Source: an uncultured Candidatus Saccharibacteria bacterium | GTDB lineage: Bacteria > Patescibacteriota > Minisyncoccia > SW-4-49-11 | Reading direction: 5' to 3' | Assembly (NCBI GenBank): GCA_964585065.1 | Contig: CAZPCB010000002.1 | Location: 166,967 to 230,966, forward strand | Length of the DNA: 64,000 bases | In this document: piece after piece, positions 1-64,000 of the stretch | Layout of the letters: every line of letters starts with the position of its first letter | Position numbering within the stretch: the stretch's first letter is position 1 | Translations under genes and position numbers: made by a program | The notes under the pieces: generated by a model | Databases searched by the model: none | Told to the model about the DNA's origin: nothing | The model's input: the letters and a program-made list of their open reading frames with translations, nothing else

Positions 1-44
1 TTCATATATGTTATAATTTAGATATATTAATAGTATAGCATGAT

Positions 45-635
45 ATGAAAATAATTTTGACGGGAGCACATGGTACGGGTAAAAGCACTTTATTGGAGCC
101 TTTAAGAGAATATTATCAGTTAAATACTCTCAAAAGAACAGTGAGGAATTTTTGGGAGGATAATGGTGTAGTTGATTTTGAAAAATTACCGAGTGATGTA
201 CGGGCTATATTCCAAAAGCATTTATTACTTAATCAATTAGATAAAGAAAATGATTTGTGGGAAGGGGGATTTATTACCGATAGATCAGTACTCGATTATC
301 TTGGGTATACGGTGGTATCAAGTACTATGTCTGATATTGATTTAGAGTTATATAAAGCTCTCATTCGAGAGAGATTATTGCAATATGATTATATTATTTA
401 TTGTCCGGTAGAATTCCCAGCAGAGGCAGAATATTTGAGGGCCGATCCCAAATCACAAATACAAGTTGCAGATGTATTAGAAGAACATTTAGCTTTATGG
501 TTAAAACCAGAACAATATTGTATTGCAAGAGGTAGTGTAGAAGAGAGGCTAGAGCAAATTAAGCAATTTATTGGGACTCCAAATATCTCTGTAAACTATA
601 TTTCCAATGAGGAATCGGAGAATTTACTATGGTAG
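45..635 (+). CDS. P-loop NTPase, AAA_28/NadR-like predicted nucleoside/nucleotide kinase
   Basis: N-terminal Walker A motif MKIILTGAHGTGKST. ATG start at 45. The 3' end overlaps convergent rfbD by about 68 nt. Confidence 0.5.
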   Translation: MKIILTGAHGTGKSTLLEPLREYYQLNTLKRTVRNFWEDNGVVDFEKLPSDVRAIFQKHLLLNQLDKENDLWEGGFITDRSVLDYLGYTVVSSTMSDIDLELYKALIRERLLQYDYIIYCPVEFPAEAEYLRADPKSQIQVADVLEEHLALWLKPEQYCIARGSVEERLEQIKQFIGTPNISVNYISNEESENLLW

Positions 636-1404
636 TAATGCGTCTTTTATCGAGTACAGAATAATAGGGTCTTTGAGCAGGAGTAGGATAATCTGTGGTT
701 GGAATTGGTATTATTTGGCATTTGATATTTTGTAGGTTTACAATTTCATAAGTAAAATCATACCAAGATGCCACACCTTGATTAGAATAATGTAAAATTT
801 GTTTTGTCCCAGATGGGAGTTTGGGTAATAATTCAAGAATAGCTTTAGCTAAATCAGGAGCATAAGTTGGGCTTCCAATTTGATCTGAAACTATATTGAG
901 TATATCTCGCTCTTGGGCAAGGCGGATGATTGACTTTACAAAATTATTGCCATAAGGAGAATATAGCCAAGAAGTTCGAATAATATATGCTGAATGCGCA
1001 AGTTCTATAATAGCCTTCTCACCCTCTAATTTGGATTTACCATATATGGAAAGGGGATTAGTAGTGTCATCTTCTGTATAGGGAATATGATTTGTCCCAT
1101 CGAATACATAATCAGTGGAAATATGTATAAGGGGAATTGTGAATTGCTGACTAATAAGGGCAAGATTATGAGCTCCCTCACTATTTACTTGATAGGCAAT
1201 TTCAATTTCTTGCTCGGCTTTATCTACTGCGGTATAGGCAGCCGCATTGATAATAGAATTAATAAAATTTTTCTCTACAAAATCTTGTAGAGCTGATATA
1301 TTAGTAATATCTAATTCACGACCTTTGAATATAGCTTGCTCGTCAGTGAGAATAGCTCTTAGACATTGTCCCAATTGCCCATTGGCTCCTGTTACCAATA
1401 TCAT
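568..1404 (-). CDS. rfbD: dTDP-4-dehydrorhamnose reductase
   Basis: Rossmann motif MILVTGANGQLG and HISTDYVFDG are typical of RmlD. The start is placed at the internal ATG at 1404-1402, which forms an ATGA overlap with the rfbC stop; the ORF track extends to 1437. Confidence 0.8.
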   Translation of the reverse strand: MILVTGANGQLGQCLRAILTDEQAIFKGRELDITNISALQDFVEKNFINSIINAAAYTAVDKAEQEIEIAYQVNSEGAHNLALISQQFTIPLIHISTDYVFDGTNHIPYTEDDTTNPLSIYGKSKLEGEKAIIELAHSAYIIRTSWLYSPYGNNFVKSIIRLAQERDILNIVSDQIGSPTYAPDLAKAILELLPKLPSGTKQILHYSNQGVASWYDFTYEIVNLQNIKCQIIPIPTTDYPTPAQRPYYSVLDKRRITTIVNSPIPHWKYSLQRYLESQ

Positions 1405-1949
1405 AGCTTTCCTAAATATTCTTCTAAACTCGGCCATTGCAAATCTCTATCGGCAACTATTTGTTTATTTTGTGGAATTTGCCAGTCGATATTAAGCGTG
1501 GAATCAGAAAAAATAATTCCTCCTTCAGCTTCTTTATTATAATTATTATCGCATTTATAGGCAAAAATTGCTGTCTCAGACAATACGGCAAATCCATGAG
1601 CAAAACCTCGAGGAATAAGTAATTGTCTAAAGTTTTTGTCAGATAATTCTACAGCTATATATTGCCCCCGAGTTGGGGAGTTGGGTCTTAAATCTACTGC
1701 TACATCGAGTACAATTCCCGATACAGCTCTTACTAATTTAGCTTGTGCTGATTCTCCTGTTTGAAAATGTAATCCCCGAATAGTGCCATATTGAGAGAAT
1801 GACTGATTATCTTGTACAAAGCTATAATTCAGATTTTTATCTGTAAACTTTATCTGACTATATGTTTCTACAAAATATCCTCGTGTATCTGTGAAAACCT
1901 GAGGTGCTATAATAAGTAAATCTGGAATTGAGGTTTTTATAATATTCAT
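1401..1949 (-). CDS. rfbC: dTDP-4-dehydrorhamnose 3,5-epimerase
   Basis: 182 aa with cupin-type RmlC sequence (PQVFTDTRGYFVETY, RGLHFQ). TGcTATACT promoter motif 8 nt upstream of the ATG. Confidence 0.85.
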   Translation of the reverse strand: MNIIKTSIPDLLIIAPQVFTDTRGYFVETYSQIKFTDKNLNYSFVQDNQSFSQYGTIRGLHFQTGESAQAKLVRAVSGIVLDVAVDLRPNSPTRGQYIAVELSDKNFRQLLIPRGFAHGFAVLSETAIFAYKCDNNYNKEAEGGIIFSDSTLNIDWQIPQNKQIVADRDLQWPSLEEYLGKL

Positions 1950-2010
1950 ACTATTAAGTATAGCATATCGTTATATAAAATGGTATAAATGCTAGTCAGG
2001 TTAAATGCTC

Positions 2011-2039
2011 TTGACAATTTTAATGGGAATAGTATAATA
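2011..2039 (+). promoter_or_regulatory. Consensus sigma70-type promoter (TTGACA-17nt-TATAAT) driving the downstream GC-rich RNA
   Basis: TTGACA at 2011-2016, 17-nt spacer, TATAAT at 2034-2039. Predicted TSS about 2046. Confidence 0.6.
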
Positions 2040-2045
2040 ATATAC

Positions 2046-2312
2046 GTTGTTCATCTAAGAGGTTTATGACCAGTTCTGCTTGGGATCTTATTACAACGCC
2101 CAAAGGAACATTTTCAGTACCCCGTAGGCATCGTACATGTGAGGTGAGTGGGGACTCATGTCTCTGTCCCTTAGGGGAATGCCGATTCCTCAACCCTCTT
2201 CCCCCACATCCGGTGAATGCAGTAGAGGACCTTTTCAAGGTTGGTCGCTAACCTAATCTCCATCAGATCAAAAAGAGAGTCGTCCACATAGGATTGACTC
2301 TTTTCATTTTAT
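2046..2312 (+). ncRNA. Unidentified GC-rich structured RNA (about 260 nt) with its own promoter and terminator
   Basis: GC-rich block in an AT-rich genome. Nested hairpins (GGGGAC..GUCCC, GGGGAAU-GCCG-AUUCCUC, long-range GUGGGGA/UCCCCCAC pairing). Ends in a stem-loop plus U-run at 2271-2312. No match seen by eye to tmRNA, RNase P, SRP, 6S or T-box signatures. Confidence 0.45.
2271..2312 (+). terminator. Intrinsic terminator hairpin (AAAGAGAGUC ... GACUCUUUUC + AUUUUAU)
   Basis: About 9-bp stem with 14-nt loop followed by a U-rich tract. Confidence 0.5.
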
Positions 2313-2483
2313 AGATAATAGAAAAAGCCCTCAATGCAGGGGCTTACATTTGCATGCTGCGTCTGAATCCCTTATTATAGACATCGGAAAATAATATATT
2401 TTTCCCTTGAAGTTAAGGTGGGTTTCAATTTTTCGCAGCCCCATTCTGAAGGCTTTATACCAGTATATAGTATTTTAGGTGAA

Positions 2484-2512
2484 TTGAAAAGGAAGTAATT
2501 TTATGCTATGAT
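2484..2512 (+). promoter_or_regulatory. Putative ileS promoter (TTGAAA-17-TATGAT)
   Basis: TTGAAA at 2484-2489 and TATGAT at 2507-2512, about 27 nt upstream of the ileS ATG. Confidence 0.4.
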
Positions 2513-2538
2513 AAATGCAATGATTAATCAATTTTGTT

Positions 2539-5424
2539 ATGTTTAATAAACCTCCCTTTAATGTTTCTTTTCCTGATTTGGAAAAAGATATACTTGAGTT
2601 TTGGAAAATTGAGAATATTCTACAAAAATCTATAGAGTCACGGCCCGCAGATAAGACCAAAACATTTTATGATGGGCCTATTACGGCAAATGGGGAGCCT
2701 CATTCAGGACATATGCTTACTTTTGCATTGAAGGATATTATGCCTCGTTATTGGACTATGAAAGGATATAGAGTTACTCGTAGTCTTGGTTGGGACTGTC
2801 AGGGTATTCCAGTTGAATATGAGATTGAAAAGAAACTTGGATTTCAACAAAAAAAGGATATAGAAGAATATGGAATAGCCAAATTTAATCAATTATGTCG
2901 TGAATCGGTATCTACTCATCGTGAGGGTATTATTGAATTAGAAGAAAAATTAGGAAGACTTACCAATTCGGATGAAGAATATGCTACTATGGATGCTGAT
3001 TATATTGAATCAGTATGGTGGAGTTTATCAGAATTATATCGCAAGGGGCTTTTGTATGAAGGATTCAAAGTAGTGCCATATTCTACTCGGGCAGGCACAA
3101 CACTTTCTAATGCTGAGGTGGCACTGGGAGGGTATAAAAAACAAATTGATCCTGCTGTTACGATTAAATTTGAGCTAATAGATAAAGCTAATACCTTTGT
3201 ACTTGCCTGGACTACTACTCCTTGGACTTTACCTACTAATTTTGCTTTAGCTGTAGGTAAGGATATTGATTATATTGAAGTTAGCATACTGAATACAGAA
3301 GAGCATTATATTGTGGCTCGGGATTTAGCCGAGAATATATTCGGGTTAGATTATACCGTAGTGGAAGAATATAAGGGTTCGGATTTGGTTGGAAAATCTT
3401 ATAAACCTTTATTTGATTTTTTTGAGGGAAAAGAATATTCTTTTGTCATTTATGATGGCGCCCATGTTACGACAGAATCTGGTACTGGTATTGTACATCT
3501 TGCTCCTTATGGTGCTGAGGACAATGAAATTTTCCAGCAAGTAGGAATTCTATCGGTAGATGTGATTAATGATCAAGGTGATTTTATTGATGAAATTAAG
3601 CCCTATGCAGGGATGTTTTATCGTAAAGCTAACAAATATATTATTGAGGATTTGAGAACAGCAAATAAGCTTTATAAAGTGGAGGATTATGAGCATGATT
3701 TGCCTATGTGTTGGCGTACGAACACTCCTTTGATTTATAAGCCTATTACTTCTTGGTATGTAGCAATGAGTACTTTGCGTGATAGATTAGCAGAGAATAA
3801 TAATGCTATTGGCTGGATTCCTGATCATATTAAAGAGGGGAGATTTGGTAATTGGTTGAGAGAAATCAAAGATTGGGGGATTTCTCGGACACGATATTGG
3901 GGTACTCCACTTCCAATATGGAAATCTGAATCAGGTAAGACGAAAATTATTGGTTCATTTACTGAATTAAAAGAATTATCTGGAGTTGAGTTGGATGACC
4001 CCCATAGACCTTTTGTAGATGATATATCATTTACGTTTGAGGGAGAGACATATAACAGAATTCCTGATGTATTAGATGTTTGGTATGATTCAGGGTCTAT
4101 GCCTTTTGCTCGATTTCATTATCCTTTTGAAAATAAAGAATTATTTGAGTCTAAATTCCCAGCAGAATATATCGCTGAAGGGGTGGATCAGACTAGAGGT
4201 TGGTTTTATTCTCTTCTTGCTCTCTCTACCGCATTATTTGATCAGCCAAGCTATCGCAATGTGATTGTAAATGGATTAGTTTTAGCTGATGATGGACAAA
4301 AATTATCTAAGAGTAAGAAAAATTATACTAATCCAATTGAGCTTATTGATCAATTTGGAGCTGATGCTGTGAGACTTAACTTTTTCTCTACTCCAATCTC
4401 AGCAGGAGAAGATACTATTATTTCAGGGAAGACAGTCAAACTTATGACTCAAGAATATATATTGCCTCTATGGAATATATATAGTTTTCTTGTTACCTAT
4501 GCTAATGTGAGTGATTGGACTCCTGCTTCTCAATCTGAAAAGCCCAAAAATCCTAAAAATGAATGGTTATATACGAGACTCAATTATACTATTCAAGAGG
4601 TGAATATGTCTCTAGATAATTATCGTATACCTCAGGCTACTCGTGAGATTAAAGCTTGTATGGATGATATGTCTAAATGGTATATTCGTACAGCTCGTAA
4701 TGATTTTGCAAGCGGAGATATTGAATTCCTACAAACTTTATATGATAATTTTGTAAGATTGTTGCATCTCCTGGCACCATTTGCTCCATTTATTACCGAA
4801 TATCTCTATCAGCAATTAGTGGTATCACAAAATTCTGAGGCTAGTCAGTCAATTCATTTAAGTCAATATCCAGAATATGATGGTAAAATCGATGAGTTAG
4901 TATTGAATCAAGTAGAACAGGTAAAAGTTATTCTGGAGCAAGGATTTAAGCTTCGAGAAGTATCGAGTATCAAGGTAAGGCAGCCGTTACAATCACTCGG
5001 AGTAGAGGGATTAGAACTTACTGATTGGATGCAAGATATTATCAAGACAGAAATTAATGTAAAACAGGTATTAACTCATAAAGTTTCAGATAATAGTATT
5101 GAACATTTAGGATATATATTAAGCCTTGATGATATTATTACAGATGAACTTCGTGAGGAGGGATTAGTGCGAGAATTAATTCGTAATCTTCAAATTACTC
5201 GTAAAAATGCTCGCCTTTCTAAGGAGCAGAATATTAAACTTGCTGTAGATGCTTCAGATATAATTGTAAATCTTATCAAGTCTCATCAAGCAATTATTAG
5301 TGAGCCTGTAGGTGTGGTGGAATGGGAATTTACATCTCTTACTGAACCAGAAAATACGCAAAAAGTAAAAGTAGAACAAGAGGAATTTTTGATTTATATC
5401 ACAGTACTTGAGGAGACAAAATAG
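2539..5424 (+). CDS. ileS: Isoleucine--tRNA ligase
   Basis: 961 aa class I aaRS with HIGH-like motif (PHSGHML), KMSKS motif (KLSKSKKN) and editing-domain length. Confidence 0.95.
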   Translation: MFNKPPFNVSFPDLEKDILEFWKIENILQKSIESRPADKTKTFYDGPITANGEPHSGHMLTFALKDIMPRYWTMKGYRVTRSLGWDCQGIPVEYEIEKKLGFQQKKDIEEYGIAKFNQLCRESVSTHREGIIELEEKLGRLTNSDEEYATMDADYIESVWWSLSELYRKGLLYEGFKVVPYSTRAGTTLSNAEVALGGYKKQIDPAVTIKFELIDKANTFVLAWTTTPWTLPTNFALAVGKDIDYIEVSILNTEEHYIVARDLAENIFGLDYTVVEEYKGSDLVGKSYKPLFDFFEGKEYSFVIYDGAHVTTESGTGIVHLAPYGAEDNEIFQQVGILSVDVINDQGDFIDEIKPYAGMFYRKANKYIIEDLRTANKLYKVEDYEHDLPMCWRTNTPLIYKPITSWYVAMSTLRDRLAENNNAIGWIPDHIKEGRFGNWLREIKDWGISRTRYWGTPLPIWKSESGKTKIIGSFTELKELSGVELDDPHRPFVDDISFTFEGETYNRIPDVLDVWYDSGSMPFARFHYPFENKELFESKFPAEYIAEGVDQTRGWFYSLLALSTALFDQPSYRNVIVNGLVLADDGQKLSKSKKNYTNPIELIDQFGADAVRLNFFSTPISAGEDTIISGKTVKLMTQEYILPLWNIYSFLVTYANVSDWTPASQSEKPKNPKNEWLYTRLNYTIQEVNMSLDNYRIPQATREIKACMDDMSKWYIRTARNDFASGDIEFLQTLYDNFVRLLHLLAPFAPFITEYLYQQLVVSQNSEASQSIHLSQYPEYDGKIDELVLNQVEQVKVILEQGFKLREVSSIKVRQPLQSLGVEGLELTDWMQDIIKTEINVKQVLTHKVSDNSIEHLGYILSLDDIITDELREEGLVRELIRNLQITRKNARLSKEQNIKLAVDASDIIVNLIKSHQAIISEPVGVVEWEFTSLTEPENTQKVKVEQEEFLIYITVLEETK

Positions 5425-5427
5425 TCT

Positions 5428-6231
5428 ATGAAAATAATCAAAGAACAAGAATTCATACAGCTTGTTTGGGATTATTATTATCAGCATAAGAGACCCATGC
5501 CTTGGAGGGATAATACCAATCCCTATTGGGTTATTGTCTCTGAGATTATGCTACAGCAAACTCAAGTAGCGAGAGTTCTTGAGAAATTCCCTATATTCAT
5601 AAAGCAATTCCCAAGTTTTGAAGTTTTGGCAGAATCTAGTCTTTTGGAAGTATTGCAGGCTTGGCAGGGATTGGGTTATAATCGGCGAGGTAAATATCTT
5701 TGGCAAATTTCCCAAAAGATAATGCAGGAATATGATGGGGTTCTACCAGATAATCCTGATATATTAATTCATTTTCCTGGTATTGGTAAGGCTACAGCTG
5801 CTTCAATTATAGCCTTTGCTTATAATAAGCCCACCATATTTATTGAGACAAATATTAGGCGAGTTTATATTCATCATTTTTTCTCTGAAGCAGAGAATAT
5901 TCCGGATAATGATCTAATTCCTCTTATTGAGAAGACAGTATCTAAGGATAATCCAAGAGAATGGTATTATGCTTTGATGGATTATGGAACTTATCTGAAA
6001 ACTCAAATTAGTAATCCTAATCGTAAAAGTAAACATTATACTCGCCAAAGTGTATTTGAAGGTTCTAATAGACAAATACGTTCACAAATTATCAAACTAT
6101 TATTACAAGGACCAAAAACTTTGTCTGAGATACAAGATATGATTTCAGATAGTAGGGTTCAAGATAATATAGAATCTTTAGTAAAAGAAGAATTAATAAA
6201 AAAGGAGAAAAATCAGTATATAATTCGTTAA
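5428..6231 (+). CDS. HhH-GPD base-excision DNA glycosylase (MutY/endonuclease III-like)
   Basis: PWR..NPYWVIVSEIMLQQTQV motif and helix-hairpin-helix region. No C-terminal 4-Cys Fe-S cluster motif visible. Confidence 0.7.
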   Translation: MKIIKEQEFIQLVWDYYYQHKRPMPWRDNTNPYWVIVSEIMLQQTQVARVLEKFPIFIKQFPSFEVLAESSLLEVLQAWQGLGYNRRGKYLWQISQKIMQEYDGVLPDNPDILIHFPGIGKATAASIIAFAYNKPTIFIETNIRRVYIHHFFSEAENIPDNDLIPLIEKTVSKDNPREWYYALMDYGTYLKTQISNPNRKSKHYTRQSVFEGSNRQIRSQIIKLLLQGPKTLSEIQDMISDSRVQDNIESLVKEELIKKEKNQYIIR

Positions 6232-6279
6232 ATAGTAACATTTATGCTATACTATATGTAATATAATGTAGTATAATAT

Positions 6280-7548
6280 ATGCCACAAAACCCTAAAAAA
6301 ATTCTAATTCTTTCTTGGGAAATATTGCCTTTGATGGAAGGTGGATTGGGGGTATTGGTGCGAAGCTTAGTGGATGAATTACGCCACCAAGGAGCAGAGG
6401 TCACTATTTTAACACCTCATAATACTGATGATATTGAGGATGTTATTTCACTTGAATTGGGAGTGAAGAAATATAGTAAATCAGATACGTCTATTCCTGG
6501 ACTGAAGGATTTTGTATTAAAAGAATTTGTTCCAAAAGGGAAAAAGAAATATGTAAAATGGCCACAATTATATAGTGAGTCAGTAGTAAAAAGAGCTACT
6601 CTGTACCCTAATCATACTCCTATTTCAACCAGAGCTTATGCCTATGCAGTGTATGATTGGCTACAAGAAAATGGCCAAGATTTTGATGTAATATATGGTA
6701 TGGATTGGATGGCTATACCAGCACATTTGCTTTTAGTTCATCATAATATTACTATCCCATTTTATTATCATATTAATTCTACTGAAGTTGATCGCTCAGG
6801 TGGACATATACATAATAATGATCATACAGCAAGAACTTTATATGAACTTGAGAAAAAGGGATTTTATTTGGCAGAAAAAATTGCAGTAGTATCAGATATA
6901 TCTAAACAAATATTAATTGAGGATTATAATATTCCTGAGGAGAGAATTTATCCTATATATAATGATATTAGTTTTGAGCCTGAGAAAATTGGATTTGAGC
7001 ATTTGGATCGCGGTAAAAATGTGTTATTTATGGGGCGTGTTGTGGCACAGAAAGGATTATTCTTTTTGATTGAAACAGCAGTACGGGTTCTTCAAATTGA
7101 TTCTCAAGTTACATTTATTATTGCGGGGGATGGTTCTATAGAAGGGAATCTTTTACCAGAAATTGTAGAGCATGTAGCAAAACGTAAATTAGAGCGAAAT
7201 ATTGTATTTACGGGTTGGGTTAATAGTGAATCCAAAAAACAATTATATAAAACTAGCCAATTATTTGTTATGCCATCTCCTAATGAGCCATTTGGACTTA
7301 CCGCCTTGGAGGCAATTCGCTCAGGAGTACCTACTATTGCTTCAGAGACAAGTGGATTTATTAGTGTAGTGCCCTCAACCCCAACTTTTGCCTATTATGA
7401 TATTGAAGCCTTTGCTAATACCATACTTCATTTTATTCAAAATAAAGATGCTCGAATTGATTTATTAAAAAGGCAACAAGAAGATTTATCTCATCATAGT
7501 TGGCCACAAGAAGTGAAAAAATTATTGAGTTTAATAGAGGCGGTATGA
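6280..7548 (+). CDS. GT4/GT5 glycosyltransferase, alpha-glucan (glycogen/starch) synthase-like
   Basis: N-terminus KILILSWEILPLMEGGLGVLV resembles the GlgA KTGGL region. C-terminal EPFGLTALEA retaining-GT motif. Confidence 0.6.
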   Translation: MPQNPKKILILSWEILPLMEGGLGVLVRSLVDELRHQGAEVTILTPHNTDDIEDVISLELGVKKYSKSDTSIPGLKDFVLKEFVPKGKKKYVKWPQLYSESVVKRATLYPNHTPISTRAYAYAVYDWLQENGQDFDVIYGMDWMAIPAHLLLVHHNITIPFYYHINSTEVDRSGGHIHNNDHTARTLYELEKKGFYLAEKIAVVSDISKQILIEDYNIPEERIYPIYNDISFEPEKIGFEHLDRGKNVLFMGRVVAQKGLFFLIETAVRVLQIDSQVTFIIAGDGSIEGNLLPEIVEHVAKRKLERNIVFTGWVNSESKKQLYKTSQLFVMPSPNEPFGLTALEAIRSGVPTIASETSGFISVVPSTPTFAYYDIEAFANTILHFIQNKDARIDLLKRQQEDLSHHSWPQEVKKLLSLIEAV

Positions 7549-8636
7549 CAAAAGATATAAAGATACCAGTTTCGCTCAAAGAGGAATATCCCGTAGTGAT
7601 TTCTTTGTCTTTAATTTTTTCTTATACTTCTAAATCTTTAGTGGATATTTTGAAAAACCCAAAACTTCCTTTTGTGGATAAAAAACAAAGTGATACTATT
7701 TGGGAAAAAGAATTCAATACCATATATATTCCCTTATTTGAATTTCTGTATAAGCAAAATATTAAAGCTGCAGTAATTATTACAGGACATTTTCTTGATA
7801 TTGCTGCTCGTAAATATCCAGCATTCTTAGATATTTTACAAAAAATGATTCAAAAAGATTTACTATATATTATTCCAGATGCCTATTGGGGAAGTAGTCA
7901 TCTTAGTATGTATTATTTTGATTGGTGGAAAGATGAAATTGCAGGAACTATAGAGCGAATAAAAGAGTATTTAAACATTATACCAACTTCCGTATATGTG
8001 CCTTTACTGTATCGACAATTACCATTAGAAAAATTATTAACAAGTTTTGGAATAGTAGATTTTGTGACCATAGTAGATGAACGTAAAGGAGGGATTTTGA
8101 CTATGCCATTAAAATCATTTCGGCGTTTTCGAGGGGGGAGAGTAACTTGGATAAAAGAGGTGGAGAAAACAGATATTAATATTCATTGGTATCCTTATAC
8201 CCATTATTTTGATTTGATGAATGTAAAAAATCATCAAACAATAGAATTGATGACAAAATCAATAGGACTTGAAATAGCACTTGCCTCAACCAAAGCTCAA
8301 ATTGTGAAAAGTAAACCAAAAAAGAAGTCCTCTCTTCGTATACAAGAAGAGCGTAATTGGTCACGATATAGTAATCTTCAAAAAGGAGTATTTAGGCTAT
8401 GGGAATATGCTACCTATATGCTCGGAAAAGAACATGCAGAAATTGATACCATTGATGATGATCCCTTAATGCGAAATTTGTTTTATAGTATGAATAGAGA
8501 TTTCTTTTATTATCTTGGATATGATAATTATACCAAAAAACAACAAATTCCTTTTACTTCACCCTATGAATCATTTATTCATATTCAGAATACCAATATA
8601 CAATTAGAAATTTTATTTAATCAGAGAGAAACATAG
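7545..8636 (+). CDS. Hypothetical protein between glucan synthase-like GT and phosphorylase (possible glucan-processing enzyme)
   Basis: ATG at 7545 overlaps the upstream stop (ATGA). No confident family assignment; the call rests on context only. Confidence 0.3.
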   Translation: MTKDIKIPVSLKEEYPVVISLSLIFSYTSKSLVDILKNPKLPFVDKKQSDTIWEKEFNTIYIPLFEFLYKQNIKAAVIITGHFLDIAARKYPAFLDILQKMIQKDLLYIIPDAYWGSSHLSMYYFDWWKDEIAGTIERIKEYLNIIPTSVYVPLLYRQLPLEKLLTSFGIVDFVTIVDERKGGILTMPLKSFRRFRGGRVTWIKEVEKTDINIHWYPYTHYFDLMNVKNHQTIELMTKSIGLEIALASTKAQIVKSKPKKKSSLRIQEERNWSRYSNLQKGVFRLWEYATYMLGKEHAEIDTIDDDPLMRNLFYSMNRDFFYYLGYDNYTKKQQIPFTSPYESFIHIQNTNIQLEILFNQRET

Positions 8637-8642
8637 TATATA

Positions 8643-10262
8643 TTAATGCTTATATCCTTTACGAATATATTCTAATACCATGCGCTGAGTATTATAATAG
8701 CTTCCAATGAGGGATATTGCAGATCTTTGCATTCGGGTAAATTTTTCTCTATTATTATAAAATACATCTAGAGCATTCCCAATATTATCATACATACTAT
8801 TGATTTCCTGATACTCGTCTTCCCCCGATATTGTCCATCCATTAACATGATGTATACCACTTTCAGGCCACCAACCATCATAGGTGGATATATTGAGCAC
8901 TCCATTGAGAGAGGCCTTCATACCACTAGTTCCTGAGGCTTCATAGGATATACGAGGGGTATTAAGCCAAACATCTACACCACTAACAAGAAGTTTGGAC
9001 AATTCCATATTATAATTGGGTAAATACATAATTTTGAGATAATCGTTAGAATGCTCTTTGGCAATATCTAATATTCGTTTAATAATATCAAATCCTACAT
9101 TATCGGTGTGATAGGCCTTCCCTGCAAAAATAATATTAAGTCCTTTATATTGCTCAGCAAGTTTAGCCAGTCTCTCAATATCAGAAAATATAAGATGAGC
9201 TCTTTTGTACTCAGTAGCACGACGGGCAAATCCTATGGTGAAGGCATTGGGTAGAAAATTGATATCAGGCTGTTGTTTGAGATATTCAGCTAATATATCT
9301 TTATTGATTTGATGAGCTTGTTGTATATCAGCAATTGGAATCCCATCAATATAGCGTAAAATTTCTGGATGTGTTTCCCAGCTAGGATAATATGATTGAA
9401 ATACTTTATTCATAGATTCAGAAATCCAAGTATGACTATGAATTCCATTAGTAATAGAATCAATTATGTGTTCTGGAAACATAGCCTGAGATACTTCTTG
9501 ATGTTTTTGGGAGACGGCATTAGAATAATCAGCAAGAGACAAAGCAAGTCGCGTAAGATTAATAGTATGCTCATCTTCAAAGGCATCTTTTGGTAAATGC
9601 TGTAATTGCTCTGATGTACATATTCCTTGTAACCATTCTATAGGAAGACGAGTATGCCCGCCCAGAAGGGGAGTATGAGTAGTGAATACTACCTGAGAAA
9701 TAGGATGATCAATCACCAGTGAAATAAGGGCACTATGGCTTTCATTGAGATGAAAGGTATCAATATTATTAAGCCCAAGACTATCAAGAGCATATTTGCT
9801 CCCAAGTCCTAATATGAGTAATTGTCTTCTGAATATTTCGGGATCTGGGGAATATACTTTATCGGAAACTGCTCTGAATAAATCTGAATTCTCAGGTAAA
9901 TCAGTATCTAATAAAAGTATGGATACTGATTTATTAGAAAGAGAAGAAGTATAACTATATTCCCAAATATTGATTTGTACGGTTTCCTGTGCAAATTGAA
10001 TACTTGTTTTCCCAATTAGATTGAGTAATTTGGTATAATCCCATTCTTGAGGATTTGCAATTTGCCCTTGCTCAGCATCTAATACTTGGTCTAGATATCC
10101 ATGTTTATATAATATCCCAACACCAATTACAGGAAGTCCCAAATCAGCAAAACTTTTCATAGTGTCTCCAGCCAAAATTCCAAGACCTCCAGTATAAATT
10201 TTGATATCATCAGAAAGCCCAAATTCCATACAGATATAGGCGGTACTCGGGATATAATTCAT
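8643..10262 (-). CDS. Alpha-glucan phosphorylase (GT35 family, short maltodextrin/glycogen phosphorylase type)
   Basis: N-terminal FGLSDDIKIYTGGLGILAGDTMKSFADLGLPVIGVGILYKHGY is characteristic of the alpha-glucan phosphorylase family. Confidence 0.8.
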   Translation of the reverse strand: MNYIPSTAYICMEFGLSDDIKIYTGGLGILAGDTMKSFADLGLPVIGVGILYKHGYLDQVLDAEQGQIANPQEWDYTKLLNLIGKTSIQFAQETVQINIWEYSYTSSLSNKSVSILLLDTDLPENSDLFRAVSDKVYSPDPEIFRRQLLILGLGSKYALDSLGLNNIDTFHLNESHSALISLVIDHPISQVVFTTHTPLLGGHTRLPIEWLQGICTSEQLQHLPKDAFEDEHTINLTRLALSLADYSNAVSQKHQEVSQAMFPEHIIDSITNGIHSHTWISESMNKVFQSYYPSWETHPEILRYIDGIPIADIQQAHQINKDILAEYLKQQPDINFLPNAFTIGFARRATEYKRAHLIFSDIERLAKLAEQYKGLNIIFAGKAYHTDNVGFDIIKRILDIAKEHSNDYLKIMYLPNYNMELSKLLVSGVDVWLNTPRISYEASGTSGMKASLNGVLNISTYDGWWPESGIHHVNGWTISGEDEYQEINSMYDNIGNALDVFYNNREKFTRMQRSAISLIGSYYNTQRMVLEYIRKGYKH

Positions 10263-10310
10263 TGTATTTGTATTATGTATATCTATTAGTATAGCATATT
10301 ATTGGGATAA

Positions 10311-10332
10311 CAAAAAATCCCCTTATCGGGGA
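10311..10332 (-). terminator. Intrinsic terminator after rpmA (UCCCC-GAUAA-GGGGA + U-run on the minus strand)
   Basis: Hairpin TCCCCttatcGGGGA preceded on the + strand by an A6 run. Confidence 0.5.
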
Positions 10333-10353
10333 CATCTTGTTATGAGAGCTAAT

Positions 10354-10626
10354 TTAGATTACAGATACTGTTTTGATGATATGCTTTTTTCCAGTAAATG
10401 AAACTTTACGAGCTTTTCCAAATTCAATAACTCCATTTGCAATTGCATATAATGTGTCATCTGCTCCACGAGAAACATTTTTTCCAGCATGAAATTTAGT
10501 TCCACGTTGTCGAATAATGATATTCCCTTTTTCTACTTTTTGTCCAGCATATAGCTTAACTCCAAGATATTTTGGGTTTGAATCTCTACCTAAGGCTGTA
10601 GAACCACCAGCTTTTCTATGTGCCAT
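10354..10626 (-). CDS. rpmA: 50S ribosomal protein L27
   Basis: [24 protein letters not shown]...[13 protein letters not shown]. Start moved to the internal ATG at 10626. Confidence 0.9.
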
Positions 10627-10663
10627 ATCAAATAATGTTACTATATATGGTATAATAATACAT

Positions 10664-11047
10664 ATGAAATACCAATTTGTCAAGAATAGTGAAATTGTAC
10701 TGTTGATTATATCTGCAATATTGATAGGAGGGATTGCGTATTTTATTGGAAAAATTCAAACTTTAGAATCCCAACCAAATACAATACAAGTTGTGTATCC
10801 AGATGCTATTGCAATAAAAAAGGATACTATCAATACGTCTAATCAAGCCGCGGCCCACATCAATAGTACTATTGAGACAAAATTACAAACAGGTAAAATT
10901 ATAGCGAGTAAAAATGGAAAACGATATTATTATGAATCCTGTAGCGGTGTAAATCGTATTAAGCCAGAAAACAGAATATATTTTGATACGAAAGAACAAG
11001 CTGAAGCCAAGGGATTAACTATTGCTTCTGGATGTAAAGCCTTATGA
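10664..11047 (+). CDS. Small membrane-anchored protein with C-terminal Cys-pair module (YYYESCSG...IASGCKAL)
   Basis: Start at the internal ATG at 10664, immediately after a TATAAT box. N-terminal TM helix. Stop overlaps the next start (ATGA). Confidence 0.45.
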
Positions 11048-11853
11048 GAAAAACCTATATTCCCCGAACATATACCAAAAAGAAATCACCTGCTCGCAAA
11101 GCAAATCGATTCATAGAAATATTCCAATTTTTTATTTGGATTATATTTTTTGGGGGAATTGGATATGCCTTATATTCACCCATATTAAATATTGTGAATA
11201 TAGATATTCGAGTAGATAATGAAATATTACAAAAAAATATTAAATCAAAGTCTGAAGATTTAATACAAGCTCATAATCATTGGTATTATAATAATAAGAA
11301 TATTCTCCTTGCTCGTAGTGATATTCTTGAGAGAGAATTACAAAAAGAATTCCCACAAATTAAACATATTACTATTAAAAGGACAATAAATCGTTCATTG
11401 GAACTCACCATTCAACTTAGAAATCCCTTATTCACTATTTGTGAAAATACTATCTGCTCCAATATTAGTGATGATGGCGTCAATATTGGTAATGATTCTC
11501 TATCGGCTTCACTCATATCATTAACTGGGATTACTCCTAAGTCTCGTGGAGAAATTGTAGTTTCAGAGAGAGAAATAGCTTGGTTTAAAACTATTGTGGA
11601 AATGTATAATCAAATTGATGGCGTAAAAGTATCCTCAATTGCCATACAGCAAAAAGCAGAGAATAGAATATTGGGGGTATTCGTCTATACAGAACAAGGA
11701 TATTATATTATGCTAGATTTAGATACAGATATTATTTATCAAGCAGGGGCTTTAAAACAAGTCTTTATATCCCAGCTGCCTCCAGATCAAAGGCCTAATC
11801 TTCAATATATTGATTTACGGGTAAAGGATAGAGTATATTATAAGTTTAAATAA
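11044..11853 (+). CDS. FtsQ/DivIB-like cell division protein (POTRA-type)
   Basis: Basic N-terminus, single TM segment, then POTRA-like region (ILLARSDILERELQKEFPQIKHITIKR). Confidence 0.4.
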   Translation: MRKTYIPRTYTKKKSPARKANRFIEIFQFFIWIIFFGGIGYALYSPILNIVNIDIRVDNEILQKNIKSKSEDLIQAHNHWYYNNKNILLARSDILERELQKEFPQIKHITIKRTINRSLELTIQLRNPLFTICENTICSNISDDGVNIGNDSLSASLISLTGITPKSRGEIVVSEREIAWFKTIVEMYNQIDGVKVSSIAIQQKAENRILGVFVYTEQGYYIMLDLDTDIIYQAGALKQVFISQLPPDQRPNLQYIDLRVKDRVYYKFK

Positions 11854-11856
11854 TGT

Positions 11857-13650
11857 ATGAAACAGCATATTATCAAGTGGTATAATAAAATTCCCCTATG
11901 GGGATATGTTTTAGGTATTACGATAATACTTGCTGTGTTGGCATTTGGATCAAGTGCTGGAGATTCGTTAACAGTTGATGAAAGTCCTCATATTGGAGCT
12001 GGATATTCATATATTGCAAAGGGGGATTATCGACTGAATCCAGAACATCCACCTTTATTAAAAATGTTATCAGGGTCTTCTATTTGGCTTGGAGCAAAGC
12101 TCACGGGGAATACCGTTAATTTCCCAGATACTATTCCTGCTTGGACAGAAAAGGTTAATGCCCAATGGGATATTGGATATGCATTTCTCTTTCAATCAGG
12201 TAATGATGCTAATACTATTATATGGTGGGCTCGACTACCAACTATATTGATATTACTTTTAGGAGGGATTTATTTGACCTATTCGGTATATTATCATACT
12301 AAGAGTAAAGCTATTAGTGTTATTACCATTATATTATATGCATTTTCTCCTAATGTAATTGCTCACGGACGTCTTGTGACAACTGATATTATTGCAAGTA
12401 TGTCATTTATTATTGCTATTGATATTTGGGTGCGTTATCTCAAAAATCCTACCATTAAATATATTGGTTTACTTATTGTAGCTATATCATTTGCCTTTTT
12501 GTCTAAATTTTCTACTATTCTTTTATTGCCATTATTTTTTATGACCGGATTTGGGTATATTGCAGTAAAGTATTGGGGTAAAAAAAATATAATACGTAAA
12601 GGTGGTATTCTATTGCGAGATGCCCTTATTATAGCTATGGGAGTATTTGTAATTATCAATGGAGTATATTATTATACTATGCGAAATATGAGTGTTGATA
12701 CACAAATGAAATTAATTCAAGAATCATTCCCGCAAGATAATGCTATATCTCAAATTACAAAAAACAGTTTATCCCAGGTGGTTAATACTCCAGGGCTACA
12801 ATATTTTGGACAATATCTTTTAGGTCAGTCTATGGCAATACAAAGAGTAGGTGGGGGGAATACTACCTTTTTATTAGGGAGATTTACTAATCAGAGTTTT
12901 ACTGAGTATTTTCCAATCACCTATATATTAAAAGAACATTTAGGTATACTTGCGGTATTAGCAAGCTTACTACTAGTGAGTATAGTTCTTGGGATTCGAG
13001 CTATTCAGCATAAAAAGTTGAAATTCAATAGAAAATGGTTGCTCAAATACTGGTATGAATGGACGATAATCACTATGATACTCTTATATTGGTTTATTAG
13101 TATAAGAGGGAATTTGAATCTTGGAATACGACATATATTACCTGCCGTCATATTAACTTATATAATTATTGCTATTGGAATTGTACGTATATTATTACCT
13201 TTGAAATTTTCAAAAATAATTCTTGGTATATTTTTGATATGGTATATTGCTGCCACATTACTTGCATATCCTTCTTATCTCTCTCATTTAAATGTATTGG
13301 CAGGTCATGATCAAGGCTATCAAATCTTTACTGATTCTAATCTTGATTGGGGTCAGGACTTAAAACGATTGCATACATGGACGAAAGAGCAAAATATTGA
13401 TACACTATATATAGATTATTTTGGAACTGGAGATGTGAAATATTATCTTCCAGATATCAATATAATACCAGTAAAATCGAATGATGGACCTAAAATTGGC
13501 TATACTGCAATTAGTGCGACTATGTTTCAAGATTCATTTTATCTGAAACAAAAAAATCCAAATTATCAAGAATATTGGTGGTTAGCATGGAAAAAGCCAG
13601 ATTATATTATTGGGAATTCCATATTAATTTATTATAATAGCAGATATTAA
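11857..13650 (+). CDS. GT-C family glycosyltransferase (ArnT/PMT-like, GT39/GT83-type)
   Basis: Polytopic membrane protein. N-terminal loop DESPHIGAGYSY...NPEHPPLLK is typical of ArnT/PMT transferases. Confidence 0.65.
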   Translation: MKQHIIKWYNKIPLWGYVLGITIILAVLAFGSSAGDSLTVDESPHIGAGYSYIAKGDYRLNPEHPPLLKMLSGSSIWLGAKLTGNTVNFPDTIPAWTEKVNAQWDIGYAFLFQSGNDANTIIWWARLPTILILLLGGIYLTYSVYYHTKSKAISVITIILYAFSPNVIAHGRLVTTDIIASMSFIIAIDIWVRYLKNPTIKYIGLLIVAISFAFLSKFSTILLLPLFFMTGFGYIAVKYWGKKNIIRKGGILLRDALIIAMGVFVIINGVYYYTMRNMSVDTQMKLIQESFPQDNAISQITKNSLSQVVNTPGLQYFGQYLLGQSMAIQRVGGGNTTFLLGRFTNQSFTEYFPITYILKEHLGILAVLASLLLVSIVLGIRAIQHKKLKFNRKWLLKYWYEWTIITMILLYWFISIRGNLNLGIRHILPAVILTYIIIAIGIVRILLPLKFSKIILGIFLIWYIAATLLAYPSYLSHLNVLAGHDQGYQIFTDSNLDWGQDLKRLHTWTKEQNIDTLYIDYFGTGDVKYYLPDINIIPVKSNDGPKIGYTAISATMFQDSFYLKQKNPNYQEYWWLAWKKPDYIIGNSILIYYNSRY

Positions 13651-13654
13651 TTCC

Positions 13655-14116
13655 ATGGCAGAAATACAAAACAATTCAGAATCAATACCCCCACTAGAAC
13701 ACAATACTCCATCAGAACAAAGTATTGAGCGTAATTTCGAACAAATTACTCCTTTAGAGCAAAATAATCCAGTGGTGGAAAAGTATATAGAGAGCTCAGC
13801 ATATCAGGAGGCGCAAACTCATATCAAACAAGTAGTAGAAGAACAAAAAGTTGTACATCAACAAAATCCTATTGCAAAACCTTTATCTCCAAAATTACAA
13901 GAAAAATATGGATGGTTATTATCAATTCCAGAAGAGACAAGAACAGAAGTTTCTGTTAAATTGATTACCACAAAAGGTAAAGATATATTAGAGGTAATAC
14001 ATGCTTTTTTAGCTATTGAAGATTATGTAGGATTAGATAGATTGGAGGAATCTTTGAATGAAGTCTATCCAACTTTGATTCAAGAAGGTATACTAAGAGA
14101 TATACACGATAAATAA
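13655..14116 (+). CDS. Hypothetical protein
   Basis: 153-aa ORF directly upstream of the VirD4-like gene. No recognisable motif. Confidence 0.4.
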   Translation: MAEIQNNSESIPPLEHNTPSEQSIERNFEQITPLEQNNPVVEKYIESSAYQEAQTHIKQVVEEQKVVHQQNPIAKPLSPKLQEKYGWLLSIPEETRTEVSVKLITTKGKDILEVIHAFLAIEDYVGLDRLEESLNEVYPTLIQEGILRDIHDK

Positions 14117-14124
14117 ATATCAAT

Positions 14125-16548
14125 ATGATAATTGTACTCTATGTACTGCTAGTGCTATGGGTTATTGCTATAACATTTATTATAGCAACGGTTATTATAC
14201 ATCCATTTTGGGAAAAACGTCGTATTAATCGGGGACTTGCAATGACACAATATCAAATTATTGTACCTCGCAATATCCCTAATCCAGAAGCTAATATCAA
14301 AGATTTAATTAGTGTGATGGAACAGGTATATGCGGGGTTCTCTTATCTCAAATTAGAGAAATTAGTCAATCGTCTTAGATATGGGAGTCCTTATATTTCT
14401 CTTGAAATTGTAAGCCCTACCGAGCGAGATGAAATTAATTTTTATATTGGAGTTCCAAAAGGGTATGAATCTATTTTTGAAAAACAAATTCATGGAGTAT
14501 ATCCAGAAGCTGAGCTGAAGCATATTACCGATTATAATGTATTACTCCCTGAAGGAGAAATTCGGGCCGGATACTTACAGCTTAAAAAACCCTATATTCT
14601 CCCTATTAGAACCTATAAAGAATTAGAAACTAATCCTTTGAATGTGATTACCTCGGCTCTGTCTAAAATTCAGGAAGATGAAAGTGCAGTGGTACAGATT
14701 TTAATACAAAGAGTATCGGATGATTGGAGTAGTAGTGGTAAGAAGGTAGTGAAAAAAATGCAAAAAGGAGAAAGCTTCAAAAATGCATATAATGAAGTTT
14801 TTGGGGGGATTGATAAGCAATTTTTGAAAACTTTAGGTTCTGCTACAAAGTCTAAATCAACGGAAGTCTCTGAGCCAAAAATGTTAAGTCCTCAGGAGTC
14901 TATTATGATGGAGAAAATTAGTCAAAAAACAGGTAAAATTGCCTATGCGACTAATATTAGATTATTAACTATATCTCGAGATAGCCAAAGAGCAGATGTA
15001 TTATTTGATCAATTAGAGGGTGCTTTTTCTCAATTTGCCAATGGAGATCTGAATCAATTTAAAGTAATCAAATATCCTATAAAGAATATTAAACAATTTA
15101 TTTATACCTTTATATTCCGATTATTCTCAGTAAAAGAATCAATGTTATTAAATAGTGAGGAATTGACGAGTATATATCATATTCCTGCTGTGGGAGTGGA
15201 GACTCCAAAAGTAACTTGGATTACTTCTAAAACCTCACATCCTCCAGTTGATTTGCCAAAGGAAGGATTATTATTAGGGAAGAATATATATCGTGGTGAA
15301 GAAATTGAGGTAAGAATTGCAGAAGAGGATAGGAGACGTCATATGTATCTTATTGGACAAACAGGAACAGGTAAAAGTTCTTTGATGAAAAAAATGATAC
15401 AAGAAGATTTGCAAGCAGGACATGGTCTTGCTCTATTAGATCCTAATGGAGATTTTGCCGTGGAAGTATTGGGTATGATTCCAGAGCATCGTATGCAAGA
15501 TGTGATTTATTTTAATCCTGCTGATACTAATTATCCTATGGGACTTAATATTCTGGAAGCCCGCACACATGAGGAAAAAGATTTCTTGATACAAGAAATG
15601 ATTTCTATTTTTTATAAATTGGTATCTGATCCAAGTATGATAGGGCCAATATTTGAGCATAATATGCGAATGGCAATGTCAGCTTTAATGTCAGATGTCA
15701 ATAATCCAAGAACTCTGGTAGAAATACCTCTTATGTTTACTGATGAGGCATTTAGGAGACAAGTATTATTAACAGTTGACGATCCTGTCATACGGCATTT
15801 TTGGGAAAAAGAATTCCCTGCTACACAAAAAGGATCTCAAGCAGGAGATACACTTGGATATCTATTGAGTAAATTAGGGCGATTCATAGAAAATGAAATG
15901 GTACGTAATATTATTGGGCAATCTCGTTCAGCCTTTGATTTTCAAGATATTATGAATTCAGGTAAAATTTTGATTGGTAATCTTTCTAAAGGAGGGTTGG
16001 GAGAACAGAATAGCAATTTATTAGGTATGTTACTGGTATCCAAATTACAAATGGCAGCCTTTAAGCGAAATGAAATTCCAGAAGAACAGAGAAGAGATTT
16101 TTATTTGTATTTAGATGAGTTTCAAAACTTTACCACAGATAGTATATCTACCATTCTCTCTGAGGCTCGCAAATATCGATTATGTCTCATATTGGCCCAT
16201 CAATATATAGGACAATTATCTGAGGGGATAAAGAATGCAGTATTTGGGAATGTGGGTACTGTGGTGAGTTTCCGTATTGGCTCCGAGGATGCTGAAATTA
16301 TTGCTCAGCGTATGCAACCATATTATAGTGCTGAGGATTTAGTGTCAATTGACAATCTAAAGTCAGTAATAACCTTGATGATACAGGGTAAGACCAGTAA
16401 AGCTTTTAATATGGATATTATATTCGCTGATAAGACGAATGCATCTTTACAACAACGGGTAATATTAGAGTCTCGCAATAAATATGCCAAGCCGGCAGCT
16501 GAAATACGAGCGGATATATCGAGTCGTACGCAAAGTATGTTCGAATAG
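14125..16548 (+). CDS. Type IV secretion/conjugation coupling protein-like ATPase (VirD4/TrwB/TraG family)
   Basis: N-terminal TM helix. Walker A HMYLIGQTGTGKSS followed by LLDPNGDF, matching the TrwB GATGTGKS...IVDPNGD arrangement. Walker B-like YLYLDEFQNF. Confidence 0.6.
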   Translation: MIIVLYVLLVLWVIAITFIIATVIIHPFWEKRRINRGLAMTQYQIIVPRNIPNPEANIKDLISVMEQVYAGFSYLKLEKLVNRLRYGSPYISLEIVSPTERDEINFYIGVPKGYESIFEKQIHGVYPEAELKHITDYNVLLPEGEIRAGYLQLKKPYILPIRTYKELETNPLNVITSALSKIQEDESAVVQILIQRVSDDWSSSGKKVVKKMQKGESFKNAYNEVFGGIDKQFLKTLGSATKSKSTEVSEPKMLSPQESIMMEKISQKTGKIAYATNIRLLTISRDSQRADVLFDQLEGAFSQFANGDLNQFKVIKYPIKNIKQFIYTFIFRLFSVKESMLLNSEELTSIYHIPAVGVETPKVTWITSKTSHPPVDLPKEGLLLGKNIYRGEEIEVRIAEEDRRRHMYLIGQTGTGKSSLMKKMIQEDLQAGHGLALLDPNGDFAVEVLGMIPEHRMQDVIYFNPADTNYPMGLNILEARTHEEKDFLIQEMISIFYKLVSDPSMIGPIFEHNMRMAMSALMSDVNNPRTLVEIPLMFTDEAFRRQVLLTVDDPVIRHFWEKEFPATQKGSQAGDTLGYLLSKLGRFIENEMVRNIIGQSRSAFDFQDIMNSGKILIGNLSKGGLGEQNSNLLGMLLVSKLQMAAFKRNEIPEEQRRDFYLYLDEFQNFTTDSISTILSEARKYRLCLILAHQYIGQLSEGIKNAVFGNVGTVVSFRIGSEDAEIIAQRMQPYYSAEDLVSIDNLKSVITLMIQGKTSKAFNMDIIFADKTNASLQQRVILESRNKYAKPAAEIRADISSRTQSMFE

Positions 16549-16603
16549 AAATATAGCTAGTATATGATATACTTAATAGTATATTGAAATTATAATAGAG
16601 ATT

Positions 16604-17578
16604 ATGAGTAATATTTGTCTTACAGGAATACAGCCGACAGGAAAATTACATATTGGGAATTATTTTGGGGCAATGAAACCTCTATTAGAATTGTCACAGA
16701 ATTCTGAAATTGATAGCATATTTATTTTTGTGGCGAATCTTCATGCTCTTAATAGTATTAAAGATGCGGAGACATTAAAGGCTTATACTACTGATATTGT
16801 ACTTGATTATCTTGCTTTGGGGCTCGATATCAATAAAACCAGTTTATTCCTACAATCAGATATACGAGAGCTTACTGAGCTTACTTGGATATTCAATAAT
16901 CTTGTTAGTGTTGCCTATCTCGAGCGTTCACATGCCTATAAAGATGCTATTGCTAATGGGAAAGAAGCAAGTATGGGATTGTTTGATTATCCGGTATTAA
17001 TGGCAGCAGATATATTATTATATAAATCAACTATTGTACCCGTAGGGCAAGATCAAAAACAACATATTGAGATAGCACAAAAAATTGCAGATAAATTTAA
17101 TTCTCAATATGGAGAAATTTTTATTAGACCAAAGCCCTATATTCAATCAGAAACTGCTATTGTACAGGGACTTGATGGGAGGAAAATGAGTAAATCATAT
17201 AAGAATACCATAGAATTATTTGAAGCTGAGAATAGTATTCGTTTAAAAGTCAGTAAAATAATAACAGACTCCAAAGCACCAAATGAACCAAAAGACCCAA
17301 CAACCTGTAATATATTATCTTTATATCGTCTATTTGCATCCCCAGAGGAAATTACTCATATTGAGGGTCAATATCGAGAGGGGACTATATCATATCGTGA
17401 AGCAAAAGAATTATTAGCTGAAGCAATTTTAAGCTATTTTGCCGCTATTCGCCAAAAGCGACAAGAATTATTATCACAACCAGAATATATACAAGATATA
17501 TTACATAAAGGATCTCAAAATGCTCAAACTATTGCAAAAGAAACTATGAATCAAGTTCGACAAGTAGTAGGTATATAA
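16604..17578 (+). CDS. trpS: Tryptophan--tRNA ligase
   Basis: GIQPTGKLHIGNY (HIGH region) and KMSKS motif. Confidence 0.9.
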   Translation: MSNICLTGIQPTGKLHIGNYFGAMKPLLELSQNSEIDSIFIFVANLHALNSIKDAETLKAYTTDIVLDYLALGLDINKTSLFLQSDIRELTELTWIFNNLVSVAYLERSHAYKDAIANGKEASMGLFDYPVLMAADILLYKSTIVPVGQDQKQHIEIAQKIADKFNSQYGEIFIRPKPYIQSETAIVQGLDGRKMSKSYKNTIELFEAENSIRLKVSKIITDSKAPNEPKDPTTCNILSLYRLFASPEEITHIEGQYREGTISYREAKELLAEAILSYFAAIRQKRQELLSQPEYIQDILHKGSQNAQTIAKETMNQVRQVVGI

Positions 17579-17584
17579 TAAAAA

Positions 17585-19195
17585 TTATAAACTATCTTTA
17601 AAGATATCAGCAATGGTATCATTCATATCTTTTGGCTCATCATTGTCTATTGAATGAGAGAGTTCATAGTTATGAGCTGGAGCGGTGATTTTTTGCGCAA
17701 TAAAATTAATACCAACAATGGATTCTATAAATTCAGCAATACTATCTAATATAATATTGCTATGTTTTTCTAATCTATCTCGATAAAAATTAGACTCAAC
17801 TGCAATAGTTAGGGTTTCATCAGATAATTCAATAGGTTGGGTTTTAGCAAATATAACACTAAGACTTTTATTTGATTTGCTAAGAGACTTATTAATTTCA
17901 GGATAGAGTTTTTGGACATTATCAATATCAGGAGATACAGTTTTTCTGATGGGAGCTGGAGCTTTGATCTCAGCTTTAATAGGTTCTTGTATTTTAGGTT
18001 CGATTTCATATTTAGCTTTAGACTCTTTAATCTCGGTTTTTGTGATAGATTTTTTTAATTCTTTTGTCCTAGGGATAGTATCAATTTCAGTATCAGATGG
18101 GGGAGTATTCTGGCCCCATATTTGAGCAATAATTAATTCTAGGGGTAAATAGGGGATATAGGCAGAATGAGTTTGAGATTTTACTCTTTCTAATTCTTGT
18201 ATGAATATAATAATTTTTGACTGAGTAATAGCTTTAGAGAGCTTGGTAAGCTTATCATACTCAGACTCTAATAATGGGCTTATATCAAGTAAATTAGGGC
18301 TAATTTGTATCAGGAATATTGAATGAGATATGGTCAGTAAGTTCAATAACAATTGTGGTATTCCAAATCCCTCATCATAAAGATTATGAATATGTCTAAT
18401 GGCGGGATACAAATCTCCCTTGGAGAGAAATTCTAATAATGTGTAGGCTTCAAAATAGGAGTTTTTACCAAGAATTGTTGAGGCAAATTCAGTATTAATA
18501 TCTTTTATTCCAGAGGAAATAAGTTTGCCTAAAATACTCTCAGCATCTCTGGCTCCTCCCATAGCCTGTAGGATAACTTGATTTACCACAGACTCATCAA
18601 TAGTAACTTTTTCGGCTTTTGTGATATACAGAATTTTTTCTCTAAGCTCAGCTGAAGATAGGGGTTTGAAATCAAATTTTTGTACACGAGATAAAATGGT
18701 AGGGAGCATTTTATGGGCATCGGTTGTTGCTAGTATAAATATGGTATTCTTTGGGGGTTCTTCAAGAGTTTTCAATAATGCATTAGAGGCATCCTTGGTG
18801 AGCATATGAGACTCATCAATAATATAAATTTTATATCCATTTTTTTGAGAGGGGGCAAAACGCACAGCTTCCTTGAGATTGCGAATTTCATCAATACCGC
18901 GATTAGAGGCGGCATCAATTTCAATTAAATCAATAAAAGCATTGTCATTAATTGCCTTACAATTATCACAAATATTACATGGTTCAGCAGAATTCTCTTT
19001 GCGCTTGAGACAATTGAGTGCCTTGGCAAAAATTCTTGCCATAGTAGTTTTACCAGTACCACGAGGTCCACTAAATAAATAAGAATGCACCGTACGATTA
19101 TGAATAATAGCATTCTGAAGAGTGGTCTTCACAATTTCTTGTCCAACAACTTGTGTGAAAGTTTGAGGTCTATAAGTTCGGTATAAGGCTGGCAT
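17585..19195 (-). CDS. dnaX: DNA polymerase III subunit gamma/tau
   Basis: YRPQTF..VVGQE...SGPRGTGKTT clamp-loader AAA+ motifs and zinc module CNICDNCK. Confidence 0.9.
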   Translation of the reverse strand: MPALYRTYRPQTFTQVVGQEIVKTTLQNAIIHNRTVHSYLFSGPRGTGKTTMARIFAKALNCLKRKENSAEPCNICDNCKAINDNAFIDLIEIDAASNRGIDEIRNLKEAVRFAPSQKNGYKIYIIDESHMLTKDASNALLKTLEEPPKNTIFILATTDAHKMLPTILSRVQKFDFKPLSSAELREKILYITKAEKVTIDESVVNQVILQAMGGARDAESILGKLISSGIKDINTEFASTILGKNSYFEAYTLLEFLSKGDLYPAIRHIHNLYDEGFGIPQLLLNLLTISHSIFLIQISPNLLDISPLLESEYDKLTKLSKAITQSKIIIFIQELERVKSQTHSAYIPYLPLELIIAQIWGQNTPPSDTEIDTIPRTKELKKSITKTEIKESKAKYEIEPKIQEPIKAEIKAPAPIRKTVSPDIDNVQKLYPEINKSLSKSNKSLSVIFAKTQPIELSDETLTIAVESNFYRDRLEKHSNIILDSIAEFIESIVGINFIAQKITAPAHNYELSHSIDNDEPKDMNDTIADIFKDSL

Positions 19196-19206
19196 ATATC
19201 TGTGTA

Positions 19207-19653
19207 TTATTTACGGAAGACAAAAAATTTATAACCAACAAAGCTCACAATCATTGATCCCCCTGTTCCTAATAGTTTACCAATAATTGCCGGATCTATC
19301 AATTGAGAGGGGATAAAAGATAAGGATAGTGGGAGGAGAATAGTTGCTGGCAATATGAATATGGTTAGCCTTAATATAGTGGTATTAACAATAAATCCTA
19401 AGGCATTCACAATGAGAAAACTCCCAAATTCTCGAGGCTTAGTTTTTTTCTTATGTTGAAAGGTAATATATTTATTGGCAAAATAACTAAATATAATAGC
19501 AGTAATTATGGAGATGAGATTAATATAGATAATAGAATGTGATTCATTAGAAATATTAAAGCTATATTTCAATAAAGCAAATACCCCGATATCAATCGAG
19601 GTATTTAGAACTCCAATAATAGCAAAGAGTATTATTTCACGTGTTTTTACCAA
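19207..19653 (-). CDS. GtrA-family membrane protein (polysaccharide synthesis/translocation-associated)
   Basis: Four-TM small protein of GtrA type. Apparent TTG start; no in-frame ATG near the N-terminus. Confidence 0.6.
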   Translation of the reverse strand: MVKTREIILFAIIGVLNTSIDIGVFALLKYSFNISNESHSIIYINLISIITAIIFSYFANKYITFQHKKKTKPREFGSFLIVNALGFIVNTTILRLTIFILPATILLPLSLSFIPSQLIDPAIIGKLLGTGGSMIVSFVGYKFFVFRK

Positions 19654-20339
19654 GGCTGTATTTTTAGTGGTTCATCAGAATTTTCTTCTTCAGATTTAGT
19701 ATCCTCTGAAGCTTCCTCTAGAAGGGGAGTATCATCTACAATTTCCTCATCAATGTCAATATTAGGGACTACTTCAGGAGTATCATTGAGATTAGATGGA
19801 GCATTCGTATTTATAATTCCAAGTGCTTGAGCTGATACTACATTTTCAATAGCTGCCCATTCACTTTTTTTGGTAAGTGGGGTGAGAATTGTTACTTCAT
19901 CACCAGGAGATAATCTAAAATAGGTTACAGAAGCAGTTAAAAGTCTATATAATTCATTTCCTACTTTTGCAAAATAACTATTATCTTGATAAATAATATT
20001 CCCAATAGCTCGACGTCGTGGAGCGGGTCCAATTTGCTTATAAATAAAAGCTCCATCAGCGGTAATAGTAAGCTTTAATTGATCTCCTTCAATTAATTTA
20101 GATTTACTAGCATAATTAGCAGGTACTGGATATTGTTTTTTGGTGTCATCCACCATATATTCACCAGTAAATTCTCCAAGAACAACTTTTTCAGCTTGCC
20201 CAACTACACTTACATAGGATTGATTAGCCCCTGCAACTTGAGTCAACATAGCACGAGCTTGATTGAGTCGAGCTTCTGCTTCTTTTACGATTTGTTCTAA
20301 CTCAGCAATTTGCTGAGATTTGTCCTCAGTATTTGACAT
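19647..20339 (-). CDS. Hypothetical protein (N-terminal coiled coil, acidic C-terminus)
   Basis: 230-aa ORF. TGaTATACT motif about 30 nt upstream. Confidence 0.4.
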   Translation of the reverse strand: MSNTEDKSQQIAELEQIVKEAEARLNQARAMLTQVAGANQSYVSVVGQAEKVVLGEFTGEYMVDDTKKQYPVPANYASKSKLIEGDQLKLTITADGAFIYKQIGPAPRRRAIGNIIYQDNSYFAKVGNELYRLLTASVTYFRLSPGDEVTILTPLTKKSEWAAIENVVSAQALGIINTNAPSNLNDTPEVVPNIDIDEEIVDDTPLLEEASEDTKSEEENSDEPLKIQPW

Positions 20340-20399
20340 ATCTGTGCTTTTTATTTTGATATTATTACTACAATATTAGTATATCATATTGTAAATTTA

Positions 20400-20428
20400 T
20401 TGACAAGGGGATAATGAAACGGATATAA
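20400..20428 (+). promoter_or_regulatory. Consensus promoter TTGACA-17-TATAAT for tRNA-Leu
   Basis: TTGACA at 20400-20405, TATAAT at 20423-20428. The tRNA begins about 18 nt downstream. Confidence 0.6.
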
Positions 20429-20445
20429 TAGATAAGTTCGTATTG

Positions 20446-20528
20446 GCTGGTGTGGTGGAATGGTAGACACGAAGGACTCAAAATCCTTTGGAGGTAACTC
20501 CGTAACGGTTCAAGTCCGTTCACCAGCA
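20446..20528 (+). tRNA. tRNA-Leu (anticodon CAA), type II with long variable arm
   Basis: Acceptor GCTGGTG/CACCAGC. Anticodon stem AAGGA/TCCTT with loop CTCAAAA. Variable stem GGAG/CTCC. T-arm AACGG-TTCAAGT-CCGTT. No encoded CCA. Confidence 0.85.
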
Positions 20529-20534
20529 CAAGTA

Positions 20535-20568
20535 TAAAAAACCTCCCAATTCTTTGGGAGGTTTTTTA
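20535..20568. terminator. Bidirectional intrinsic terminator (AAAAAACCUCCCAA-uucu-UUGGGAGGUUUUUU)
   Basis: Perfect 9-bp GC-rich stem flanked by A-run and T-run. Sits between tRNA-Leu (+) and the 3' end of the minus-strand pilin gene. Confidence 0.6.
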
Positions 20569-20598
20569 TACTTGTTGTATTGCTATTGTGCTGGGATT

Positions 20599-22482
20599 TT
20601 AATCTAGGGTACCAATATAATTATATCGAGCTATATACATATCTCTATTACTAGTAGGTGTGAGTGAGATTTGATTAGTACCGCCAATACCAAATGTTGC
20701 AAAACTATTAAAGTCTCCCGCTATTACAAAACCTCCCAGTACCTTCCCAATTGCTATTCCTCTATCTGAACCCATTCCTCCAGCTCTTCGAGCCCAAGCA
20801 AGAGTCCCATCAGTATTATATTTAGCTATAAATACATCATCACTACCACTACTGGTCAGAATAGTCTGATTTGTTTCTCCCGGTCCAAAAGTAGCTGTTC
20901 CATTAAATTGCCCTGTTATAATACTACTTCCATCTATATTCCTCATTATATCAAAACTGCTATCATCATTTAGGCCCCCAGCTTTTTTAGCCCAGATTAA
21001 ACTACCATTATCACTATATTTAGCTATAAATATATCTGAACCACCACTGCTACTTAAGATGGTTTGATTTGTCTCTCCTGGTCCAAAAGTAGCTGTTCCT
21101 TGAAGGTTTCCTATTATAAGACTATCAGTATTAGGTAATGTTCTAACTGCTATGGGGCCATCCCAACCAATTCCACCAACCTTTCGAGCCCAAGCTAAGG
21201 TTCCATTAGTATTATATTTGGCTATAAATCCATCTATATCAGTAGTATTCGTCAATATAGTTTGATTTGCTTCTCCTTGTCCAAGAGTAATATTTCCATA
21301 AAAAGCTCCAATTATGATAGAGCTACCATCATTTAACATACTAACTCCTGTACTATCATCTATATCTGTACCACCAGCTTTTCGAGCCCAAGCAAGAGTC
21401 CCATCAGTATTATATTTAGCTATAAAAGCATCTCTATTCCCAGCATTAGCTACTAGAATAGTCTGATTTGTTTCTCCCGGTCCAAAAGTAGCTGTTCCCT
21501 GAAAGTATCCTACACTAATACTAGTCCCATCAGATAAAGTACTAATACCATAGCCACGTCCATAATCTCCTACTACACTACCAGTAACTCCTTTAGCCCA
21601 AGCAAGAGTCCCATTGGCATTATATTTAGCTATAAATGTGTTATTTGAGATAATACTATTTAATGTTGTTTGATTTGTTTCCCCTTGTCCAAACACTGCA
21701 GTCCCACTAATATAACCCGTTGTAATACTGCTCCCATCAGGAAGACAGCTAATACCATAGCTTATATCATAGTCATTTCCTCCATCCCGCCTAACCCAAG
21801 CCAAACTACCATCGATATTATATTTGGCTACAAATATATCATATCCACTCCCAACAGATGTACGTATGGTCTGATTTGTTTCTCCTGGGGCGAAGGTTGC
21901 ATTTCCTTGAAATAATCCTGTCACTATACTGCTCCCATCAGAATTAGTACACATTCCCCCTGTATTAATAATTTCTCCAGGACTTCCCCCAGCCCGCTTT
22001 GCAAAGTTAACTGGTGTTGCTGGAAGGGTAAAAGTTGTACTTTGAGATTCAGAAGTGAAAGTGGTATTATCAACACTATTAATTCCTCCCACTCCAATTT
22101 TACCATTTGTACTTTTTACTATATAAAAACCACTATTATTGATATCGGTGGAATATGAAGGGATGCTCGCAATATAATTGGGTACTAATACAGATAAATT
22201 TACCTTACCCGTACAAGAGGGTGCTCCTGTTTTACAAATTTCTAGAGAACTACCAGCAGGAACATTCTGGACATCAGTAGGATAAGCTCCAGTTTTGAGT
22301 GCATATTGTTCTATAGCTTGATAGAGAGTAAGGGCATCAGCTTTACGCTTATTGTCATTGACTTCAGTAATAATTCTACTTGGATTAAGAGTATATAATA
22401 CTGTAGCAAAGAGAACAGCAAGTAGAGCAATAACAAGAAGTATTTCGAGTAGGGTAAAACCTTTTTTTGTATAGGGTTTCAT
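20599..22482 (-). CDS. Type IV pilin-like protein with C-terminal SBBP-type beta-propeller repeats (putative pilus adhesin)
   Basis: Prepilin N-terminus MKPYTKKGFTLLEILLVIALLAV (class III signal, GFTLLE). About 8 tandem repeats of the form G..D.S.GIS.L.DGSSI..G.F.GTATFGPGETNQTIL....DAFIAKYN.DGTLAWARK.GG. Confidence 0.7.
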   Translation of the reverse strand: MKPYTKKGFTLLEILLVIALLAVLFATVLYTLNPSRIITEVNDNKRKADALTLYQAIEQYALKTGAYPTDVQNVPAGSSLEICKTGAPSCTGKVNLSVLVPNYIASIPSYSTDINNSGFYIVKSTNGKIGVGGINSVDNTTFTSESQSTTFTLPATPVNFAKRAGGSPGEIINTGGMCTNSDGSSIVTGLFQGNATFAPGETNQTIRTSVGSGYDIFVAKYNIDGSLAWVRRDGGNDYDISYGISCLPDGSSITTGYISGTAVFGQGETNQTTLNSIISNNTFIAKYNANGTLAWAKGVTGSVVGDYGRGYGISTLSDGTSISVGYFQGTATFGPGETNQTILVANAGNRDAFIAKYNTDGTLAWARKAGGTDIDDSTGVSMLNDGSSIIIGAFYGNITLGQGEANQTILTNTTDIDGFIAKYNTNGTLAWARKVGGIGWDGPIAVRTLPNTDSLIIGNLQGTATFGPGETNQTILSSSGGSDIFIAKYSDNGSLIWAKKAGGLNDDSSFDIMRNIDGSSIITGQFNGTATFGPGETNQTILTSSGSDDVFIAKYNTDGTLAWARRAGGMGSDRGIAIGKVLGGFVIAGDFNSFATFGIGGTNQISLTPTSNRDMYIARYNYIGTLD

Positions 22483-22587
22483 AATATATATTTTATTTCT
22501 AGATTAAGTTTAGTATAGCATAAAACTGTTATTGAGTGTATAGGGACTTTATGCTATACTTATACACATAAATCATTAAAATAATAT

Positions 22588-23910
22588 ATGTTGGATATAC
22601 TATATATTAAGGCAAATCAAGATTTTATTATTGAAGTTGCTAAAAATAAAAAAGTTGCTATAGATATAAATAAGTTATTGTCATTATACGAGGAGCGTCA
22701 AAATCTTTTGCAACAAATCGAGCAATTACGGGCGGATAAAAATACTATTGCTGATGAGATGAAGCAGATAGCAACTTTGTCTGGGGATGAGAAATCTGTA
22801 TTGATAGAGAGAGGAAAAGAGATTAAAGATTCTCTTAATACTTTAGAATTACAATATGAGAAAATAGATAGTGAATATCAGAATATTCTTTATCAAGTCC
22901 CGAATATATATTCCGAAGATACTCCTATTGGTTTATCTGAAGATGAGAATGTAATTCTAAGGCAAGTGGGGGAGAAGCCAAATTTTGATTTTACTCCTTT
23001 GGAGCATTGGCAATTAGGCAAAACTCTCAATCTTATTGATACTGAGAAATCAGCTGAAGTCTCAGGTTCTCGATTTGCGTATATCAAAGGAGATTTAGTA
23101 TTATTACAATTTGCTTTAATACAATGGGTATTATCTACCCTACAAGATACTACATTAATTGAATCTATTGCAAAAGGAGCGGGCTTAGAAGTATCTAATA
23201 AATCTTATAATCCTGTATTGCCCCCAGTTCTTATGCGACCTGATGTGATGAACCGTATGGGGAGGTTAGACCCTATTGATGATAGGTATCAGACTACGGA
23301 AGATGGGTTAATGTTAGTGGGGAGTGCCGAGCATACTTTAGGACCAATACATATAGATGAAATTCTAGATCAAAAACAATTACCTCTTCGATATGTAGGG
23401 TATTCTACTGCTTTTCGCCGTGAGGCAGGTACATATGGTAAAGATATGAAGGGAATATTACGACTTCATCAATTTGATAAAATTGAAATTGAGGTATTTA
23501 GTGATAAAGATAGTGGATTCGCTGAGCAAGAACTGATTCTAGCTATACAAGAATATTTGATGCAAAAATTAGAATTACCCTATCAAGTGGTACTCAAATG
23601 TTCAGGAGATATGGGAACTCCCGATGTGAGAGCCTATGATATTGAGACTTGGTTACCTGGGCAAAATCAATATAGAGAAACCCACACCTCAGATTATATG
23701 GGAGACTTTCAAGCTCGAAGATTACAAACTCGATATAAAGATAGCGATGGGCAAAAACATTTCATACATATGAATGATGCCACCGTATTTGCAATTGGCC
23801 GAATATTAATTGCTATTATGGAAAATTATCAGCAGGCTGATGGAAGTATTCGTATTCCACAAATCCTACAATCATATATTCATAAAGATAGTATTACCAA
23901 TACAAAATAA
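22588..23910 (+). CDS. serS: Serine--tRNA ligase
   Basis: N-terminal coiled-coil arm. Class II motif 2 (FRREAGTYGKDMKGILRLHQFDKIE). Confidence 0.9.
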   Translation: MLDILYIKANQDFIIEVAKNKKVAIDINKLLSLYEERQNLLQQIEQLRADKNTIADEMKQIATLSGDEKSVLIERGKEIKDSLNTLELQYEKIDSEYQNILYQVPNIYSEDTPIGLSEDENVILRQVGEKPNFDFTPLEHWQLGKTLNLIDTEKSAEVSGSRFAYIKGDLVLLQFALIQWVLSTLQDTTLIESIAKGAGLEVSNKSYNPVLPPVLMRPDVMNRMGRLDPIDDRYQTTEDGLMLVGSAEHTLGPIHIDEILDQKQLPLRYVGYSTAFRREAGTYGKDMKGILRLHQFDKIEIEVFSDKDSGFAEQELILAIQEYLMQKLELPYQVVLKCSGDMGTPDVRAYDIETWLPGQNQYRETHTSDYMGDFQARRLQTRYKDSDGQKHFIHMNDATVFAIGRILIAIMENYQQADGSIRIPQILQSYIHKDSITNTK

Positions 23911-23911
23911 T

Positions 23912-25147
23912 ATGTTAATCAGATTAATAAAATCTTCTTGCTTAGTAATCGGGATGCTATTGATATTGGCTCTCCCTATTTTGAGTTTTGCTCAGGATGA
24001 TGTAATGACTGAACCTAATATTTCAGAGTCTAATAATACTGTTACGGAAGACTTGGGTTCCCCAGAGGCTATATCCTATAATAAGCCAGATTCTTTTTAT
24101 CGTGCAGAAGTACAAGGAGTTGAGAGTAAAGAAACAGAGATTTTAGGAAGAAAAGTAACTTCTCAAAATCTCACAATGAAAATTTTAGATAAAGATAAAA
24201 AAGGAGAAATTATAGTTGTAGATAATGGGGGAGGAGCTGATTTACAAGAAAGTCAAATATATAAAAAAGGAGATATATTAATTGTAGTTAAGACAAGAGT
24301 TGGGGGGTCTGATCAATATTATGTCCAAGATAGATATCGATTACCAGGACTATTTGGAATGATAGCAGTATTCTTAATTCTTACAATTGTTTTTGCTCGA
24401 AGGCAGGGGATAGGATCTATTATTGGACTTATTGCAAGCATAGGAATTCTGGTCGGATATCTTGTCCCTGCATTATTGGGGGGGCAGAATCCTGTATTAG
24501 TAACCTTTATAGCGAGCATAGCTATTATTACTTTGACTTTATTTATTTCGCATGGATTTAGAGTCAGGACCTTTATATCTTTTGTTGCTATGAATATTAC
24601 ACTTGGACTTGCTTATGGAATATCCGTGATATTCGTATATATGGCACATATGTTTGGAGTAGGGAGTGAAGATACATTTTATCTTGCCTCTATTAGTAGT
24701 GTAGATTTAGATTTGAGGGGGATATTGCTTGCTGGGGTAATTATTGGTATGCTTGGAGTATTAGATGATGTAACTGTTGCTCAGGCCGCAACAATTGATG
24801 AGATAAAGCGGGCTAATCCTAAAACACGATTTAAACAATTATATACAGCCGGTATGTCGGTAGGACGCGATCATATTGCCTCATTAGTTAATACTCTTGC
24901 CTTAGCTTATGTAGGGTCAAGTTTGCCATTATTCTTATTACTTTATATTAATAGTGCTAATGTCCCAATTTGGGTGACATTGAATTCTGAATTTATTGCT
25001 CAAGAATTAATTCGTACAATGGCGGGAAGTATTGCAATTGTCTTAGCCGTCCCTATTACGAGTTTGATAGCGGCCAAAGTATTCGATAATTATATACATA
25101 AACCAAGGGATACACATGATATTGCTCATCATGGACATAGTCATTAA
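23912..25147 (+). CDS. YibE/F-like polytopic membrane protein with His-rich C-terminus
   Basis: Start reassigned to the ATG at 23912 just after the serS stop. Signal/TM segment followed by multiple TM segments. C-terminal HDIAHHGHSH. Confidence 0.4.
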   Translation: MLIRLIKSSCLVIGMLLILALPILSFAQDDVMTEPNISESNNTVTEDLGSPEAISYNKPDSFYRAEVQGVESKETEILGRKVTSQNLTMKILDKDKKGEIIVVDNGGGADLQESQIYKKGDILIVVKTRVGGSDQYYVQDRYRLPGLFGMIAVFLILTIVFARRQGIGSIIGLIASIGILVGYLVPALLGGQNPVLVTFIASIAIITLTLFISHGFRVRTFISFVAMNITLGLAYGISVIFVYMAHMFGVGSEDTFYLASISSVDLDLRGILLAGVIIGMLGVLDDVTVAQAATIDEIKRANPKTRFKQLYTAGMSVGRDHIASLVNTLALAYVGSSLPLFLLLYINSANVPIWVTLNSEFIAQELIRTMAGSIAIVLAVPITSLIAAKVFDNYIHKPRDTHDIAHHGHSH

Positions 25148-25208
25148 TTGATATATTCATAATTCTTATGATATACTATAAAAGAATTATAAAGATTAAG
25201 ATATAGAT

Positions 25209-25865
25209 ATGAGCGATATAACAGAAAATAATTTTATTGGAAAAGGAATACTTATTGTTACGGTATTAGTAGTGATAGGTGCTATTGTTTGGGGACTTAA
25301 TACTCAAAGTTCAGGATCTCGTAATGTAAATGTAGAAGTTACAGATGAGGATACTTATCTTGGAAATAAAGATGCCAAAGTTACTCTAGTAGAATATTCT
25401 GATTTTCAATGTCCTGCATGTAAGGCTTATGAAGATATTGTGAAACAACTTCGGGATTCTTATAGTCCAGAGGATTTAAAATTTGTATATAGACATTTCC
25501 CACTTCGTAGTATTCACCCTAATGCTGATATTGCCGCTCAAGCTGCCGAAGCTGCAGGTGAGGAGGGGAAATTCTGGGAAATGAAATCTCTCTTATTCGA
25601 AAAACAATCTGAATGGGAAAAGGAAAAAGATCCTAAGGGATTATTCGGAGCTTATGCAAAATCATTAGGAATAGATGTAGGTAAATTTGATGAGGATTTG
25701 AAAGCAGATGACGATTCAAAAGAGCGAGTAGAAAAAGATTATCAATCAGGAGTTGCTCTTGATATTGCCTCTACACCCACCTTTATACTAAATGGAGTAA
25801 TTATCAAAAACCCTCAAAGTGTTGATGAATTCAAATCTCTTATTGATGCTGAACTCAAGAAATAA
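25209..25865 (+). CDS. Membrane-anchored DsbA-family thiol:disulfide oxidoreductase
   Basis: N-terminal TM anchor. Thioredoxin fold with CxxC active site (DFQCPACKAY). Confidence 0.65.
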   Translation: MSDITENNFIGKGILIVTVLVVIGAIVWGLNTQSSGSRNVNVEVTDEDTYLGNKDAKVTLVEYSDFQCPACKAYEDIVKQLRDSYSPEDLKFVYRHFPLRSIHPNADIAAQAAEAAGEEGKFWEMKSLLFEKQSEWEKEKDPKGLFGAYAKSLGIDVGKFDEDLKADDDSKERVEKDYQSGVALDIASTPTFILNGVIIKNPQSVDEFKSLIDAELKK

Positions 25866-25873
25866 TTTAGTCC

Positions 25874-26449
25874 ATGATAGCAAAGCCTGACTTTGAACAT
25901 GTCGTATTAGTAACTGAGCTCGATGAAGTAATTGGAGTAGCACCAAAATCTGAGGTGCATACTCTCACAACCCCTCTTCATCGAGCTTTTTCTTTATTCC
26001 TATTCCGACCTGGGGACAGGCAATTCCTTATTCAGCAAAGATGGCGGTGTAAGAAAACCTGGCCCCTTGTATGGTCTAATAGTTGTTGTGGACATCCGGA
26101 ACTTGGTGAGGCTACTATTGATGCGGTCAGGAGACGAGCAAAATTTGAATTGGGAGTTGAGAATTTTGATATATTAGAAGAGGTGAGCCCTTATCGTTAT
26201 ACCTTTGAGCGAGATGGAGTCGTAGAAAATGAAATATGTCCTATTTATTTTGGTATTAGTTCAGACCCAATTCACCCTCATCCCGAGGAGGTGGAAGCTT
26301 ATCGTTGGCTTAGCTGGGATCAATTTGTGAGTGAGGCTTTTGCTGATGATAAGACATTCTCCGAATGGTGCCGAGAAGAATTGAGATTATTAGAGCAAAC
26401 ACAATTATTCAAGGATTTTATGAAAATTAATATAATTGTCATACTTTGA
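25874..26449 (+). CDS. idi: Isopentenyl-diphosphate delta-isomerase, type 1 (Nudix fold)
   Basis: LHRAFSLFLF...WSNSCCGHP...ENEICP match the E. coli Idi catalytic Cys and Glu regions. Confidence 0.8.
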   Translation: MIAKPDFEHVVLVTELDEVIGVAPKSEVHTLTTPLHRAFSLFLFRPGDRQFLIQQRWRCKKTWPLVWSNSCCGHPELGEATIDAVRRRAKFELGVENFDILEEVSPYRYTFERDGVVENEICPIYFGISSDPIHPHPEEVEAYRWLSWDQFVSEAFADDKTFSEWCREELRLLEQTQLFKDFMKINIIVIL

Positions 26450-26510
26450 CAAAATACTAATACAAGCTATACTATAAGTACATGCTGTTCGGCATGCCTG
26501 TCCCATTATC

Positions 26511-26819
26511 ATGGTGATTGACATGGCTCAGACTCAGTTTGGATTCTTAACTCGAGAAAGAGAAGAGGAAATTGTGGAGAGAGGAATATTAGCTTTACAA
26601 CCACAATTCCATACTTTTTTCCTTCGCCGAGAGCCTCGAGTTCGTGATTGGGAAGAATCACTTTGGATATTAAGGAAACAAATGTGTCATACCTTTATCC
26701 AAAATGGTATGAAAGCAAAGCAAGCAGAGAAACATACAGATCATATTCTTGAATCTATATTGACACAACTTGTGCTGAAGGAATTTGCTCATATCATCAA
26801 TCCCAATGAAAACATATAA
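26511..26819 (+). CDS. Hypothetical protein
   Basis: 102-aa ORF with ATG start. No recognisable motifs. Confidence 0.35.
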   Translation: MVIDMAQTQFGFLTREREEEIVERGILALQPQFHTFFLRREPRVRDWEESLWILRKQMCHTFIQNGMKAKQAEKHTDHILESILTQLVLKEFAHIINPNENI

Positions 26820-26925
26820 AGCTCTGTATATCCCGCCTTCTCTTATGTTGGTGGGAATTTTTTCTTTTGACCATATAAACATATTATGGTATATATAATA
26901 TGTCTTGTATTGGGTCTATTCCCTT

Positions 26926-27225
26926 ATGTCACATCTGAATCGCCGTCAAACAATTATTGTTGGATTTGGGGGATTAACTCTAGGACTTGTAGGGGGATTA
27001 GTTTTTCAAAGCCTCTTAGTAACTACTACTCCAAAGATGAAATTACCTGATGATTTATCTCAGACATATCAGGTGCTTGCCAGGAGAACCTTTATTCTAG
27101 CACCTGGACAATGTGAACTCGGATCCTTGGATTATCCAGTTAAAACTCCTATCAATACCTCTCAATCTATCATTCTAGTATGTGGTAAGGGTATAGATGG
27201 GAGAGTAGTTACCAATTTCCCTTAA
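26926..27225 (+). CDS. Hypothetical small secreted/membrane protein
   Basis: The ORF track begins at a TTG (26905). The first in-frame ATG is at 26926. Hydrophobic N-terminal segment. Confidence 0.3.
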   Translation: MSHLNRRQTIIVGFGGLTLGLVGGLVFQSLLVTTTPKMKLPDDLSQTYQVLARRTFILAPGQCELGSLDYPVKTPINTSQSIILVCGKGIDGRVVTNFP

Positions 27226-27267
27226 TATCTCAATTCTATGAGCCACCCCAAGGGATGGCTTTTTCTT

Positions 27268-28218
27268 TTATACTTTATTATCTTCTTCTAATTTATGAAT
27301 ATAGCTATAAGCTGATAAGGCGGCTTTGACAGCGTCTCCAGCGGAGATATTATTTTGCTTATAAGCTTCATCGGTTATATCTCCGGCGGCGAATATTCCT
27401 GCTTGTGAAGTAGTGCCATATTTATGATCTAGTATGATTTCTCCAATTTGATTGGTATTAACTAGATGCTTGACTATATCTGAATTCGGAAGAGATCCAA
27501 TTTCAATAAATAACCCTGTAATAGCAAGCTCACTGTTCTCTTGTGTTTTGAGATTCTGATAATGAACTCCTGTCATTAATTTTTCTCCGAATATATCAGT
27601 GACTACCGTATTATAAAGTATACCTTTGAAATTAGGGTGTTTTTGAATTTTCTCAGCAGTTTGAGGGTCTCCCTTTAGTTCATCACTACGATTAAAGAGA
27701 TAGACTTCACTGGCATAGGATAGTAAATCTAATACACTTTCGAGACCCGCATTTCCTCCTCCCACGACAGCTACTTTTTGTCCTTCAAAAAACGGAGCAT
27801 CACAAGTAGCACAATAAGCTACACCTTTTGCGGAGAATTCTGCCTCTCCAGGAATATCTAATTTGCGACGATGTGCTCCCATACCAAGAATTAAGGTTTT
27901 AGTTTGAAAGGTTTTACCTCCTTCAGTCACAATTTCATATACAGGGTAGGGGCTTTCACTAATTTGATTAATACTGATAACTTTATCTATTAAAGTCTCA
28001 AGTCCTGATTGGGCTTTGATATGCGCCTCAAACTTTTGGGCTAAATCAAATCCAGAAATTCTAATATCTCCAATCCAATTATCAATATCATTAGATACTA
28101 CTGATTGCCCTCCAAAACCATCGGTAATAAGTATGGCTTTTAATTGTTTGCGGGCGGCATATATAGAGGCGGCAGTTCCTGTAGGCCCTCCTCCAATAAT
28201 AATAGTGTCATAAATCAT
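27268..28218 (-). CDS. trxB: Thioredoxin-disulfide reductase
   Basis: FAD motif IIGGGPTGTAA, redox-active CATCD, NADPH motif VVGGGNAG. Confidence 0.9.
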   Translation of the reverse strand: MIYDTIIIGGGPTGTAASIYAARKQLKAILITDGFGGQSVVSNDIDNWIGDIRISGFDLAQKFEAHIKAQSGLETLIDKVISINQISESPYPVYEIVTEGGKTFQTKTLILGMGAHRRKLDIPGEAEFSAKGVAYCATCDAPFFEGQKVAVVGGGNAGLESVLDLLSYASEVYLFNRSDELKGDPQTAEKIQKHPNFKGILYNTVVTDIFGEKLMTGVHYQNLKTQENSELAITGLFIEIGSLPNSDIVKHLVNTNQIGEIILDHKYGTTSQAGIFAAGDITDEAYKQNNISAGDAVKAALSAYSYIHKLEEDNKV

Positions 28219-28301
28219 ATTTGCTTGAGTTTAATGAGAATGTATTTTGATAATATAGGAATATTTGATATACTTATATCATAATAGAATAATAATATAA
28301 T

Positions 28302-29045
28302 ATGGGAAATAAATCAATTTTATTAGTAGTAGCTTCCATTTTACTTTCAGGTATGATGATTGCAACAGCAATAATATTCAATGGATATCAGAGTAGAAGT
28401 AATAATAATACGGCTACGAATGATTTACCACAAGTTGATAATAATGACCCAGTAGAGGCGCGCGATATTAATGTTGATATTTCTGATGATACTCCATATC
28501 TTGGAAAAAAATCAGAGGCCAAAATTGCAATTATAGAGTTTAGCGATTATGAATGTCCTTTTTGTAAAAAATTCCATGAAGGAGCAAGACCTGATATAAT
28601 TGACAAATATGTAAATACTGGAAAAGCAATATTAGCTTGGAAAGATTATCCATTAGAATTCCATGATCCTCTTGCAACCAAGCAAGCGATAGCAGCTCAA
28701 TGTGCATATGAACAAAAAGGAAATGAGGGATATTTTGCATATGCTGATTTGATATTCAATAAAACTGAAAGTGGTGGAGATGGAATGAAAGAAGAAGAAT
28801 TAAATATATTAGCTAAAGGGATAGAGGGGCTTGATACTGCGAAATTTGATACTTGTCTGAAAGAAGAAAAAACTCTCAATAAAGTAAAAGCAGGTACAAA
28901 ATTTGGTAATGATAATGGAATTACGGGAACTCCTGGATTTATTATTGGAAAATTAGAAAATGGTAAATTAGTTGGGGGTATTCGAATTGCAGGGGCTTTA
29001 CCACTCGCAACATTCCAAGGATATCTTGATGACCTTTTGAAATAA
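28302..29045 (+). CDS. Membrane-anchored DsbA-family thiol:disulfide oxidoreductase (second copy)
   Basis: TM anchor and CxxC motif FSDYECPFCKKFH. Confidence 0.65.
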   Translation: MGNKSILLVVASILLSGMMIATAIIFNGYQSRSNNNTATNDLPQVDNNDPVEARDINVDISDDTPYLGKKSEAKIAIIEFSDYECPFCKKFHEGARPDIIDKYVNTGKAILAWKDYPLEFHDPLATKQAIAAQCAYEQKGNEGYFAYADLIFNKTESGGDGMKEEELNILAKGIEGLDTAKFDTCLKEEKTLNKVKAGTKFGNDNGITGTPGFIIGKLENGKLVGGIRIAGALPLATFQGYLDDLLK

Positions 29046-29077
29046 TATGCTATACTAATAATGTAAATTAATAATAA

Positions 29078-29329
29078 ATGATTATGAGTACTCCCAATAT
29101 ACAAATTTATTCAACTCCTACCTGTGGGTTTTGTAAACAAGCCAAAGAATTCTTAGCTGAGAATAACATTCCCTTTGTTGACTATAATGTAGCGGCTGAT
29201 GCTGAAAAGCGAAATGAATTAGTTGAAAAAAGTGGTCAGCTTGGTGTCCCAGTTATTGATGTAGATGGTCAAATTCTCATCGGTTATGATAGAGCTACTT
29301 TAGCAAAACTTGTAGGAATTGAGGCCTAA
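29078..29329 (+). CDS. Glutaredoxin-family small redox protein
   Basis: 83 aa. IQIYSTPTCGFCKQAKEFL is a glutaredoxin/NrdH-like CxxC motif. Confidence 0.6.
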   Translation: MIMSTPNIQIYSTPTCGFCKQAKEFLAENNIPFVDYNVAADAEKRNELVEKSGQLGVPVIDVDGQILIGYDRATLAKLVGIEA

Positions 29330-29342
29330 ATCAATTCCAAAC

Positions 29343-29378
29343 AAAAAAGACAGACTGTAAAATCTGTCTTTTTTGTTT
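29343..29378. terminator. Bidirectional intrinsic terminator (AAAAGACAGA-cuguaaaa-UCUGUCUUUU)
   Basis: Hairpin flanked by A-run and T-run between convergent glutaredoxin and peroxiredoxin genes. Confidence 0.6.
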
Positions 29379-29393
29379 TATGAAGAGAATAGA

Positions 29394-29915
29394 CTATAAA
29401 GTAGCCTCTCCTTCTTCCCATTCTACAGGACATAGACCTCCATTTTTTAGAGCTGAGAGAACTCTTACTGTCTCATCAATACTTCGCCCGACATTTAGGT
29501 CAGATACTACTGCGTATCGTAATATTCCAAGAGGATCAATAATGAAAGTTCCACGAAGGGAAACTCCGCCATCATTATCTACAAGAATATTATAATCATC
29601 TGCAGTTTCTTTACGAAAATCTGAGAGAAGTGGAAATTCTAATTTTCCTAAATCTTTTTCTACCCAAGCTTTATGTGAATGTACGCTATCTACACTAGCT
29701 CCAAGTACTTGAGCTCCAAGTTTATTGAATTCCTCAATTTGTTTGTTGAACCCTGTGATTTCAGTTGGACATACAAAGGTGAAATCAAGAGGGTAAAAGA
29801 ATAGTACTACCCATTTCCCAGATCCAGTGATATGGGATAATGAATATTCTGCAAATTTTCCATCTTGATATCCTTGTAAGGTGAAATCAGGGGCTGGTTG
29901 TCCTACTTTGATCAT
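29394..29915 (-). CDS. Peroxiredoxin (AhpC/TSA family)
   Basis: FFYPLDFTFVCPTEI peroxidatic-Cys motif. C-terminal Cys in GGLCPVEW. Confidence 0.85.
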   Translation of the reverse strand: MIKVGQPAPDFTLQGYQDGKFAEYSLSHITGSGKWVVLFFYPLDFTFVCPTEITGFNKQIEEFNKLGAQVLGASVDSVHSHKAWVEKDLGKLEFPLLSDFRKETADDYNILVDNDGGVSLRGTFIIDPLGILRYAVVSDLNVGRSIDETVRVLSALKNGGLCPVEWEEGEATL

Positions 29916-30047
29916 AATTATAGTATTTATTGAATATTGAGTATATATGAATATACCATGTGTAGTATATCATAAAATAGCCTATATTTGAACTTATCTA
30001 CAATGACATCTAATTATGATATACTGGTATAAGAATAATACAATATT

Positions 30048-30644
30048 ATGATTGCGAGCTTATCTGGAAAAATTCAATATAAAAATCAGAATAGTCTTAT
30101 TGTGGATGTGAATGGAGTGGGGTATGCTATATTAGTAAATAGTATTACCTTGAGTTCACTGGGATTAGTAGGGGATGAGGTGTCACTCATTACCTATCTT
30201 GATGTTAAAGAGGATAGTTTAATTTTATTTGGATTTTTGGATATGTTATCATTTGAATTATTTAAGTATTTGATTTCAGTGAATGGAGTGGGGGCAAAAA
30301 GTGCCTTAGCTTTATTAGATCTTGATCAGCCTGAAGCTTTGATGAGAGCTATACAACAAGAAAGAGTCAATATACTCAATCAAGCTTCTGGTATTGGTAA
30401 AAAAACAGCCGAGAGAATTGTATTGGAGCTTCGAGATAAATTAGGTGCTTTAGCTTATATAGATGGGGGAGAGAATATTTCCTCCGATTCAACTCAAGAA
30501 TATCAAGGTACTCAAGATGTTTGGGATGCTCTGGAGTCTCTTGGGTATAAGTCAATACAAATTCAGAGAATTATGCCTCAATTAGATTCTAATCTTGAGG
30601 TGTCAGAGCAAATTCGCCAAGCCCTCAAATTATTACAAAAATAA
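30048..30644 (+). CDS. ruvA: Holliday junction branch-migration protein RuvA
   Basis: MIASLSGKI...VDVNGVGYAI OB-fold N-terminus. HhH domain II. C-terminal RuvB-interaction domain. Confidence 0.85.
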   Translation: MIASLSGKIQYKNQNSLIVDVNGVGYAILVNSITLSSLGLVGDEVSLITYLDVKEDSLILFGFLDMLSFELFKYLISVNGVGAKSALALLDLDQPEALMRAIQQERVNILNQASGIGKKTAERIVLELRDKLGALAYIDGGENISSDSTQEYQGTQDVWDALESLGYKSIQIQRIMPQLDSNLEVSEQIRQALKLLQK

Positions 30645-30654
30645 CAATAATCAT

Positions 30655-31113
30655 ATGAGTATCTCAACTATATATATTGGATCTGATCATAGAGGATTTG
30701 ATCTCAAGCAACATATTATACAGTTTCTAAAGACAAAAGGAATAGAAATTATTGATATTGGGAATACAGTATATGATGAGCATGATGATTATCCTGACTA
30801 TGCTACTGAGGTGGCTCGTGCAGTTGCGTCTAATTCAGATTCACTTGGTATTTTAGTTTGTGGAACAGGAGTAGGTGTGAGTATAGTGGCAAATAAAATA
30901 CATGGTATTAGATCAGCGGTATTGAGTGCTATTGAGACAGTTGCTATAGCCCGAGCACATAATCATATTAATGTATTGGCCCTATCTGCTAATCTTGAAA
31001 TTGAGCAAATCCCCGATATAGTAGAAACTTTTATTGATACAGAACCATCTTTGGAAGAGAGGCATATTCGACGTTTGGCTAAAATAACTGAATTAGAATA
31101 TAATCAATTATAA
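30655..31113 (+). CDS. rpiB: Ribose-5-phosphate isomerase B
   Basis: IYIGSDHRGFDLKQHI...VCGTGVGVSIVANK. Start reassigned to the ATG at 30655. Confidence 0.85.
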   Translation: MSISTIYIGSDHRGFDLKQHIIQFLKTKGIEIIDIGNTVYDEHDDYPDYATEVARAVASNSDSLGILVCGTGVGVSIVANKIHGIRSAVLSAIETVAIARAHNHINVLALSANLEIEQIPDIVETFIDTEPSLEERHIRRLAKITELEYNQL

Positions 31114-31114
31114 T

Positions 31115-32956
31115 ATGGCAAATTCTCCTGAAAAATTAAAAGTATTGTCAGCTCTTGCTCGTTATTGGAGTCTTTATGCAACAACTCAAGCAGGCTCAGG
31201 TCATCCGAGCTCTTCTTTATCAGTAGCTGAATTGGGGGTTGGATTATTTTTTGGGGGAGAATTTCATTATGATATTACAGATTCTAAAAGTCCTTATAAT
31301 GATAGATTTATTTTATCAAAAGGTCATGCAGCACCTTTGCTGTATAGTCTTTGGCTATTAGCAGGAGTTATTACCCCAGAGGAAATACAAGAATTACGCG
31401 AATTCGACAGTGTATTAGAGGGACATCCGAGTAAACGATTTATTTTTACTGATGCTGCCACAGGTTCTCTCGGGCAAGGCGTAGGTATTGGAATAGGATA
31501 TGCTCTCAATGCTAAAAATTTTGATAAAACTAATATATATACCTATGTTTTATTGGGAGACAGTGAACTTGCAGAAGGTTCAATATGGGAAAGCGTTGAG
31601 AGTGCAGCCTATTATCAATTAAATAATCTTATTGCATTAATTGACATTAATCGATTAGGGCAAAGAGGTGAGACTATGCAGGGATATCATATAGATGTAT
31701 ATCGCCAGCGATTTGAGGCCTTTGGTTGGAATGTCATTGCAATTGATGGACATAATGTCACTGAAGTAGTGTCAGCTTTAACTAATGCCAAAAAATCAGA
31801 GAACCCAACAGTAATACTGGCTCAAACCATTAAAGGAAAAGGGATATCATTGATAGAGGATAAAGACAATTGGCATGGTAAGGCATTAAGTCAAGAACAA
31901 TTTGATGAATATATTCATGAATTAGGGGATATAGATTTGACTTTAAGAGCAGAAATACCAGTCCCCACAATTACCGGAATTACCCCCTATACTCCACCAG
32001 TTTTTGATGTAAATTCCTATCCCCGCTATGATTTGGATACATTGGTATCTGCCCGTAAAGCTTTTGGAGATGCTCTTGATATTTTGACCCGCAATTATTC
32101 AGACATTATTGTATTAGATGCTGAGGTAAGTAATTCTACTTTTGCGAGTCACGCCGACCCTGAGAGATTTATTGAGATGTTTATTGCAGAACAAAATATG
32201 ATTGAGGTTGCAATAGGATTGTCTCTGTCTGGTAAAAAACCTTTTGCCTCATCTTTTGCAGGATTTTTAACCAGAGCCTATGATCAAATTCGTATGGCAC
32301 AATATAATAATCCTAATATGGTTATTATAGGTACTCATGCAGGTATATCTATTGGAGCTGATGGACCATCTCAAATGGCACTTAATGATATTGCTTTTTT
32401 TAGAGGATTATTTGGCTCAATAGTATTATATCCAAGTGATGCGGTATCAGCTCTTAAATTGACTGAACAAGCTTATCTATATCAGGGTCTTAGTTATCTT
32501 CGTATAACGCGAGCAGATGTCCCAGTATTATACTCTCCAGATGAAACCTTTGTAGTGGGGGGGGGTAAAGTATTACATCAAAGCGAGGCGGATGAATATA
32601 CATTAATTGGAGCTGGAATTACTGTCTATGAATGTTTGAAAGCCTATGATATACTACAATCAAGAGGAGTCAGAGTTCGAGTTATTGACTTATATAGTAT
32701 AAAACCTCTTGATACAGCGACTTTACATAGTGCGGCTCGGGAGACCAAAGGATTTATTATTGTAGAAGATCATCATATTTCAGGAGGAATTGCAGAGGCA
32801 ATACGATCTGAGTTAGAAGATATATTAATACCAATACGATCTTTATCAGTACAAGAAATTCCACGTAGTGGTAGGCCAGAAGAATTATTAACCTTTGAGC
32901 AAATTAATGTGGATAGTATAATAGGACAAGTAGAAAGTCTAAGACAAGATATATGA
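31115..32956 (+). CDS. tkt: Transketolase
   Basis: TPP-binding N-terminus SGHPSSSLS, GDSELAEGSIWE, pyrimidine-binding and C-terminal domains. 613 aa. Confidence 0.9.
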   Translation: MANSPEKLKVLSALARYWSLYATTQAGSGHPSSSLSVAELGVGLFFGGEFHYDITDSKSPYNDRFILSKGHAAPLLYSLWLLAGVITPEEIQELREFDSVLEGHPSKRFIFTDAATGSLGQGVGIGIGYALNAKNFDKTNIYTYVLLGDSELAEGSIWESVESAAYYQLNNLIALIDINRLGQRGETMQGYHIDVYRQRFEAFGWNVIAIDGHNVTEVVSALTNAKKSENPTVILAQTIKGKGISLIEDKDNWHGKALSQEQFDEYIHELGDIDLTLRAEIPVPTITGITPYTPPVFDVNSYPRYDLDTLVSARKAFGDALDILTRNYSDIIVLDAEVSNSTFASHADPERFIEMFIAEQNMIEVAIGLSLSGKKPFASSFAGFLTRAYDQIRMAQYNNPNMVIIGTHAGISIGADGPSQMALNDIAFFRGLFGSIVLYPSDAVSALKLTEQAYLYQGLSYLRITRADVPVLYSPDETFVVGGGKVLHQSEADEYTLIGAGITVYECLKAYDILQSRGVRVRVIDLYSIKPLDTATLHSAARETKGFIIVEDHHISGGIAEAIRSELEDILIPIRSLSVQEIPRSGRPEELLTFEQINVDSIIGQVESLRQDI

Positions 32957-33621
32957 TAGAAGTCAAAAATTTATCAAAAATCTATCAAATGAATGCAGAG
33001 AACAAAGTCTTTGCATTAAATGATATTTCATTTACCGCCGAGACCAAAGAAATGGTGGCTATTATTGGAAGTTCTGGATCTGGAAAATCTACTCTTTTGA
33101 ATATATTGGGGGGACTTGATCGTATTTATGAGGGTGAGGTAATTGTAGATAATAAAGATATTAAAGATTATAACCCCAATATATATCGAAGATTTAAAGT
33201 TGGGACTATTTTTCAGCAATTTAATCTTATATCGGCTTTGAATGTACTGGAGAATATATTGCTTCCAGTCAAATTTGGAAAACAATTATCAGTGAAGGAA
33301 TCGGAAGATAGAGCAAAATATCTATTGGATAAAGTAGGTTTGTTAGATAGATTAAAGCATAAGCCAAGCGAACTATCAGGAGGACAAATGCAAAGAGTAG
33401 CTATTGCCCGAGCTTTGCTTGCGAAGCCAGAAATATTATTAGCTGATGAGCCAACAGGAAATCTGGATTCAGTTACCGGTAAGGAAATAATGCATTTATT
33501 ATTCGAATTAAATGCTGAAGAGAGTATGACTATGTTTCTTGTTACTCATGATTTACATTTGGCTGAGGGAATAGACAGGAAACTATTCTTACGAGATGGT
33601 AGAATAGTAGATAATATATAA
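32953..33621 (+). CDS. ABC transporter ATP-binding protein (MacB/LolD-like)
   Basis: Walker A GSSGSGKST, signature LSGGQMQRVAIARAL, Walker B LLADEPTGNLD. ATGA overlap with tkt. Confidence 0.85.
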   Translation: MIEVKNLSKIYQMNAENKVFALNDISFTAETKEMVAIIGSSGSGKSTLLNILGGLDRIYEGEVIVDNKDIKDYNPNIYRRFKVGTIFQQFNLISALNVLENILLPVKFGKQLSVKESEDRAKYLLDKVGLLDRLKHKPSELSGGQMQRVAIARALLAKPEILLADEPTGNLDSVTGKEIMHLLFELNAEESMTMFLVTHDLHLAEGIDRKLFLRDGRIVDNI

Positions 33622-33624
33622 TAT

Positions 33625-34905
33625 ATGATTGGATATGCCATTAGTTTAGTCACAAGACGAAAATTAAGAACAATATTAACGAGTTTAGGTATTACTATTG
33701 CAGTTATTCTATTATCTTTGATTATTTTTGGAATGCAGGATCTTAAAAAATTATTAGTGAGTGCCATTCAGACACAATTCAAATCAAATGAAATATTTAT
33801 TTCTAATTCCGGGGGAGCTGGAGTTTTTGCGCCTCCATCAGCTGAAGAAACTGATGCGAATGAAACTACGCTTATTACTCAAGATGTGGTGAATAATATT
33901 AAAAAAATAGAAGGGGTAGACAATACAGTACCTGTTACTATTGTGAATAATCTTGAGATTAAAGTAGACGGTAAAGATAAAGCCTATAGCCCAGCTTTTA
34001 TATCGGGATGGGATATAAAGGGAGATGACACCTATTTTACTGATTTCTGGGGAGATAAAAGTAAGCCAGAAGGAAATAGTATTTTTGTTTCAAAATCAGT
34101 AGCTGAATTCTATGATATTAAACCAGAAGATTTAATTGGGAAAAAAGTAAGTTTTATTACCTCAAAAAGTGCTTTATTTGGCACAGTGAAAACTAAGGAA
34201 ATTCTCGATAGGAAATTCGACTATACTATCAAAGGAGTATTTGACCCAGGGTCAGATCGCAATGATGCTATTGTTTCCCTTGATACTTCTGTGGCAATTC
34301 TCACCGATATTGGCGGATTTGATTCTAAAGATGAATATATTTCATCAGTAGGATATGATTTACTTCGAGTAACAGGGGATGAGGCTAATATTAAAGGTAT
34401 TAAACAGGAAATAAAAGATACATATAATTTTAAAGGAATATTTACCGCAGATGATGTATTAGGATTCTTGAATCAAATTATTCAGGCCTTTACTATTGCT
34501 CTTATAGCATTTGGTACCATATCAGCAGTGATTGCAGCCATTGGAATTACCAATACTATGGTAATGAGTATTTATGAGCAAACCAAAGAAATTGGTATAT
34601 TAAAGGCAATGGGAGCATCTAATGGACAGATTTTAGGAGTATTCTTGATACAATCAGCTTTAATCGGATTATTAGGAGGTATAGTTGGGCTATTCGTAGT
34701 AATTGCAAGTATGCAAATTGGAAATATATTTATTGTACAACAACTCAAAGACATTGGTTTTGAAGTTGATACATTTTTCCATTTTAATCTTGGCTCAACT
34801 CTGATAATTGTAGCGATAAGTATATCTATTGGAATATTAGCAGGAATTTACCCGGCTCTTAAGGCTGCTACACTCAATCCAGTAAAAGCTTTAAGATCAG
34901 AATAA
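33625..34905 (+). CDS. ABC transporter permease, FtsX/MacB-like
   Basis: N-terminal TM segment, large periplasmic domain, C-terminal 3-TM FtsX-type module. Confidence 0.75.
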   Translation: MIGYAISLVTRRKLRTILTSLGITIAVILLSLIIFGMQDLKKLLVSAIQTQFKSNEIFISNSGGAGVFAPPSAEETDANETTLITQDVVNNIKKIEGVDNTVPVTIVNNLEIKVDGKDKAYSPAFISGWDIKGDDTYFTDFWGDKSKPEGNSIFVSKSVAEFYDIKPEDLIGKKVSFITSKSALFGTVKTKEILDRKFDYTIKGVFDPGSDRNDAIVSLDTSVAILTDIGGFDSKDEYISSVGYDLLRVTGDEANIKGIKQEIKDTYNFKGIFTADDVLGFLNQIIQAFTIALIAFGTISAVIAAIGITNTMVMSIYEQTKEIGILKAMGASNGQILGVFLIQSALIGLLGGIVGLFVVIASMQIGNIFIVQQLKDIGFEVDTFFHFNLGSTLIIVAISISIGILAGIYPALKAATLNPVKALRSE

Positions 34906-34955
34906 TTATACAAAGATCAAAAATAGGGTATAATAGAAAAAGATAAAATATAAAA

Positions 34956-36206
34956 ATGCAAAAAAAAGGGTTTACATTATTAGAGGTATTACTGGTTATC
35001 GCTTTAATAGGGATATTATTGACTATTATATTGGTAGTCCTCAATCCAAGGGAGCGTTTTGCTGTAGCTCGTAATGATGTTAGGAAATCTGATATACAAA
35101 AATTAGAAGGAGCTCTTACCCAATATCGCTTACAAGAGGGATCCTATCCTGCGGGACTTACTTCAACCTTACAAGAAATTTGTGACCCAGATATTAGTAA
35201 TCCTTCCGTAAATTGTGGTAGCTATATTAACTTATCATCTCTTGTCCCAACTTATATTCAATCCATACCACAAGATCCCCAAGACACTGATTCAACAGGA
35301 GGTTCTGGATATCAAGTTGCGGTAGATGTGACACGAAATGTAGTAGCACTAAAAGCAATACAGGCAGAATCCTCAGCTACAATATCTATTAATGACCCCT
35401 TATCATCGGCTCTACCAAGTACAGCGGTAAATACACCACTTGCAGCAAGTAACCCTTCCATAACTAGTCAAACTCCACCTTTAGTACCTAATACAGGAGA
35501 TGTATCGCTACTGCTCCATGCGGATGGTAGTTTTGCGGACAGTAGTCCTAATAATTTTGTTCCAATGAGTACTGGAGGGACTCCCGGAGTGAGTGGCGAG
35601 GGGGTGCAAATTAGTACTACTCAGAGCAAGTTTGGTGGTTCAAGCCTATTCTTCCCAGATGTGGACATAAATAATGCCCCCTATCCTGCGTTGTCATATT
35701 GGACACCTGAGTCTGGTGGATATAATTATTTCCCTGAGTTTAGCCTAGGAAATACTTATACAATTGAAGCATGGGTCTACGCAATTACACCCAGGGGAGG
35801 AATAGTTGAGAGGCTTGCTGGAGCTTTTTCACAGGAATATGGGTACTCTATGACGTTTGAAGGAGCACGAATAAAATGTTACTTTTACGGAACCTTCGAC
35901 GGTTCAGGATTTCAACAGTATATCTTAGCTCCTTCTGCATTTCCCACCTCAACCTGGGTTCATGTAGCGATGGTTCGTAGTGGAACAAACGGAGCCTTAT
36001 ACATTAACGGTGAGTCAGTTGGTACTATAAATAATCTTAACACTCCGCAAGGAAGTGTTAAGCCGGTTCGTATAGGTTCAAAAAGTGTTGGAAGCGGAGG
36101 AAATTATAACACTATCTTCTTCAACGGTTACATAGATGATCTACGTATCACTAAAGGAGTTGCCATATACACCTCTAACTTCACCCCACCTACTTCAGCT
36201 TTTTGA
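34956..36206 (+). CDS. Type IV pilin-like protein with C-terminal LamG/concanavalin A-like lectin domain
   Basis: Prepilin N-terminus MQKKGFTLLEVLLVIALIG. C-terminal 160 aa has the LamG_3 pattern (TWVHVAMVRSG..ALYINGESVG...FNGYIDDLRITKG). Confidence 0.65.
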   Translation: MQKKGFTLLEVLLVIALIGILLTIILVVLNPRERFAVARNDVRKSDIQKLEGALTQYRLQEGSYPAGLTSTLQEICDPDISNPSVNCGSYINLSSLVPTYIQSIPQDPQDTDSTGGSGYQVAVDVTRNVVALKAIQAESSATISINDPLSSALPSTAVNTPLAASNPSITSQTPPLVPNTGDVSLLLHADGSFADSSPNNFVPMSTGGTPGVSGEGVQISTTQSKFGGSSLFFPDVDINNAPYPALSYWTPESGGYNYFPEFSLGNTYTIEAWVYAITPRGGIVERLAGAFSQEYGYSMTFEGARIKCYFYGTFDGSGFQQYILAPSAFPTSTWVHVAMVRSGTNGALYINGESVGTINNLNTPQGSVKPVRIGSKSVGSGGNYNTIFFNGYIDDLRITKGVAIYTSNFTPPTSAF

Positions 36207-36269
36207 TGGGTTATATGTGACCACTTTTTCTGTTGATTAAAGAATTATTATTACCGCTAGAGTAGTATA

Positions 36270-36455
36270 TTGATCAGAGGTGATGGGTCTCGAGGTAATA
36301 CCTTTAATATCGGGGCAGGATTTACGAGTACTGCTCAGAGTATTATACAACAAAATGATGGGAACTTCGTTATAGGTGGCTATTTTGCTACTTATCAAGG
36401 AGTAGCAGAAGCTTATATAGCTCGTCTTAATACAGATGGAAGTAGTGCTCAGTAA
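36270..36455 (+). pseudogene. Remnant of a beta-propeller repeat (IARLNTDGS-type) with no proper start
   Basis: The ORF opens with TTG and has no ATG. The translation GYFATYQGVAEAYIARLNTDGS resembles one blade of the repeat in the pilin at 20599-22482 (FIAKYNTDGT). Confidence 0.35.
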
Positions 36456-36517
36456 GATATTACCCTATCTTTTTTATCATAAATATTCTATACTAGGTCT
36501 AAGATAATGTATTATAT

Positions 36518-37180
36518 ATGAGTATTATAGTTCCCGCGATATTGGCAAGTACCAAACAAGAATTCCGAGAATATCTCAATCAAATTAAATCTGTAGCTCA
36601 TAATATTCAAATAGATATTATGGATGGTGAATTTGTGGAGAGTAAATCTTTATTCCCGAGAGAGTTTTTCTATGAAGATTTTGGAAGTCTCAAAGTGGAA
36701 ATTCATATTATGGCTACTTTCAAAAATACCCAAGATATTATTGAAAGCCTAAAATCATTTGCTCCTCTTACTCGTATTATTGTACATCAAGAAAGTTGTG
36801 AAAATCTTGAGCAATTGCGTCAATTAGTAAATCAAGTAAAGGGTATTAATAAAGAGATCTCTATTGCAATTAACCCCGATACTGATATACGAGATATTGG
36901 TAAAGTAGTAAAGAAAATTGAAGGAGTACAATTCATGGGTGTTAATCCCGGATTTTATGGAGCAGCATTACAAGAAAAGGTTTATAATAAAGTAACTGAA
37001 TTCAAAGAGCGTTATACTATGTATGAGGGAGATATAGCTTGGGATGGGGGAGTTAATAAAGACAATATTAGGACTATTCAAGATTTAGGTGTGAATCGTA
37101 TTGCTATTGGAAGTGGTATATTCAAATCAGATAATCCAGCTCAAAGTTATCAGGAATTAATTATTCTATTAAAGGCATAA
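36518..37180 (+). CDS. rpe: Ribulose-phosphate 3-epimerase
   Basis: IDIMDGEFV, VNPGFYG, IAWDGGVN and IAIGSGIF match the RPE TIM-barrel motifs. Confidence 0.7.
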   Translation: MSIIVPAILASTKQEFREYLNQIKSVAHNIQIDIMDGEFVESKSLFPREFFYEDFGSLKVEIHIMATFKNTQDIIESLKSFAPLTRIIVHQESCENLEQLRQLVNQVKGINKEISIAINPDTDIRDIGKVVKKIEGVQFMGVNPGFYGAALQEKVYNKVTEFKERYTMYEGDIAWDGGVNKDNIRTIQDLGVNRIAIGSGIFKSDNPAQSYQELIILLKA

Positions 37181-37191
37181 TTGAGACAATT

Positions 37192-38487
37192 ATGGCAAAT
37201 CCACTCATATCAAAACTAAAATCATATTATCATATTGCGATTACCTATGGAGCTCATATTATAACGGGTCGCCCAAGTGAATCAATGATAGTAATAGGAA
37301 TTACGGGAACTAAGGGTAAGACGAGTACTGTCTATGCTCTCTATCAAGTGCTTATCAAATTAGGGCTTAAGGTGGGATTGTCCTCTTCTGTATATACCAG
37401 TAATGGTAAAGAATTAATCAAAAATCCTATTCGAAATTCCATGCCAGGAAGAGGCAGAATTCATCAATTAATGAGAGAATCTCAACAAAATGGGGCGACT
37501 GTATTCATTGTAGAGGTTACTAGTGAGGGATTGGCTCAAAATCGTCATCTTGGTATTCATTTTGACTCTGTTGTAATTACCAATTTATATCCAGAGCATT
37601 TGGAAGCTCATGGAGGTTTTGAGAATTATAAAAGAGCTAAAGGAATATTATTCAACGTTTTTGATACAGCTAAGACTAAAACTGTGCAAGGCAAAGTCAT
37701 TCAGCCTATATCTTGGGTGAATCAAGATGATGAACATCAAGAATATTATCGCAACTTAACACAAAAAACAGTATATTCAATTGGGAAATCAGATAAGGCT
37801 CGTATACAAATGAAATCGATTGAATCAGATGAAAATGGATTGGTATTCACCTATACTGATAAAAATCTTAATACATCCTATCAAGTTACAACCCCAGTTC
37901 TAGGAGAATTTATGGGATATAATCTGTTATTTGTAATTGGTATAGCTCATTGGTTAGGTTTTGAATATGAAGCTATTAACAAAACTCTAGCTACATTAAA
38001 TGATATTCCGGGGCGTATGAATAAAATTGCCACAAATCCAACAATTTTTGTTGATTATGCCCATATTCCAGAAGCTTTAGAAAAAGTATATCAAACTATT
38101 AATTTAAGTTTTAAGGGTAAGGGAAAAACTATTGCCATATTAGGTTCTTGTGGTGGGGGAAGAGATACATGGAAGCGCTTACCAATGGGAAAAATTGCAG
38201 GACAAATGAATGATTATGTTATTGTAACAGATGAAGATCCCTATGATGAAAATCCCCAAGCTATTATTGATGAGGTATTCTCAGGGGTACTTGAGTCAGG
38301 AAAAATTGAGAATACGAATGCCTGGAAAGTATTATCTCGCCGAGATGCTATTATAAAAGCACTTGCTTTAGCTGAGAGAGAAGATGTGATTATTGTAACA
38401 GGGAAGGGGAGTGAAACTAGTATTATGAGAGCCAAGGGAGAAAAAGAAAATTGGAATGATACCGAGGTTGTTTTAAGCTTATTATGA
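37192..38487 (+). CDS. Mur ligase family protein lacking the N-terminal UDP-binding domain (MurE/MurF-, MurT- or CapB-like)
   Basis: P-loop IGITGTKGKTST starts only about 35 aa from the N-terminus. Mur ligase central and C-terminal domains are present (DEDPYDENP). Confidence 0.55.
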   Translation: MANPLISKLKSYYHIAITYGAHIITGRPSESMIVIGITGTKGKTSTVYALYQVLIKLGLKVGLSSSVYTSNGKELIKNPIRNSMPGRGRIHQLMRESQQNGATVFIVEVTSEGLAQNRHLGIHFDSVVITNLYPEHLEAHGGFENYKRAKGILFNVFDTAKTKTVQGKVIQPISWVNQDDEHQEYYRNLTQKTVYSIGKSDKARIQMKSIESDENGLVFTYTDKNLNTSYQVTTPVLGEFMGYNLLFVIGIAHWLGFEYEAINKTLATLNDIPGRMNKIATNPTIFVDYAHIPEALEKVYQTINLSFKGKGKTIAILGSCGGGRDTWKRLPMGKIAGQMNDYVIVTDEDPYDENPQAIIDEVFSGVLESGKIENTNAWKVLSRRDAIIKALALAEREDVIIVTGKGSETSIMRAKGEKENWNDTEVVLSLL

Positions 38488-38539
38488 AAATAAAATAATC
38501 ATATGGTATACTAAAAAATAAGTAACCAATATATATAGT

Positions 38540-39805
38540 ATGCAAAATAAAAAAGAAAAAGGCTTTACATTATTGGAGATATTACTAGTAATAGCAGTAA
38601 TAGGAATATTAGCAGCTATAGTATTAATTGCTATTAATCCTAATAAACAAATAGCGCAAGCTCGTAATACTGCTAGGAAAGTTGATATTAATACATTAGA
38701 AAAAGCCTTAAGACAATATTCTATAGATAATGCAGGTCAGCTCCCAAATGTAATACTGAATCAATATAAAGTAATTTGTAGACAAGGTATTACTGATCCT
38801 TCTTGTATTAATCTTGATGTTTTGGTACCCACATATATTGCGGCTATTCCTCGGGATACACAATCAAATACTATTAATACAGGATATTCGGTAGCAGTAA
38901 ATCCCAATAATACGAATGTTTCTATTGTTGCAAATTTAGCTGAACAGTTTGTAGAAATTTCAATTAATAAATTTAATGAAGGAAGTGGTGCTTCGGCTTT
39001 ATTAGCAGCTAATTCTTGTCAATCTATTTTGTCTTCTGGATACTCAACTGGAAATGGAGTATATTGGATTAATTTACCTACTTCAGGTGCTACACAGATA
39101 TATTGTCTTATGGATACATTATTTGATGGTGGTGGCTGGATGTTGGCTATGAAAGCTACTCGCGGCACTACATTTAATTACGACTCTGCTCATTGGACTA
39201 CAACAACAACATTAAATCCCACCGATCTAACGAGAAACGATGCGGATGCTAAGTATCATACTATGAACTATTACCCCACCAGGGATTTAATGGCCGTGTG
39301 GCCAGATATCCCAACAGCTGGAGGAAGTATTCCTAATACTGGAAGCTGGACTTGGTTGGAAAAGAATTTTTACAATGGTGGTAATCGAACTACTCCTATA
39401 AATTTCTTTAGCACAATGGGAACATATAATAATGGCGGAACACCTAGTACGGGTGATTATGGCGGCTATTTTATTAAAGACGCTAAGACATTTAGTGGCT
39501 GGGCAAATGGTGTGTTTTCGAGCCAGGTAGATATTAGATTTTATGGATTCAACTTTATCAATCATCCTAATTACGGATTTAATGGTAGAGTCCGTTGGGG
39601 ATTTGGATGGAATGAGAATGGTGAGGGACTATATACTAGTCCTGCTACACTAGCCACCGGCTGGGCACCTGGGTCGGATGACGTAAGTGGTGGTATAGGT
39701 ATGGCAAGTCAATTTGGTAGTTATTCAGCTGGAGATATAATTAACTGCTGTCAAGATAATACAGGTATAAACCGATCCGCTAGAGTTGAATTATATATTA
39801 GATAA
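38540..39805 (+). CDS. Type IV pilin-like protein with C-terminal fibrinogen-related domain (FReD)
   Basis: Prepilin N-terminus MQNKKEKGFTLLEILLVIAVIG. The segment NSCQSILSSGYSTGNGVYWINLPTSGATQIYCLMDTLFDGGGWMLAMKATRGTTFNY matches the FReD core pattern C..G.SGvY.I.P...VyCDM.tdGGGWT..Q.R.dG..F. Confidence 0.7.
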   Translation: MQNKKEKGFTLLEILLVIAVIGILAAIVLIAINPNKQIAQARNTARKVDINTLEKALRQYSIDNAGQLPNVILNQYKVICRQGITDPSCINLDVLVPTYIAAIPRDTQSNTINTGYSVAVNPNNTNVSIVANLAEQFVEISINKFNEGSGASALLAANSCQSILSSGYSTGNGVYWINLPTSGATQIYCLMDTLFDGGGWMLAMKATRGTTFNYDSAHWTTTTTLNPTDLTRNDADAKYHTMNYYPTRDLMAVWPDIPTAGGSIPNTGSWTWLEKNFYNGGNRTTPINFFSTMGTYNNGGTPSTGDYGGYFIKDAKTFSGWANGVFSSQVDIRFYGFNFINHPNYGFNGRVRWGFGWNENGEGLYTSPATLATGWAPGSDDVSGGIGMASQFGSYSAGDIINCCQDNTGINRSARVELYIR

Positions 39806-39814
39806 CAAAATTAT

Positions 39815-41086
39815 ATGGCAAAATTTAAGATTAAAGGAAAGCAATTTGGTAAAAAGGGTTTAATTCCCGTATATGGAGCCAAGAATTCAGCAATAAAATT
39901 ATTACCAGCTACACTCTTGATTGATGGAGTAATAACTCTTCATAATATTCCCGATATTGATGATATTCGCGATATGATTGCGATATTGATTGCACTGGGG
40001 GCAAAGGTAGATAAAATCGCCCAACATTCTTATACTATTGATACCACTACTATTGATAATAATAAAATTCCTATTGAACTTGCAATTAAAATGCGAGCAT
40101 CATTTTTGTTTATTGCTCCATTATTAATTCGTTTTGGAGAAGTTGAATTTCCTCATCCTGGAGGAGATGCAATTGGTCGTAGGCCAATTGATATGACATT
40201 AGAAAGTCTTAGATTAATGGGAGCTGAAGTGATTGAGGATAATCAAAAATATATATTCCGATTACCCAATAAAAGTCTTAAAGGAATAGAATATATATTC
40301 AAATGGATTTCGCATACATCTACAGAGAATTTAATTATGGCGGCGGTAAAGGCAGAAGGGAAGACAATCATTTATAATGCTGCTCTTGAGCCAGAAATTA
40401 CTGCTCTTTGTGATATGTTAAGAGGAGCGGGAGCTCAGATTACTGGAGATGGTACCTCACAAATTGAAATTGAAGGAGTTCAAGAATTATCCTCAGTAGA
40501 ATATACTAATATACCAGATAGACTTGAGGCAGGTACATTTGCAATTTTAGCGGCTCTCACCCGAAGTAATATTATGGTTACTGATATTAATCCTAATCAT
40601 TTGAGAGTATTTTGGAAATTCCTTGATATGGCGGGTATACAATATGAATTAGGGGATGACTTTGTACATATTATTCCTCATCATAATAGCTATAAGGCTC
40701 TACAGCTTAAAACACATGAATATCCTGGTTTTGTAACTGATTTACAAGCCCCATTTACCCTTTTATTAACACAGGCTATTGGTACTTCGGTAGTGCAGGA
40801 GACTATATTTGATGGAAGATTATTTTATACGGATACTTTGAATCAAATGGGTGCTAATATCATTATGTGTGATCCCTATCGCGTAGTAGTAAATGGACCT
40901 ACTCAATTATATGGACGCAAAATAGAAAGCCCTGATGTAAGAGCTGGCATGACATTTTTATTAGCAGCTTTAATTGCTGAGAGAGATAGTGAAATTCATA
41001 ATATTTATCATATTGATAGAGGATATGAGAAAATAGAAGAGCGCCTCACCAATATAGGCTTTGATATTATACGAGAAAATACATAG
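39815..41086 (+). CDS. murA: UDP-N-acetylglucosamine 1-carboxyvinyltransferase
   Basis: 423-aa EPSP-synthase-fold enzyme. N-terminus KIKG...LIPVYGAKNSAIKLLPATLL is typical of MurA. Confidence 0.9.
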   Translation: MAKFKIKGKQFGKKGLIPVYGAKNSAIKLLPATLLIDGVITLHNIPDIDDIRDMIAILIALGAKVDKIAQHSYTIDTTTIDNNKIPIELAIKMRASFLFIAPLLIRFGEVEFPHPGGDAIGRRPIDMTLESLRLMGAEVIEDNQKYIFRLPNKSLKGIEYIFKWISHTSTENLIMAAVKAEGKTIIYNAALEPEITALCDMLRGAGAQITGDGTSQIEIEGVQELSSVEYTNIPDRLEAGTFAILAALTRSNIMVTDINPNHLRVFWKFLDMAGIQYELGDDFVHIIPHHNSYKALQLKTHEYPGFVTDLQAPFTLLLTQAIGTSVVQETIFDGRLFYTDTLNQMGANIIMCDPYRVVVNGPTQLYGRKIESPDVRAGMTFLLAALIAERDSEIHNIYHIDRGYEKIEERLTNIGFDIIRENT

Positions 41087-41099
41087 TCTTCTTTTAGGT

Positions 41100-41480
41100 T
41101 TTTTTACATATTGTCCCTCGCTGGCGAGGGGGGACCACAAAGTGGTGGGTGTGGACCTGATTATGAATAAGATGAGGAATATCATAGACAAAATATGAGT
41201 TATGTAGGGGCGACCTTACAGTCGCCTGTATTCCACCCCGTCCGCCTAAAGGAGACCAACCCCTCAAGAGGGAAATATATAAAAATGTAGTGTTCTAAAT
41301 ATTTCCTGCCTAGGTTGTGGGTATATAGGCCCGCTCTATATCATAAAATACATTGTCCTGAAAATTACCCTCTTGAGGGGTGCCATCTTTGATGGCGGGA
41401 TGGAGGACACTATTGTGTACCTATCTACATTTTAAATTTACCTCTTTGTCTACAAGCTCCTCATCTCAATCTCATACAAA
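41100..41480. repeat. GC-rich hairpin-dense palindromic intergenic element, copy A (paralogous to 56760-57300)
   Basis: Shares the core TATGAATAAGATGAG..ATC.TAGACAAAAT.GAG..GTAGGG..G.CCTTACA.TCGC and CC.CC.AAAGGAGA.CAA with copy B. Internal long inverted repeat (41233-41272 vs 41368-41423) includes CCCCTCAAGAGGG/CCCTCTTGAGGGG. Confidence 0.6.
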
Positions 41481-41518
41481 TTAATCATATATTCATAATT
41501 TCATGATATACTTTCTAT

Positions 41519-43015
41519 ATGTATATGCATAATATTAGTAGAGATAATTTAGAAATTGCCAGTAAACAACTTTGGGATTTTTTGAAACCGTATATATCTT
41601 ATCTTAATTCAGCTGATTTAGAGCAAGTAGAAATTGCTTTTATGCAAATGGTAGAAGCTCATCAGGAGCAAAGACGAAAAAGTGGAGAATATTATATTAC
41701 TCACCCAGTTTCAGCTTGTATTACTTTGGCTGATATGAAATTAGATAGGGACACATTAATTGCAGTATTACTTCATGATGTACCAGAAGACACCGAGGTA
41801 AGCCTAAGACAATTAGAAAAAGTATTTAGTCATGAAGTGATTTTTCTTATTTCAGGAGTAACTAAATTATCTAGTATCAAATATCAAGGAGAAGATAGAT
41901 ATGCCGAGAATTTACGGCGTATGTTTGTTGCTATGAGTCGTGATATTCGGGTTATTTTTATCAAATTAGCTGATAGAATTCATAATCTCGAAACTCTTGA
42001 TGCTCTACCTCTTGATAAGGCTCATCGTATTGCTCTTGAGAGTTTAGAAATATATGCCCCTATTGCCGAGAGATTAGGTATGGGAAAATTTCAAGATAGA
42101 TTAGAGAATTTAAGCTTTCCCTATGCTTACCCTCAAGAATATAAAGCTTTAGTAGATGAGGTAAAGCAAGAATATAATATTCGCCAAAATGTATTAGAAC
42201 ATATTCAAAAGAATATCGAGCATATATTTAATGAAGAAGATATTGAGCATATTAAAATTTATGGAAGAGCAAAAAAATATTATTCTTTGTATAAAAAATT
42301 AGATGCAGGAAAAACCGTAGATGAAGTATATGATTTGATTGCGCTAAGGATTATTACAAAAGATATTGCAACTTGTTATCAAGTATTCTCAATAATTCAA
42401 TCCCATTTTGAGCCTCTCGAGAATCGGGTAAAAGATTATATTGCCAAGCCAAAAGATAATGGATATCAAAGTATTCATACTACTGTTCGAGACAAGGATA
42501 CAGGAACGGTATTTGAAGTACAAATTCGCACGGAGGAAATGCATGAATATTGTGAATATGGAGTTGCATCACATTGGTCGTATAAACAAAAATCAGATAT
42601 AGATACTCATTCTTTTATTGATACAGATAAATTTAAATGGATACAAGATTTAGTTAATTTAGGTAAAGAGCCATTGTCGGAAGAAGAGTATTTACAATAT
42701 GTAAAATTAGATTTATTTCAGGATCAAATTTTTGTTATGACACCAAAGGGGGATGCTATTCGTTTACTTGAAGGTGCTACGGCTCTTGATTTTGCTTTTC
42801 GTATTCATCAAGATATTGGAAGACATGCGAGCCTAGCTAAGGTAAATGGAAGCCCGGTTAAATTATCAGAAAAGTTAAAAAATGGTGATATAGTAGAAAT
42901 TATCACCGATAAAAAACAAAAGCCTCATCGTGATTGGTTGAATATGGTCAAAACTCCTTCAGCAGCTCGTACTATACGCAATAATTTGCGTAAACAGGGG
43001 GTTAAATTGGGATAA
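41519..43015 (+). CDS. Short RelA/SpoT-homologue (p)ppGpp synthetase/hydrolase (HD + synthetase + TGS, no ACT/C-terminal regulatory region)
   Basis: HD motif HDVPEDT. Synthetase motifs (GRAKKYYSLYKKL, DLIALRII, YQSIHTTV, EVQIRTEEMHE). TGS domain at the C-terminus. 498 aa. Confidence 0.85.
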   Translation: MYMHNISRDNLEIASKQLWDFLKPYISYLNSADLEQVEIAFMQMVEAHQEQRRKSGEYYITHPVSACITLADMKLDRDTLIAVLLHDVPEDTEVSLRQLEKVFSHEVIFLISGVTKLSSIKYQGEDRYAENLRRMFVAMSRDIRVIFIKLADRIHNLETLDALPLDKAHRIALESLEIYAPIAERLGMGKFQDRLENLSFPYAYPQEYKALVDEVKQEYNIRQNVLEHIQKNIEHIFNEEDIEHIKIYGRAKKYYSLYKKLDAGKTVDEVYDLIALRIITKDIATCYQVFSIIQSHFEPLENRVKDYIAKPKDNGYQSIHTTVRDKDTGTVFEVQIRTEEMHEYCEYGVASHWSYKQKSDIDTHSFIDTDKFKWIQDLVNLGKEPLSEEEYLQYVKLDLFQDQIFVMTPKGDAIRLLEGATALDFAFRIHQDIGRHASLAKVNGSPVKLSEKLKNGDIVEIITDKKQKPHRDWLNMVKTPSAARTIRNNLRKQGVKLG

Positions 43016-43053
43016 ACTATGATATACTAATATAAGAGTAGTTAAGGAATGAT

Positions 43054-44055
43054 ATGGCGAAAAGAATAGGAATAGATTTGGGAACTGCAAATGTACTAGT
43101 ATTTTTACCCAATAAAGGTATTGTAATCAATGAGCCTTCAGTGGTGGCTGTTGATTTATATGATAATACAATTTTAGCTGTAGGAAATCAGGCCAAAGAA
43201 ATGATTGGAAGAACTCCTGATGGAATAAAAGCAGTACGCCCAATTCGAGATGGAGTTATTGCTGATTATCGAATGACAGAAGCTTTGATTGGATATTTAA
43301 TTCAAAAGGTAAGTAGTCGTATTCGTATTTTTCGACCAGATTGTATTATATCGGTTCCGGCTTCCATTACTTCTACCGAAAAAAGAGCGGTAATAGAAGT
43401 TGCTATGAATGTAGGGGCTCGCAATGCTTATGTGGTCAAAGAACCAATTTTAGCAGCCCTTGGAGCTGGTATTCCTATTGATGTCGCATCTGGAAGTATG
43501 GTTATTGATATTGGAGGAGGAACCACTGAGGTGGGAGTTATTTCTCTTGGAGGTATTGTCGCCTTTGCTTCAGCCCGAGTAGCGGGAGACAAATTAACTG
43601 AGGCAATAGTAATGCATATCAAGAAAAAATATAGTCTTGCTATTGGAGAGCAAACAGCAGAGGATATCAAAAAACATCTTGGCTCAGCACTTCCTATTGA
43701 AACCGATACTATGGATATTAGAGGTCGTGATGTATTGACTGGATTACCAAAAAATGTCACAATTACTTCAGAAGAAGTGACAATTGCGATGCAGGCTGAA
43801 CTTCGAGAAATTGTACAAACAGTAAAAAATGTTTTGCAGGATACTCCACCGGAACTGGCTAGTGATATTATTGAAAAAGGTATTGTGATTACAGGTGGTG
43901 GAGCTTTACTCAAAAATATAGCCGAACTTATTTCGAAATCAACAGGTGTGCCTTGTACTATTGCAGAAGATCCACTTTACTGTGTCGCTAAAGGAACAGG
44001 AATTATGCTTGATAGCCTCGATAAATATAAAAGAGTACTTGGACAACAAAGATAA
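43054..44055 (+). CDS. mreB: Rod shape-determining protein MreB
   Basis: Actin-fold motifs IGIDLGTANVLV, DIGGGTTEVGVIS, ITGGGALL. Confidence 0.9.
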   Translation: MAKRIGIDLGTANVLVFLPNKGIVINEPSVVAVDLYDNTILAVGNQAKEMIGRTPDGIKAVRPIRDGVIADYRMTEALIGYLIQKVSSRIRIFRPDCIISVPASITSTEKRAVIEVAMNVGARNAYVVKEPILAALGAGIPIDVASGSMVIDIGGGTTEVGVISLGGIVAFASARVAGDKLTEAIVMHIKKKYSLAIGEQTAEDIKKHLGSALPIETDTMDIRGRDVLTGLPKNVTITSEEVTIAMQAELREIVQTVKNVLQDTPPELASDIIEKGIVITGGGALLKNIAELISKSTGVPCTIAEDPLYCVAKGTGIMLDSLDKYKRVLGQQR

Positions 44056-44069
44056 AAATAATATCCACT

Positions 44070-45158
44070 ATGGTTATTGCTATTGATGCTTCAAAATTAG
44101 AAGTCATACATAAAACAGGTACCGAATATTATGCCGAGACATTAATTCGGGGATTATTACAATCTATCTCAGCCGAGCATAGTATTATTTTGTATTCACA
44201 TAAAGCTTTGCCTCAAGATATATGTGAAATTCACCCCAATACTCAAAATCATCTTATTAGCAATAATTTTCTCTGGACTTTATGGGGGTTGTCTCTTGCC
44301 TTACTCAAAGATAAGCCTAATAGATTTTATACTCCTGCGAGTATTATTCCTCCTATTCATCCCAAGCGAAGTATTATTGTAATACATGGACTTGAATATG
44401 AGGCTTTTCCTCAAGCCTATTCTTTATTCCGATTTTGGCATTTGGCTATATTCACCAAATTATCTGCTCGCTGGGCTTATAAGATTATAACTCCTACCAC
44501 TTCAACCAAAGAAGATTTAGCAAGTGAATATGAGATCAAAGAGAATAAAATTATTGTTATCCCTTCAGGTATACCACAGTCTCAGCAAAAAGATAAGGAT
44601 AGTATTCGACCAGAAATTGAATCATTAGTAAATACCACATATATTTTTGCAATTGGAAGAAAAGAATTACGTAAAAATCTTATTACCCTTATTAAAGCTT
44701 TTGATTTAGTAAAAAAAGATAAGCCAGAATTAAAACTTGTATTGGTAGGAGTTCCAGGATATGGGTATCGCGATATTCTCATGCAAATTAAAAAATCTCC
44801 CTCTAAAAAGGATATTATTGAATTTGATAGAGTGAATAATGCTGAGAAATTAGCATTATATCAGAATGCGAAAGTCTTGGCATATCCTTCTTATTATGAG
44901 GGATTTGGTTTTCCTATTCTGGAGGGCTTACAACAAGGTATTCCTGTTCTTGCTTCTGATATTCCAAGTTCTCGGGAAGTAGGTGCTGATATGATACAAT
45001 ATGTAGAGGTTGACAATATATCCGCCTGGGCAAATTCATTAAAAGAATTATTAGATTTTGAGCCTCAGGAAGAGATAATTACAAAGAGAAAAAAATATAC
45101 CAAGCAATTTAACTTTACAGACACAATTAATAAAACAAAAAATATTATTCTGGAATAA
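44070..45158 (+). CDS. Glycosyltransferase family 4 (GT-B, retaining)
   Basis: C-terminal E..GFGFPILEG..QGIPVLASD motif of GT4. Confidence 0.7.
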   Translation: MVIAIDASKLEVIHKTGTEYYAETLIRGLLQSISAEHSIILYSHKALPQDICEIHPNTQNHLISNNFLWTLWGLSLALLKDKPNRFYTPASIIPPIHPKRSIIVIHGLEYEAFPQAYSLFRFWHLAIFTKLSARWAYKIITPTTSTKEDLASEYEIKENKIIVIPSGIPQSQQKDKDSIRPEIESLVNTTYIFAIGRKELRKNLITLIKAFDLVKKDKPELKLVLVGVPGYGYRDILMQIKKSPSKKDIIEFDRVNNAEKLALYQNAKVLAYPSYYEGFGFPILEGLQQGIPVLASDIPSSREVGADMIQYVEVDNISAWANSLKELLDFEPQEEIITKRKKYTKQFNFTDTINKTKNIILE

Positions 45159-45159
45159 T

Positions 45160-45814
45160 ATGCCATCAATACCAAAAAAAATAAATCCTTGGAGAGATAT
45201 TTTATGGTTTAGTATAACAACTATACCTTTATTCTCAGCTTATTATGTAGGTACTGTATATGAGTCGGTTCCGGCTATAGAAATTGCATTAAAAGGATTT
45301 ACTAATACAGGATATCTCCTGATAGGATTTTCACTCTTACTAGGGTCTCTTGCAAAATTCTGGAATTATTTTGATAAGTTTCTCCATTATCGAAAACAGT
45401 TAGGGATAATTGGATTTATCTATATTCTCATACATGGCTTTATCGGGACATTGATTTATGTGCTTCCTACACCGGAAATATTATGGACAAATTATTGGGC
45501 TGTTGCTTTGGGTGTAATTGGACTCTATATATTATTTGTCTGCTATGCAATTTCAGAAATTGTGGTAATACAAAAATTAGGTGCCAAAAATTGGAGACGA
45601 CTTATTCGCTATCTTAGCTATACCGCCTTTATATTTGGTACTATTCATATATATTTAGCCAAATTACCAGTATGGCAAAGTTATATTGGCTCAGAGAGAC
45701 TATTTCCTCCATTATCTCTTATATTATTTAGCTTTGGGCTAGCGGTATTATTATTCCGATTTTATGTTTTTATATATGATACTTTGCATTTAGGGCATAG
45801 TACAGTGAAAGCTG

Positions 45815-45837
<23 letters not shown>
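45160..45837 (+). CDS. Ferric reductase-like transmembrane domain protein (MsrQ/YedZ-like heme-b membrane subunit)
   Basis: Six-TM protein with conserved His in TM segments (ILIHGFIG, IFGTIHIYL). Confidence 0.4.
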
Positions 45838-48737
<2,900 letters not shown>

Positions 48738-48756
48738 TTGACAATCAAATAGGAAT

Positions 48757-48794
48757 ATGAGTATACCATTATAGTTGTATACTCATATTTTGTT
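48757..48794 (+). terminator. Possible gyrB terminator hairpin (perfect 10-bp IR ATGAGTATAC/GTATACTCAT + AUUUUGUU)
   Basis: Perfect inverted repeat with 10-nt loop, 20 nt after the gyrB stop. AT-rich stem, so termination efficiency is uncertain. Confidence 0.35.
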
Positions 48795-48846
48795 AATACT
48801 TTTTGATTCTATATTGCTCATATAGAGGGAATATACTATAATGTAA

Positions 48847-49059
48847 ATGTTCTTTGCTGCAATTGCAGTGATTGAAGACCCTGAGATAGCCTCATTGATT
48901 GCAGCAGCATTGATATGTTTTCATAGGTCTGGATATCGACAAGAGTGGTGGAGAAATTATACGATAAAAGAAGGTAGGGTGTGTTTCAGTATACCAGGAG
49001 AGGCGGAATTTTGTTTTTGTCCTCTGCAGGTAAAGGTTATTGAGGTGAGGAGATATTAG
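48847..49059 (+). CDS. Small Cys-rich hypothetical protein (70 aa), apparently leaderless
   Basis: ATG 5 nt after a TATACTATAAT box. Cys residues in CFH, VCFS and FCFCP. Followed by a terminator at 49074-49106. Coding status uncertain. Confidence 0.25.
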   Translation: MFFAAIAVIEDPEIASLIAAALICFHRSGYRQEWWRNYTIKEGRVCFSIPGEAEFCFCPLQVKVIEVRRY

Positions 49060-49073
49060 AAATTCTCCCATTT

Positions 49074-49106
49074 AAAACCCAGATGTTTGTGCATCTTGGG
49101 TTTTTT
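49074..49106 (+). terminator. Intrinsic terminator (CCCAGAUG-uuugug-CAUCUUGGG + U6)
   Basis: GC-containing stem followed by TTTTTT. Confidence 0.5.
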
Positions 49107-49150
49107 CTTTGCTATACAAAAGGGCTTTTTTTGAGTATAATAAAGCCATT

Positions 49151-49223
49151 GCTCTCATAGTTCAACGGGATAGAACTGAGGACTCCTAAGCCTCCAATCC
49201 AAGTTCGAGTCTTGGTGAGAGCA
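49151..49223 (+). tRNA. tRNA-Arg (anticodon CCT)
   Basis: Acceptor GCTCTCA/TGAGAGC. D-arm GTTC..GAAC. Anticodon loop CTCCTAA. T-arm CCAAG-TTCGAGT-CTTGG. Discriminator A. 73 nt. Overlaps the start of track ORF 49212, which is therefore trimmed. Confidence 0.8.
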
Positions 49224-49274
49224 CATTTTTCAGACCTTTATGATATACTATATCAATACACAGATGAAAGGCAT

Positions 49275-50258
49275 ATGAAGCTAAAAGGAATTTATTGGGT
49301 ATTAGGAATTAGTCTGATTATAATCAGTATAGGTGGTGTTTTTTTAAGTTTAGCCGAGTCAAGTCAAGAGCAAAATGATTTAAGCCAAATTGGGGTATTG
49401 CATCATATTGCTATACAAGGAATGCCGGAGACTCAAATACAAGCAACAACAAAAGTATTAGAGCCCGCTCCTATTTCACGATTCCGTAAATTATCTGATA
49501 ATGTATCAGAGCCTAATTTGACCGCTCAATCAGCCATAGTGGTTGATTTTGCAACAGGAGATATATTATATCAAAAAAATCCCCTAGACCGTCATCAACC
49601 AGCAAGTATTGCCAAATTATTGACAGCAACCGTAGTGGATGATGAGTATGATTGGGGGGCTAATACCTATCTTACTATGACACAAACAGCTTTTGATATA
49701 TATGGAGGGAATTCCCTTCAGGTGGGGGAGAAATTTACTACTGAGGATATTATTAGGGCCGCATTAATGGTATCTAGTAATGACTCAGCAGAATTATTGG
49801 CTGAAAGTTTTGGAGGTGTAGAAAATTTTGTTGCTAAAATGAATAAAAAAGCTCAGGATTTAAAAATGGATCAAAGTCAATTTTTTAATGCTCATGGACT
49901 TGATGCAAAACCAGTAAGTAATTATAGCACAGCTGCTGATTTAATTAAATTAATTCAATACATGTATGATAATGACCCTGAACTCATAGATGTATTGCAG
50001 CAAAAAGAAACATTTATACAATCAGAATCAGGACAATCTATTCGATTAGGGAATACCAATGAATTATTAGGTGTTATGCCAGAAATGTTAGTAGCAAAAA
50101 CAGGGCTGACTGATGAGGCTGGGGAGACATTAAGTTCAGTGGTATCAATACAAAATCGTATTCTTGGTATTGTGGTTTTGCAGTCAGGTATTGGGGGCTA
50201 TCGTTTTCAAGACACTAAAAGTCTGATAAAATGGGTAGAAGATAACTATTCGATATGA
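49275..50258 (+). CDS. D-alanyl-D-alanine carboxypeptidase (peptidase S11, low-molecular-weight PBP)
   Basis: SxxK (ASIAKL), SxN (SSND) and KTG (AKTGLT) motifs. Start reassigned to the ATG at 49275, downstream of the tRNA. Confidence 0.8.
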   Translation: MKLKGIYWVLGISLIIISIGGVFLSLAESSQEQNDLSQIGVLHHIAIQGMPETQIQATTKVLEPAPISRFRKLSDNVSEPNLTAQSAIVVDFATGDILYQKNPLDRHQPASIAKLLTATVVDDEYDWGANTYLTMTQTAFDIYGGNSLQVGEKFTTEDIIRAALMVSSNDSAELLAESFGGVENFVAKMNKKAQDLKMDQSQFFNAHGLDAKPVSNYSTAADLIKLIQYMYDNDPELIDVLQQKETFIQSESGQSIRLGNTNELLGVMPEMLVAKTGLTDEAGETLSSVVSIQNRILGIVVLQSGIGGYRFQDTKSLIKWVEDNYSI

Positions 50259-51019
50259 TTATAACTGTTACGAATCAGAAGGGGGGTACAGGAAAAACAA
50301 CTACAAGTATTAATCTAGCTTCATATTTAGCAAAATTAGGAAAAAAAGTGTTATTAGTAGATCTTGATCCCCAAAGTAATGCTACCAGTGGGCTTGGTTT
50401 TGAACTGGGAAATAAAGCTGGATTATATGAATTAATGATGGATGAGAATATTCCTTTAAGTCATAGCATTCATACGACTCGTTCTTCCAAATTAGATATT
50501 ATTGCAGGAACACCTGATGTTGCTGGAATTGGAGTCGAGCTGGTGAATATGCCAAGACGAGAATATGTATTAATGGATCAATTACAAAGCCTTAATCATT
50601 TATATGATTATATTATTATTGATTCTCCTCCAAGTTTAGGACTATTAACTATAAATGGATTGGTTGCTGCTGATAAAATTATTATTCCTGTACAATGTGA
50701 ATATTATGCATTAGAAGGATTAGGGCAATTACTAGAAACTATTCAATTAATTGCAGATAACTTGAAACCCGATTTATCGGTACTCGGAGCCGTGCTTACT
50801 ATGTATGATAGACGTAATAGATTATCAGCTATGGTAGCAAAAGAAGTAAGTAAATTTTTCCCAGGCTATGTATTTGATACTGTAATACCTCGTAATGTAA
50901 GTCTTTCAGAGGCTCCAAGTTTTGGAAAAGCAATTCATGATTATGCACCTTTATCCAAGGGTTCATTTGCATATCGTAAATTAGCTCAAGAACTTATTAA
51001 AATTACCAATAAGGGATAA
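50255..51019 (+). CDS. parA: Chromosome partitioning ATPase ParA/Soj
   Basis: Deviant Walker A NQKGGTGKTTT...VDLDPQ. ATGA overlap with the upstream gene. Confidence 0.85.
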   Translation: MIITVTNQKGGTGKTTTSINLASYLAKLGKKVLLVDLDPQSNATSGLGFELGNKAGLYELMMDENIPLSHSIHTTRSSKLDIIAGTPDVAGIGVELVNMPRREYVLMDQLQSLNHLYDYIIIDSPPSLGLLTINGLVAADKIIIPVQCEYYALEGLGQLLETIQLIADNLKPDLSVLGAVLTMYDRRNRLSAMVAKEVSKFFPGYVFDTVIPRNVSLSEAPSFGKAIHDYAPLSKGSFAYRKLAQELIKITNKG

Positions 51020-51069
51020 TTTTCAAATAATTAACTATATGGTATACTGAATATAGTTAATATGAATAT

Positions 51070-51942
51070 ATGAGTAAAAGTCCACTTGGAAGAGGATTAT
51101 CATCATTAATCCCCAATAAACCAGTAGAGACAGTAGCTGTCTTGCCACCACAAAAAACACAAATAGAATCTTCTCAAGGGGAGAGATTATTAGAAGTTTT
51201 TATCGATAGTATAGAGGCTAATCCTTATCAGCCAAGAATAGAATTTGTAGCTGAAGAAATTGAAAATCTATCTCGTTCTATACAGGAAAAAGGAATATTA
51301 CAACCCTTAGTGGTAACTGAAATACAAGAAGGTTCTTATCAATTAATTGCGGGTGAGCGACGTCTTAGAGCCGCTAAATTAGCAGGCCTGCAAACAGTTA
51401 CAGTAGTTGTGCGGAATAATGTTAGCGATCAGGATAAGGCAGAGCTTGCCTTAATTGAAAATATTCAAAGACAAAATTTGAATCCTATTGAAAGAGCTAA
51501 AGGATTTGCTGAATTACAGCATAAATTTCATATTACTCAAGATGATATTGCAAAACAATTAGATATTAGTCGCTCGGCTGTCGCTAATACGCTTCGATAT
51601 TTACAATTACCAGAAAGCGTACAATATGCTCTTTCAACGGGAGCTATTACAGAGGGACATGCAAAAATTATAGCGGGGCTGGCAACAGTAGAATTACAAG
51701 AACAGGTACTTGCTAATATTGTAACCAATGCTCTTAATGTCAGGCAAACAGAGAAAATTGTAAAAAAAGACCCTAATAGCCAATATAATCAAGTGAGTCC
51801 TGAAATAAAACAATGGGTTTCACAATTATCAGACACTCTTCATAATAAAGTAGAAATTAGGCGTAAAGGAAAACGCTATATTGTGACTTTAAATTTTTTT
51901 GAGGAGTCAGAAATTGAAAATTTATATAATAAACTTTCATAA
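51070..51942 (+). CDS. parB: Chromosome partitioning protein ParB/Spo0J
   Basis: ParB box (GERRLRAAKLAGL) and HTH region. Confidence 0.85.
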   Translation: MSKSPLGRGLSSLIPNKPVETVAVLPPQKTQIESSQGERLLEVFIDSIEANPYQPRIEFVAEEIENLSRSIQEKGILQPLVVTEIQEGSYQLIAGERRLRAAKLAGLQTVTVVVRNNVSDQDKAELALIENIQRQNLNPIERAKGFAELQHKFHITQDDIAKQLDISRSAVANTLRYLQLPESVQYALSTGAITEGHAKIIAGLATVELQEQVLANIVTNALNVRQTEKIVKKDPNSQYNQVSPEIKQWVSQLSDTLHNKVEIRRKGKRYIVTLNFFEESEIENLYNKLS

Positions 51943-51950
51943 AATACAAT

Positions 51951-52328
51951 ATGAATATTTTGAGTATTGACTATGGTGATGTTCGCATTGGGCTCGCGCA
52001 GGGTTCTACAGATCATAATATTGCTCTTCCACTGAAAGTAATACAAAATACTGATAAAGTTTGGGATGAATTACAAGAAATTATCACTCAATATGAAATT
52101 AATCATATTTTAGTTGGATTACCATTAAATTTTAAATCTGAGGATACTCAACAAACTACTAAGGTAAGAAATTTTATTACTGAATTAGATAAGCAATTTA
52201 ATGGGACTATTGAAGAATTTGACGAGAGATTAACGAGTGCTTTGGCAAAACGATATATTCCCAGAGGGCAAAGTATTGATGTGGAGTCAGCCCGTATTTT
52301 ATTAGAAGAATGGTTTGAAAAACAATAA
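51951..52328 (+). CDS. ruvX: Putative pre-16S rRNA nuclease / Holliday junction resolvase-like YqgF
   Basis: ILSIDYGDVRIGLA RNase H-like N-terminus. 125 aa. Confidence 0.8.
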   Translation: MNILSIDYGDVRIGLAQGSTDHNIALPLKVIQNTDKVWDELQEIITQYEINHILVGLPLNFKSEDTQQTTKVRNFITELDKQFNGTIEEFDERLTSALAKRYIPRGQSIDVESARILLEEWFEKQ

Positions 52329-52329
52329 T

Positions 52330-53049
52330 ATGAAAATAAGTGTTATAATACCTGCCTATAATGAAGCTAAGAGAATTACTCCGACTATCCGTGATATTGT
52401 CGAATATTTAGATCAAGTATCTCCAAAAGATTATGAAATTCTCATTGTATTAGATGGCTCCAAGGATAATACTCTTAATATAGTGACAGAACTCGCTCAA
52501 GAATATAAAGCCATTCGCATTATTCATAATGTCGTTAATCGTGGAAAAGGTGCCGTTGTAAGACAAGGTATATTAGAGTCAATAGGAGAATATGTATTAT
52601 TTATGGATGCTGATAATTCAACTCGTATACAGGAATTAGATGCTATGTTGCCGGTATTAAAGCAGGGGACTGAGATTGTTATTGGTTCTAGGGATATGAA
52701 GGAGAGCAAGGTAGAAATTCATCAAGCTTGGTATAAAGAATTATTGGGAGATCTTGGCAATTGGTGGATACAGATATTATTGGTTGGAGGGATACAAGAT
52801 ACACAATGTGGATTTAAAGCTTTTTCTGGTATTGCTGCTCGACGTATATTTGAAAAAGTGAGTATGCGGGGCTGGTCATTTGATATTGAAGTATTAGCTT
52901 TGGCTCGATACTTTGGATACTCTATCAAAGAAATGCCAGTTATATGGTATAATGATGACAGCTCACATGTAACATTAAAAGATTATATTGCGGTACTCCG
53001 AGATACTTTTATTATCAAATATAGAATCTGGACGGGATATTATCAATAA
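52330..53049 (+). CDS. Glycosyltransferase family 2 (dolichyl/polyprenyl-phosphate sugar transferase-like)
   Basis: ISVIIPAYNE...ILIVLDGSKDNT...FMDADNS (DxD) motifs. Confidence 0.75.
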   Translation: MKISVIIPAYNEAKRITPTIRDIVEYLDQVSPKDYEILIVLDGSKDNTLNIVTELAQEYKAIRIIHNVVNRGKGAVVRQGILESIGEYVLFMDADNSTRIQELDAMLPVLKQGTEIVIGSRDMKESKVEIHQAWYKELLGDLGNWWIQILLVGGIQDTQCGFKAFSGIAARRIFEKVSMRGWSFDIEVLALARYFGYSIKEMPVIWYNDDSSHVTLKDYIAVLRDTFIIKYRIWTGYYQ

Positions 53050-53057
53050 TATCATTT

Positions 53058-54056
53058 ATGAAAAAAACAAAAACAACTCAAGAATTTCGCCAAGATCCAT
53101 TCACCTCTGAATGGGTATTAGTTTCAACAGATAGGAATAATCGCCCACGTAGTCTTGTATCTCCTATACTCCAATCTAGTGATATATCAAAAATCCTTGA
53201 TCCTTTTGCTGATATTGTAAAAGGTAAATCAAAAGAAAAAATACTATTAACAATACAGGATGATGAAAATGAAGAGCAGGTATTTGTAGTTAATAATAAA
53301 TACCCATTATTTGCCTCAGTCAAAAACCCTCATTATCAGCATCAAGGACCTTATGATTTTGTTGCGGGCGAGGGGATTCATGAGCTTGTTATTTATCGAG
53401 ATATAGATACTCCTATACGCAATTTTTCTATTAAAAAATTAGCTTTGGTATTTAAAGCTTTTCAGAAGCGCAGTTTTGATATAATGAAGCAAAAACATAT
53501 TCGCTATATTGCGGTGATTCATAATAATGGACTGAAGGCTGGAGCCACTATAGCCCATCCACATTCCCAAATTATAGCCTCCCCGATAGTACCAGATGGT
53601 ATTGAGAGAATTATTGAAGGAGCTAGTCTCTATTATCGCTCACATAAAAGGGATTTAGCTGATATTATTATTAATTTTGAACAAGAATATAAAATACGAG
53701 TTATTGCAGAAAATGATGATTTTATTGCTTTTACTCCATATGCCTCCAAGGCAGCCTATGAAGTAGAAATATTTCCCAAAATAGCTCAAGCACATTTTGC
53801 ATATAGTGATGCTGGGACATTATATAATTTAGCTAAAATATATAAAATAATATTAAAGGCATATTATAGGGTTTTAGGAGATATTGATTATAATATGGCA
53901 ATAATTACAGCTCCTGTAGATGGCAATCTCTACAAGGGATTTCGATGGTTTATTCGGTTAACCCCGCGTATTGATTTTATCGGAGGTTATGAAATAGGTA
54001 CAGATACGGATATTTGTACTATATCTCCTGAATTTGCAGCCGATCTTTTGAGATAA
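53058..54056 (+). CDS. Galactose-1-phosphate uridylyltransferase-family protein (HIT-like nucleotidyltransferase)
   Basis: HxHxQ motif AHPHSQIIASP in GalT-like context. 332 aa. Confidence 0.55.
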   Translation: MKKTKTTQEFRQDPFTSEWVLVSTDRNNRPRSLVSPILQSSDISKILDPFADIVKGKSKEKILLTIQDDENEEQVFVVNNKYPLFASVKNPHYQHQGPYDFVAGEGIHELVIYRDIDTPIRNFSIKKLALVFKAFQKRSFDIMKQKHIRYIAVIHNNGLKAGATIAHPHSQIIASPIVPDGIERIIEGASLYYRSHKRDLADIIINFEQEYKIRVIAENDDFIAFTPYASKAAYEVEIFPKIAQAHFAYSDAGTLYNLAKIYKIILKAYYRVLGDIDYNMAIITAPVDGNLYKGFRWFIRLTPRIDFIGGYEIGTDTDICTISPEFAADLLR

Positions 54057-54058
54057 TT

Positions 54059-54718
54059 ATGTATAAGATTAAAAATCTTCCTCCCAATCAACAGCCTCGA
54101 GAGCGATTGATTGAGCTTGGAGCTGAGGCTTTAAGTCTAGAAGAATTATTATCTATTATTCTGGGTACGGGATATAAAGGAGAAAATGTTTTGGAATTAT
54201 CAAAAAGAATATTCCAAGATTATGGGTCTAAAGCTATCACAGGATATCATCGAGTAGAGGATATTATGCAAGATTTTAGTCTCCCAAGAGTTAAAGCTTG
54301 TCAGGTTTTAGCTTGTTTTGAAATAGGAAAGCGTATATTTGCTGACAATACAGTTGAGATCACTACTATTCACTCTCCTCAAGATGTATGGGAATTAGTA
54401 TCAGATATGTATACTCTCAAAAAAGAATATTTGCGGGGACTTTATCTCAATATAAAAAATCAAATTATTCATGATGAGATAATTTCAATAGGGACAATTG
54501 ATCAGAGTATTGCTCATCCTCGAGATATTTTTGCACCAGCTTTAAAATATCATGCAGCAGGTATTATTATTGTACATAATCACCCTTCTGGAGATATTAC
54601 TCCAAGCAAAGCAGATATAGTGCTTACTCAGCAATTAAAAGATATTGGTAAACTAATGTCTATACCAGTTCTCGACCACATTATTGTCAGTAAATCGGGA
54701 TATAAAAGTATTGAATAG
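54059..54718 (+). CDS. radC: RadC-family JAB/MPN domain protein
   Basis: N-terminal HhH-like PRERLIELGAEALSLEELLSIILGTG and JAMM motif HNHPSG. Confidence 0.8.
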   Translation: MYKIKNLPPNQQPRERLIELGAEALSLEELLSIILGTGYKGENVLELSKRIFQDYGSKAITGYHRVEDIMQDFSLPRVKACQVLACFEIGKRIFADNTVEITTIHSPQDVWELVSDMYTLKKEYLRGLYLNIKNQIIHDEIISIGTIDQSIAHPRDIFAPALKYHAAGIIIVHNHPSGDITPSKADIVLTQQLKDIGKLMSIPVLDHIIVSKSGYKSIE

Positions 54719-54831
54719 TACATAATATGTTAACTCATAACATATTATGTAGATAGCTTAAATATGCTATGTTTAGCCCTTTACTAATTGGGTAAAATAG
54801 TGTATAATTGCTCTATCTAATCAGAATCTTT

Positions 54832-55449
54832 ATGGCAGATATTCAACAAATACCAGAAGCACAACAAAAAGCAAAAAAAGGGCAAACTGAATTATGGGAT
54901 TTGATCCAAACAATACTTATTTTTGCTGTTGTTTATTTTGTCGTTAAGACATATATTGCACAGCCATTTTTGGTAAAAGGTCGTTCTATGGAACAAACAT
55001 TTTCAGATGGAGACTATCTCATTGTAGATGAATTCTCTTATCGCTTTCGTGATCCACAACGATTTGAAGTTGTTGTTTTCCATACTGAATTTATTCCGGG
55101 AGGAGCTGAGAGGGAATATTATATTAAAAGAGTAATTGGGCTTCCAGGAGATAGAGTGGTGATAAAAGATGGAAAAGTTACTATATATGAAAAGAATGGA
55201 GAAGTTCCAACTGAATTAGAGGAGGCTTATATTTTAGATGGGATTAAAACCCTTTCTCCTGAACCAATAGATATTGTCTTGGAGGCTAATAAATATTTTG
55301 TATTAGGAGATAATAGAGGGAATAGTTCAGATTCTCGCTATTGGGGGGTATTAGATAAGTCCTATATTGTGGGAAAACCTGCAGTTAGACTATTCCCATT
55401 CAATGAGATAACTGTGTTTTCCAAGGGGAAATTTATAGAAAGTAATTAA
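54832..55449 (+). CDS. lepB: Signal peptidase I
   Basis: VKGRSM (Ser nucleophile), YIKRVIGLPGD (Lys), GDNRGNSSDSRYWG. The ORF track starts at a TTG (54808). The first ATG at 54832 follows a TATAAT box at 54803-54808. Confidence 0.85.
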   Translation: MADIQQIPEAQQKAKKGQTELWDLIQTILIFAVVYFVVKTYIAQPFLVKGRSMEQTFSDGDYLIVDEFSYRFRDPQRFEVVVFHTEFIPGGAEREYYIKRVIGLPGDRVVIKDGKVTIYEKNGEVPTELEEAYILDGIKTLSPEPIDIVLEANKYFVLGDNRGNSSDSRYWGVLDKSYIVGKPAVRLFPFNEITVFSKGKFIESN

Positions 55450-55457
55450 CATAGAGT

Positions 55458-56738
55458 ATGAGTAATAAGATATTTCAGATAATTCCTTCACTATCACAAA
55501 ATAAAATTACAAGTGAAACAACTGCTATTTGGGAACATATTGTTGCGGATATACGATTAACCCTACAAAGTACAGGGTATCAGCATAATGTATTTGCTTT
55601 TAGTCAAAAAATTTCTTTATTTACTCCAGAAATAATTTCCGCATTAAATCTTAATGATAAAAAATCTTTACTGACTCTCAAAAGAGCAAGTAAAGATGCT
55701 ATTGTTATGAGTGTGCCAGGACCTATAAGTATATTCAAATCAGTTATTGATCATAATCTTGAATATCAAGAAGAACCATTAAAATTATTTGACTATGGAA
55801 TATCATTGGTAGATGAGGATGATGATATTACAACAGAGCCAAAGCAATTACATGTATTTAAAGCTGAATGTATTGGGGATGATACTCCTGTGAGGGATGC
55901 TGAATTAATTCTCACTACGTATCGAATGTTGGAAGAATTAGCCATACCTAATTTAATAGTGACAATAAATGAGCTTGGAGGGCAAGAATCTCGGCGAAAA
56001 TATTATGAGGAATTAGTGTCAAAGGCACAGCCTCGTTTTGCAGAATTAGTTCAATCATTACAATATAATCCTATACAATTATATAATGAATTATCTTCAG
56101 AAGATACTGATATTAATTTACGATTACCGCAAATTGTAGATTATTTGAGCACTTCTGAAACTCAGTATTTTAAAGCAATATTAGAATTTTTGGAGACATT
56201 AGATATTCCTTATGAATTAGATTCTAGTCTTTCGGGTTCAATTGGATTTAATGAGGGAGTATATTTTGAAATTAGAAGTCAGGATAATCCAGATATTGTA
56301 CTGGTACGTGGAGGAAGACATAATGAATTATTTACTCTTTTGGGAGGAGATAAAAAAGCAGGATCAGTGGGGGTAGAAATTTATGTGGATGCGCTTGTAC
56401 ATATTGTTGCACAAATACAGACAGATGTGGTGATTGAGAAAAAAAAGCCGGATATTTTTGTAGCTTCTATTGGTCCTGAAGGACAAAAAAGTGCTTTAAA
56501 AATATTATCTCTGATTCAAAAACATGGACTTGGAGTAAAAGAAAGCTTTGGAATCAAAAGTCTCAAACAACAATTATTAAAAGCAAAAAAATCAGATGCG
56601 GAGATTACTCTTATAGTTGGTCGTAAGGAGGCTGTGGATGGGACGGTTATACTTAGAGATAAAGAAAGTGAAAATCAAGAAGTAATACCTATTGAAAAAT
56701 TATTATCCATTATTAGTCATAAATTAGAGAAAGAATAA
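55458..56738 (+). CDS. Divergent histidyl-tRNA synthetase-like class II protein
   Basis: Class II motif-3-like RGGRHNELFTLLGG (cf. HisRS GGGRYDGL). HisRS-like N-terminal core. C-terminal anticodon-binding-type alpha/beta domain. Confidence 0.5.
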   Translation: MSNKIFQIIPSLSQNKITSETTAIWEHIVADIRLTLQSTGYQHNVFAFSQKISLFTPEIISALNLNDKKSLLTLKRASKDAIVMSVPGPISIFKSVIDHNLEYQEEPLKLFDYGISLVDEDDDITTEPKQLHVFKAECIGDDTPVRDAELILTTYRMLEELAIPNLIVTINELGGQESRRKYYEELVSKAQPRFAELVQSLQYNPIQLYNELSSEDTDINLRLPQIVDYLSTSETQYFKAILEFLETLDIPYELDSSLSGSIGFNEGVYFEIRSQDNPDIVLVRGGRHNELFTLLGGDKKAGSVGVEIYVDALVHIVAQIQTDVVIEKKKPDIFVASIGPEGQKSALKILSLIQKHGLGVKESFGIKSLKQQLLKAKKSDAEITLIVGRKEAVDGTVILRDKESENQEVIPIEKLLSIISHKLEKE

Positions 56739-56759
56739 ATTGGTAAATCAATACAAAGA

Positions 56760-57300
56760 CAAACAATAATTAATTATAAACTGTAGAGTGGTTGACAAGT
56801 GGGGGAGGAGGTCCCCTCCGAAGGGAGACAAAATACAAGTTGCACAAAAATCCAAACACAGGTGACTGAGAGGTCACCCCTACGAGATTTTATAAAAAGT
56901 TTGTATATATCTCAAGTGCTAATATATACAAACTAGGGTACTTTGTATATATCTATGAATAAGATGAGATACATCGTAGACAAAATGAGATTGGTGTAGG
57001 GTGGCCTTACAATCGCATATGTTTTCGTAACAAAAGAATTATTACTTTTATCCCCCCCTTTTTTTTTGGGGTAGGGGCTGAAAGGCGGGGGTGTATAAGA
57101 TAAAAACTTGAACTCTATCCACCTCCGGCCTGACGGCCACCTCCTCCAAAGGAGAACAATTTTTGTATCAAGCTATGTTTTGTAAGTTATTAATGTATAG
57201 TAATCTGTTTTATATATTAATTTCCCCATCTCCTACAGGTAATAGATAGTAATACAGAGAATAACCGTGACACTCCTCTCTGTACAGAGAATATAATATA
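56760..57300. repeat. GC-rich hairpin-dense palindromic intergenic element, copy B (paralogous to 41100-41480)
   Basis: Shares the core with copy A (about 80% identity over about 70 nt from 56954). Contains a perfect 11-bp palindrome TTTGTATATAT/ATATATACAAA (56900-56932), a C7T9G4 homopolymer run (57052-57071) and a direct repeat TACAGAGAATA. Confidence 0.6.
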
Positions 57301-57333
57301 TATTATAATAATAGTATATTAATTTTTATTATT

Positions 57334-58326
57334 ATGTCTAAAGATATAGATTCTAGTTTAGAATCATCAGGTGAAAAACAAGTTTATGCCTCATCTCAGA
57401 GAAGATTGATTGCATATGTTTTGGATTTTATTTTAGCATTCTGGATATCATATGTATTATATATAATAAGTTTTATTATCATTATATTAGCCCCGTTTCC
57501 TCTTGTTACCTTGTATAATAATATACATAATAGAGTGCTTGAACTATTTGATAACAATATAATAATTTTTGGATTGATTCTATATACTGTTTATTTTGGT
57601 TTATCCTTTCTCATCTTTGGGAATACATTGGGAGGGAAGTCTACGGGAATTAATGTTGTGAATACGGCAGGGGGTATTATATCTAAAAGAAAACTAGCTT
57701 TTAGGGGGCTGATTATAGGAGTGTTGACGTCATTATCTCCATTGATACTATTACTATCAATTACTACCTTATTTGATAAAAAGAAAAGAACTTTGTATGA
57801 TATGGTGCTTGGTACGGTGGTTAATAAAGAATTATCTCATAATAATTATGATTCACTACCACAAAATCAAGTATATGCATCAGCTTTAAGAAGATTTTCT
57901 GCATATACTTTAGATATAATTCTTTTGATTATTATTTCGGTTGTCTTGAGTACGGGGTTTTTATTTGCTTATTTGGGAGGTATTATAGGATCTGCTGGAT
58001 TTGATCCTTTTGTTGGGCTTGCTCAAAATCAATTTTTAACTGACATTGTAACTACAAATAAATATGAGAGCCTTTATAGTTTGATTTATATTTTTTACTT
58101 TTTCTTCTCATTTCTCCTATTTGGGAATACATGGGGAGGGTATATTTTGAAAATTGAATCAGTAAATAGTGGTGGTGAGCGAGCATCAAAAATTAAGCTT
58201 GCTTTTAGAGCTTTGTGGTTTGTATTAATCCCAATTAGTGCAATAACAGTTTTATTTAATGACAAAAAAAGAGCTGTACATGATGTAGTTTTCGGTACAG
58301 TGGTGACTAAAGATAGAATCTTATAG
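57334..58326 (+). CDS. RDD-family membrane protein with tandem duplicated RDD domains
   Basis: Two homologous halves, each starting YASSQRRLIAYVLDFIL / YASALRRFSAYTLDIIL and ending KKRTLYDMVLGTVV / KKRAVHDVVFGTVV. Confidence 0.5.
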   Translation: MSKDIDSSLESSGEKQVYASSQRRLIAYVLDFILAFWISYVLYIISFIIIILAPFPLVTLYNNIHNRVLELFDNNIIIFGLILYTVYFGLSFLIFGNTLGGKSTGINVVNTAGGIISKRKLAFRGLIIGVLTSLSPLILLLSITTLFDKKKRTLYDMVLGTVVNKELSHNNYDSLPQNQVYASALRRFSAYTLDIILLIIISVVLSTGFLFAYLGGIIGSAGFDPFVGLAQNQFLTDIVTTNKYESLYSLIYIFYFFFSFLLFGNTWGGYILKIESVNSGGERASKIKLAFRALWFVLIPISAITVLFNDKKRAVHDVVFGTVVTKDRIL

Positions 58327-58431
58327 GGTACTGGAAGTAAAAATTGTATTGAATACGATATATGGGGGGATATTTATTTTAGATTTATCTATTAATTTAC
58401 CCATTTCCTACACCTCATCTTATACATACTA

Positions 58432-58460
58432 TTGCTAATCTTTTGATTTTGTGATACAAT
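58432..58460 (+). promoter_or_regulatory. Putative rpsU promoter TTGCTA-17-TACAAT
   Basis: Hexamers at 58432-58437 and 58455-58460. Predicted TSS about 58467, immediately followed by a hairpin (AGUCUU-GCAA-AAGACU + U-run). Confidence 0.45.
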
Positions 58461-58525
58461 TTTAACAAAGTCTTGCAAAAGACTCATTTTTAGTGAATGA
58501 AAACAATGAAAGGAGGTTATATTAT

Positions 58526-58795
58526 ATGGTAGAAGTAAGAAAGAGAGAAAGAGAAAGCGTAGAGTCTATGATTCGACGCTTCACTCGACGTATTCAGAAA
58601 AGCGAAGTATTAGTTGAAGCCCGAGCCTCACGATTTTTGACCAAGAATAAGTCAAAGACCAAGCAAAGACAAGCAGCAATTAAAAAAGTTCAATTTTTAA
58701 CTGAGAAAGATAAATTAGTTAAAATGGGGAAAGTTCGTTCAACAGAAAGACTTCCTAATAAGTATAAGTTGAAAATTAAAGCAAGTATCAAATAA
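58526..58795 (+). CDS. rpsU: 30S ribosomal protein S21
   Basis: MVEVRKRERESVESMIRRFTRRIQKSEVL matches the S21 consensus. Strong SD AGGAGG 9 nt upstream; start moved to the ATG at 58526. Confidence 0.8.
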   Translation: MVEVRKRERESVESMIRRFTRRIQKSEVLVEARASRFLTKNKSKTKQRQAAIKKVQFLTEKDKLVKMGKVRSTERLPNKYKLKIKASIK

Positions 58796-58806
58796 TACCT
58801 TTCACT

Positions 58807-59247
58807 ATGTCTCAAATTGCGCTTCAAATTAAAAAAGATATGATACAGGCCATGAAAGATCATGATGATCTTAAAAAGACTGTACTCAGAACTTTTAGTT
58901 CAGAATTTAAAAATGCTGAAATTGATAAAGGAGCCCCTTTGGAGGATATTGATGTTCTTAAGGTATTGGCTCGACTTGAAAAACAACGAAAAGATTCTAT
59001 TCAAGCTTATCGCGATGCGGGAAGACAAGATTTGGTTGATTCAGAGCAGGCTGAACTTGATATTATTCAATCTTATTTGCCAGCAAAACTTTCAGATGAA
59101 GAATTAGCTCAATTAGTAGATGCGAGTATTGCTGAATTGGGAGATGCTGCGAATTTTGGTTCTGTGATGAAATCAGTAGTTACAAAAGCCCAAGGTAAGG
59201 CTGATGGGAATCAGATTAAAACCTTAGTTCAAGCTAAATTAGGATAA
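58807..59247 (+). CDS. GatB/YqeY domain protein
   Basis: YqeY-family sequence in the conserved rpsU-yqeY arrangement. Confidence 0.75.
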   Translation: MSQIALQIKKDMIQAMKDHDDLKKTVLRTFSSEFKNAEIDKGAPLEDIDVLKVLARLEKQRKDSIQAYRDAGRQDLVDSEQAELDIIQSYLPAKLSDEELAQLVDASIAELGDAANFGSVMKSVVTKAQGKADGNQIKTLVQAKLG

Positions 59248-59250
59248 TAT

Positions 59251-59709
59251 ATGATATTGGAATTTGAAACACAAGTTCCAAATATTCCGGACTATAATAA
59301 TCTTATAGCTTTATGTGTTGATACCTTTAGCAATTATATTGACCGTAACTTGCAAGAGACTACGGTCAGTATTGCTATTGTACCAGAAGAGACAATTCAA
59401 AGTCTCAATGCTCAATATAGGTCTCAGGATAAAGTAACTGATGTATTGTCATTCCCGCTATGGGATAAGGCGAGTATTCAGAGTTTGCCGGAGCAAATTT
59501 TAGGAGAAATTGTTATATGTTATAATCGTGCCCTGTCACAAGCTCAAGATTTAGAGCATAGTATAGAATATGAAATTGCTGTACTATGTATACATGGATT
59601 ATGTCATCTTATAGGATATGATCATTTGACGGATAGTGAATATGAGAAGATGAAAGAAGTGGAGCAAGAATTATTGACAATAGTCAAAAAACACTATTCC
59701 TTTTCCTAA
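59251..59709 (+). CDS. ybeY: Endoribonuclease YbeY (rRNA maturation factor)
   Basis: Zinc motif HGLCHLIGYDH. Confidence 0.85.
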   Translation: MILEFETQVPNIPDYNNLIALCVDTFSNYIDRNLQETTVSIAIVPEETIQSLNAQYRSQDKVTDVLSFPLWDKASIQSLPEQILGEIVICYNRALSQAQDLEHSIEYEIAVLCIHGLCHLIGYDHLTDSEYEKMKEVEQELLTIVKKHYSFS

Positions 59710-59755
59710 ATAAATGTGATATGATAAAAAGAGATAAAAACAATACAGATAAATT

Positions 59756-61018
59756 ATGTCCAAAAATGAAATAATAGTTGGATTAGACGTAGGAACATCA
59801 CTCACAAAGATAGCGGTAGGAAGGCGTTTGAGAGAAGACAAAGACCCTTCTATTATTGCTTTAGGTGTGGCTCCTAGTGAGGGTTTGAGGCGAGGTGTAG
59901 TAGTAGATATACAAGATGCTACTCGTAGTATTCATTTAGCCCTTGATTCAGCTTCTAAAATGATAGAAGAGGATATAAAACAGGTAATAGTATCATTGAA
60001 TGGTTCTCATATCAAAAGCTTTGAAACAGCAGGTAAAGTTGCCGTCTCTCGAGCTGATGGAGAGGTTACCGAAGAAGATATTGCAAGAGTATTATCTAAC
60101 GCCAATCCTGGTCCAAGTAGTCAAAATAAAGAAATTATTGCTATTATTCCTAAAACTTATATTCTTGATGAAGAATCAGGAATAAAAAATCCTGTTGGAA
60201 TGAATGGAATTCGTTTAGAATTAGAGGCTTTAATTCTGGAAGGGAATGCATCTCCTATTAGGAATTTAGAAAAATGTATACAAACTTTGGGTCTCGGGAT
60301 AGAACATCAGGAGGTTGGTATACTCGCCTCAGCTCAAGCGGTACTCACTAAAAAACAAAAAGATTTGGGAGTGGCTGTGATTGATTTGGGAGCTGGGACA
60401 ACTTCTCTTGCGGTTTATGAAGAGGGAAGACTTATTCATGTTGCTATTATTCCTGTTGGAGCTTCGCATATTACTAATGACATTGCGATTGGGCTTAGAA
60501 CATCAATTGAAGTTGCAGAAAAAGTAAAACTTAAATATGGTTCAGCGCTAGAAGATGCTCTGGGAGCGGACTCTAAACTCAAAATTGATTTAGCAAAAAT
60601 TAATTCAGAAGAAGTAGGAGTATTCCCTATATCCTATGTAGCGAGCATTATAGAAGCTCGATTAAAAGAAATTTTTGGTCTTATTATAAAAGAATTACAA
60701 GAAATAGAAAGAGAAGGACTATTACCGGCAGGAGCAGTATTAGTAGGAGGAGGAGCTGATTTAAGAGCAATAGCTGATTTAGCTAAACAAGAATTAAAGC
60801 TCCCTGTCAAAATTGGAATTCCTCAGGGAGTTGAAGGAAGTATTGCTGATGTGGATAACCCCATATATGCTAATTTGGTAGGACTAATCTTAGAAGGATT
60901 TGGGAATACCGAAGAAGATGGCAGTTTTGATTATGATGGAGGCCGACCAGCTAAGAAAAACCCATTCAAATTATGGAATCCTCTCAATAAACTTATTAAG
61001 ACTTTTCTTCCAGATTAA
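59756..61018 (+). CDS. ftsA: Cell division protein FtsA
   Basis: Actin-like ATPase: IVGLDVGTS, DLGAGTTSLAVY, LVGGGADL. Confidence 0.85.
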   Translation: MSKNEIIVGLDVGTSLTKIAVGRRLREDKDPSIIALGVAPSEGLRRGVVVDIQDATRSIHLALDSASKMIEEDIKQVIVSLNGSHIKSFETAGKVAVSRADGEVTEEDIARVLSNANPGPSSQNKEIIAIIPKTYILDEESGIKNPVGMNGIRLELEALILEGNASPIRNLEKCIQTLGLGIEHQEVGILASAQAVLTKKQKDLGVAVIDLGAGTTSLAVYEEGRLIHVAIIPVGASHITNDIAIGLRTSIEVAEKVKLKYGSALEDALGADSKLKIDLAKINSEEVGVFPISYVASIIEARLKEIFGLIIKELQEIEREGLLPAGAVLVGGGADLRAIADLAKQELKLPVKIGIPQGVEGSIADVDNPIYANLVGLILEGFGNTEEDGSFDYDGGRPAKKNPFKLWNPLNKLIKTFLPD

Positions 61019-61027
61019 AAAACATAT

Positions 61028-63052
61028 ATGAAATTATTTGATAATTTAATAGTATATGGACCAGAAAAAGAGGGTAATGGATCTCCTAGTTTAGAATTAT
61101 CAGCTCAAGAATTAGAGGCATTAAAAAGAGAAACAGAGGAAATTAAAGAAGTAGAACAAGGAGAGACTGTGTTTGAGGAAATTACAACTCCTGAGTCAGA
61201 AGCTGAAACAGAAATAAGTCTCGATGCTTTACTGGGAGATTTGGTAGGTGAATTACAACAAGAAGTAGAAGAGGCTAATAAGTCTCCATTTGAGATTGAT
61301 GAGGAGACAGGATTATCTCTACAGGGTCAGACAGTACAAGAAATTCAAGATAGGCTTGCTCAATTAGAGAATAGACAAGCTACTGATATTGAAGAGTCCA
61401 TTCATTCATCTCGGGGAGAAGAGCAGGGACAATTAAAGTCTATATTAGAAATAGCAAAAACAAGTCAAGATGATACATTATTGCAGATCCAAAAAGCTTT
61501 TAACAGCTTTAAGTCTTCATATCCTGACTCTCCAGTAACAATAGAAGCATTTATTGCAAAAAAAGATACCTTACAGAATATAGTAGATACCGATGAGAAA
61601 AAAGTACAAGAAGCCGAAGCCTCTCTCGCTACATTTGAAGCTGAGACCAAAAGACTTATTGATGAGGCTTATGAGACTGAGCTACAAACAACAAAAGATA
61701 GATTAGAGCCTTTAAAGCCAGAATATGAAGGGAGTGAAGTAGAAAAACATGATAAACAAGTTTTATTAGAGCAAAAATTAGAATTTTTATTAAACAATCC
61801 AGAAGAATTATTTAGTGATGCTCATATTGCTGAGATATTAGCAGTATATGGATTACAGGAGGGGCAAGATAAAATTCAAAACTTACAGGAACAAAGTAAA
61901 GAAGCTCAGGAACAACAAAAAAGGGATGATATCAAAGAAGAAATACTCCAAAATATATATTGGTCTAAAGATGAAATACCTGAATTAACACAAGCTATTA
62001 ATGCTGATATTGAAGCTAAATTAAAGCAATTACAAGAACAGTATCCTGATTTAGAGCCTATTACAATAGCATTAAAGTTATCGGGAAAAGACCGTTTTGC
62101 TTATCTTCTTGACTCAGAAGATCCTGAATTAGAGCAATTAGTATTCTGGTCTTCCTCTAAAGGAGATAAAAATTGGGATAATATATTAGCTGAACATCCT
62201 CAATTGAGACAATATGTAGAGAGTCAAGTTAATCATACATTTGCTGATCGAGAACAAAAAAAAGAGGACTTTCATATACAAAGAGAGAAGCAATCTCAGG
62301 AGCGTATTACTGCCACTATAGAAAATGGAGTTAGTCGTTATAAAAAGCAGGAAGTTAATCGTATACAAGGAGAAATATCTCAAATTCAGAATGATGAAGT
62401 TTTTTATTCACAAGATAGAAAAGATAAAAGTATTGTACAAAGTAAAGAAGCAATTCAGCTCACAGATATTAATGAATTTAAAGCATCAATACAGTCTGGA
62501 GTTGATGGAATAACCATAAATGAGGGAGGATTTATTACCCAAAATGATATTGCAGAATCTAATAAAAAGATTGATGAGGAAATGGTTGTATTACTTACTA
62601 AAATACAGGGATATATAACCGGTATGGGATATAAGCAGGATAAAGTCAGCTCTCTAGATGATTTGAATACATTTGGTGAACAAATTACTAATGATTTGAC
62701 TATCGAGAGTAAAAAACTGTTTAAGGATAAAGCTAAAATTACTCAGTTAGCAGCGTTACAAAAACATATTGAAGAAGTAAAGGAACAACATCAAACTCTT
62801 AATAATCAAAAAATAGAGAATCAAAAAATATTCAGACAAAGGTTAGAACGAGTAAGAGAACTTAATACTATTGCAGGAAGATTACCCCAGTATATTAAAG
62901 AAACCCTTATGGCATCACCAATGAATAGTATGTCTGAAAAACTTGATGCTATAGTACAAGAATTACAACAATATGAAACTTCTGCTGAATTACAAGCTCA
63001 AAGAGATAAAATTGATCAGTTACAGCGACAGATAGAAGAATTAAGAGGGTAA
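61028..63052 (+). CDS. Large acidic coiled-coil hypothetical protein immediately downstream of ftsA
   Basis: 674 aa, E/K/Q-rich with heptad-like periodicity. No tubulin/FtsZ GGGTGTG motif. Confidence 0.5.
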   Translation: MKLFDNLIVYGPEKEGNGSPSLELSAQELEALKRETEEIKEVEQGETVFEEITTPESEAETEISLDALLGDLVGELQQEVEEANKSPFEIDEETGLSLQGQTVQEIQDRLAQLENRQATDIEESIHSSRGEEQGQLKSILEIAKTSQDDTLLQIQKAFNSFKSSYPDSPVTIEAFIAKKDTLQNIVDTDEKKVQEAEASLATFEAETKRLIDEAYETELQTTKDRLEPLKPEYEGSEVEKHDKQVLLEQKLEFLLNNPEELFSDAHIAEILAVYGLQEGQDKIQNLQEQSKEAQEQQKRDDIKEEILQNIYWSKDEIPELTQAINADIEAKLKQLQEQYPDLEPITIALKLSGKDRFAYLLDSEDPELEQLVFWSSSKGDKNWDNILAEHPQLRQYVESQVNHTFADREQKKEDFHIQREKQSQERITATIENGVSRYKKQEVNRIQGEISQIQNDEVFYSQDRKDKSIVQSKEAIQLTDINEFKASIQSGVDGITINEGGFITQNDIAESNKKIDEEMVVLLTKIQGYITGMGYKQDKVSSLDDLNTFGEQITNDLTIESKKLFKDKAKITQLAALQKHIEEVKEQHQTLNNQKIENQKIFRQRLERVRELNTIAGRLPQYIKETLMASPMNSMSEKLDAIVQELQQYETSAELQAQRDKIDQLQRQIEELRG

Positions 63053-63057
63053 CTTAA

Positions 63058-63090
63058 AGAAAAATGCGACTGGTGGGTCGCATTTTAGGT
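63058..63090. terminator. Bidirectional intrinsic terminator (AAAAUGCGAC-ugguggg-GUCGCAUUUU)
   Basis: 7-bp GC-containing stem flanked by A-run and T-run between convergent genes. Confidence 0.5.
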
Positions 63091-63360
63091 CTCAACTGGG
63101 AGGGGGATGAGATCATCAATGATATCACTTATCATCATATGGGTTATATAGACATCATAATACATATCATGATGTCTAAATCGAAGTAGAGCATACTCTT
63201 TACTGGATCTATTATATAATTTTCTAAAATTATATATAAAATCTTCTTTAGTAATACCAATTGCATCTACAGATTGTGATTCTAAGATTACTAAGGTACT
63301 CACTGGTGATAATGATGTAATTGTAATTCTATAATCTATGATAGTTAAAATACGTTCCAT
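63085..63360 (-). CDS. Hypothetical small protein
   Basis: 91-aa ORF with ATG start. No motif. Confidence 0.3.
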   Translation of the reverse strand: MERILTIIDYRITITSLSPVSTLVILESQSVDAIGITKEDFIYNFRKLYNRSSKEYALLRFRHHDMYYDVYITHMMISDIIDDLIPLPVET

Positions 63361-63470
63361 AGAATAGTACCCTCAAAGAACAGTAAAAATATTTTACTAT
63401 ATCTCATCATGAATTGCAATTGTAATAGTCTTGATTCTATGCTATGATAGCAGAATAATAGAGTTTATTT

Positions 63471-64000
63471 ATGCCATATCCTACCAAAAAGAAGTCTAAA
63501 GCTATTCGCCGTAATAAGCGCGAAAAGCGTGAAGATGTCCCAAAGTCTGCTTTGCCCACTACCAAACATCGTCGTAATCCCGCCAATCAATTAAGTAAAG
63601 CCCCTAAGGGGAAGCTTAAAGATAAAGATGGGAGTCAATATGTATATGGGAAGAATTCAGTGCTTGAGATATTGAAAAGTGACCCAAAACGAGTTCAGAA
63701 AATTTATATTACTCGAGAAAATCAAGTACGAGATAAGCGTTTGGAGCAAATTTTGGAATTAGCTAAAGAATCTCTTGCCCTTATACAATATGTACCTATT
63801 CAGAAAATAACAGGATTATTAGAAAAAGAAATTGCCGAAGAAGGGGATTATACTCATCAAGGTATTATTGCAGTTGTAACCGCTGAGCCTTTACTGAGTT
63901 TAGAGGAATGGGCAGCTAGTATTAAAGAGAAAGTAGGGGATACTTCTCAAGGTTTAGTTATTGCCCTTGATGAAATTACTGATCAGCATAATATTGGAGC
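63471..64000 (+). CDS. TrmH/SpoU-family RNA 2'-O-methyltransferase (RlmB-like), 3'-truncated by the window end
   Basis: Lys/Arg-rich N-terminal extension, then YVYGKNSVLEIL...IYIT substrate-binding-domain pattern typical of RlmB. No stop codon before the window end. Confidence 0.5.
   Translation, partial: MPYPTKKKSKAIRRNKREKREDVPKSALPTTKHRRNPANQLSKAPKGKLKDKDGSQYVYGKNSVLEILKSDPKRVQKIYITRENQVRDKRLEQILELAKESLALIQYVPIQKITGLLEKEIAEEGDYTHQGIIAVVTAEPLLSLEEWAASIKEKVGDTSQGLVIALDEITDQHNIG

What the first reader, a model, noticed from the sequence alone, without database searches (positions are those of the whole stretch)
13655..16548. Orphan VirD4/TrwB-like coupling ATPase with no other type IV secretion genes nearby
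The 807-aa protein has an N-terminal TM helix. Its Walker A HMYLIGQTGTGKSS followed by LLDPNGDF mirrors the TrwB/VirD4 signature (GATGTGKS...IVDPNGD). No VirB4, VirB6, relaxase or other conjugation genes are in the window. Its neighbours are a GT-C glycosyltransferase and a 153-aa unknown. It could serve DNA uptake or export, or protein delivery to a host, together with the pilin repertoire. It could also be a HerA/FtsK-like housekeeping translocase.
Basis: partly seen in the sequence, partly recalled or inferred. Interest (0 to 1): 0.55.

Follow-up and report, generated by a model that had tools for sequence, protein, structure and literature searches.

The report
Patescibacteria chromosomal T4SS coupling-protein-like ATPase
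This gene encodes a membrane-anchored ATPase of the type IV secretion "coupling protein" family; nearly all ultra-small Patescibacteria carry it on the chromosome far from any secretion genes, a pattern published in 2025, and its job there is still unknown.

Summary
ORF 14125-16548 (+) encodes an 807-aa protein with one N-terminal TM helix, intact Walker A/B motifs and best profile matches to T4CP families (TrwB_AAD_bind, TraG-D_C; PDB TrwB, DotL). FtsK scores below its cutoff, and HerA matches only around the P-loop. No VirB4, VirB6 or relaxase lies in the 64-kb window.

It is not an oddity. It belongs to a huge Patescibacteria-wide family (Pfam DUF8128 + T4CP ATPase) found in at least 599 species genomes at 37-46% identity over the full length. 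The context is always housekeeping genes. No T4SS or relaxase gene lies within 8 kb in any of 82 loci.

A 2025 paper already reports that Patescibacteria T4CP homologues are almost never near virB4 and may be exapted.

New here:
- The nearest non-CPR relatives are the T4CP-position genes next to relaxases in Bacillaceae, actinomycete and haloarchaeal conjugative plasmids.
- Full-length homologues occur in lytic Bacillus phages that are not known to encode any T4SS.
- By predicted fold, the DUF8128 domain resembles the VirB4 N-terminal domain.
- A small, fast-evolving ORF (here 13655-14116) almost always sits immediately upstream.

Verdict: an ordinary member of a known family with an open function. 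Interest is moderate.

The parts
14125..16548 (+). 807-aa DUF8128-type T4CP-like ATPase, whole gene
   Evidence: ORF. Pfam TrwB_AAD_bind, DUF87 and TraG-D_C all above gathering scores. The identical protein carries precomputed PF26449 DUF8128. More than 4,132 homologues. AF2 model pLDDT 84.
14125..14238 (+). N-terminal membrane anchor (residues 1-38; hydrophobic core 2-27, then basic EKRRINR)
   Evidence: Kyte-Doolittle 3.19. AF2 helix 2-38. A single TM helix is present in all 30 aligned CPR homologues. N-out/C-in topology is inferred from the positive-inside rule.
14239..15264 (+). DUF8128 domain (about residues 39-380), an alpha/beta domain with a VirB4-N-terminal-domain-like predicted fold
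   Evidence: Precomputed PF26449. The domain-only AF2 model has pLDDT 83 and pTM 0.83. In Foldseek against PDB, the only significant hits are 14 TrwK/VirB4 chains, E 2e-7 to 5e-5. No sequence-level link to VirB4.
15265..16548 (+). T4CP-type ATPase domain (about residues 381-807): RRRH403-406, Walker A 411-418, helical insertion ~482-612, Walker B D664-E665, H692-Q693, TraG-D_C region 659-721
   Evidence: Pfam coordinates. Invariant columns. TrwB alignment. Foldseek TrwB E ~3e-11, TMt 0.61-0.66 over ~430 columns. Secondary structure.
13655..14116 (+). 153-aa small ORF immediately upstream (8-nt gap); candidate partner or adaptor. Variable acidic N-terminal half, conserved ~75-aa helical C-terminal domain
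   Evidence: 63 homologues, no Pfam. Conservation pattern. A small same-strand ORF sits directly upstream in 68 of 76 related loci, 54 of them with a gap of 40 nt or less. It evolves faster than the ATPase.
17585..20339 (-). Block of genes often syntenic with the ATPase across Patescibacteria: DnaX (17585-19195), GtrA-like (19207-19653) and a 230-aa unknown (19647-20339). Here the block is inverted and separated from the ATPase by TrpRS
   Evidence: Among 82 loci, the families of these three genes lie within 6 genes of the ATPase in 26, 12 and 28 loci, usually downstream on the same strand. Pfam identities. This shows shared ancestral gene order. It is not evidence of joint function.

Best explanation
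The gene encodes the Patescibacteria version of a type IV coupling protein (T4CP).

Identity (shown):
- It is an NTP-driven ATPase of the VirD4/TrwB branch of the FtsK-HerA superfamily, presumably hexameric.
- It is tethered to the cytoplasmic membrane by one N-terminal helix.
- All catalytic motifs are intact and strongly conserved.
- It descends from the T4CPs of monoderm/archaeal (MPF-FATA-type) conjugation systems, where its homologue sits beside the relaxase.
- In Patescibacteria it has become a vertically inherited, near-universal chromosomal gene in a housekeeping context, so having no T4SS genes nearby is its normal state.

Mechanism (inferred):
- The cytoplasmic DUF8128 domain, whose predicted fold resembles the VirB4 N-terminal domain, serves as a docking module.
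- The C-terminal ATPase ring with its helical insertion binds and feeds a substrate (nucleic acid or protein) across or to the membrane.
- The small, fast-evolving protein encoded immediately upstream acts as an adaptor or regulator.
- The most likely partner machine is the relaxase-less T4SS that most Patescibacteria encode elsewhere, often near dnaA, and whose gene cluster lacks its own coupling protein.
For: Identity:
- T4CP profiles are the best matches.
- Foldseek aligns the C-terminal domain to nearly the whole of TrwBdeltaN70, TMt 0.61-0.66.
- Plasmid homologues in a B. subtilis 27.5-kb plasmid, Niallia and Embleya lie directly next to a replication-relaxation-family relaxase. Those operons also hold a separate VirB4, a VirB6-like gene, TcpE/PrgI and a cell-wall hydrolase.
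- Those plasmid proteins hit all 82 CPR members at 1e-50 to 1e-80, with hhalign E 5e-68 over 722 columns. The same plasmids' VirB4s essentially do not hit.

Functional constraint:
- Over 100 invariant columns, including Walker A/B, RRRH and HQ, across 30 sequences at 43-88% identity to the window protein.

Core-gene status:
- More than 4,132 homologues and at least 599 species genomes across many CPR classes.
- Conserved gene order with DnaX, GtrA and the 230-aa family.
- No GC anomaly.

Link to a T4SS elsewhere:
- VirB4 is present in 2,417 of 3,035 Patescibacteria genomes and is of MPF-FATA ancestry.
- The S. epibionticum T4SS cluster lacks a recognizable coupling protein and relaxase.
- T4CP genes are commonly encoded away from virB4.

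Partner ORF.
Against: - No T4SS component or relaxase lies within 8 kb in any of 82 loci or in the 64-kb window.
- T4CP homologues are found in more genomes (2,918) than VirB4 (2,417), and only 148 of 5,713 are near virB4.
- The t4cp homologue of S. epibionticum was reported as non-essential while the T4SS genes are essential. I did not verify that this gene is the DUF8128 type.
- Full-length homologues exist in lytic Bacillus phages, for which no T4SS is known (my knowledge; none was seen in the one context read), so the module can work without a T4SS.
- There is no direct evidence for a substrate, for oligomeric state, or for interaction with the upstream ORF.
- I could not check whether this genome has a T4SS.
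Confidence: 0.5

Rival explanations
1. It is an exapted, T4SS-independent translocase. It derives from a T4CP but now works on its own, or with the small upstream protein, as a membrane-anchored motor for another process. Candidates are moving nucleic acid across the membrane (uptake of host DNA or RNA, or export) or handling the chromosome at the membrane.
For: - More prevalent than VirB4 (2,918 versus 2,417 of 3,035 genomes) and almost never near virB4. The authors themselves raise exaptation, and report the Se homologue as non-essential.
- Full-length homologues occur in lytic Bacillus phages (SPO1-like SP8, CP-51, phage G gp156, 0305phi8-36, JL), which are not known to carry a T4SS.
- Stable housekeeping synteny, including DnaX, in 26 of 82 loci.
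- The CPR clade gained a TM anchor that the Bacillus plasmid homologues lack.
Against: - The closest characterisable relatives are bona fide T4CP-position genes.
- The CPR T4SS cluster lacks its own T4CP, which leaves a vacancy that this protein would fill.
- Synteny with DnaX may be only inherited gene order.
- No substrate or partner is known.
- TM7x has a separately annotated ftsK, so replacement of FtsK is not indicated.
Confidence: 0.3
2. It is a divergent VirB4-type ATPase (N-terminal domain plus ATPase domain) rather than a coupling protein.
For: - In Foldseek, the full-length model's best PDB hits are TrwK/VirB4, E 3e-16 over ~900 aligned columns.
- The N-terminal domain alone matches only TrwK/VirB4 chains, E 2e-7 to 5e-5.
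- Overall size and two-domain layout resemble VirB4.
Against: - No Pfam or NCBIfam VirB4 profile match beyond the P-loop.
- PDB sequence search finds TrwB and DotL but not TrwK.
- Plasmid VirB4s do not hit the family, whereas the same plasmids' T4CP-position proteins do at 1e-50 to 1e-80.
- hhalign against VirB4 gives P 3e-4 (probability 39%) for the full length and 0.57 for the NTD.
- In plasmids the homologue coexists with a separate VirB4.
- Foldseek does not report aligned ranges, so NTD-to-NTD correspondence is inferred.
Confidence: 0.07
3. It is a HerA/FtsK-like housekeeping DNA translocase for repair or chromosome segregation.
For: - DUF87 (HerA central domain) scores 33.7 bits, above its cutoff.
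- HerA structures appear among Foldseek hits at ~3e-11.
- PADLOC HerA models give weak hits.
- The context is housekeeping genes, near an FtsQ-like gene (POTRA_1 in the L001 orthologue) and DnaX.
Against: - FtsK_SpoIIIE scores 14.8 bits, below its cutoff of 24.
- HerA matches cover only the P-loop stretch 390-471.
- No NurA or other HerA partner is among the neighbours.
- T4CP-specific profiles cover ~300 residues, and TraG-D_C is present.
- Strong orthology to plasmid T4CP-position genes.
Confidence: 0.05
4. It is a decaying remnant of an integrated conjugative element.
For: It is a T4CP homologue without the rest of a transfer system.
Against: - The reading frame is intact with invariant catalytic residues across classes.
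- The same conserved chromosomal context recurs in very distant CPR lineages.
- No integrase or relaxase is nearby, and GC content is normal.
Confidence: 0.02

Closest known systems
VirD4-type T4CP homologues of Patescibacteria (Quinonero-Coronel et al. 2025, Microb Genom, PMC12102498)
   Same: Same phylum-wide phenomenon: 5,713 T4CP homologues in 2,918 of 3,035 genomes, only 148 near virB4, with exaptation suggested. Members of this family carry PF02534/PF10412 and NCBI T4SS names, so they would be captured by that T4CP profile search. That last step is inference.
   Different: The paper does not describe the DUF8128/VirB4-NTD-like domain, the conserved small upstream ORF, the DnaX-region synteny or the phage homologues. 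I did not verify from its tables that this exact family is among its hits.
T4CP-position 'DUF87 domain-containing' / 'type IV secretory system conjugative DNA transfer family' proteins of Bacillaceae, actinomycete and haloarchaeal conjugative plasmids (e.g. WP_345805471.1, WP_338473401.1, WP_331738717.1)
   Same: Homologous over both domains: 22-31% identity over 71-88% of the query, phmmer 1e-50 to 1e-80, and hhalign 5e-68 for the full length and 9e-21 for the NTD.
   Different: - The plasmid genes sit next to a relaxase and a full MPF-FATA gene set. The CPR gene never does.
- The Bacillus versions have no TM helix.
- The haloarchaeal versions are split into a ~400-aa DUF8128 ORF plus a ~1,000-aa ATPase ORF.
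TrwB of plasmid R388 (PDB 1E9R/1E9S/1GKI), the archetypal T4CP
   Same: Best solved-structure sequence match, 3e-8, with the RH-Walker A-DPNGD and Walker B regions aligned. Fold match has TMt 0.61-0.66 over ~430 columns, i.e. nearly all of TrwBdeltaN70. Both have an N-terminal membrane anchor.
   Different: TrwB has no ~350-aa domain between the membrane anchor and the ATPase. Identity is only ~16%. TrwB works with a relaxosome, and none is found here.
TrwK/VirB4 of R388 (PDB 7O41-7O43, 8RTB, 8RTD)
   Same: Two-domain layout. The DUF8128 model matches only VirB4 chains in PDB, and the full-length model's top hits are VirB4.
   Different: No sequence-level relationship is detectable for the N-terminal domain. 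The ATPase domain is closer to T4CPs by every sequence test. There is no VirB3, VirB6 or VirB8 context.
Bacillus phage proteins: phage G gp156, 0305phi8-36 ORF201, SP8 'VirD4 component-like protein', phage JL (PHROG 5156, function unknown)
   Same: Full-length homologues: phrog_5156 E 3e-86 over residues 40-805, tblastn at 20-22% identity over 82-91% of the query, and Foldseek E 7e-47 to 1e-32 with TMq up to 0.69.
   Different: These are encoded by lytic phages and their function is unknown. I know of no T4SS in these phages, but I read only the SP8 context.
Cagbeta-CagZ of Helicobacter pylori (PDB 8DOL): a T4CP with a small regulatory partner
   Same: The Cagbeta structure is among the fold hits. 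By its PDB title, a small protein regulates the T4CP ATPase. This is a possible analogy for the small upstream ORF.
   Different: This is analogy only. No homology between the 153-aa ORF and CagZ was tested or seen, and the interaction is not modelled.

Membership tests
Type IV coupling protein (VirD4/TrwB/TraG/TraD; Pfam PF10412, PF02534, PF12696) | P-loop ATPase domain whose best profile matches are T4CP families, with intact Walker A and B | tested here: met
   TrwB_AAD_bind 1e-11 (44.8 bits against a cutoff of 20.5) over residues 399-700, and TraG-D_C 26.6 against 22. NCBIfam TraD families give the top hits. PDB TrwB 3e-8 and DotL 3e-6. The motifs are invariant.
Type IV coupling protein (VirD4/TrwB/TraG/TraD; Pfam PF10412, PF02534, PF12696) | N-terminal membrane anchor | tested here: met
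   One TM helix at residues 2-27, present in all 30 CPR homologues. Canonical VirD4/TrwB have two.
Type IV coupling protein (VirD4/TrwB/TraG/TraD; Pfam PF10412, PF02534, PF12696) | All-alpha domain inserted in the nucleotide-binding domain | tested here: inconclusive
   The model has an all-helical insertion at ~482-612 between core strands. The TrwB_AAD_bind profile spans it. Foldseek aligns ~430 columns to the ~420-residue TrwBdeltaN70. No explicit superposition of the AAD was possible.
Type IV coupling protein (VirD4/TrwB/TraG/TraD; Pfam PF10412, PF02534, PF12696) | Orthology to genes occupying the T4CP position in conjugative elements | tested here: met
   Plasmid homologues lie next to relaxases and coexist with a separate VirB4. 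phmmer 1e-50 to 1e-80. hhalign 5e-68.
Type IV coupling protein (VirD4/TrwB/TraG/TraD; Pfam PF10412, PF02534, PF12696) | Genetic linkage to a relaxase and/or mating-pair-formation genes | tested here: not met
   None in the 64-kb window. None within 8 kb in 82 related loci. Linkage is usual for T4CPs but not obligatory.
Type IV coupling protein (VirD4/TrwB/TraG/TraD; Pfam PF10412, PF02534, PF12696) | Recruits substrates to a T4SS channel | not testable with these tools
   Requires genetics or biochemistry.
Pfam DUF8128 (PF26449) | Match to the PF26449 profile in the N-terminal region | tested here: met
   Precomputed hit on the identical protein and on essentially all listed homologues. The local Pfam copy did not report this model. 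A profile of the domain finds 4,485 50%-identity clusters at E<=1e-3.
VirB4 (TrwK/TrbE/CagE; Pfam PF03135) | VirB4-type N-terminal domain | tested here: inconclusive
   At fold level there is a match: the only significant PDB hits of the DUF8128 model are 14 TrwK chains, E 2e-7 to 5e-5, TMq 0.40-0.46. At sequence level there is none: no PF03135 hit, no PDB sequence hit, hhalign 0.57. Aligned ranges are not reported.
VirB4 (TrwK/TrbE/CagE; Pfam PF03135) | ATPase domain groups with VirB4 rather than VirD4 | tested here: not met
   T4CP matches are far stronger. Plasmid VirB4s give no hit or only a weak one (2e-7, restricted to the Walker region).
VirB4 (TrwK/TrbE/CagE; Pfam PF03135) | Encoded with VirB3, VirB6 and VirB8 | tested here: not met
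   Absent from the window and from 82 loci.
HerA / FtsK-SpoIIIE translocases | Best profile match to HerA or FtsK over the motor domain | tested here: not met
   FtsK_SpoIIIE 14.8 bits, below its cutoff of 24. DUF87 matches only residues 390-471. HerA NCBIfam, PDB and PADLOC hits are weak and confined to the P-loop.
HerA / FtsK-SpoIIIE translocases | Typical partners or context (NurA for HerA; multi-pass TM domain and gamma domain for FtsK) | tested here: not met
   No NurA among the neighbours. There is a single TM helix and no FtsK gamma-domain hit.

The most novel reading that the evidence does not exclude
The DUF8128-type ATPase is a self-sufficient, T4SS-independent membrane translocase that is core to Patescibacteria biology. 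One possibility is that it is the motor moving host-derived nucleic acid (DNA or RNA) across the epibiont membrane, with specificity set by the fast-evolving small protein encoded upstream. It would belong to a wider, unrecognised class shared with lytic Bacillus phages and retaining a VirB4-like N-terminal domain, perhaps a form close to the VirB4/VirD4 ancestor.
Probability: 0.25. Interest if true: 0.75.

Novelty: new member of a known kind. Interest (0 to 1): 0.4.

Why it matters
Patescibacteria may account for a large share of bacterial diversity. They live as epibionts that cannot make their own nucleotides, amino acids or lipids. Their T4SS is essential in the one genetically tractable species, yet it lacks a relaxase and an in-cluster coupling protein.

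A coupling-protein homologue that is near-universal, highly conserved and always encoded elsewhere is therefore one of two things. It may be the missing substrate gate of that essential machine, or it may be a repurposed translocase with its own role. Either answer would say what these cells move across their membrane.

This particular locus adds nothing unique. The family-level observations made here give concrete handles for experiments:
- the VirB4-like fold of DUF8128;
- the conserved, fast-evolving upstream ORF;
- relaxase-adjacent plasmid orthologues;
- phage homologues in phages not known to encode a T4SS.

Tried and rejected
- HerA/FtsK assignment: rejected on profile scores.
- Anti-phage defence component: PADLOC gives only mad8 at 1e-14 and weak HerA P-loop hits, and no defence neighbours are present. 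Rejected.
- Mobile-element remnant or recent transfer: GC is 0.32-0.34, like the rest of the window. There is no integrase or relaxase, and the chromosomal context is conserved across classes. Rejected.
- Sequence-level homology of DUF8128 to the VirB4 NTD: the PDB profile search found nothing, and hhalign against four plasmid VirB4s gave 0.57. Not demonstrated, so only the fold-level match stands.
- A single family for the small upstream ORFs: two groups, of 27 and 23 members after HMM iteration (25 and 20 of them directly upstream), are not related by HMM or hhalign. The window's 153-aa ORF aligns to the first group only weakly, at hhalign P 0.002 and probability 13%. Left as 'positionally conserved, homology unproven'.
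- Pfam at E<=1 on the small ORFs and on the 230-aa syntenic family: nothing meaningful.
- Promoter/terminator scan of 10200-17700: counts are no different from shuffles, and no + strand terminator-like site lies downstream of 12868, i.e. around the 153-aa ORF, the ATPase gene or TrpRS. This is uninformative beyond being consistent with co-transcription.
- pLS20 as the model plasmid: its T4CP (gene 48; two TM helices; IPR003688) is described as a classical VirD4, so I do not equate the two.
- The representative-library search lists only the top 150 hits, so it could not reveal whether VirB4 proteins appear in the weak tail.
- Whether Patescibacteria lack FtsK: only one literature pointer was found, that TM7x has an annotated ftsK. 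Not pursued further.


Full report
**1. What is at the locus**

ORF 14125..16548 (+) encodes 807 aa. The range given in the finding starts at 13655, which is the start of a separate 153-aa ORF (13655..14116) ending 8 nt before the ATPase start.

- Residues 2-27 are strongly hydrophobic (Kyte-Doolittle 3.19) and are followed by EKRRINR. AlphaFold2 models them as one long helix, 2-38.
- Walker A is at 411-418 (GQTGTGKS), preceded by an invariant RRRH.
- LLDPNGDF is at 437-444, and Walker B is D664-E665.
- All of these are invariant among 30 homologues that are 43-88% identical to the window protein.

Pfam scans of all 57 ORFs of at least 110 aa found only housekeeping functions and three type IV pilin-like proteins. 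The housekeeping set includes Ile-, Trp-, Ser- and His-tRNA synthetases, DnaX, GyrB, ParAB, MreB, FtsA, Mur ligases and glycogen and rhamnose genes. There is no VirB4, VirB6, VirB8 or relaxase. GC content around the gene (0.32-0.34) matches the rest of the window.

**2. Which family**

Sequence profiles favour T4CPs:
- Pfam TrwB_AAD_bind scores 1e-11 over residues 399-700 and TraG-D_C scores 6e-6. Both are above their gathering scores.
- DUF87 (HerA central domain) matches only residues 390-471.
- FtsK_SpoIIIE scores 14.8 bits, below its cutoff of 24.
- NCBIfam's top hits are TraD coupling proteins.
- A profile of 30 homologues finds TrwB (3e-8) and DotL (3e-6) among solved structures. HerA is at or above 0.003, and TrwK/VirB4 is not found.

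**3. It is a phylum-wide core gene, not an orphan fragment**

- The homology search returned more than 4,132 proteins. Nearly all listed are ~800 aa with the same domain string (PF26449 DUF8128 + PF10412 + PF01935, with or without PF02534 and PF12696). Where named, they come from Patescibacteria.
They include Staskawicz-, Doudna-, Uhr-, Magasanik-, Woese-, Davies-, Sung-, Lipton- and Moranbacteria and Saccharimonadales, at 37-46% identity over the full length.
- The identical protein is on record with DUF8128, DUF87, TrwB_AAD_bind and TraG-D_C.

I called ORFs on 82 loci (81 relatives plus the window) and clustered the neighbours.
- No locus has a second ATPase of this superfamily.
- phmmer with plasmid VirB4, VirB6, PrgI and relaxase queries found no homologue of any of them within 8 kb in any locus.
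- What recurs instead is a housekeeping neighbourhood. DnaX (26 loci), a ~200-aa unknown family (28 loci, usually immediately downstream) and a GtrA-like protein (12 loci) lie within six genes. In the window the same three genes form the inverted block 17585-20339.

This is the signature of ancient vertical inheritance.

**4. Published context**

Quinonero-Coronel et al. 2025 (PMC12102498) searched 3,035 Patescibacteria genomes.
- They found VirB4 in 2,417 genomes, forming a monophyletic clade nested in MPF-FATA.
- They found 5,713 VirD4-type T4CP homologues in 2,918 genomes, only 148 of them near virB4.
- They note that the S. epibionticum t4cp is far from virB4 and was not essential, and that exaptation 'cannot be ruled out'.

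Wang et al. 2023 (PMC10633639) state that the essential Se T4SS cluster lacks recognizable coupling and relaxase proteins.

The 'orphan T4CP' is therefore a described, unexplained property of the phylum. That this DUF8128 family is among the paper's T4CP hits is my inference, drawn from the family's PF02534/PF10412 content and NCBI names.

**5. Nearest relatives outside the phylum**

tblastn against plasmids found 573 records. Full-length matches covering both domains, at 22-31% identity, occur in Bacillus (282 records), Streptomyces/Embleya, haloarchaea and Sulfolobus.

In a B. subtilis 27.5-kb plasmid, a Niallia plasmid and an Embleya plasmid, the homologue lies directly beside a 'replication-relaxation family' relaxase. 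It sits inside a Gram-positive-type transfer operon that also holds a separate VirB4-sized ATPase, a VirB6-like protein, TcpE/PrgI and a lytic transglycosylase. In those plasmids it occupies the coupling-protein position.

- These plasmid proteins hit every one of the 82 CPR members at 1e-50 to 1e-80.
- hhalign gives E 5e-68 over 722 columns, and 9e-21 for the N-terminal domain alone.
- The same plasmids' VirB4s do not hit, or hit only around the Walker region.
- In haloarchaeal plasmids the two domains are separate adjacent ORFs.

This origin agrees with the MPF-FATA ancestry of the Patescibacteria VirB4.

**6. Homologues in phages**

- PHROG 5156 (function unknown) matches residues 40-805 at 3e-86.
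- tblastn finds 54 phage records, nearly all from Bacillus phages. They include SPO1-like myophages (SP8, annotated 'VirD4 component-like'; CP-51; Goe16), phage G gp156 and 0305phi8-36 ORF201.
- Foldseek against BFVD confirms full-length structural matches: phage G at 7e-47, phage JL at TMq 0.69, and 0305phi8-36 at 1e-32.

I know of no T4SS in these lytic phages, and none appears in the one genomic context I read (SP8). The two-domain module can therefore apparently function without one.

**7. Structure**

The full-length AF2 model has pLDDT 84.
- In Foldseek against PDB, the top hits are TrwK/VirB4 chains (3e-16 to 1e-12) aligned over ~900 columns.
- TrwB follows (~3e-11, ~430 columns, TMt 0.61-0.66), then HerA and Cagbeta.

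A separate model of residues 30-385 has pLDDT 83 and pTM 0.83.
- It matches only TrwK/VirB4 chains significantly: 14 hits at 2e-7 to 5e-5, with TMq 0.40-0.46.
- The next hit, chlorite dismutase, is at 3.7e-3.

DUF8128 therefore has a VirB4-N-terminal-domain-like predicted fold. No sequence-level relationship could be shown, and Foldseek does not print aligned ranges, so this remains a fold-level inference.

The C-terminal half contains a RecA-like core with an all-helical insertion at about 482-612, where TrwB carries its all-alpha domain.

All 30 CPR members have the single N-terminal TM helix, and the Bacillus plasmid homologues have none.

**8. The small upstream ORF**

- In 68 of 76 loci with an upstream gene, a small ORF lies on the same strand directly before the ATPase. 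In 54 of these the gap is 40 nt or less, and several overlap by 4 nt.
- The small ORFs fall into at least two groups that HMM and hhalign cannot connect. The window's 153-aa protein aligns to one of them only weakly, at P 0.002.
- The 153-aa protein is real. It has 63 homologues, all in close relatives, with a variable acidic N-terminal half and a strongly conserved C-terminal domain of ~75 aa.
- It evolves faster than its neighbour. It is 60% identical where the ATPase is 88% identical, in adjacent genes RLZZ223_290 and RLZZ223_289. Within the two groups, median identities are 28% and 35% for the small ORF against 45% and 48% for the ATPase.

A conserved position combined with rapid divergence suggests an adaptor or regulator. 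No interaction was tested.

**9. Interpretation**

*Shown.* The gene is an intact, strongly constrained member of the T4CP branch. It is orthologous to relaxase-adjacent plasmid T4CPs, anchored by one TM helix, and vertically inherited across Patescibacteria in a housekeeping context.

*Inferred.* It forms a hexameric NTP-driven motor or receptor. DUF8128 is a docking domain. The upstream protein modulates it.

*Which machine it serves.* I favour the T4SS encoded elsewhere in the genome. Both share MPF-FATA ancestry, the T4SS cluster lacks its own T4CP, and T4CPs are often encoded apart from the rest of the system. My confidence in the whole statement is about 0.5. The identity part alone is about 0.9.

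*Main rival (0.3).* A T4SS-independent, exapted translocase. In its favour:
- T4CP homologues are more prevalent than VirB4.
- The S. epibionticum homologue is reported as non-essential.
- The gene is never linked to T4SS genes.
- Homologues occur in lytic phages.

*Minor rivals.* Divergent VirB4 (0.07), HerA/FtsK-type housekeeping translocase (0.05) and decaying element remnant (0.02) are disfavoured.

**10. Verdict**

The finding is real and correctly classified, but the locus is an ordinary member of a known, already-discussed family. It has Pfam and NCBI annotation and a 2025 survey behind it. Novelty is 'new member of a known kind'.

The unanswered question is what a near-universal, T4SS-unlinked coupling protein does in these epibionts. 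That question is of real interest and is now somewhat better framed. I score interest at 0.4.

Noticed in passing
window 19647-20339 (-): A 230-aa protein with no Pfam, PHROG or PADLOC match: an N-terminal coiled coil followed by a conserved C-terminal region (motif ...PNYASKSKLVEGD.LKLTI..DG.F.YKQIGP...). Its family lies within 6 genes of the T4CP-like gene in 28 of 82 Patescibacteria loci, usually immediately downstream, often followed by GtrA and DnaX. Function unknown.
   Followed up: partly
window 20599-22482 (-), 34956-36206 (+), 38540-39805 (+): Three unusually large proteins (627, 416 and 421 aa) with N-terminal type IV pilin methylation motifs. The first has DUF5122 beta-propeller-like repeats and the second a Laminin_G_3/ConA-like lectin domain. 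They look like adhesin-type giant pilins and are not T4SS VirB2 pilins.
   Followed up: no
window 61028-63052 (+): A 674-aa highly acidic, coiled-coil-rich protein with no Pfam match, encoded immediately downstream of FtsA (59756-61018). Possibly a lineage-specific division or cytoskeletal factor.
   Followed up: no
L001 12431-17006 (relative with 59% identical ATPase, 1.17-Mb JGI contig): Between the T4CP-like gene and TrpRS this relative carries six extra genes. One is a 144-aa PEMT/ICMT-like protein. The other five are ORFs of 234, 155, 251, 192 and 529 aa without Pfam hits. All are absent from the window, where TrpRS follows the ATPase after 55 nt. This is a variable insertion next to the conserved gene.
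   Followed up: no
L083 7758-12051 (Haloterrigena plasmid pHTS138) and other haloarchaeal plasmids: The DUF8128 domain and the ATPase are separate, overlapping adjacent ORFs (399 aa + 1,034 aa) downstream of a 1,099-aa 'conjugal transfer protein' and a pilin. This shows that the N-terminal domain can act as an independent subunit.
   Followed up: partly
Bacillus phage G gp155/gp156 (BFVD G3MBM1, G3MBM2): Phage G carries two differently sized proteins with consecutive gp numbers, presumably adjacent genes, that both match the model: gp156, 825 aa, E 7e-47, and gp155, 549 aa, E 7.6e-15. The pairing is reminiscent of a VirB4/T4CP pair, in a phage.
   Followed up: no
window 10517-13650 (+): Tightly packed same-strand genes precede the small ORF: a 176-aa unknown, a 269-aa protein whose L001 orthologue carries POTRA_1 (FtsQ-like), and a 597-aa GT-C/PMT_2 glycosyltransferase. 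Gaps range from a 4-nt overlap to 4 nt. The GT-C linkage recurs in only 4 of 82 loci, so it is local, not a family trait.
   Followed up: partly
L079 (Candidatus Saccharimonadales, DATIHP010000024.1) 8001-10433: The Saccharimonadales member appears longer: my crude ORF call gives 959 aa against ~810 aa elsewhere. Whether the extension is real and what it contains was not examined. This matters for comparison with the S. epibionticum Tn-seq data.
   Followed up: no

Follow-up and report, generated by a model that had tools for sequence, protein, structure and literature searches.

A putative propeller-bearing type IV pilin of Paceibacteria at a strain-variable locus

A life attached to other microbes is assumed for CPR/Patescibacteria. 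The means by which they recognize their hosts are largely obscure, the strongest candidates to date being type IV pili together with accessory pilins (PMC11623550). In Nanosynbacter lyticus TM7x (Saccharibacteria), the pilin PilX2, which carries a heptabladed propeller, mediates host binding: when it was deleted, binding fell from 10.6% to 4.6%, and it has been put forward as adhesin of the thin T4P-2 pilus (PMC11623550). PilY1/PilC tip adhesins of diderm T4aP likewise use a beta-propeller at the pilus tip for adhesion (PMC8179133, PMC11623550). Modular pilins were defined by Raynaud et al. 2021, with S. sanguinis PilB (pilin plus vWA) and PilC (pilin plus ConA-like lectin) as examples (PMC8179133). 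For genes homologous to lipL53, which are annotated as SBBP-repeat beta-propeller lipoproteins, binding of laminin, fibronectin and collagen IV has been described (PMC13066512).

The propeller pilin and its relatives

The gene was found at 20599..22482 on the minus strand of the window, i.e. the whole 64-kb stretch of DNA analysed, as a complete ORF for a bimodular type IV pilin of 627 aa plus stop. The frame proposed by the sequence-only reading, which gave no strand, was uninterrupted in the ORF list, and the same product is present in a public collection as an identical protein (P0001). The prepilin N-terminus also claimed there (MKPYTKKGFTLLEILLVIALLAV) was recovered by Pfam N_methyl (24.4 bits, cutoff 21.2) and TIGR02532 IV_pilin_GFxxxE (24.5 bits, cutoff 16.3), both above curated cutoffs, with G8(−1), F9(+1) and E13(+5) in place. 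The leader peptide MKPYTKKG (aa 1–8, 22459..22482, minus strand) is short and basic, ends in Gly and precedes F(+1)TLLE(+5); the class III signal reads MKPYTKKG/FTLLEILLVIALLAVLFATVLYTL, with about 20–22 hydrophobic residues after the leader, and cleavage by a prepilin peptidase is predicted after G8. Nine full-length homologues (40–46% identity, 99–100% coverage, all with N_methyl and DUF5122) were retrieved from MAGs of Paceibacteria/Parcubacteria. All nine keep the leader, G8, F9 and E13 are invariant in the alignment of 10 family members, and in a crude NJ tree the propellers form one cluster. The effector modules of relatives are PA14/GLEYA, FGE-like or canonical DUF5122.

The mature pilin module (aa 9–135, 22078..22458, minus strand) was delimited from the AF2 model (overall pLDDT 89.7, pTM 0.82), the module alignment and weak sequence similarity to GspG (5wda, E 0.0066) and geopilin. 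Helices 11–31 and 34–64, together a long alpha1 (H11–64) with a hydrophobic alpha1-N, and a small head of strands 78–82, 119–123 and 129–133 were modelled at pLDDT 75–90, so that the modelled fold is that of a pilin, an extended alpha1 packed on a small beta-sheet head. A Cys83/Cys90 pair lies in the head; C83, C90 and LVPxYI..IP are invariant across the three pilins of the window. The head is followed by a Ser/Thr/Asn-rich linker, NSVDNTTFTSESQSTTFTLPATP (aa 136–158, 22009..22077, minus strand), of which residues 136–155 were modelled at pLDDT <50 and without secondary structure.

The remainder of the protein (aa 159–627, 20602..22008, minus strand) was modelled as a seven-bladed beta-propeller. 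The repeat pattern noted previously, DGSSI..G.F.GTATFGPGETNQTIL...D.FIAKYN.DGTLAWARK.GG, was recovered, in seven copies with a period of 65–70 aa rather than the eight or so copies of about 55 aa first counted. Repeats were assigned to residues 170–235, 236–301, 302–371, 372–437, 438–503, 504–569 and 570–627, with anchors at 217, 283, 353, 419, 485, 551 and 616 and pairwise identities of 32–64%. The final strand, LAWARKAGG, is missing from repeat 7, and the motif stands instead ahead of repeat 1, at residues 160–168 (VNFAKRAGG), which fits a 'velcro' closure. Structure prediction, which had been suggested as a check on ring closure, returned a closed ring of seven blades, with N- and C-terminal strands exchanged at the join. 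The proposed fusion of a pilin to a whole propeller was upheld, support being obtained for the class III signal, a head of pilin fold, the flexible linker and the closure of the propeller. A repeat search at the DNA level returned only a trivial 12-bp array within the gene, so the blades repeat at the protein level alone.

The family assignment had to be revised. Pfam SBBP (PF06739), to which the repeats had been likened, gave no match at E ≤ 1 with the whole protein or at E ≤ 10 with the seven repeats taken one by one and an additional shifted repeat, and the assignment was dropped in favour of DUF5122/delta-60; the broader placement in the DUF5122/delta-60/SBBP propeller group holds. DUF5122 (PF17164), a sister family of SBBP, scored 29.5 bits (cutoff 27), and TIGR02608 delta_60_rpt (NCBIfam) gave a partial match of 49.6 bits (cutoff 76.5). 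Canonical DUF5122 members such as the L013 pilin (see below) reach 317 bits with a period of about 52 aa, and the lower scores and longer period place the window protein as a divergent relative with a 66-aa period. Some of the homologues have precomputed PF06739 matches. The NCBIfam model NF047494 (LipL53-family SBBP) was matched partially, over residues 196–526 (1e-18, 67.3 bits). LipL53-family membership was rejected, the score being far below the equivalog cutoff of 400 bits and the N-terminus bearing a prepilin signal and no lipobox. Like the window protein, members of the Leptospira LipL53 family would expose at the surface a propeller of the DUF5122/delta-60/SBBP group, but they are anchored by lipid instead of a pilin.

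Two further modular pilins with the same pilin module were located in the window by motif scan. One of 416 aa (34956..36206, plus strand; Pfam N_methyl, T2SSG and, at 3e-20, Laminin_G_3; module alignment) carries a Laminin_G_3/ConA-like lectin domain. Its stop is closely followed by the non-coding remains of a single delta-60 propeller repeat (36281..36445, plus strand; …SIIQQNDGNFVIGGYFATYQGVAEAYIARLNTDGSSAQ* in translation), for which blastn gave 70–74% similarity to repeats in the propeller of the L013 pilin. The other, of 421 aa (38540..39805, plus strand; Pfam, PDB search), has a C-terminal domain with weak similarity to fibrinogen-related proteins (residues 158–213: ficolin-3 at E 0.0047, tenascin at E 0.22–0.31 in a PDB sequence search). 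Another 20 kb available from a near-identical MAG (L016) contain one more lectin pilin, which brings the genome to at least 3–4 different large modular pilins.

In comparison with the described systems, the protein is a modular pilin in the sense of Raynaud et al. 2021, N_methyl and the DUF5122 propeller being separated by the low-confidence linker 136–155 (PMC8179133). Like S. sanguinis PilB and PilC, it consists of an N-terminal IPR012902 pilin module, a short linker and a bulky independent module predicted to be tip-exposed and ligand-binding; unlike them, it carries a complete 7-bladed propeller in place of vWA or lectin, comes from a CPR bacterium, is encoded outside a pilus locus and is known here from sequence and model. 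IPR013431 is presumably the InterPro entry for the delta-60 repeat. Dataset S1 of the modular-pilin survey lists IPR012902-IPR013431-IPR013431 for 4 proteins and IPR012902-IPR013431 for 1 protein (PMC8179133); catalogues of modular pilins thus already include the pilin-plus-propeller architecture, and the present gene is a further example. Compared by description, it resembles PilX2 in that pilin and heptabladed propeller are combined in one protein. PilX2, however, has RCC1 repeats and no predicted PilD signal and is encoded within a T4P locus, whereas the repeats of the window pilin are 66 aa long and DUF5122/SBBP-like, its class III signal is canonical and its gene stands alone.

The strain-variable cassette between serS and tRNA-Leu

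Between the divergently oriented serS and pilin genes, the intergenic region (22483..22587) was nearly invariant in a four-genome alignment. Direct reading gave an extended −10-like element, TGCTATACT, upstream of the pilin at 22520–22512 on the minus strand, the promoter being called by eye; a consensus scan reported no full −35/−10 pair on the minus strand of this region, and no Shine–Dalgarno-like sequence was visible in it. On the other side, the terminator scan and direct reading placed a hairpin terminator (CCTCCCAA...TTGGGAGG; 20529..20574) between the pilin stop and tRNA-Leu. Its 20-pair stem, reported on the plus strand, is flanked by A- and T-runs, a symmetry which suggests that it may work both ways. 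The tRNA-Leu(CAA) gene, convergent with the pilin gene (20446..20529, plus strand), was identified using ARAGORN on the window, L013 and L039.

When the window was compared by blastn with L013, a MAG of about 99% identical background, nucleotide homology stopped at window position 22281 and restarted at 20546, the sole synteny break between the two. Together with junction alignments and a divergence profile, this defines a variable cassette (20547..22280, minus strand) from codon ~66–68 to the stop plus 52 nt. The terminator forms its 3′ edge and tRNA-Leu is the conserved anchor on that side; in L013, the pilin stop is directly followed by a second, partial copy of the tRNA 3′ end and by a terminator. 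No tRNA genes were found adjoining family members at other loci, and the tRNA boundary is particular to the serS/tRNA-Leu locus. The L013 product combines the pilin with an FGE-sulfatase-like (FGE-like) domain and a different propeller, of the delta-60 type. L039 has an FGE-sulfatase-like domain as well, and a stop codon and a deletion take away its propeller.

Identity fell from a background of 99–100% to 83–87% and 93–95% beside the gene, and the other two pilin loci of the window were 95–100% conserved. The flanks grouped the window with L013 and L039 with L012, whereas the pilin head grouped the window with L012 and L013 with L039; all comparison genomes are MAGs, and the L012 sequence stops within the gene. 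The allele types cut across lineages and divergence is highest around the pilin gene. This conflict between flank and head groupings and the local divergence peak point to the effector end as a polymorphic cassette subject to recombination, which is what one would expect of a molecule that recognizes hosts. The best nucleotide identity to the cassette among all fetched loci was 64–71%, so no recent donor is represented in the sample. A metagenome scan with a conserved intergenic 31-mer gave 0 matches to further alleles, a protein-based metagenome scan returned relatives of ≤48% identity only, and no close relative (>50% identity) of the propeller allele was present in the collections scanned.

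In Pseudomonas aeruginosa, pilA allele groups sit between pilB and tRNA-Thr. The present locus is similar in its conserved alpha1-coding 5′ end, strain-variable 3′ part and tRNA gene as distal boundary; it differs in that whole effector domains of different folds are swapped, as against head-domain variants and accessory genes. We tentatively put forward a wider interpretation, possible rather than probable, in which the serS/tRNA-Leu locus is a hot-swappable host-recognition cassette: promoter, leader and alpha1 would serve as a conserved handle, the head and effectors of unrelated fold would be exchanged by homologous recombination across lineages, and the trans-lineage polymorphism would be held by frequency-dependent selection (host range or phage pressure).

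Proposed role and alternative readings

The best explanation overall, to which we assign a probability of about 0.62, is a pilus-borne propeller pilin of Paceibacteria (CPR/Patescibacteria) that is a putative adhesin and one allele of a polymorphic locus. A prepilin peptidase would remove the 8-residue leader and methylate F9, the hydrophobic alpha1-N would keep the pilin in the membrane, and the pilus machinery would add the protein to a type IV filament via its pilin module. Since a module of about 50 kDa is too big for every subunit, the protein would be a low-abundance subunit, most likely at the tip, showing its propeller outward. By analogy with S. sanguinis PilB/PilC and TM7x PilX2, the most reasonable reading is the one already suggested from the letters, a minor pilin or tip pilin that binds a ligand; we infer tip location and ligand binding, and the propeller is probably an adhesin that attaches the cell to a host or a surface. 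Counting against this reading are the pilus assembly genes not found in the stretches scanned (see below), the invariant residues in the alignment of the homologue family, which look mainly structural (G, F, W, Y, D), and the closest solved relative, CylK, which is an enzyme and no adhesin. The 5′ end encoding leader and alpha1 would remain conserved while the part from codon ~66 to the terminator/tRNA-Leu is swapped between lineages by homologous recombination. Near-identical strains would in this way show different effectors on one carrier, a 66-aa-repeat propeller in one and an FGE-sulfatase-like domain with another propeller in the other.

The location of the gene leaves some room for surface display without a filament, with class III signal and pilin head as a mere membrane anchor or export device and the propeller as a cell-surface receptor or binding protein. 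Archaeal 'bindosome' substrate-binding proteins, for comparison, carry class III signals. None of the assembly genes PilB, PilC, PilD, PilM or PilT was detected among the ~40 ORFs of the 64-kb window that were submitted to Pfam, and a motif scan of the same stretch found no small major pilin. For FtsA, the match to Pfam PilM_2 stayed below threshold. Pilus machinery was likewise not found within 10 kb of four homologues or in the extra 20 kb of L016; the scanned surroundings of family members contained no major pilin either, and the family genes stand singly, scattered among housekeeping genes. The pilin head, however, is complete and conserved, beyond what a mere signal peptide comprises, and E+5, which matters for T4P filament assembly, is invariant in 10 of 10 family members. 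T4P are moreover described as near-universal across Saccharibacteria, and scattered pilin loci occur in TM7x too (PMC11623550). Display without a filament is on balance unlikely.

The allelic partners also bear on whether the propeller might be catalytic, acting from the pilus on host surface polymers as a CylK-like alkylating or glycan-degrading enzyme. Both L013 and L039 carry the FGE-sulfatase-like domain, and the closest solved relative of the propeller is an enzyme, CylK (PDB 7RON, 7FH6-8), which performs Friedel–Crafts alkylation. Identity to CylK is only 20–24%, though, and the matches span only CylK residues ~278–648, roughly its C-terminal half; the CylK N-terminal region has no counterpart in the window protein, which has the pilin module there instead. 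In CylK, the active site lies between an N-terminal Ca-binding domain and the propeller. Membership among CylK-type alkylating enzymes was rejected on the extent of the matches and the nature of the N-terminus, and the function of CylK, which has no pilin module, is not transferable to the window pilin. Peptidase modules do occur among surveyed modular pilins (PMC8179133), but a pilus-borne enzyme is improbable here.

Highly improbable is a major or body subunit, polymerized along the whole filament so that the pilus is sheathed in propellers, the modules being splayed by the 20-residue linker. The window has no small major pilin, the flexible linker makes such incorporation sterically conceivable, and Raynaud et al. 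leave room for it (PMC8179133). Against this, the genome encodes at least 3–4 large modular pilins, each of which is unlikely to be a major subunit, large modular pilins are minor in the systems studied (PMC8179133, PMC11623550), and relatives encode pilins of 145–177 aa as well. Least credible is a decaying, non-functional orphan left by module shuffling and out of use: module loss occurs in the family (stop codon and propeller deletion in L039) and a delta-60 relic lies behind the lectin pilin, but the reading frame runs unbroken through its 627 codons, the model is confident and shows seven well-formed blades, the gene lies between a conserved upstream region and a clean terminator, and full-length homologues are kept in several genomes, some with multiple paralogues.

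Implications for host recognition

A well-modelled pilin–propeller fusion is added from the little-studied Paceibacteria, which by itself will not surprise specialists. The more useful result is that strains of about 99% identity carry different effectors on one pilin carrier at a single locus. If the hot-swappable cassette proves true, the locus would offer a tractable marker for host specificity at strain level among uncultured episymbionts. Should the module determine host binding, host-range variants could be followed through this locus in metagenomic time series, and the locus would be a natural starting point for the expression of candidate adhesins.

Pilin module, linker and propeller

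The gene at 20599-22482 was confirmed by the ORF list as a genuine reading frame of 627 codons, located on the minus strand. Its product carries the class III signal that the sequence-only reading had proposed, with all sequence hallmarks present in MKPYTKKG/FTLLEILLVIALLAVLFATVLYTL: a short basic leader with a final Gly, followed by Phe+1, Glu+5 and a hydrophobic stretch. Both curated cutoffs, of Pfam N_methyl and of TIGR02532, were exceeded. Weaker matches below threshold, to pilins of the GspG, GspH and ComG kinds and to GspG/geopilin structures, reached about residue 75. An AlphaFold2 model, calculated from a 48-sequence alignment, was confident (mean pLDDT 89.7, pTM 0.82). Behind the signal motif it shows a predicted pilin fold, made up of the long helix alpha1 (residues 11-64, with a kink at N33-P34) and a small head of three strands up to near residue 135, a linker at 136-155 (NSVDNTTFTSESQSTTFTLPATP) predicted to be flexible (pLDDT below 50), and an all-beta domain from residue 160 to 627 (pLDDT mostly above 90). 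Structure prediction had been suggested beforehand for the repeats, and in the model they form a closed propeller.

The family label given to about eight SBBP-type repeats held only approximately. A PF06739 (SBBP) search, proposed in advance, returned no match for the whole protein or for single repeats. The threshold of DUF5122, the sister model to Pfam SBBP, was narrowly passed (29.5 vs 27 bits), and the NCBIfam models for the SBBP LipL53 family (1e-18) and the delta-60 repeat (2.6e-13) gave partial, sub-threshold matches. Among 1552 propeller homologues (E ≤ 1e-5), precomputed annotations were PF17164 in some, PF06739 in some, and both in some. Judged by these profile matches, the repeats appear to be members of the PF17164/PF06739 propeller group, for which "SBBP" is not the best label. 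Every blade (20602-22008, minus strand) contains G-E-[TA]-N-Q-T, as the variant G-G-T-N-Q-I in blade 7, and the motif is conserved family-wide as E.N.T. This E-x-N-x-T motif coincides with the bacterial PglB-type N-glycosylation sequon; a structural role is more likely.

Nine full-length homologues (610-633 aa) were matched over 99-100% of the length at 40-46% identity. They sit on Paceibacteria/Parcubacteria-type contigs and have the leader, pilin head, linker, seven repeats and C-terminal ...YN..G.L[DE] end in common. In the Paceibacterota MAG GCA_023264145.1, pilin-propeller fusions occur in three or more paralogous copies (637, 619 and 608 aa), and a photolyase gene is all that separates two of them. 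A crude NJ tree, built from identities among 48 propeller domains, placed the ten propellers linked to a pilin in one group, which would be consistent with a single pilin-propeller fusion event. Most other homologues, in other phyla, have the same propeller joined to PKD, T9SS-sorting or other domains. Two further MAG loci encode pilins of 863 and 953 aa (L019:9920-12511 and L071:9977-12838) with 13 canonical DUF5122 repeats each (about 580 bits), which would be enough for two propellers on one pilin.

Genomic setting and a probably exchanged segment

With a GC content of about 0.32-0.38 the window is AT-rich, and its housekeeping genes include tRNA synthetases, dnaX, gyrB, ftsA and parAB; syntenic or homologous DNA came from Paceibacteria/Parcubacteria (CPR/Patescibacteria) MAGs. 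One copy of the identical protein was found in the public collection (P0001, 234-kb NCBI contig). On the 3' side of the stop codon, a terminator scan and direct reading located a 20-pair hairpin with A- and T-runs at its sides (20529-20574), adjoining a tRNA-Leu(CAA) gene convergent with the pilin gene. On the other side lies the divergent serS, which shares with it a 105-bp upstream region, near-invariant in four genomes. Within this region TGCTATACT was spotted by eye as an extended -10-like motif, and no full promoter was called there by the consensus scan.

Three GTDB MAG contigs, L013 (JBIIRM010000003.1), L039 and L012, are collinear with the window around the pilin gene. L013 matched 32461-22281 and 20546-12664, and only 22280-20547 was without homology, i.e. 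pilin codon ~68 through 52 nt after the stop. In 500-bp bins, identity to L013 was 99-100% away from the gene, 83-87% over 1.2 kb upstream of it (5' half of serS) and 93-95% over 2 kb downstream; the remaining two pilin loci were 95-100% identical. A second low-identity patch at 26000-28500 (75-90%), unrelated to the pilin gene, spans small ORFs (26511-27225) and a 316-aa ORF (27268-28218).

The gene in the corresponding position of L013 codes for a pilin of 797 aa that is 86% identical to the propeller pilin over residues 1-65. Its head is of a different type (43% identity) and is followed by an FGE-sulfatase-like domain and by canonical DUF5122 repeats, seven in number (317 bits). The L039 allele shares its head type (87% identity) and the FGE-like domain with L013. 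They are followed by a stop codon, past which the DNA (L039:7240-7700) still encodes the GFTGFN start and last repeat of the L013 delta-60 propeller; this indicates a putative nonsense mutation and an internal propeller deletion that left the last repeat. The L012 allele has a head of the propeller-pilin type (61% identity) up to the contig end at codon 157.

The flanking DNA groups the window with L013 (91.8%) and L039 with L012 (91.6%), at 83-86% between groups, whereas the head-coding DNA groups the window with L012 and L013 with L039, with no detectable nucleotide similarity between groups. Allele type is therefore incongruent with genome relatedness, which, together with the local divergence peak, indicates a probable exchange by homologous recombination or a polymorphism maintained over a long time. 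The junctions are placed at the terminator/tRNA-Leu on one side and within the conserved 5' end that codes for alpha1 on the other. In L013:12395-12627, the stop of the 797-aa pilin is followed directly by another terminator-like hairpin and by 20 nt that duplicate the 3' end of tRNA-Leu (GTGCTGGTGAACGGACTTGA). About 200 nt of unique DNA lie between these and the real terminator and tRNA-Leu; the duplicate may be a recombination scar. No close donor of the window cassette was sampled among the fetched loci (best nucleotide identity 64-71%), and no protein above ~50% identity turned up in the large collections searched. The architecture is conserved and the effector end polymorphic.

Other modular pilins and neighboring genes

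The window contains three pilin genes with one kind of pilin module, in which G-1, F+1, E+5, N33-P34, C83, C90 and LVPxYI..IP, among others, are invariant. The second (34956-36206, plus strand) encodes a 416-aa lectin pilin with a Laminin_G_3/ConA-like domain (Pfam). About 75 nt beyond the stop codon of this gene, the DNA at 36281-36445 (plus strand) is non-coding but preserves a relic of a single delta-60 propeller repeat, ending in ...ARLNTDGSSAQ*, which resembles the L013 pilin C-terminus. This suggests that the ancestor was a lectin and propeller pilin whose propeller has since been lost. The third (421 aa, 38540-39805, plus strand) has N_methyl as its sole Pfam match and is 100% conserved in the near-identical MAG; its C-terminal domain, containing YCLMDTLFDGGGWMLAMK, has weak fibrinogen-related similarity (ficolin-3, E 0.0047; tenascin, 0.22-0.31). 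Relatives join such pilin modules to PA14/GLEYA, FGE-sulfatase-like and canonical DUF5122 modules.

No pilus assembly proteins were found among the window ORFs scanned, in the 10 kb flanking each of four homologues, or in 20 kb more of the near-identical MAG. An 807-aa TrwB/VirD4-like type IV secretion coupling protein (TrwB_AAD_bind, TraG-D_C) is encoded at 14125-16548 (plus strand); upstream of it (10517-14116) are three ORFs without Pfam match and a PMT_2-family glycosyltransferase gene (11857-13650, plus strand). Patescibacteria T4SS are reported to be related to monoderm conjugation systems (PMC12102498). With the GtrA-like (19207-19653, minus strand) and GT2 glycosyltransferase (52315-53049, plus strand) genes, likewise assigned by Pfam, the PMT_2 gene and the Ser/Thr-rich pilin linker raise the hypothetical possibility of pilin O-glycosylation. 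Directly 3' of ftsA, a 674-aa ORF without Pfam match (61028-63052, plus strand) has an identical protein on one 8-kb Logan contig.

Proposed function and known analogues

By established type IV pilus biology, the prepilin peptidase would cut after G8 and N-methylate F9, the N-terminal part of alpha1 would serve as membrane anchor, the pilin module would enter the filament, and packing would depend on E+5. Size and studied analogues point to a subunit of low abundance, probably located at the tip, with a propeller that would bind a ligand. Possible alternatives are surface display without a filament and an enzyme carried on the pilus. CylK, an enzyme, is the nearest structure, although the match is limited to its C-terminal half. 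The N-terminal domain of CylK completes the active site, and it has no counterpart in the propeller pilin. A major or body subunit or a decaying gene might also be considered; the intact pilin head, invariant E+5 and maintained full-length paralogues are better explained by a modular pilin than by any of these four alternatives.

The delta-60 repeat and the fibrinogen C-terminal domain presumably correspond to IPR013431 and IPR002181, respectively. Modular pilins were defined by S. sanguinis PilB (vWA) and PilC (lectin), and a survey of 1219 proteins in 264 architectures includes IPR012902-IPR013431, IPR012902-PF13385 (229 proteins) and IPR012902-IPR002181 (8 proteins) (PMC8179133), matching the three kinds of pilin in the window. 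In Saccharibacterium TM7x, deletion of the pilin PilX2, which has a heptabladed RCC1-repeat propeller, cuts host binding from 10.6% to 4.6% (PMC11623550), and binding to extracellular-matrix proteins is described for lipL53 homologues, whose annotation is SBBP-repeat propeller lipoprotein (PMC13066512). The architecture class is already catalogued and a functional analogue studied. Compared with known cases, the propeller pilin has a propeller of CylK-like fold with divergent DUF5122/SBBP-like repeats of 66-aa period, a canonical signal peptide and a stand-alone gene. What is added is the exchangeable cassette that makes up the effector end and differs between about 99% identical genomes; pilin allele systems elsewhere are analogous, but here whole domains of different folds are swapped. 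Such strain-level module replacement fits diversifying or frequency-dependent selection, e.g. on a host-recognition adhesin or phage receptor, and the pilin locus may be a determinant of host specificity.

Follow-up and report, generated by a model that had tools for sequence, protein, structure and literature searches.

The analysed stretch of DNA (64 kb, hereafter the window) carries at positions 34956..36206, on the + strand, a gene for a modular type IV pilin (416 aa, stop codon included in the interval), as defined by open reading frame calling and by Pfam and NCBIfam matches. An identical protein is on record in NCBI and in Logan (P0001). The gene follows ftsX after a gap of 50 nt, within which a promoter-like site (TATACA-16-TATAAT, 34907..34934, + strand) agrees with the consensus at 10/12 positions. 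This site was the top sigma-70-like match across 34600-36700; it is a consensus match only, by which function is not implied. On the 3' side of the gene, no RNA element was detected with Rfam or ARAGORN in the 311-nt gap.

The protein starts with a class III (prepilin) signature, in which FTLLE follows MQKKG and places Phe at position +1 and Glu at position +5. The leader MQKKG (34956..34970, + strand), with a predicted prepilin-peptidase cut after Gly5, was recognized from the sequence itself and from matches to N_methyl at aa 2-26 (Pfam; 2.7e-6, 27.2 bits against a cutoff of 21.2) and to IV_pilin_GFxxxE (NCBIfam TIGR02532; 29.5 bits against a cutoff of 16.3). It is followed by the alpha-1 helix at aa 6-61 (34971..35138, + strand), which opens with FTLLE and comprises a hydrophobic alpha-1N and then an amphipathic alpha-1C; in the AlphaFold model, helices were placed at residues 8-28 and 31-61 with a pLDDT of 80-93. 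By PDB sequence search, the N-terminus was found to match those of GspG (5wda), geopilin and PilE. The globular pilin part, aa 62-148 (35139..35399, + strand), contains a Cys76-Cys87 loop, the stretch LVPTYIQSIPQDP and beta-strands extending to ISINDP, modelled at residues 116-124, 129-134 and 143-145. This block is conserved in an alignment of 25 relatives. The combination of a long alpha-1 with a small beta-sheet is that of the type IV pilin fold, with pLDDT mostly 62-93 across the module. The pLDDT of the whole model was moderate (74.4), with weak stretches at residues 195-213 and 242-257 inside the C-terminal effector. In addition, two DsbA-like genes are present within the window, and their products could form the Cys76-Cys87 disulfide.

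Beyond the pilin module, a flexible linker rich in S/T/P/A covers aa 149 to ~196 (35400..35540, + strand), delimited by composition, pLDDT and a break in homology. It is predicted to be disordered, with pLDDT values of 35-40 that stay below 50 at residues 152-178, and the homology to relatives stops exactly within it. The linker leads into a LamG_3/concanavalin-A-like beta-sandwich effector at ~aa 196-416 (35541..36203, + strand), recognized by Pfam, PHROG, Foldseek and PDB comparisons. The initial annotation had described this reading frame as a pilin with an S/T/P linker and a C-terminal LamG domain. Both parts of that description stand, since N_methyl and Laminin_G_3 each score above their Pfam cut-offs in two structural modules separated by the disordered linker. 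The Pfam check it had proposed returned Laminin_G_3 at aa 254-400 (3e-20), the 73.4 bits lying well over the gathering score of 27.6. The domain had been limited to the last 160 aa, and on this point the description needed correction. The AlphaFold model, PHROG coverage and an alignment with tandem LamG proteins place the bounds of the effector around a module of ~220 aa and 25 kDa.

The fold of the effector was examined by Foldseek, which assigned a probability of 1.00 to all 50 matches listed, consistent with a two-sheet jelly-roll. These include pentraxin (3flp), CBM40 (2v73), laminin LG (1qu0), agrin G2 (3pve) and the BoNT Hcn domain, with E-values of ~1e-7 to 1e-8 for the pentraxin, CBM40, laminin LG and BoNT Hcn matches. 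A PDB sequence match of the LamG module was found in 4qvs. The effector is probably a lectin or adhesin, in which no residues were assignable to sugar binding. LamG domains bind proteins too, besides sugars.

A six-frame motif scan of the window identified exactly three prepilin N-termini, at 34956 (+), 38540 (+) and 22482 (-), spanning 19.2 kb. The second belongs to a modular pilin paralogue with a fibrinogen-like YCDxxxxGGGW module (38540..39805, + strand; motif scan, Pfam and NCBIfam), in which the GGGWT_bact domain scored 41.9 bits against a cutoff of 30. The pilin modules of this paralogue and of the LamG pilin share 47% identity. The third (20599..22482, - strand; motif scan, Pfam, NCBIfam and repeats) carries a six-to-seven-bladed beta-propeller of the delta-60/DUF5122/SBBP type, with DUF5122 at 29.5 bits against a cutoff of 27 and six to seven 198-nt repeats; here the pilin module is 40% identical. 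The divergence of the three proteins into propeller, LamG and fibrinogen modules thus agrees with what had been read from the sequence at the outset, as does their common N-terminus within 20 kb. The extent of that N-terminus, given as 60 aa, proved too short, and the proteins are alignable far past the signal peptide. They share the whole module of ~148 aa at 39-47% pairwise identity, including alpha-1, the Cys76-Cys87 loop, LVPTYIxSIP and the small beta-sheet. Recombination among the three genes of the kind seen at Neisseria pilS was considered and rejected for the window, where no shared DNA repeats of >=25 nt occur; the only DNA repeats found in this comparison were the internal 198-nt propeller blades. 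By exact-protein look-up, the LamG and fibrinogen-like pilins were both found on record on a 7-kb Logan contig, and no entry was found for the propeller pilin. The related contigs in which the position of the fibrinogen-like pilin gene is covered (L004-L007, L009-L014) all lack the gene there.

Comparison with 12 related contigs showed that the location of the LamG pilin gene is a fixed syntenic slot (FtsX-pilin-Rpe), which, depending on the contig, is filled by the LamG type found here, by another LamG type, by Gly_rich_2, by an unknown domain or by a plain pilin of 155-172 aa. Pilin modules in the slot are 51-99% identical, and four groups of C-terminal parts can be told apart, besides the contigs that lack such a part. 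Two of the contigs (L006 and L007) illustrate this pattern, with 92% identity in the pilin module vs. 48% in the effector. The plain pilins of 155-172 aa are 77-81% identical to the pilin module of the LamG protein, and in some relatives these orthologues could be the major pilins. The slot keeps its pilin module across related genomes, while the effector is swapped, fast-diverging or absent. A sister contig from a Candidatus Paceibacteria MAG showed 99% identity to a 123-aa query taken from the pilin module and 97.6% over the whole pilin, which supports the placement of the window in Paceibacteria.

At the DNA level, blastn of the window against two plain-pilin contigs (L010 and L013) showed that homology ends at ~35422 and restarts at ~36504. 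This delimits a cassette of ~1.08 kb (35423..36503, + strand) that is absent from plain-pilin relatives and contains the linker together with the LamG module and a downstream remnant. The remnant is a 61-aa ORF with a TTG start (36270..36455, + strand) that encodes a single DUF5122/delta-60 blade and has a PF17164 match on record. Stop codons lie just upstream of it, and in the sister genome it is 88.5% identical, vs. 97-100% for the real genes there. It is probably the decaying remnant of an earlier effector module.

The same modularity is seen beyond the window. Relatives whose pilin module is 75-83% identical to the present one have Gly_rich_2, an ArabFuran-catal-like segment, two LamG domains or no further domain attached to it, and modules of about 46-55% identity carry ALK_LTK_GRD with F5/8-type-C, or PA14/GLEYA with LamG. 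These relatives bear out the proposal, made in the initial annotation, of a modular family of binding-domain pilins, with display on a pilus as its presumed function. The genome scan used a 7-sequence alignment of the pilin module. A protein search with the pilin module alone yielded, out of 108 candidates, short proteins only, and the modular relatives come from other searches; because known modular relatives were not re-listed, that search is no census of effector modules.

Outside pilins, the effector was found to be related to phage proteins. The region starting at aa 161 or 178 and ending at 416 matches PHROG families at 1e-29 and 2e-28 with baseplate, virion and tail-fibre annotations (phrog_24074, phrog_3545 and phrog_13163 'baseplate wedge subunit'). 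Furthermore, the region shares 35-40% identity with individual repeats of three-LamG phage proteins 680 aa in length. One of these proteins adjoins genes for gp13, gp14, gp15, sheath, tube and portal, and a relative with 36% identity sits in a T4-like phage tail/baseplate block. By sequence comparison, the LamG module has its closest relatives outside pilins in tail and baseplate proteins of T4-like phages, and the effector resembles cell-surface-recognition modules. The LamG module is common to both sides; the phage proteins are virion parts without a signal peptide or pilin module, whereas the protein described here is a pilin with both.

The term 'modular pilins' was defined by Raynaud et al. 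in a catalogue in which IPR012902-PF13385 is the commonest architecture, with 229 proteins in Dataset S1 and a representative (A0A0G0IU57) from Candidatus Magasanikbacteria, a CPR lineage (Raynaud et al., 2021, PNAS; PMC8179133). These proteins combine the same prepilin motif with a small pilin module, a short linker and LamG_3, so that the present architecture is no different. Delta-60 and fibrinogen-C pilin fusions are contained in the same catalogue, CPR are prominent among the representatives listed, and a carbohydrate-binding role is predicted there (PMC8179133). However, the catalogue counts domains and gives no genomic context, and the slot, its plain and modular alleles and the phage affinity are not described in it.

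A second point of comparison is PilC of Streptococcus sanguinis (7OA7/7OA8), a minor pilin whose lectin module binds glycans and was modelled at the tip (Shahin et al., 2023; PMC9934059). In both proteins, a short pilin part is combined with a lectin or lectin-like module of ConA type at the C-terminus. They differ in that PilC has an Ig-like module between pilin and lectin, where the present protein has a disordered linker, and in that PilC is encoded in a 22-kb pil operon, whereas the gene analysed here lies amid housekeeping genes. PilC chains were neither among the PDB sequence matches at E<=1 nor among the 50 Foldseek matches listed. The likeness is confined to architecture and function and does not amount to membership of the PilC family. 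Nearer in phylogeny, the minor pilins PilX1 and PilX2 of Nanosynbacter lyticus TM7x were described as L-type-lectin-like and PLL propeller-lectin-like; in Saccharibacteria, sugars inhibit host binding, and a role for PilX1/PilX2 in binding host cell-wall glycans was proposed (PMC11623550). These CPR proteins present the fold pair of ConA-type lectin and beta-propeller found in two of the three window pilins, a likeness drawn by description, although TM7x belongs to the Saccharibacteria and the window pilins are placed in Paceibacteria, another class. The best curated and structural matches to the pilin module itself are (pseudo)pilins of the GspG/ComGC type (TIGR01710, PF08334, 5wda), the two family models scoring under their cut-offs. 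Unlike GspG and ComGC, the module has a C-terminal half (Cys loop, LVPTYIxSIPxDP) specific to the Paceibacteria group, and classical GspG and ComGC are without an extra domain where this pilin carries LamG. Identification as the T2SS major pseudopilin GspG was rejected, given TIGR01710 and PF08334 scores under the curated cut-offs.

Given these features, we consider it likely that the protein is a modular type IV pilin of CPR/Patescibacteria (Candidatus Paceibacteria) that displays a LamG lectin on the filament, probably near its tip. We infer the following course of processing, assembly and binding. The class III signal peptide would insert the prepilin into the membrane, where prepilin peptidase would cut off MQKKG and methylate Phe1. 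The hydrophobic alpha-1 with Glu5 would then allow the 148-aa module to co-polymerize with the cell's other pilins in a type IV filament, and the disordered S/T/P linker of ~45 residues would keep the 25-kDa LamG beta-sandwich off the filament. The example of S. sanguinis PilB/PilC makes a tip or near-tip position the most probable, with the protein being a minor subunit of low abundance. There, the LamG module would probably bind surface glycans of another microbe, likely the host of a presumably episymbiotic organism. The paralogues may likewise show propeller and fibrinogen-like domains, giving one filament system several binding specificities. No PilB, PilC, PilD, PilM or PilT genes were found within the 64-kb window, in which nine or so genes were recognized by eye only; filament assembly is therefore assumed because type IV pili are widespread in CPR.

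A different reading concerns the position on the filament. If the slot gene encoded the major pilin, every subunit would carry LamG on its linker and the filament would be lectin-coated along its full length instead of bearing a tip adhesin. Such a reading draws on the plain pilins found in the same slot of relatives at 77-81% identity, on the retained Glu5, on the gene's own promoter-like site and on the modular nature of all three pilins in the window (3/3), although plain pilins may be encoded outside the visible 64 kb. The length of the linker could also accommodate it, as Raynaud et al. noted that such a linker could permit location in the filament body (PMC8179133). Against this, the characterized modular pilins PilB, PilC, CofB and TcpB are minor and tip-located. 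We also know of no major type IV pilin with a complete 25-kDa extra domain, and a coat of this kind is considered very unlikely. A further reading dispenses with the extended pilus and reduces the signal peptide to an anchor or export device for the lectin, within a short Com/T2SS-like pseudopilus or an archaeal 'bindosome'-type assembly. The absence of assembly or retraction genes nearby would fit such a structure, and the pilin module is nearest to the GspG/ComGC type (PDB 5wda, 2.5e-6); however, its scores of 45.2 bits for TIGR01710 and 20.8 bits for T2SSG (PF08334) fall short of the respective cutoffs of 88.85 and 21. CPR cells are not known to possess an outer membrane that a T2SS would have to span. 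With extended type IV pili bearing lectin-like minor pilins known in Saccharibacteria (PMC11623550), the short assembly is judged improbable.

The displayed module might also be an enzyme, a glucanase or other glycoside hydrolase, rather than a binder. The ConA-like superfamily contains the GH16, GH7, GH11 and GH12 enzymes, and one pilin relative has the ArabFuran-catal-like segment mentioned above. The models of TM7x PilX1 and PilX2 also resembled carbohydrate hydrolases (PMC11623550). Nevertheless, the 50 fold matches listed are overwhelmingly non-catalytic binders (pentraxin, CBM40, laminin/agrin/perlecan LG, BoNT Hcn and a non-catalytic domain from the arabinanase AbnA). The whole-enzyme exceptions, AbnA and dimethylformamidase, fit at very high rmsd. 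In addition, the sequence belongs to LamG_3 and the relatives in phages have structural roles, so that catalysis is regarded as a highly improbable function compared with binding.

A more far-reaching proposal concerns the slot itself. It could act as a fixed 'socket' for effector cassettes, which would replace one another again and again on a single orthologous pilin; some of them would come from the pool of phage receptor-binding modules, and the cassette present would set the host glycan that is recognized. We regard this as an unlikely, tentative extension of the observed polymorphism. If it were true, the module would switch host range much as phages do by swapping tail fibres; in its stronger version, the slot would encode the major pilin and the whole filament would be lectin-coated.

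Altogether, the LamG pilin is a real yet ordinary find, because LamG is the commonest known modular pilin design and the architecture is already catalogued; the general understanding of pilins is unchanged by it. What is added here is a syntenic slot with its allele series, a cassette of ~1.08 kb and the phage affinity of the LamG module. CPR/Patescibacteria are mostly uncultured episymbionts, in which type IV pili are lead candidates for host recognition, and this protein provides a clear Paceibacteria example of a lectin-like pilin, after those of Saccharibacteria. The natural series at one slot (plain, LamG type A, LamG type B, Gly-rich, unknown domain and decaying remnant) displays the 'grafting' of effectors onto a pilin, with one module linked to phage tail proteins. 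These slot alleles offer a concrete set for asking whether effector modules decide host specificity.

The open reading frame at 34956-36206 (+) encodes a 416-aa protein whose N-terminus consists of MQKKG, a short, basic leader with Gly at its end, followed by FTLLEVLLVIALIGILLTIILVVL, with Phe at +1, Glu at +5 and a hydrophobic stretch. The prepilin leader proposed in the initial annotation was confirmed, since both N_methyl of Pfam (27.2 bits vs. a cutoff of 21.2) and IV_pilin_GFxxxE of NCBIfam (29.5 bits vs. 16.3) matched above their cutoffs. Toward the C-terminus, a search for PF13385 placed Laminin_G_3 at aa 254-400 (3e-20, 73.4 bits vs. 27.6); the LamG domain claimed there is thus present, although its module extends over about 220 aa, not 160. 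From an alignment of 70 sequences, AlphaFold2 (mean pLDDT 74.4) predicted an alpha-1 helix (aa 8-61), a small beta-sheet (aa 116-145), a disordered segment (aa 152-178, pLDDT 35-40) and a beta-sandwich (aa 183 to 416); by composition, aa 149-196 form an S/T/P/A-rich linker. Foldseek against the PDB (E 3e-8 to 2e-6, probability 1.00) found the sandwich to resemble Limulus pentraxin (3flp) and the sialic-acid-binding CBM40 2v73 and, in the same E range, the LG domains of laminin, agrin and perlecan and the BoNT Hcn domain. By sequence, the nearest solved relatives were 4qvs, a LamG-type S-layer-associated protein, for the C-terminal part (7e-7) and GspG 5wda for the N-terminal part (2.5e-6). Assignment to GspG itself was rejected, the protein scoring under the GspG cut-offs.

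Exactly three prepilin N-termini were recovered in the window by six-frame scanning, at 34956 (+), 38540 (+) and 22482 (-). Besides the LamG pilin, they belong to a fibrinogen-like pilin of 421 aa (38540-39805, +) with a GGGWT_bact domain (41.9 bits vs. a cutoff of 30) and to a propeller pilin of 627 aa (20599-22482, -) with DUF5122/delta-60/SBBP propeller repeats, which appear in the DNA as six to seven 198-nt repeats. The suggested divergence into propeller, LamG and fibrinogen-like modules is therefore borne out. The N-termini proved alignable, with 39-47% identity across 117-146 aa in blastp, and MAFFT lengthened the common region to about 148 aa; C76, C87, the motif LVPTYIxSIP and the beta-strands after it are kept across the pilin modules. 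Given this identity, the Cys pair and the motif, the common part is the whole pilin module and not the 60 aa first proposed. The 3' end of the propeller pilin gene is separated by 70 nt from a tRNA-Leu(CAA) gene (20446-20529, +), a type of gene at which integration is common. Two DsbA/Thioredoxin_4 paralogues (25209-25865 and 28302-29045, both +) have a short DNA repeat in common and lie near a thioredoxin-reductase-like gene (27268-28218, -) and an AhpC gene. This oxidative-folding set could introduce the disulfide between the conserved Cys76 and Cys87 in the pilin modules.

Protein searches returned an identical copy of the LamG pilin in NCBI, together with many prepilins carrying PF13385. 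In pairwise BLAST, relatives were 75-82% identical to it from aa 1 to about 150-165 and unrelated beyond. Pilin modules 75-83% identical to its own are fused to Gly_rich_2 (protein P0005), an ArabFuran-catal-like segment (P0012) or two LamG domains (P0002); more distant modules (about 46-55% identical) are joined to ALK_LTK_GRD and F5/8-type-C (P0029) or PA14/GLEYA and LamG (P0030). These differing fusions uphold the view of a modular family of binding domains displayed on pilins.

The LamG pilin is flanked by housekeeping genes, namely RuvA, RpiB, transketolase, an ABC/FtsX pair, Rpe, a Mur ligase and MurA, and the window has a G+C content of 34%. IleRS, GyrB, ParA/B, RuvX, a GT2 glycosyltransferase, RadC, signal peptidase, S21 and YbeY were assigned by eye only, and none of PilB, PilC, PilD, PilM and PilT was found within the 64-kb window. 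An 807-aa protein matching TrwB_AAD_bind and DUF87 (14125-16548, +; VirD4/TraD-like coupling ATPase) may belong to the conjugation-type T4SS known from Patescibacteria. Directly 3' of ftsA, a highly acidic, coiled-coil-looking protein of 674 aa (61028-63052, +) gave no Pfam match at E<=1e-5.

When reference genomes were scanned with the portion of the pilin module that is specific to the family, eight loci matched, all in MAGs of Paceibacteria, Parcubacteria or Patescibacteria; the top match was a Lake Mendota Candidatus Paceibacteria bin (99% identity). Each of these eight reference loci shares the window's gene order, RuvA-RpiB-Tkt-ABC-FtsX-[pilin]-Rpe-Mur ligase-MurA. Proteins flanking the pilin slot are mostly 73-100% identical (RpiB as low as 66% in some loci), pilin modules within it are 51-99% identical, and the C-terminal parts form four groups: LamG-A, the window type, in the window and the sister genome L002; a second LamG_3 type in loci L005, L006, L007 and L009 (38-48% identity within the group); Gly_rich_2 in L003 (P0005); and an unassigned 257-aa domain in L004. 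The second LamG_3 type is 23-26% identical to LamG-A where detectable, L005 giving no significant match, and L006 and L007 share 92% identity in the pilin module vs. 48% in the effector. Searching with the module alone yielded plain pilins of 155-172 aa, 77-81% identical to it. By genomic context, P0126 and P0128, both ending in ...INDPLPTAP, occupy the same slot as the LamG pilin (L010-L014); P0127 and P0129 terminate a few residues inside the linker.

DNA homology of the window to the plain loci ends at about 35422 and restarts at about 36504, so the window contains a cassette of about 1.08 kb. Inside it, directly 3' of the LamG pilin, lies a 61-aa ORF (36270-36455, +) with a TTG start, a single DUF5122/delta-60 blade and stop codons just upstream. 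This ORF is missing from the other syntenic loci, and it is considered a decaying remnant because its identity to the sister-genome copy is 88.5%, vs. 97-100% for real genes there; the blade probably derives from an earlier, displaced propeller-type effector module. Furthermore, GC3 is 0.33 in the LamG module (35541-36206) vs. 0.22 in its own pilin module and about 0.20-0.23 in neighbouring genes, and 0.28 in the fibrinogen-like effector part (38990-39805) vs. 0.12 in its pilin module; these compositional differences hint at a foreign origin of both plus-strand effector parts. The fibrinogen-like pilin gene lies between Mur ligase and MurA only in the window and L002. These two genes are adjacent without it in the other contigs covering the position (L004-L007 and L009-L014), which identifies it as an insertion specific to this lineage. 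L004 has another pilin-like ORF 3' of MurA (L004 10508-10765).

Outside the pilins, the best relatives of the LamG module (35-40% identity over at least about half of the query) are ~680-aa proteins that lack a signal peptide and contain three LamG domains in tandem. Residues 161-416 of the LamG pilin matched phrog_24074 (1e-29), phrog_3545 (2e-28) and PHROG families annotated as baseplate wedge, virion structural or tail fibre protein; these families were also hit by the three-LamG proteins (1e-90 to 1e-178). One of them, P0040, is encoded in a 157-kb contig alongside Phage_tail_APC, T4 gp13, gp14 and gp15, terminase, sheath, tube and portal, a tail/baseplate block of a T4-like phage. These matches and this context identify the effector as being of a LamG subtype that phages employ in their host-contact apparatus, a relationship that would support a cell-surface-binding role. 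In the baseplate/tail region of the 157-kb T4-like phage contig L015 (1925-12040), three LamG_3 proteins of 984, 888 and 679 aa are consecutive, the last being one of the module's closest relatives outside the pilins.

The LamG pilin is most likely a modular type IV pilin. It would be processed by prepilin peptidase and inserted into the filament through its alpha-1 helix, and its LamG domain, held on the flexible tether, would serve as an adhesin. This adhesin would probably sit at the tip or close to it and would probably bind another cell's glycans; further specificities would come from the propeller and fibrinogen-like paralogues. Less probably, the protein could be a lectin-coated major pilin, or form a short pseudopilus or surface anchor, or its LamG module could be catalytic.

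As a modular type IV pilin, it belongs to a described class and to LamG_3, and the initial observation, corrected for module extents, and its modular-pilin interpretation were both right. We take IPR013431 to be the delta-60 repeat and IPR002181 the fibrinogen C-terminal domain. Modular pilins have been defined, and over 1,200 of them counted, with 264 architectures (Raynaud et al., 2021; PMC8179133). In Dataset S1 of that work the form seen here, IPR012902-PF13385, is the commonest (229 proteins, its representative coming from Candidatus Magasanikbacteria), and IPR012902-IPR013431 x2 and IPR012902-IPR002181 also occur, with 4 and 8 proteins, respectively. In S. sanguinis PilC, which has been modelled at the pilus tip, a ConA-like module binds glycans (Shahin et al., 2023; PMC9934059). 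The LamG pilin differs in having no sequence match to PilC and no Ig module, and is therefore not a PilC homologue. In Saccharibacteria, minor pilins are reported to carry L-type-lectin-like and propeller-lectin-like C-terminal domains, and host binding to be sugar-inhibitable (PMC11623550). Altogether, one orthologous slot with plain and several modular alleles, a remnant-bearing cassette and a phage-type LamG may be of use for work on host recognition in CPR.

Follow-up and report, generated by a model that had tools for sequence, protein, structure and literature searches.

In Neisseria, the pilS copies share homology with the variable part of pilE and supply it with sequence by gene conversion. 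Beta-propeller proteins of the delta-60/DUF5122 family carry six to seven or more tandem repeats per propeller, and a single blade does not form a propeller by itself. Modular type IV pilins consist of a pilin module, a short linker and a grafted functional module; lectin-type modules of family PF13385 are among the common grafts, and examples from CPR bacteria are included in the survey of these proteins (Raynaud et al., 2021; PMC8179133). Polymorphic toxins provide a described case of C-terminal displacement, that of the rhs genes, and of orphan CT modules (Jackson et al., 2009; PMC2935791).

The locus described here belongs to a stretch of 64,000 nucleotides (the window, 34% GC) that is a segment of a Candidatus Paceibacteria (CPR) genome. 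The gene at 34956–36206 (+) has exactly the architecture of the modular type IV pilins (PMC8179133), namely an N-methylation motif (N_methyl, E = 2.7e-6), a pilin domain (GspG-like region at residues 4–110, with T2SSG/GspG matches), a linker that can be aligned with the linkers of relatives and an unrelated C-terminal module, Laminin_G_3 (LamG; PF13385, E = 3e-20, residues 254–400). A spacer of 311 nt (36207–36517) separates the stop codon of this pilin from the start of rpe and holds the end of a propeller sequence (Table 1). The best explanation as a whole, to which we assign a probability of roughly 0.6, is that this blade is the displaced end of a former tip: the pilin once carried a propeller, and LamG was swapped in. 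While the published survey (PMC8179133) catalogues architectures, the present locus offers module turnover at one orthologous slot together with what appears to be a stranded piece of an earlier tip. Pilins with propeller modules occur in the window itself (20599–22482) and in the related locus L053 (4712–5785).

Table 1. Features of the pilin–rpe interval (positions in the window)
Feature	Position	Strand	Remarks
Conserved core of the modular type IV pilin	34956–35455	+	Class III signal/N-methylation motif, pilin domain, linker ...INDPL..NTPL..SNP
Linker extension and LamG (Laminin_G_3) tip module with its own stop codon	35456–36206	+	Specific to the window lineage
54-nt spacer 3' of the LamG stop	36207–36260	+	Two more in-frame stops
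Propeller remnant (predicted)	36261–36455	+	One complete delta-60/DUF5122 repeat, preceded by the tail of the penultimate one (SSILIRGDGS); native-like C-terminus, TAA at 36453–36455
Native upstream region of rpe with conserved TATACT box	36460–36517	+	Common to relatives; right-hand junction of the variable block
rpe (ribulose-phosphate 3-epimerase)	36518–37180	+	PF00834 (Ribul_P_3_epim), E = 4e-30; conserved downstream anchor

The propeller identity of the fragment is well defined. The sequence-only reading of this DNA had seen no ATG-initiated gene in the spacer and a likeness to one propeller blade in one of its frames, and both observations are borne out. No ATG-initiated ORF of at least 30 aa is present in 36207–36517, the forward ORFs starting with TTG (36270–36455, 61 aa) or, in another frame, with GTG only. 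The blade frame, open from 36261 to the TAA at 36453–36455, reads SSILIRGDGSRGNTFNIGAGFTSTAQSIIQQNDGNFVIGGYFATYQGVAEAYIARLNTDGSSAQ up to its stop and is preceded by an R and a stop codon. Its similarity to known repeats is significant in profile searches, far above chance: the 61 residues match PF17164 (DUF5122 beta-propeller) with E = 4.4e-8 and 33.7 bits, which passes the gathering cut-off of 27, and TIGR02608 (delta-60 repeat) with E = 1.6e-5 and 24.7 bits, a score at which a single-repeat fragment falls short of the whole-protein threshold of 76.5. An exhaustive phmmer search of 1.84 billion representatives with the 61-aa query retrieved 20,447 proteins at E ≤ 1e-3, with 13–66 matched stretches per protein (typically at least 14) at 35–51% identity; each stretch spans query residues ~5–58, and the ORF therefore corresponds to one full repeat unit.

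In sequence and length the fragment is a typical repeat of the delta-60/DUF5122 proteins (TIGR02608, PF17164). Unlike the tandem arrays of that family, it comprises one repeat and a stub, so that no propeller can form. The stub SSILIRGDGS looks like the strand that ends the preceding repeat (cf. ...IARLNxDGS), and the open frame begins after a TAG, inside this last strand. An array long enough to close a propeller is absent, one repeat and the last strand of the preceding one being all that is present, and no more blades occur in any frame of the spacer. The fragment had been called decayed in the sequence-only reading; it is better described as truncated, since its 33.7 bits compare with ~39 bits per blade in the intact relative from L053, and this near-intact score points to a fairly recent event. 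As for a close parent, a word-indexed search yielded nothing beyond the ORF and its strain variants, and the exhaustive search only generic delta-60 proteins (best ~51% identity). Of 15 delta-60 proteins with a repeat at their end, 6 stop 1–7 residues past the last matched repeat, and the SBBP propeller pilin of the window itself ends in ...YIARYNYIGTLD. The position of the blade stop is accordingly natural for delta-60 proteins, on modest evidence, given that roughly one in five repeat positions would fit.

The resemblance that had been drawn between the fragment and the propeller pilin at 20599–22482 (−) did not hold up, and direct paralogy of the two was rejected. The tblastn matches (E = 0.17–0.25) extend over 20–40 residues only and are confined to the [FY]IA[KR][YL]NTDG[ST] strand, and the DNA sequences share no more than an 18-nt match (E = 0.04). 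The two also represent different repeat subtypes, the best model for the pilin being the SBBP-type NF047494 (67 bits), while the fragment is of the delta-60 type, lacks the SBBP insertion and matches no SBBP model. A tRNA-Leu(CAA) gene at 20446–20529 (+) lies 70 nt from the end of the SBBP propeller pilin, and a 229-aa ORF beyond it (19647–20339, −) has no Pfam match. An Rfam search of the window found two tRNAs and nothing else.

The segment 36261–36455 is almost certainly a non-functional 3' remnant and not a working gene, judging from its sequence and its divergence between strains. It has no ATG, N_methyl motif, signal sequence or pilin N-terminus. Compared with the 98%-identical strain L004 (also L001 and L002), the blade differs over 186 nt by seven substitutions, six nonsynonymous and one synonymous, and by a 3-nt deletion. 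For this one strain pair and these seven substitutions, pN/pS is 1.73 and pN 0.043, whereas eight neighbouring genes including the LamG pilin show pN/pS of 0.00–0.20 and pN of at most 0.009; the LamG module, with pN/pS of 0.14, is under purifying selection. Constraint on the blade is relaxed relative to its neighbours (Fisher's exact p = 0.003 for nonsynonymous against synonymous counts, again from seven substitutions in a single strain pair).

That the TTG-start ORF might nevertheless be a real small gene, expressed as a single-blade protein, is suggested by a frame that stays open for 64 codons in a 34%-GC genome, that is still open in the sister strain after the in-frame 3-nt deletion and that is predicted by Prodigal-type callers; 36270–36455 is annotated in this way. 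We consider this very improbable. Apart from the pN/pS ratio and a pN ~5 times that of any neighbour, it would be a gene without ATG and of a single blade, which cannot form a propeller; it is found in this species only and is missing at the locus in all other lineages, the three database entries being the ORF and its variants from the 98%-identical strain; and no single-repeat protein family appears among the phmmer matches listed, all of which have at least 741 aa. Expression by stop-codon read-through from the LamG ORF is ruled out because three stops (TGA, TAA and TAG, within 36204–36260) separate the pilin from the blade, which lies in the same reading frame; that the two share a frame is probably chance. 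A promoter/terminator scan found no forward-strand terminator between pilin and rpe, with nothing above shuffle expectation.

The surroundings of the pilin are stable among relatives. The order RuvA–RpiB–Tkt–ABC–FtsX–pilin–rpe–Mur is conserved, and its FtsX–pilin–rpe–Mur part is present in all of them. By identity of housekeeping genes, L004 (97–99%) is closest to the window, followed by L052 (85–90%), by L005 and L047 (82–87%) and by L043, L044 and L049 (74–79%). The pilin core (34956–35455) shares 76–80% identity with the pilins of relatives, and alignment A5, together with synteny, defines one orthologous locus with a conserved core and alternative C-terminal tips. Short pilins of 156–172 aa occur in L052, L047, L043/44 and L049; they end in or just after the linker (...INDPLPTAP, ...NTPLLESNP or ...NTPLSPTVP before the stop), and rpe follows after 103–194 nt. 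The LamG module is absent from all of these, including the closest outgroup L052 (rpe 90% identical at the nucleotide level), whose short pilin bears no module. L005 has a long allele whose contig breaks in the linker, and a metagenome scan with its linker peptide as query yielded no relative. Long pilins with a different LamG type are encoded in the more distant L054 and L057 (rpe 73–78% identical). A metagenome scan with the rpe alignment recovered five members of the family, L053–L057, the other 75 loci being unrelated rpe genes.

In both subclades of alignment A5 short forms are mixed with long ones, and the linker end has therefore seen repeated gain, loss or exchange of tip modules. Between FtsX and rpe lies a modular type IV pilin whose core and linker are conserved and whose tip differs by lineage: none, several LamG types and an unclassified one. 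No pilin with an intact propeller was found at the FtsX–rpe slot among the relatives examined. An unrelated intact gene in place of the spacer, which the sequence-only reading would have counted against itself, is absent from L052, L047, L043/44/45, L049–51, L054 and L057. In the short pilin P0005, the first ~45 residues are the same as in the L005 allele, and the C-terminal end (...AELSVIISINDPLPTAP) matches P0006; this pilin looks like a mosaic that may have arisen by recombination within the pilin core.

The junctions of the variable block can be placed by comparison with L052. Homology between the two covers 34958–35441 in blastn, extends to 35455 by eye and is back at 36460 (94% identity), which delimits a block at 35456–36459 that is specific to the window and the 98%-identical strains. 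This block contains the linker extension with LamG, the 54-nt spacer and the blade with its stop, and ends 4 nt past that stop; the conserved motifs of 36460–36517 are also visible in L043 and L047. A former translated C-terminal module is expected to end just past its stop, so that the 4-nt junction fits such an origin. An alternative division, with 36207–36262 as native post-stop sequence and the blade as a separate insertion, was rejected, the alignments of this segment to L052, L043, L047 and L049 being no better than those of shuffled sequences; the 54-nt spacer probably arrived with the LamG block.

Base composition differs between the parts of the block. GC3 of the LamG block is 0.32 (80/249) against 0.212 for native genes, pooled from eight local ones (p = 1e-4), and 16 further genes of the window range from 0.16 to 0.26. 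The blade, with a GC3 of 0.20 (13/64), does not differ from the native pool (p = 1.0); its contrast with LamG (p = 0.07) is marginal at 64 codons. By composition, the LamG module looks like the more recent import and the blade like a resident. The best non-self match of LamG has at most 45% identity, and hence neither a donor nor a donor context was found.

Synonymous divergence between the window and L004 is uneven across 33625–36206, pS reaching 0.108 in FtsX and 0.068 in the LamG pilin; it is 0.011–0.024 for tkt, ABC, pilin2 and EPSP. Around the pilin slot, the raised values suggest recombination or alleles of greater age. In the window-specific linker/LamG part (within 35451–36206), L004 moreover lacks 12 nt, with the frame preserved.

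A parallel case is found in L053, where the gene upstream of rpe ends in a module of 55% GC and rpe itself has 33%. The 655-nt spacer between them (710–1364) holds, at 1019–1117 (+), the sequence HGNVSFVQLYTLALTAEEIQQNFDATKGRFGL followed by a stop (32 codons with stop). L054, L055 and L057 share a LamG type that is complete at the slot, and this stretch is its 3' end: the DNA is 77–83% identical (E from 2e-13 to 4e-9), the stop codons of the stretch and of the intact modules coincide in the alignment and the first post-stop bases match those of L054. Because the stub is homologous to the intact tips of sister loci, it indicates that a tip of foreign composition stranded the end of the old tip at this very slot. 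By this homology, L053 is a second, better-documented displaced pilin tip. An intact counterpart at this locus in other lineages is thus seen for the L053 stub; for the window blade no intact propeller counterpart was found, the L005 allele being broken in the linker. At 4712–5785 (+), L053 further encodes a type IV pilin to which four or more DUF5122/delta-60 repeats are fused (155.6 bits; the gene is cut by the contig end), which establishes that pilin–delta-60 fusions exist in the clade.

The L053 fusion sits after EPSP synthase, where the window has a GC-rich gap of 432 nt; this EPSP–RelA gap measures 23–34 nt in L043, L047 and L049. The genes for Mur ligase and EPSP synthase are direct neighbours in L043, L047 and L049; in the window they are separated by a second modular pilin (N_methyl, 421 aa) at 38540–39805 (+). 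The C-terminal ~270 aa of this pilin have no Pfam match, and its pilin domain and that of the L053 propeller pilin share 45% identity. GC-rich (~40%) intergenic segments are found at 41087–41518 and 56850–57160 of the window, at 1270–1332 of L053 and at 807–1229 of L055. They contain short palindromes (e.g., GGGGCGACCTTACAGTCGCC and CCCTCTTGAGGGG) and stretches of 31–71 nt that are 76–90% identical within the window and between genomes, and may represent a small dispersed repeat or MITE-like element (no Rfam match).

The proposed history builds on the repeat identity of the fragment, its truncation, the lack of constraint, the positions of the junctions, the variability of the slot and the parallel remnant in L053, all of which are supported by the data; from these we infer that a propeller was formerly present on the FtsX–rpe pilin, and in what order the events took place. 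An earlier allele at the slot would have carried a propeller tip. A LamG segment of foreign composition would then have recombined in, with the left crossover near 35455, at the linker end, and the right crossover inside the propeller array. Since LamG brought its own stop, the old last blade and its stop would have been left untranslated just upstream of the rpe promoter region; this old 3' end would have survived between the new stop and that promoter region, which has to be preserved. The remnant would have drifted neutrally since it was stranded.

A different origin would be that the blade was never part of this pilin and arrived together with LamG from a donor locus where it already lay downstream. 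LamG, the 54-nt spacer and the blade do form one contiguous block missing from the short-pilin relatives, the closest outgroup L052 lacks any module, and one insertion is more parsimonious than two events; given the short pilin of L052, a propeller in situ needs an extra gain or a loss in L052. The composition speaks against this origin, as the GC3 of the blade is native (0.20) and that of LamG raised (0.32), and so do the right-hand junction, whose position 4 nt past the blade stop would be a coincidence for passenger DNA, and the L053 stub, demonstrably native by its aligned stop and the post-stop bases shared with L054. We regard such a joint arrival as unlikely, and it merges with the explanation by tip displacement should the block have come from the corresponding slot of another strain, by homologous recombination across the FtsX/pilin and rpe flanks. 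Less likely still is an independent propeller gene between pilin and rpe of which all but the 3' end was deleted. The native-like C-terminus and stop would suit this idea, as would the fact that nothing links the fragment directly to a pilin N-terminus; yet no separate gene is present in any of the pilin-to-rpe intervals that could be read whole (five distinct lineages: L052, L047, L043/44/45, L049–51 and the long-pilin loci L054 and L057; the contigs of L053 and L055 begin inside the module and show the 3' end of the gene and the spacer only), and the slot demonstrably varies by exchange of the C-terminal module of the pilin.

The suggestion of the sequence-only reading that LamG replaced an ancestral propeller cassette is partly supported and made plausible by the L053 parallel, the junctions of the block and its composition. 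In its favor are the non-functional propeller end inside a block that short-pilin relatives lack, the newer-looking composition of LamG and the pilin–propeller fusion in the clade; against it stands that no relative with an intact propeller at the slot was found. The ancestry of the propeller in situ is accordingly a plausible reading, based on analogy, junction geometry and a weak signal of composition.

In terms of known systems, the pattern fits C-terminal displacement as applied to modular pilins, which by analogy with rhs is the most likely mechanism. As in rhs, a conserved N-terminal core is combined with variable C-terminal tips in both the window and L053; a new tip of atypical composition appears to bring its own stop, and the old tip or a piece of it to be left downstream, untranslated. 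Atypical composition of the incoming tip is seen in both cases (LamG GC3 0.32 against 0.21; L053 module GC 0.55 against 0.33 for rpe). Unlike rhs, the product is an adhesive pilus subunit and not a toxin, there is no immunity gene, the end of the core bears no motif such as PxxxxDPxGL, and the pilin remnants are short (32–64 codons). As in the pilE/pilS system of Neisseria, a promoterless, 5'-truncated pilin-related fragment adjoins an expressed pilin gene; unlike pilS, the blade has a fold other than that of the expressed tip, occurs once in the 64-kb window and is evolving neutrally. A silent cassette of the pilS type was rejected, since neither the LamG module nor any other part of the expressed pilin resembles the fragment. 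A bolder proposal is that the FtsX–pilin–rpe slot is a dedicated exchange site for adhesin modules of the pilus tip, with the linker end ..NTPL..P as a fixed left recombination point and stranded 3' pieces retained as substrates or landing pads. We hold this to be improbable; if true, the slot would serve episymbiotic CPR bacteria as a C-terminal-displacement system for the specificity of host attachment.

The object itself is an ordinary gene remnant that records tip swapping, of low novelty as such and of moderate novelty for the turnover of pilin tips in CPR bacteria. By itself it is a small piece of a pseudogene, wrongly annotated by gene callers as a hypothetical DUF5122 protein of 61 aa. 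Directly 3' of a modular pilin, a short ORF that encodes one repeat or the end of a domain may serve as an annotation signature of such events. Taken as a dated scar, the blade, together with the L053 stub, would indicate that modular pilins of closely related Paceibacteria have their tips replaced at a constant point of the linker, with incoming DNA of foreign composition in two cases (LamG in the window and the module of L053). Type IV pili are implicated in the attachment of CPR bacteria to their hosts, and binding specificity could therefore plausibly change through a rapid turnover of tips at a conserved housekeeping locus.
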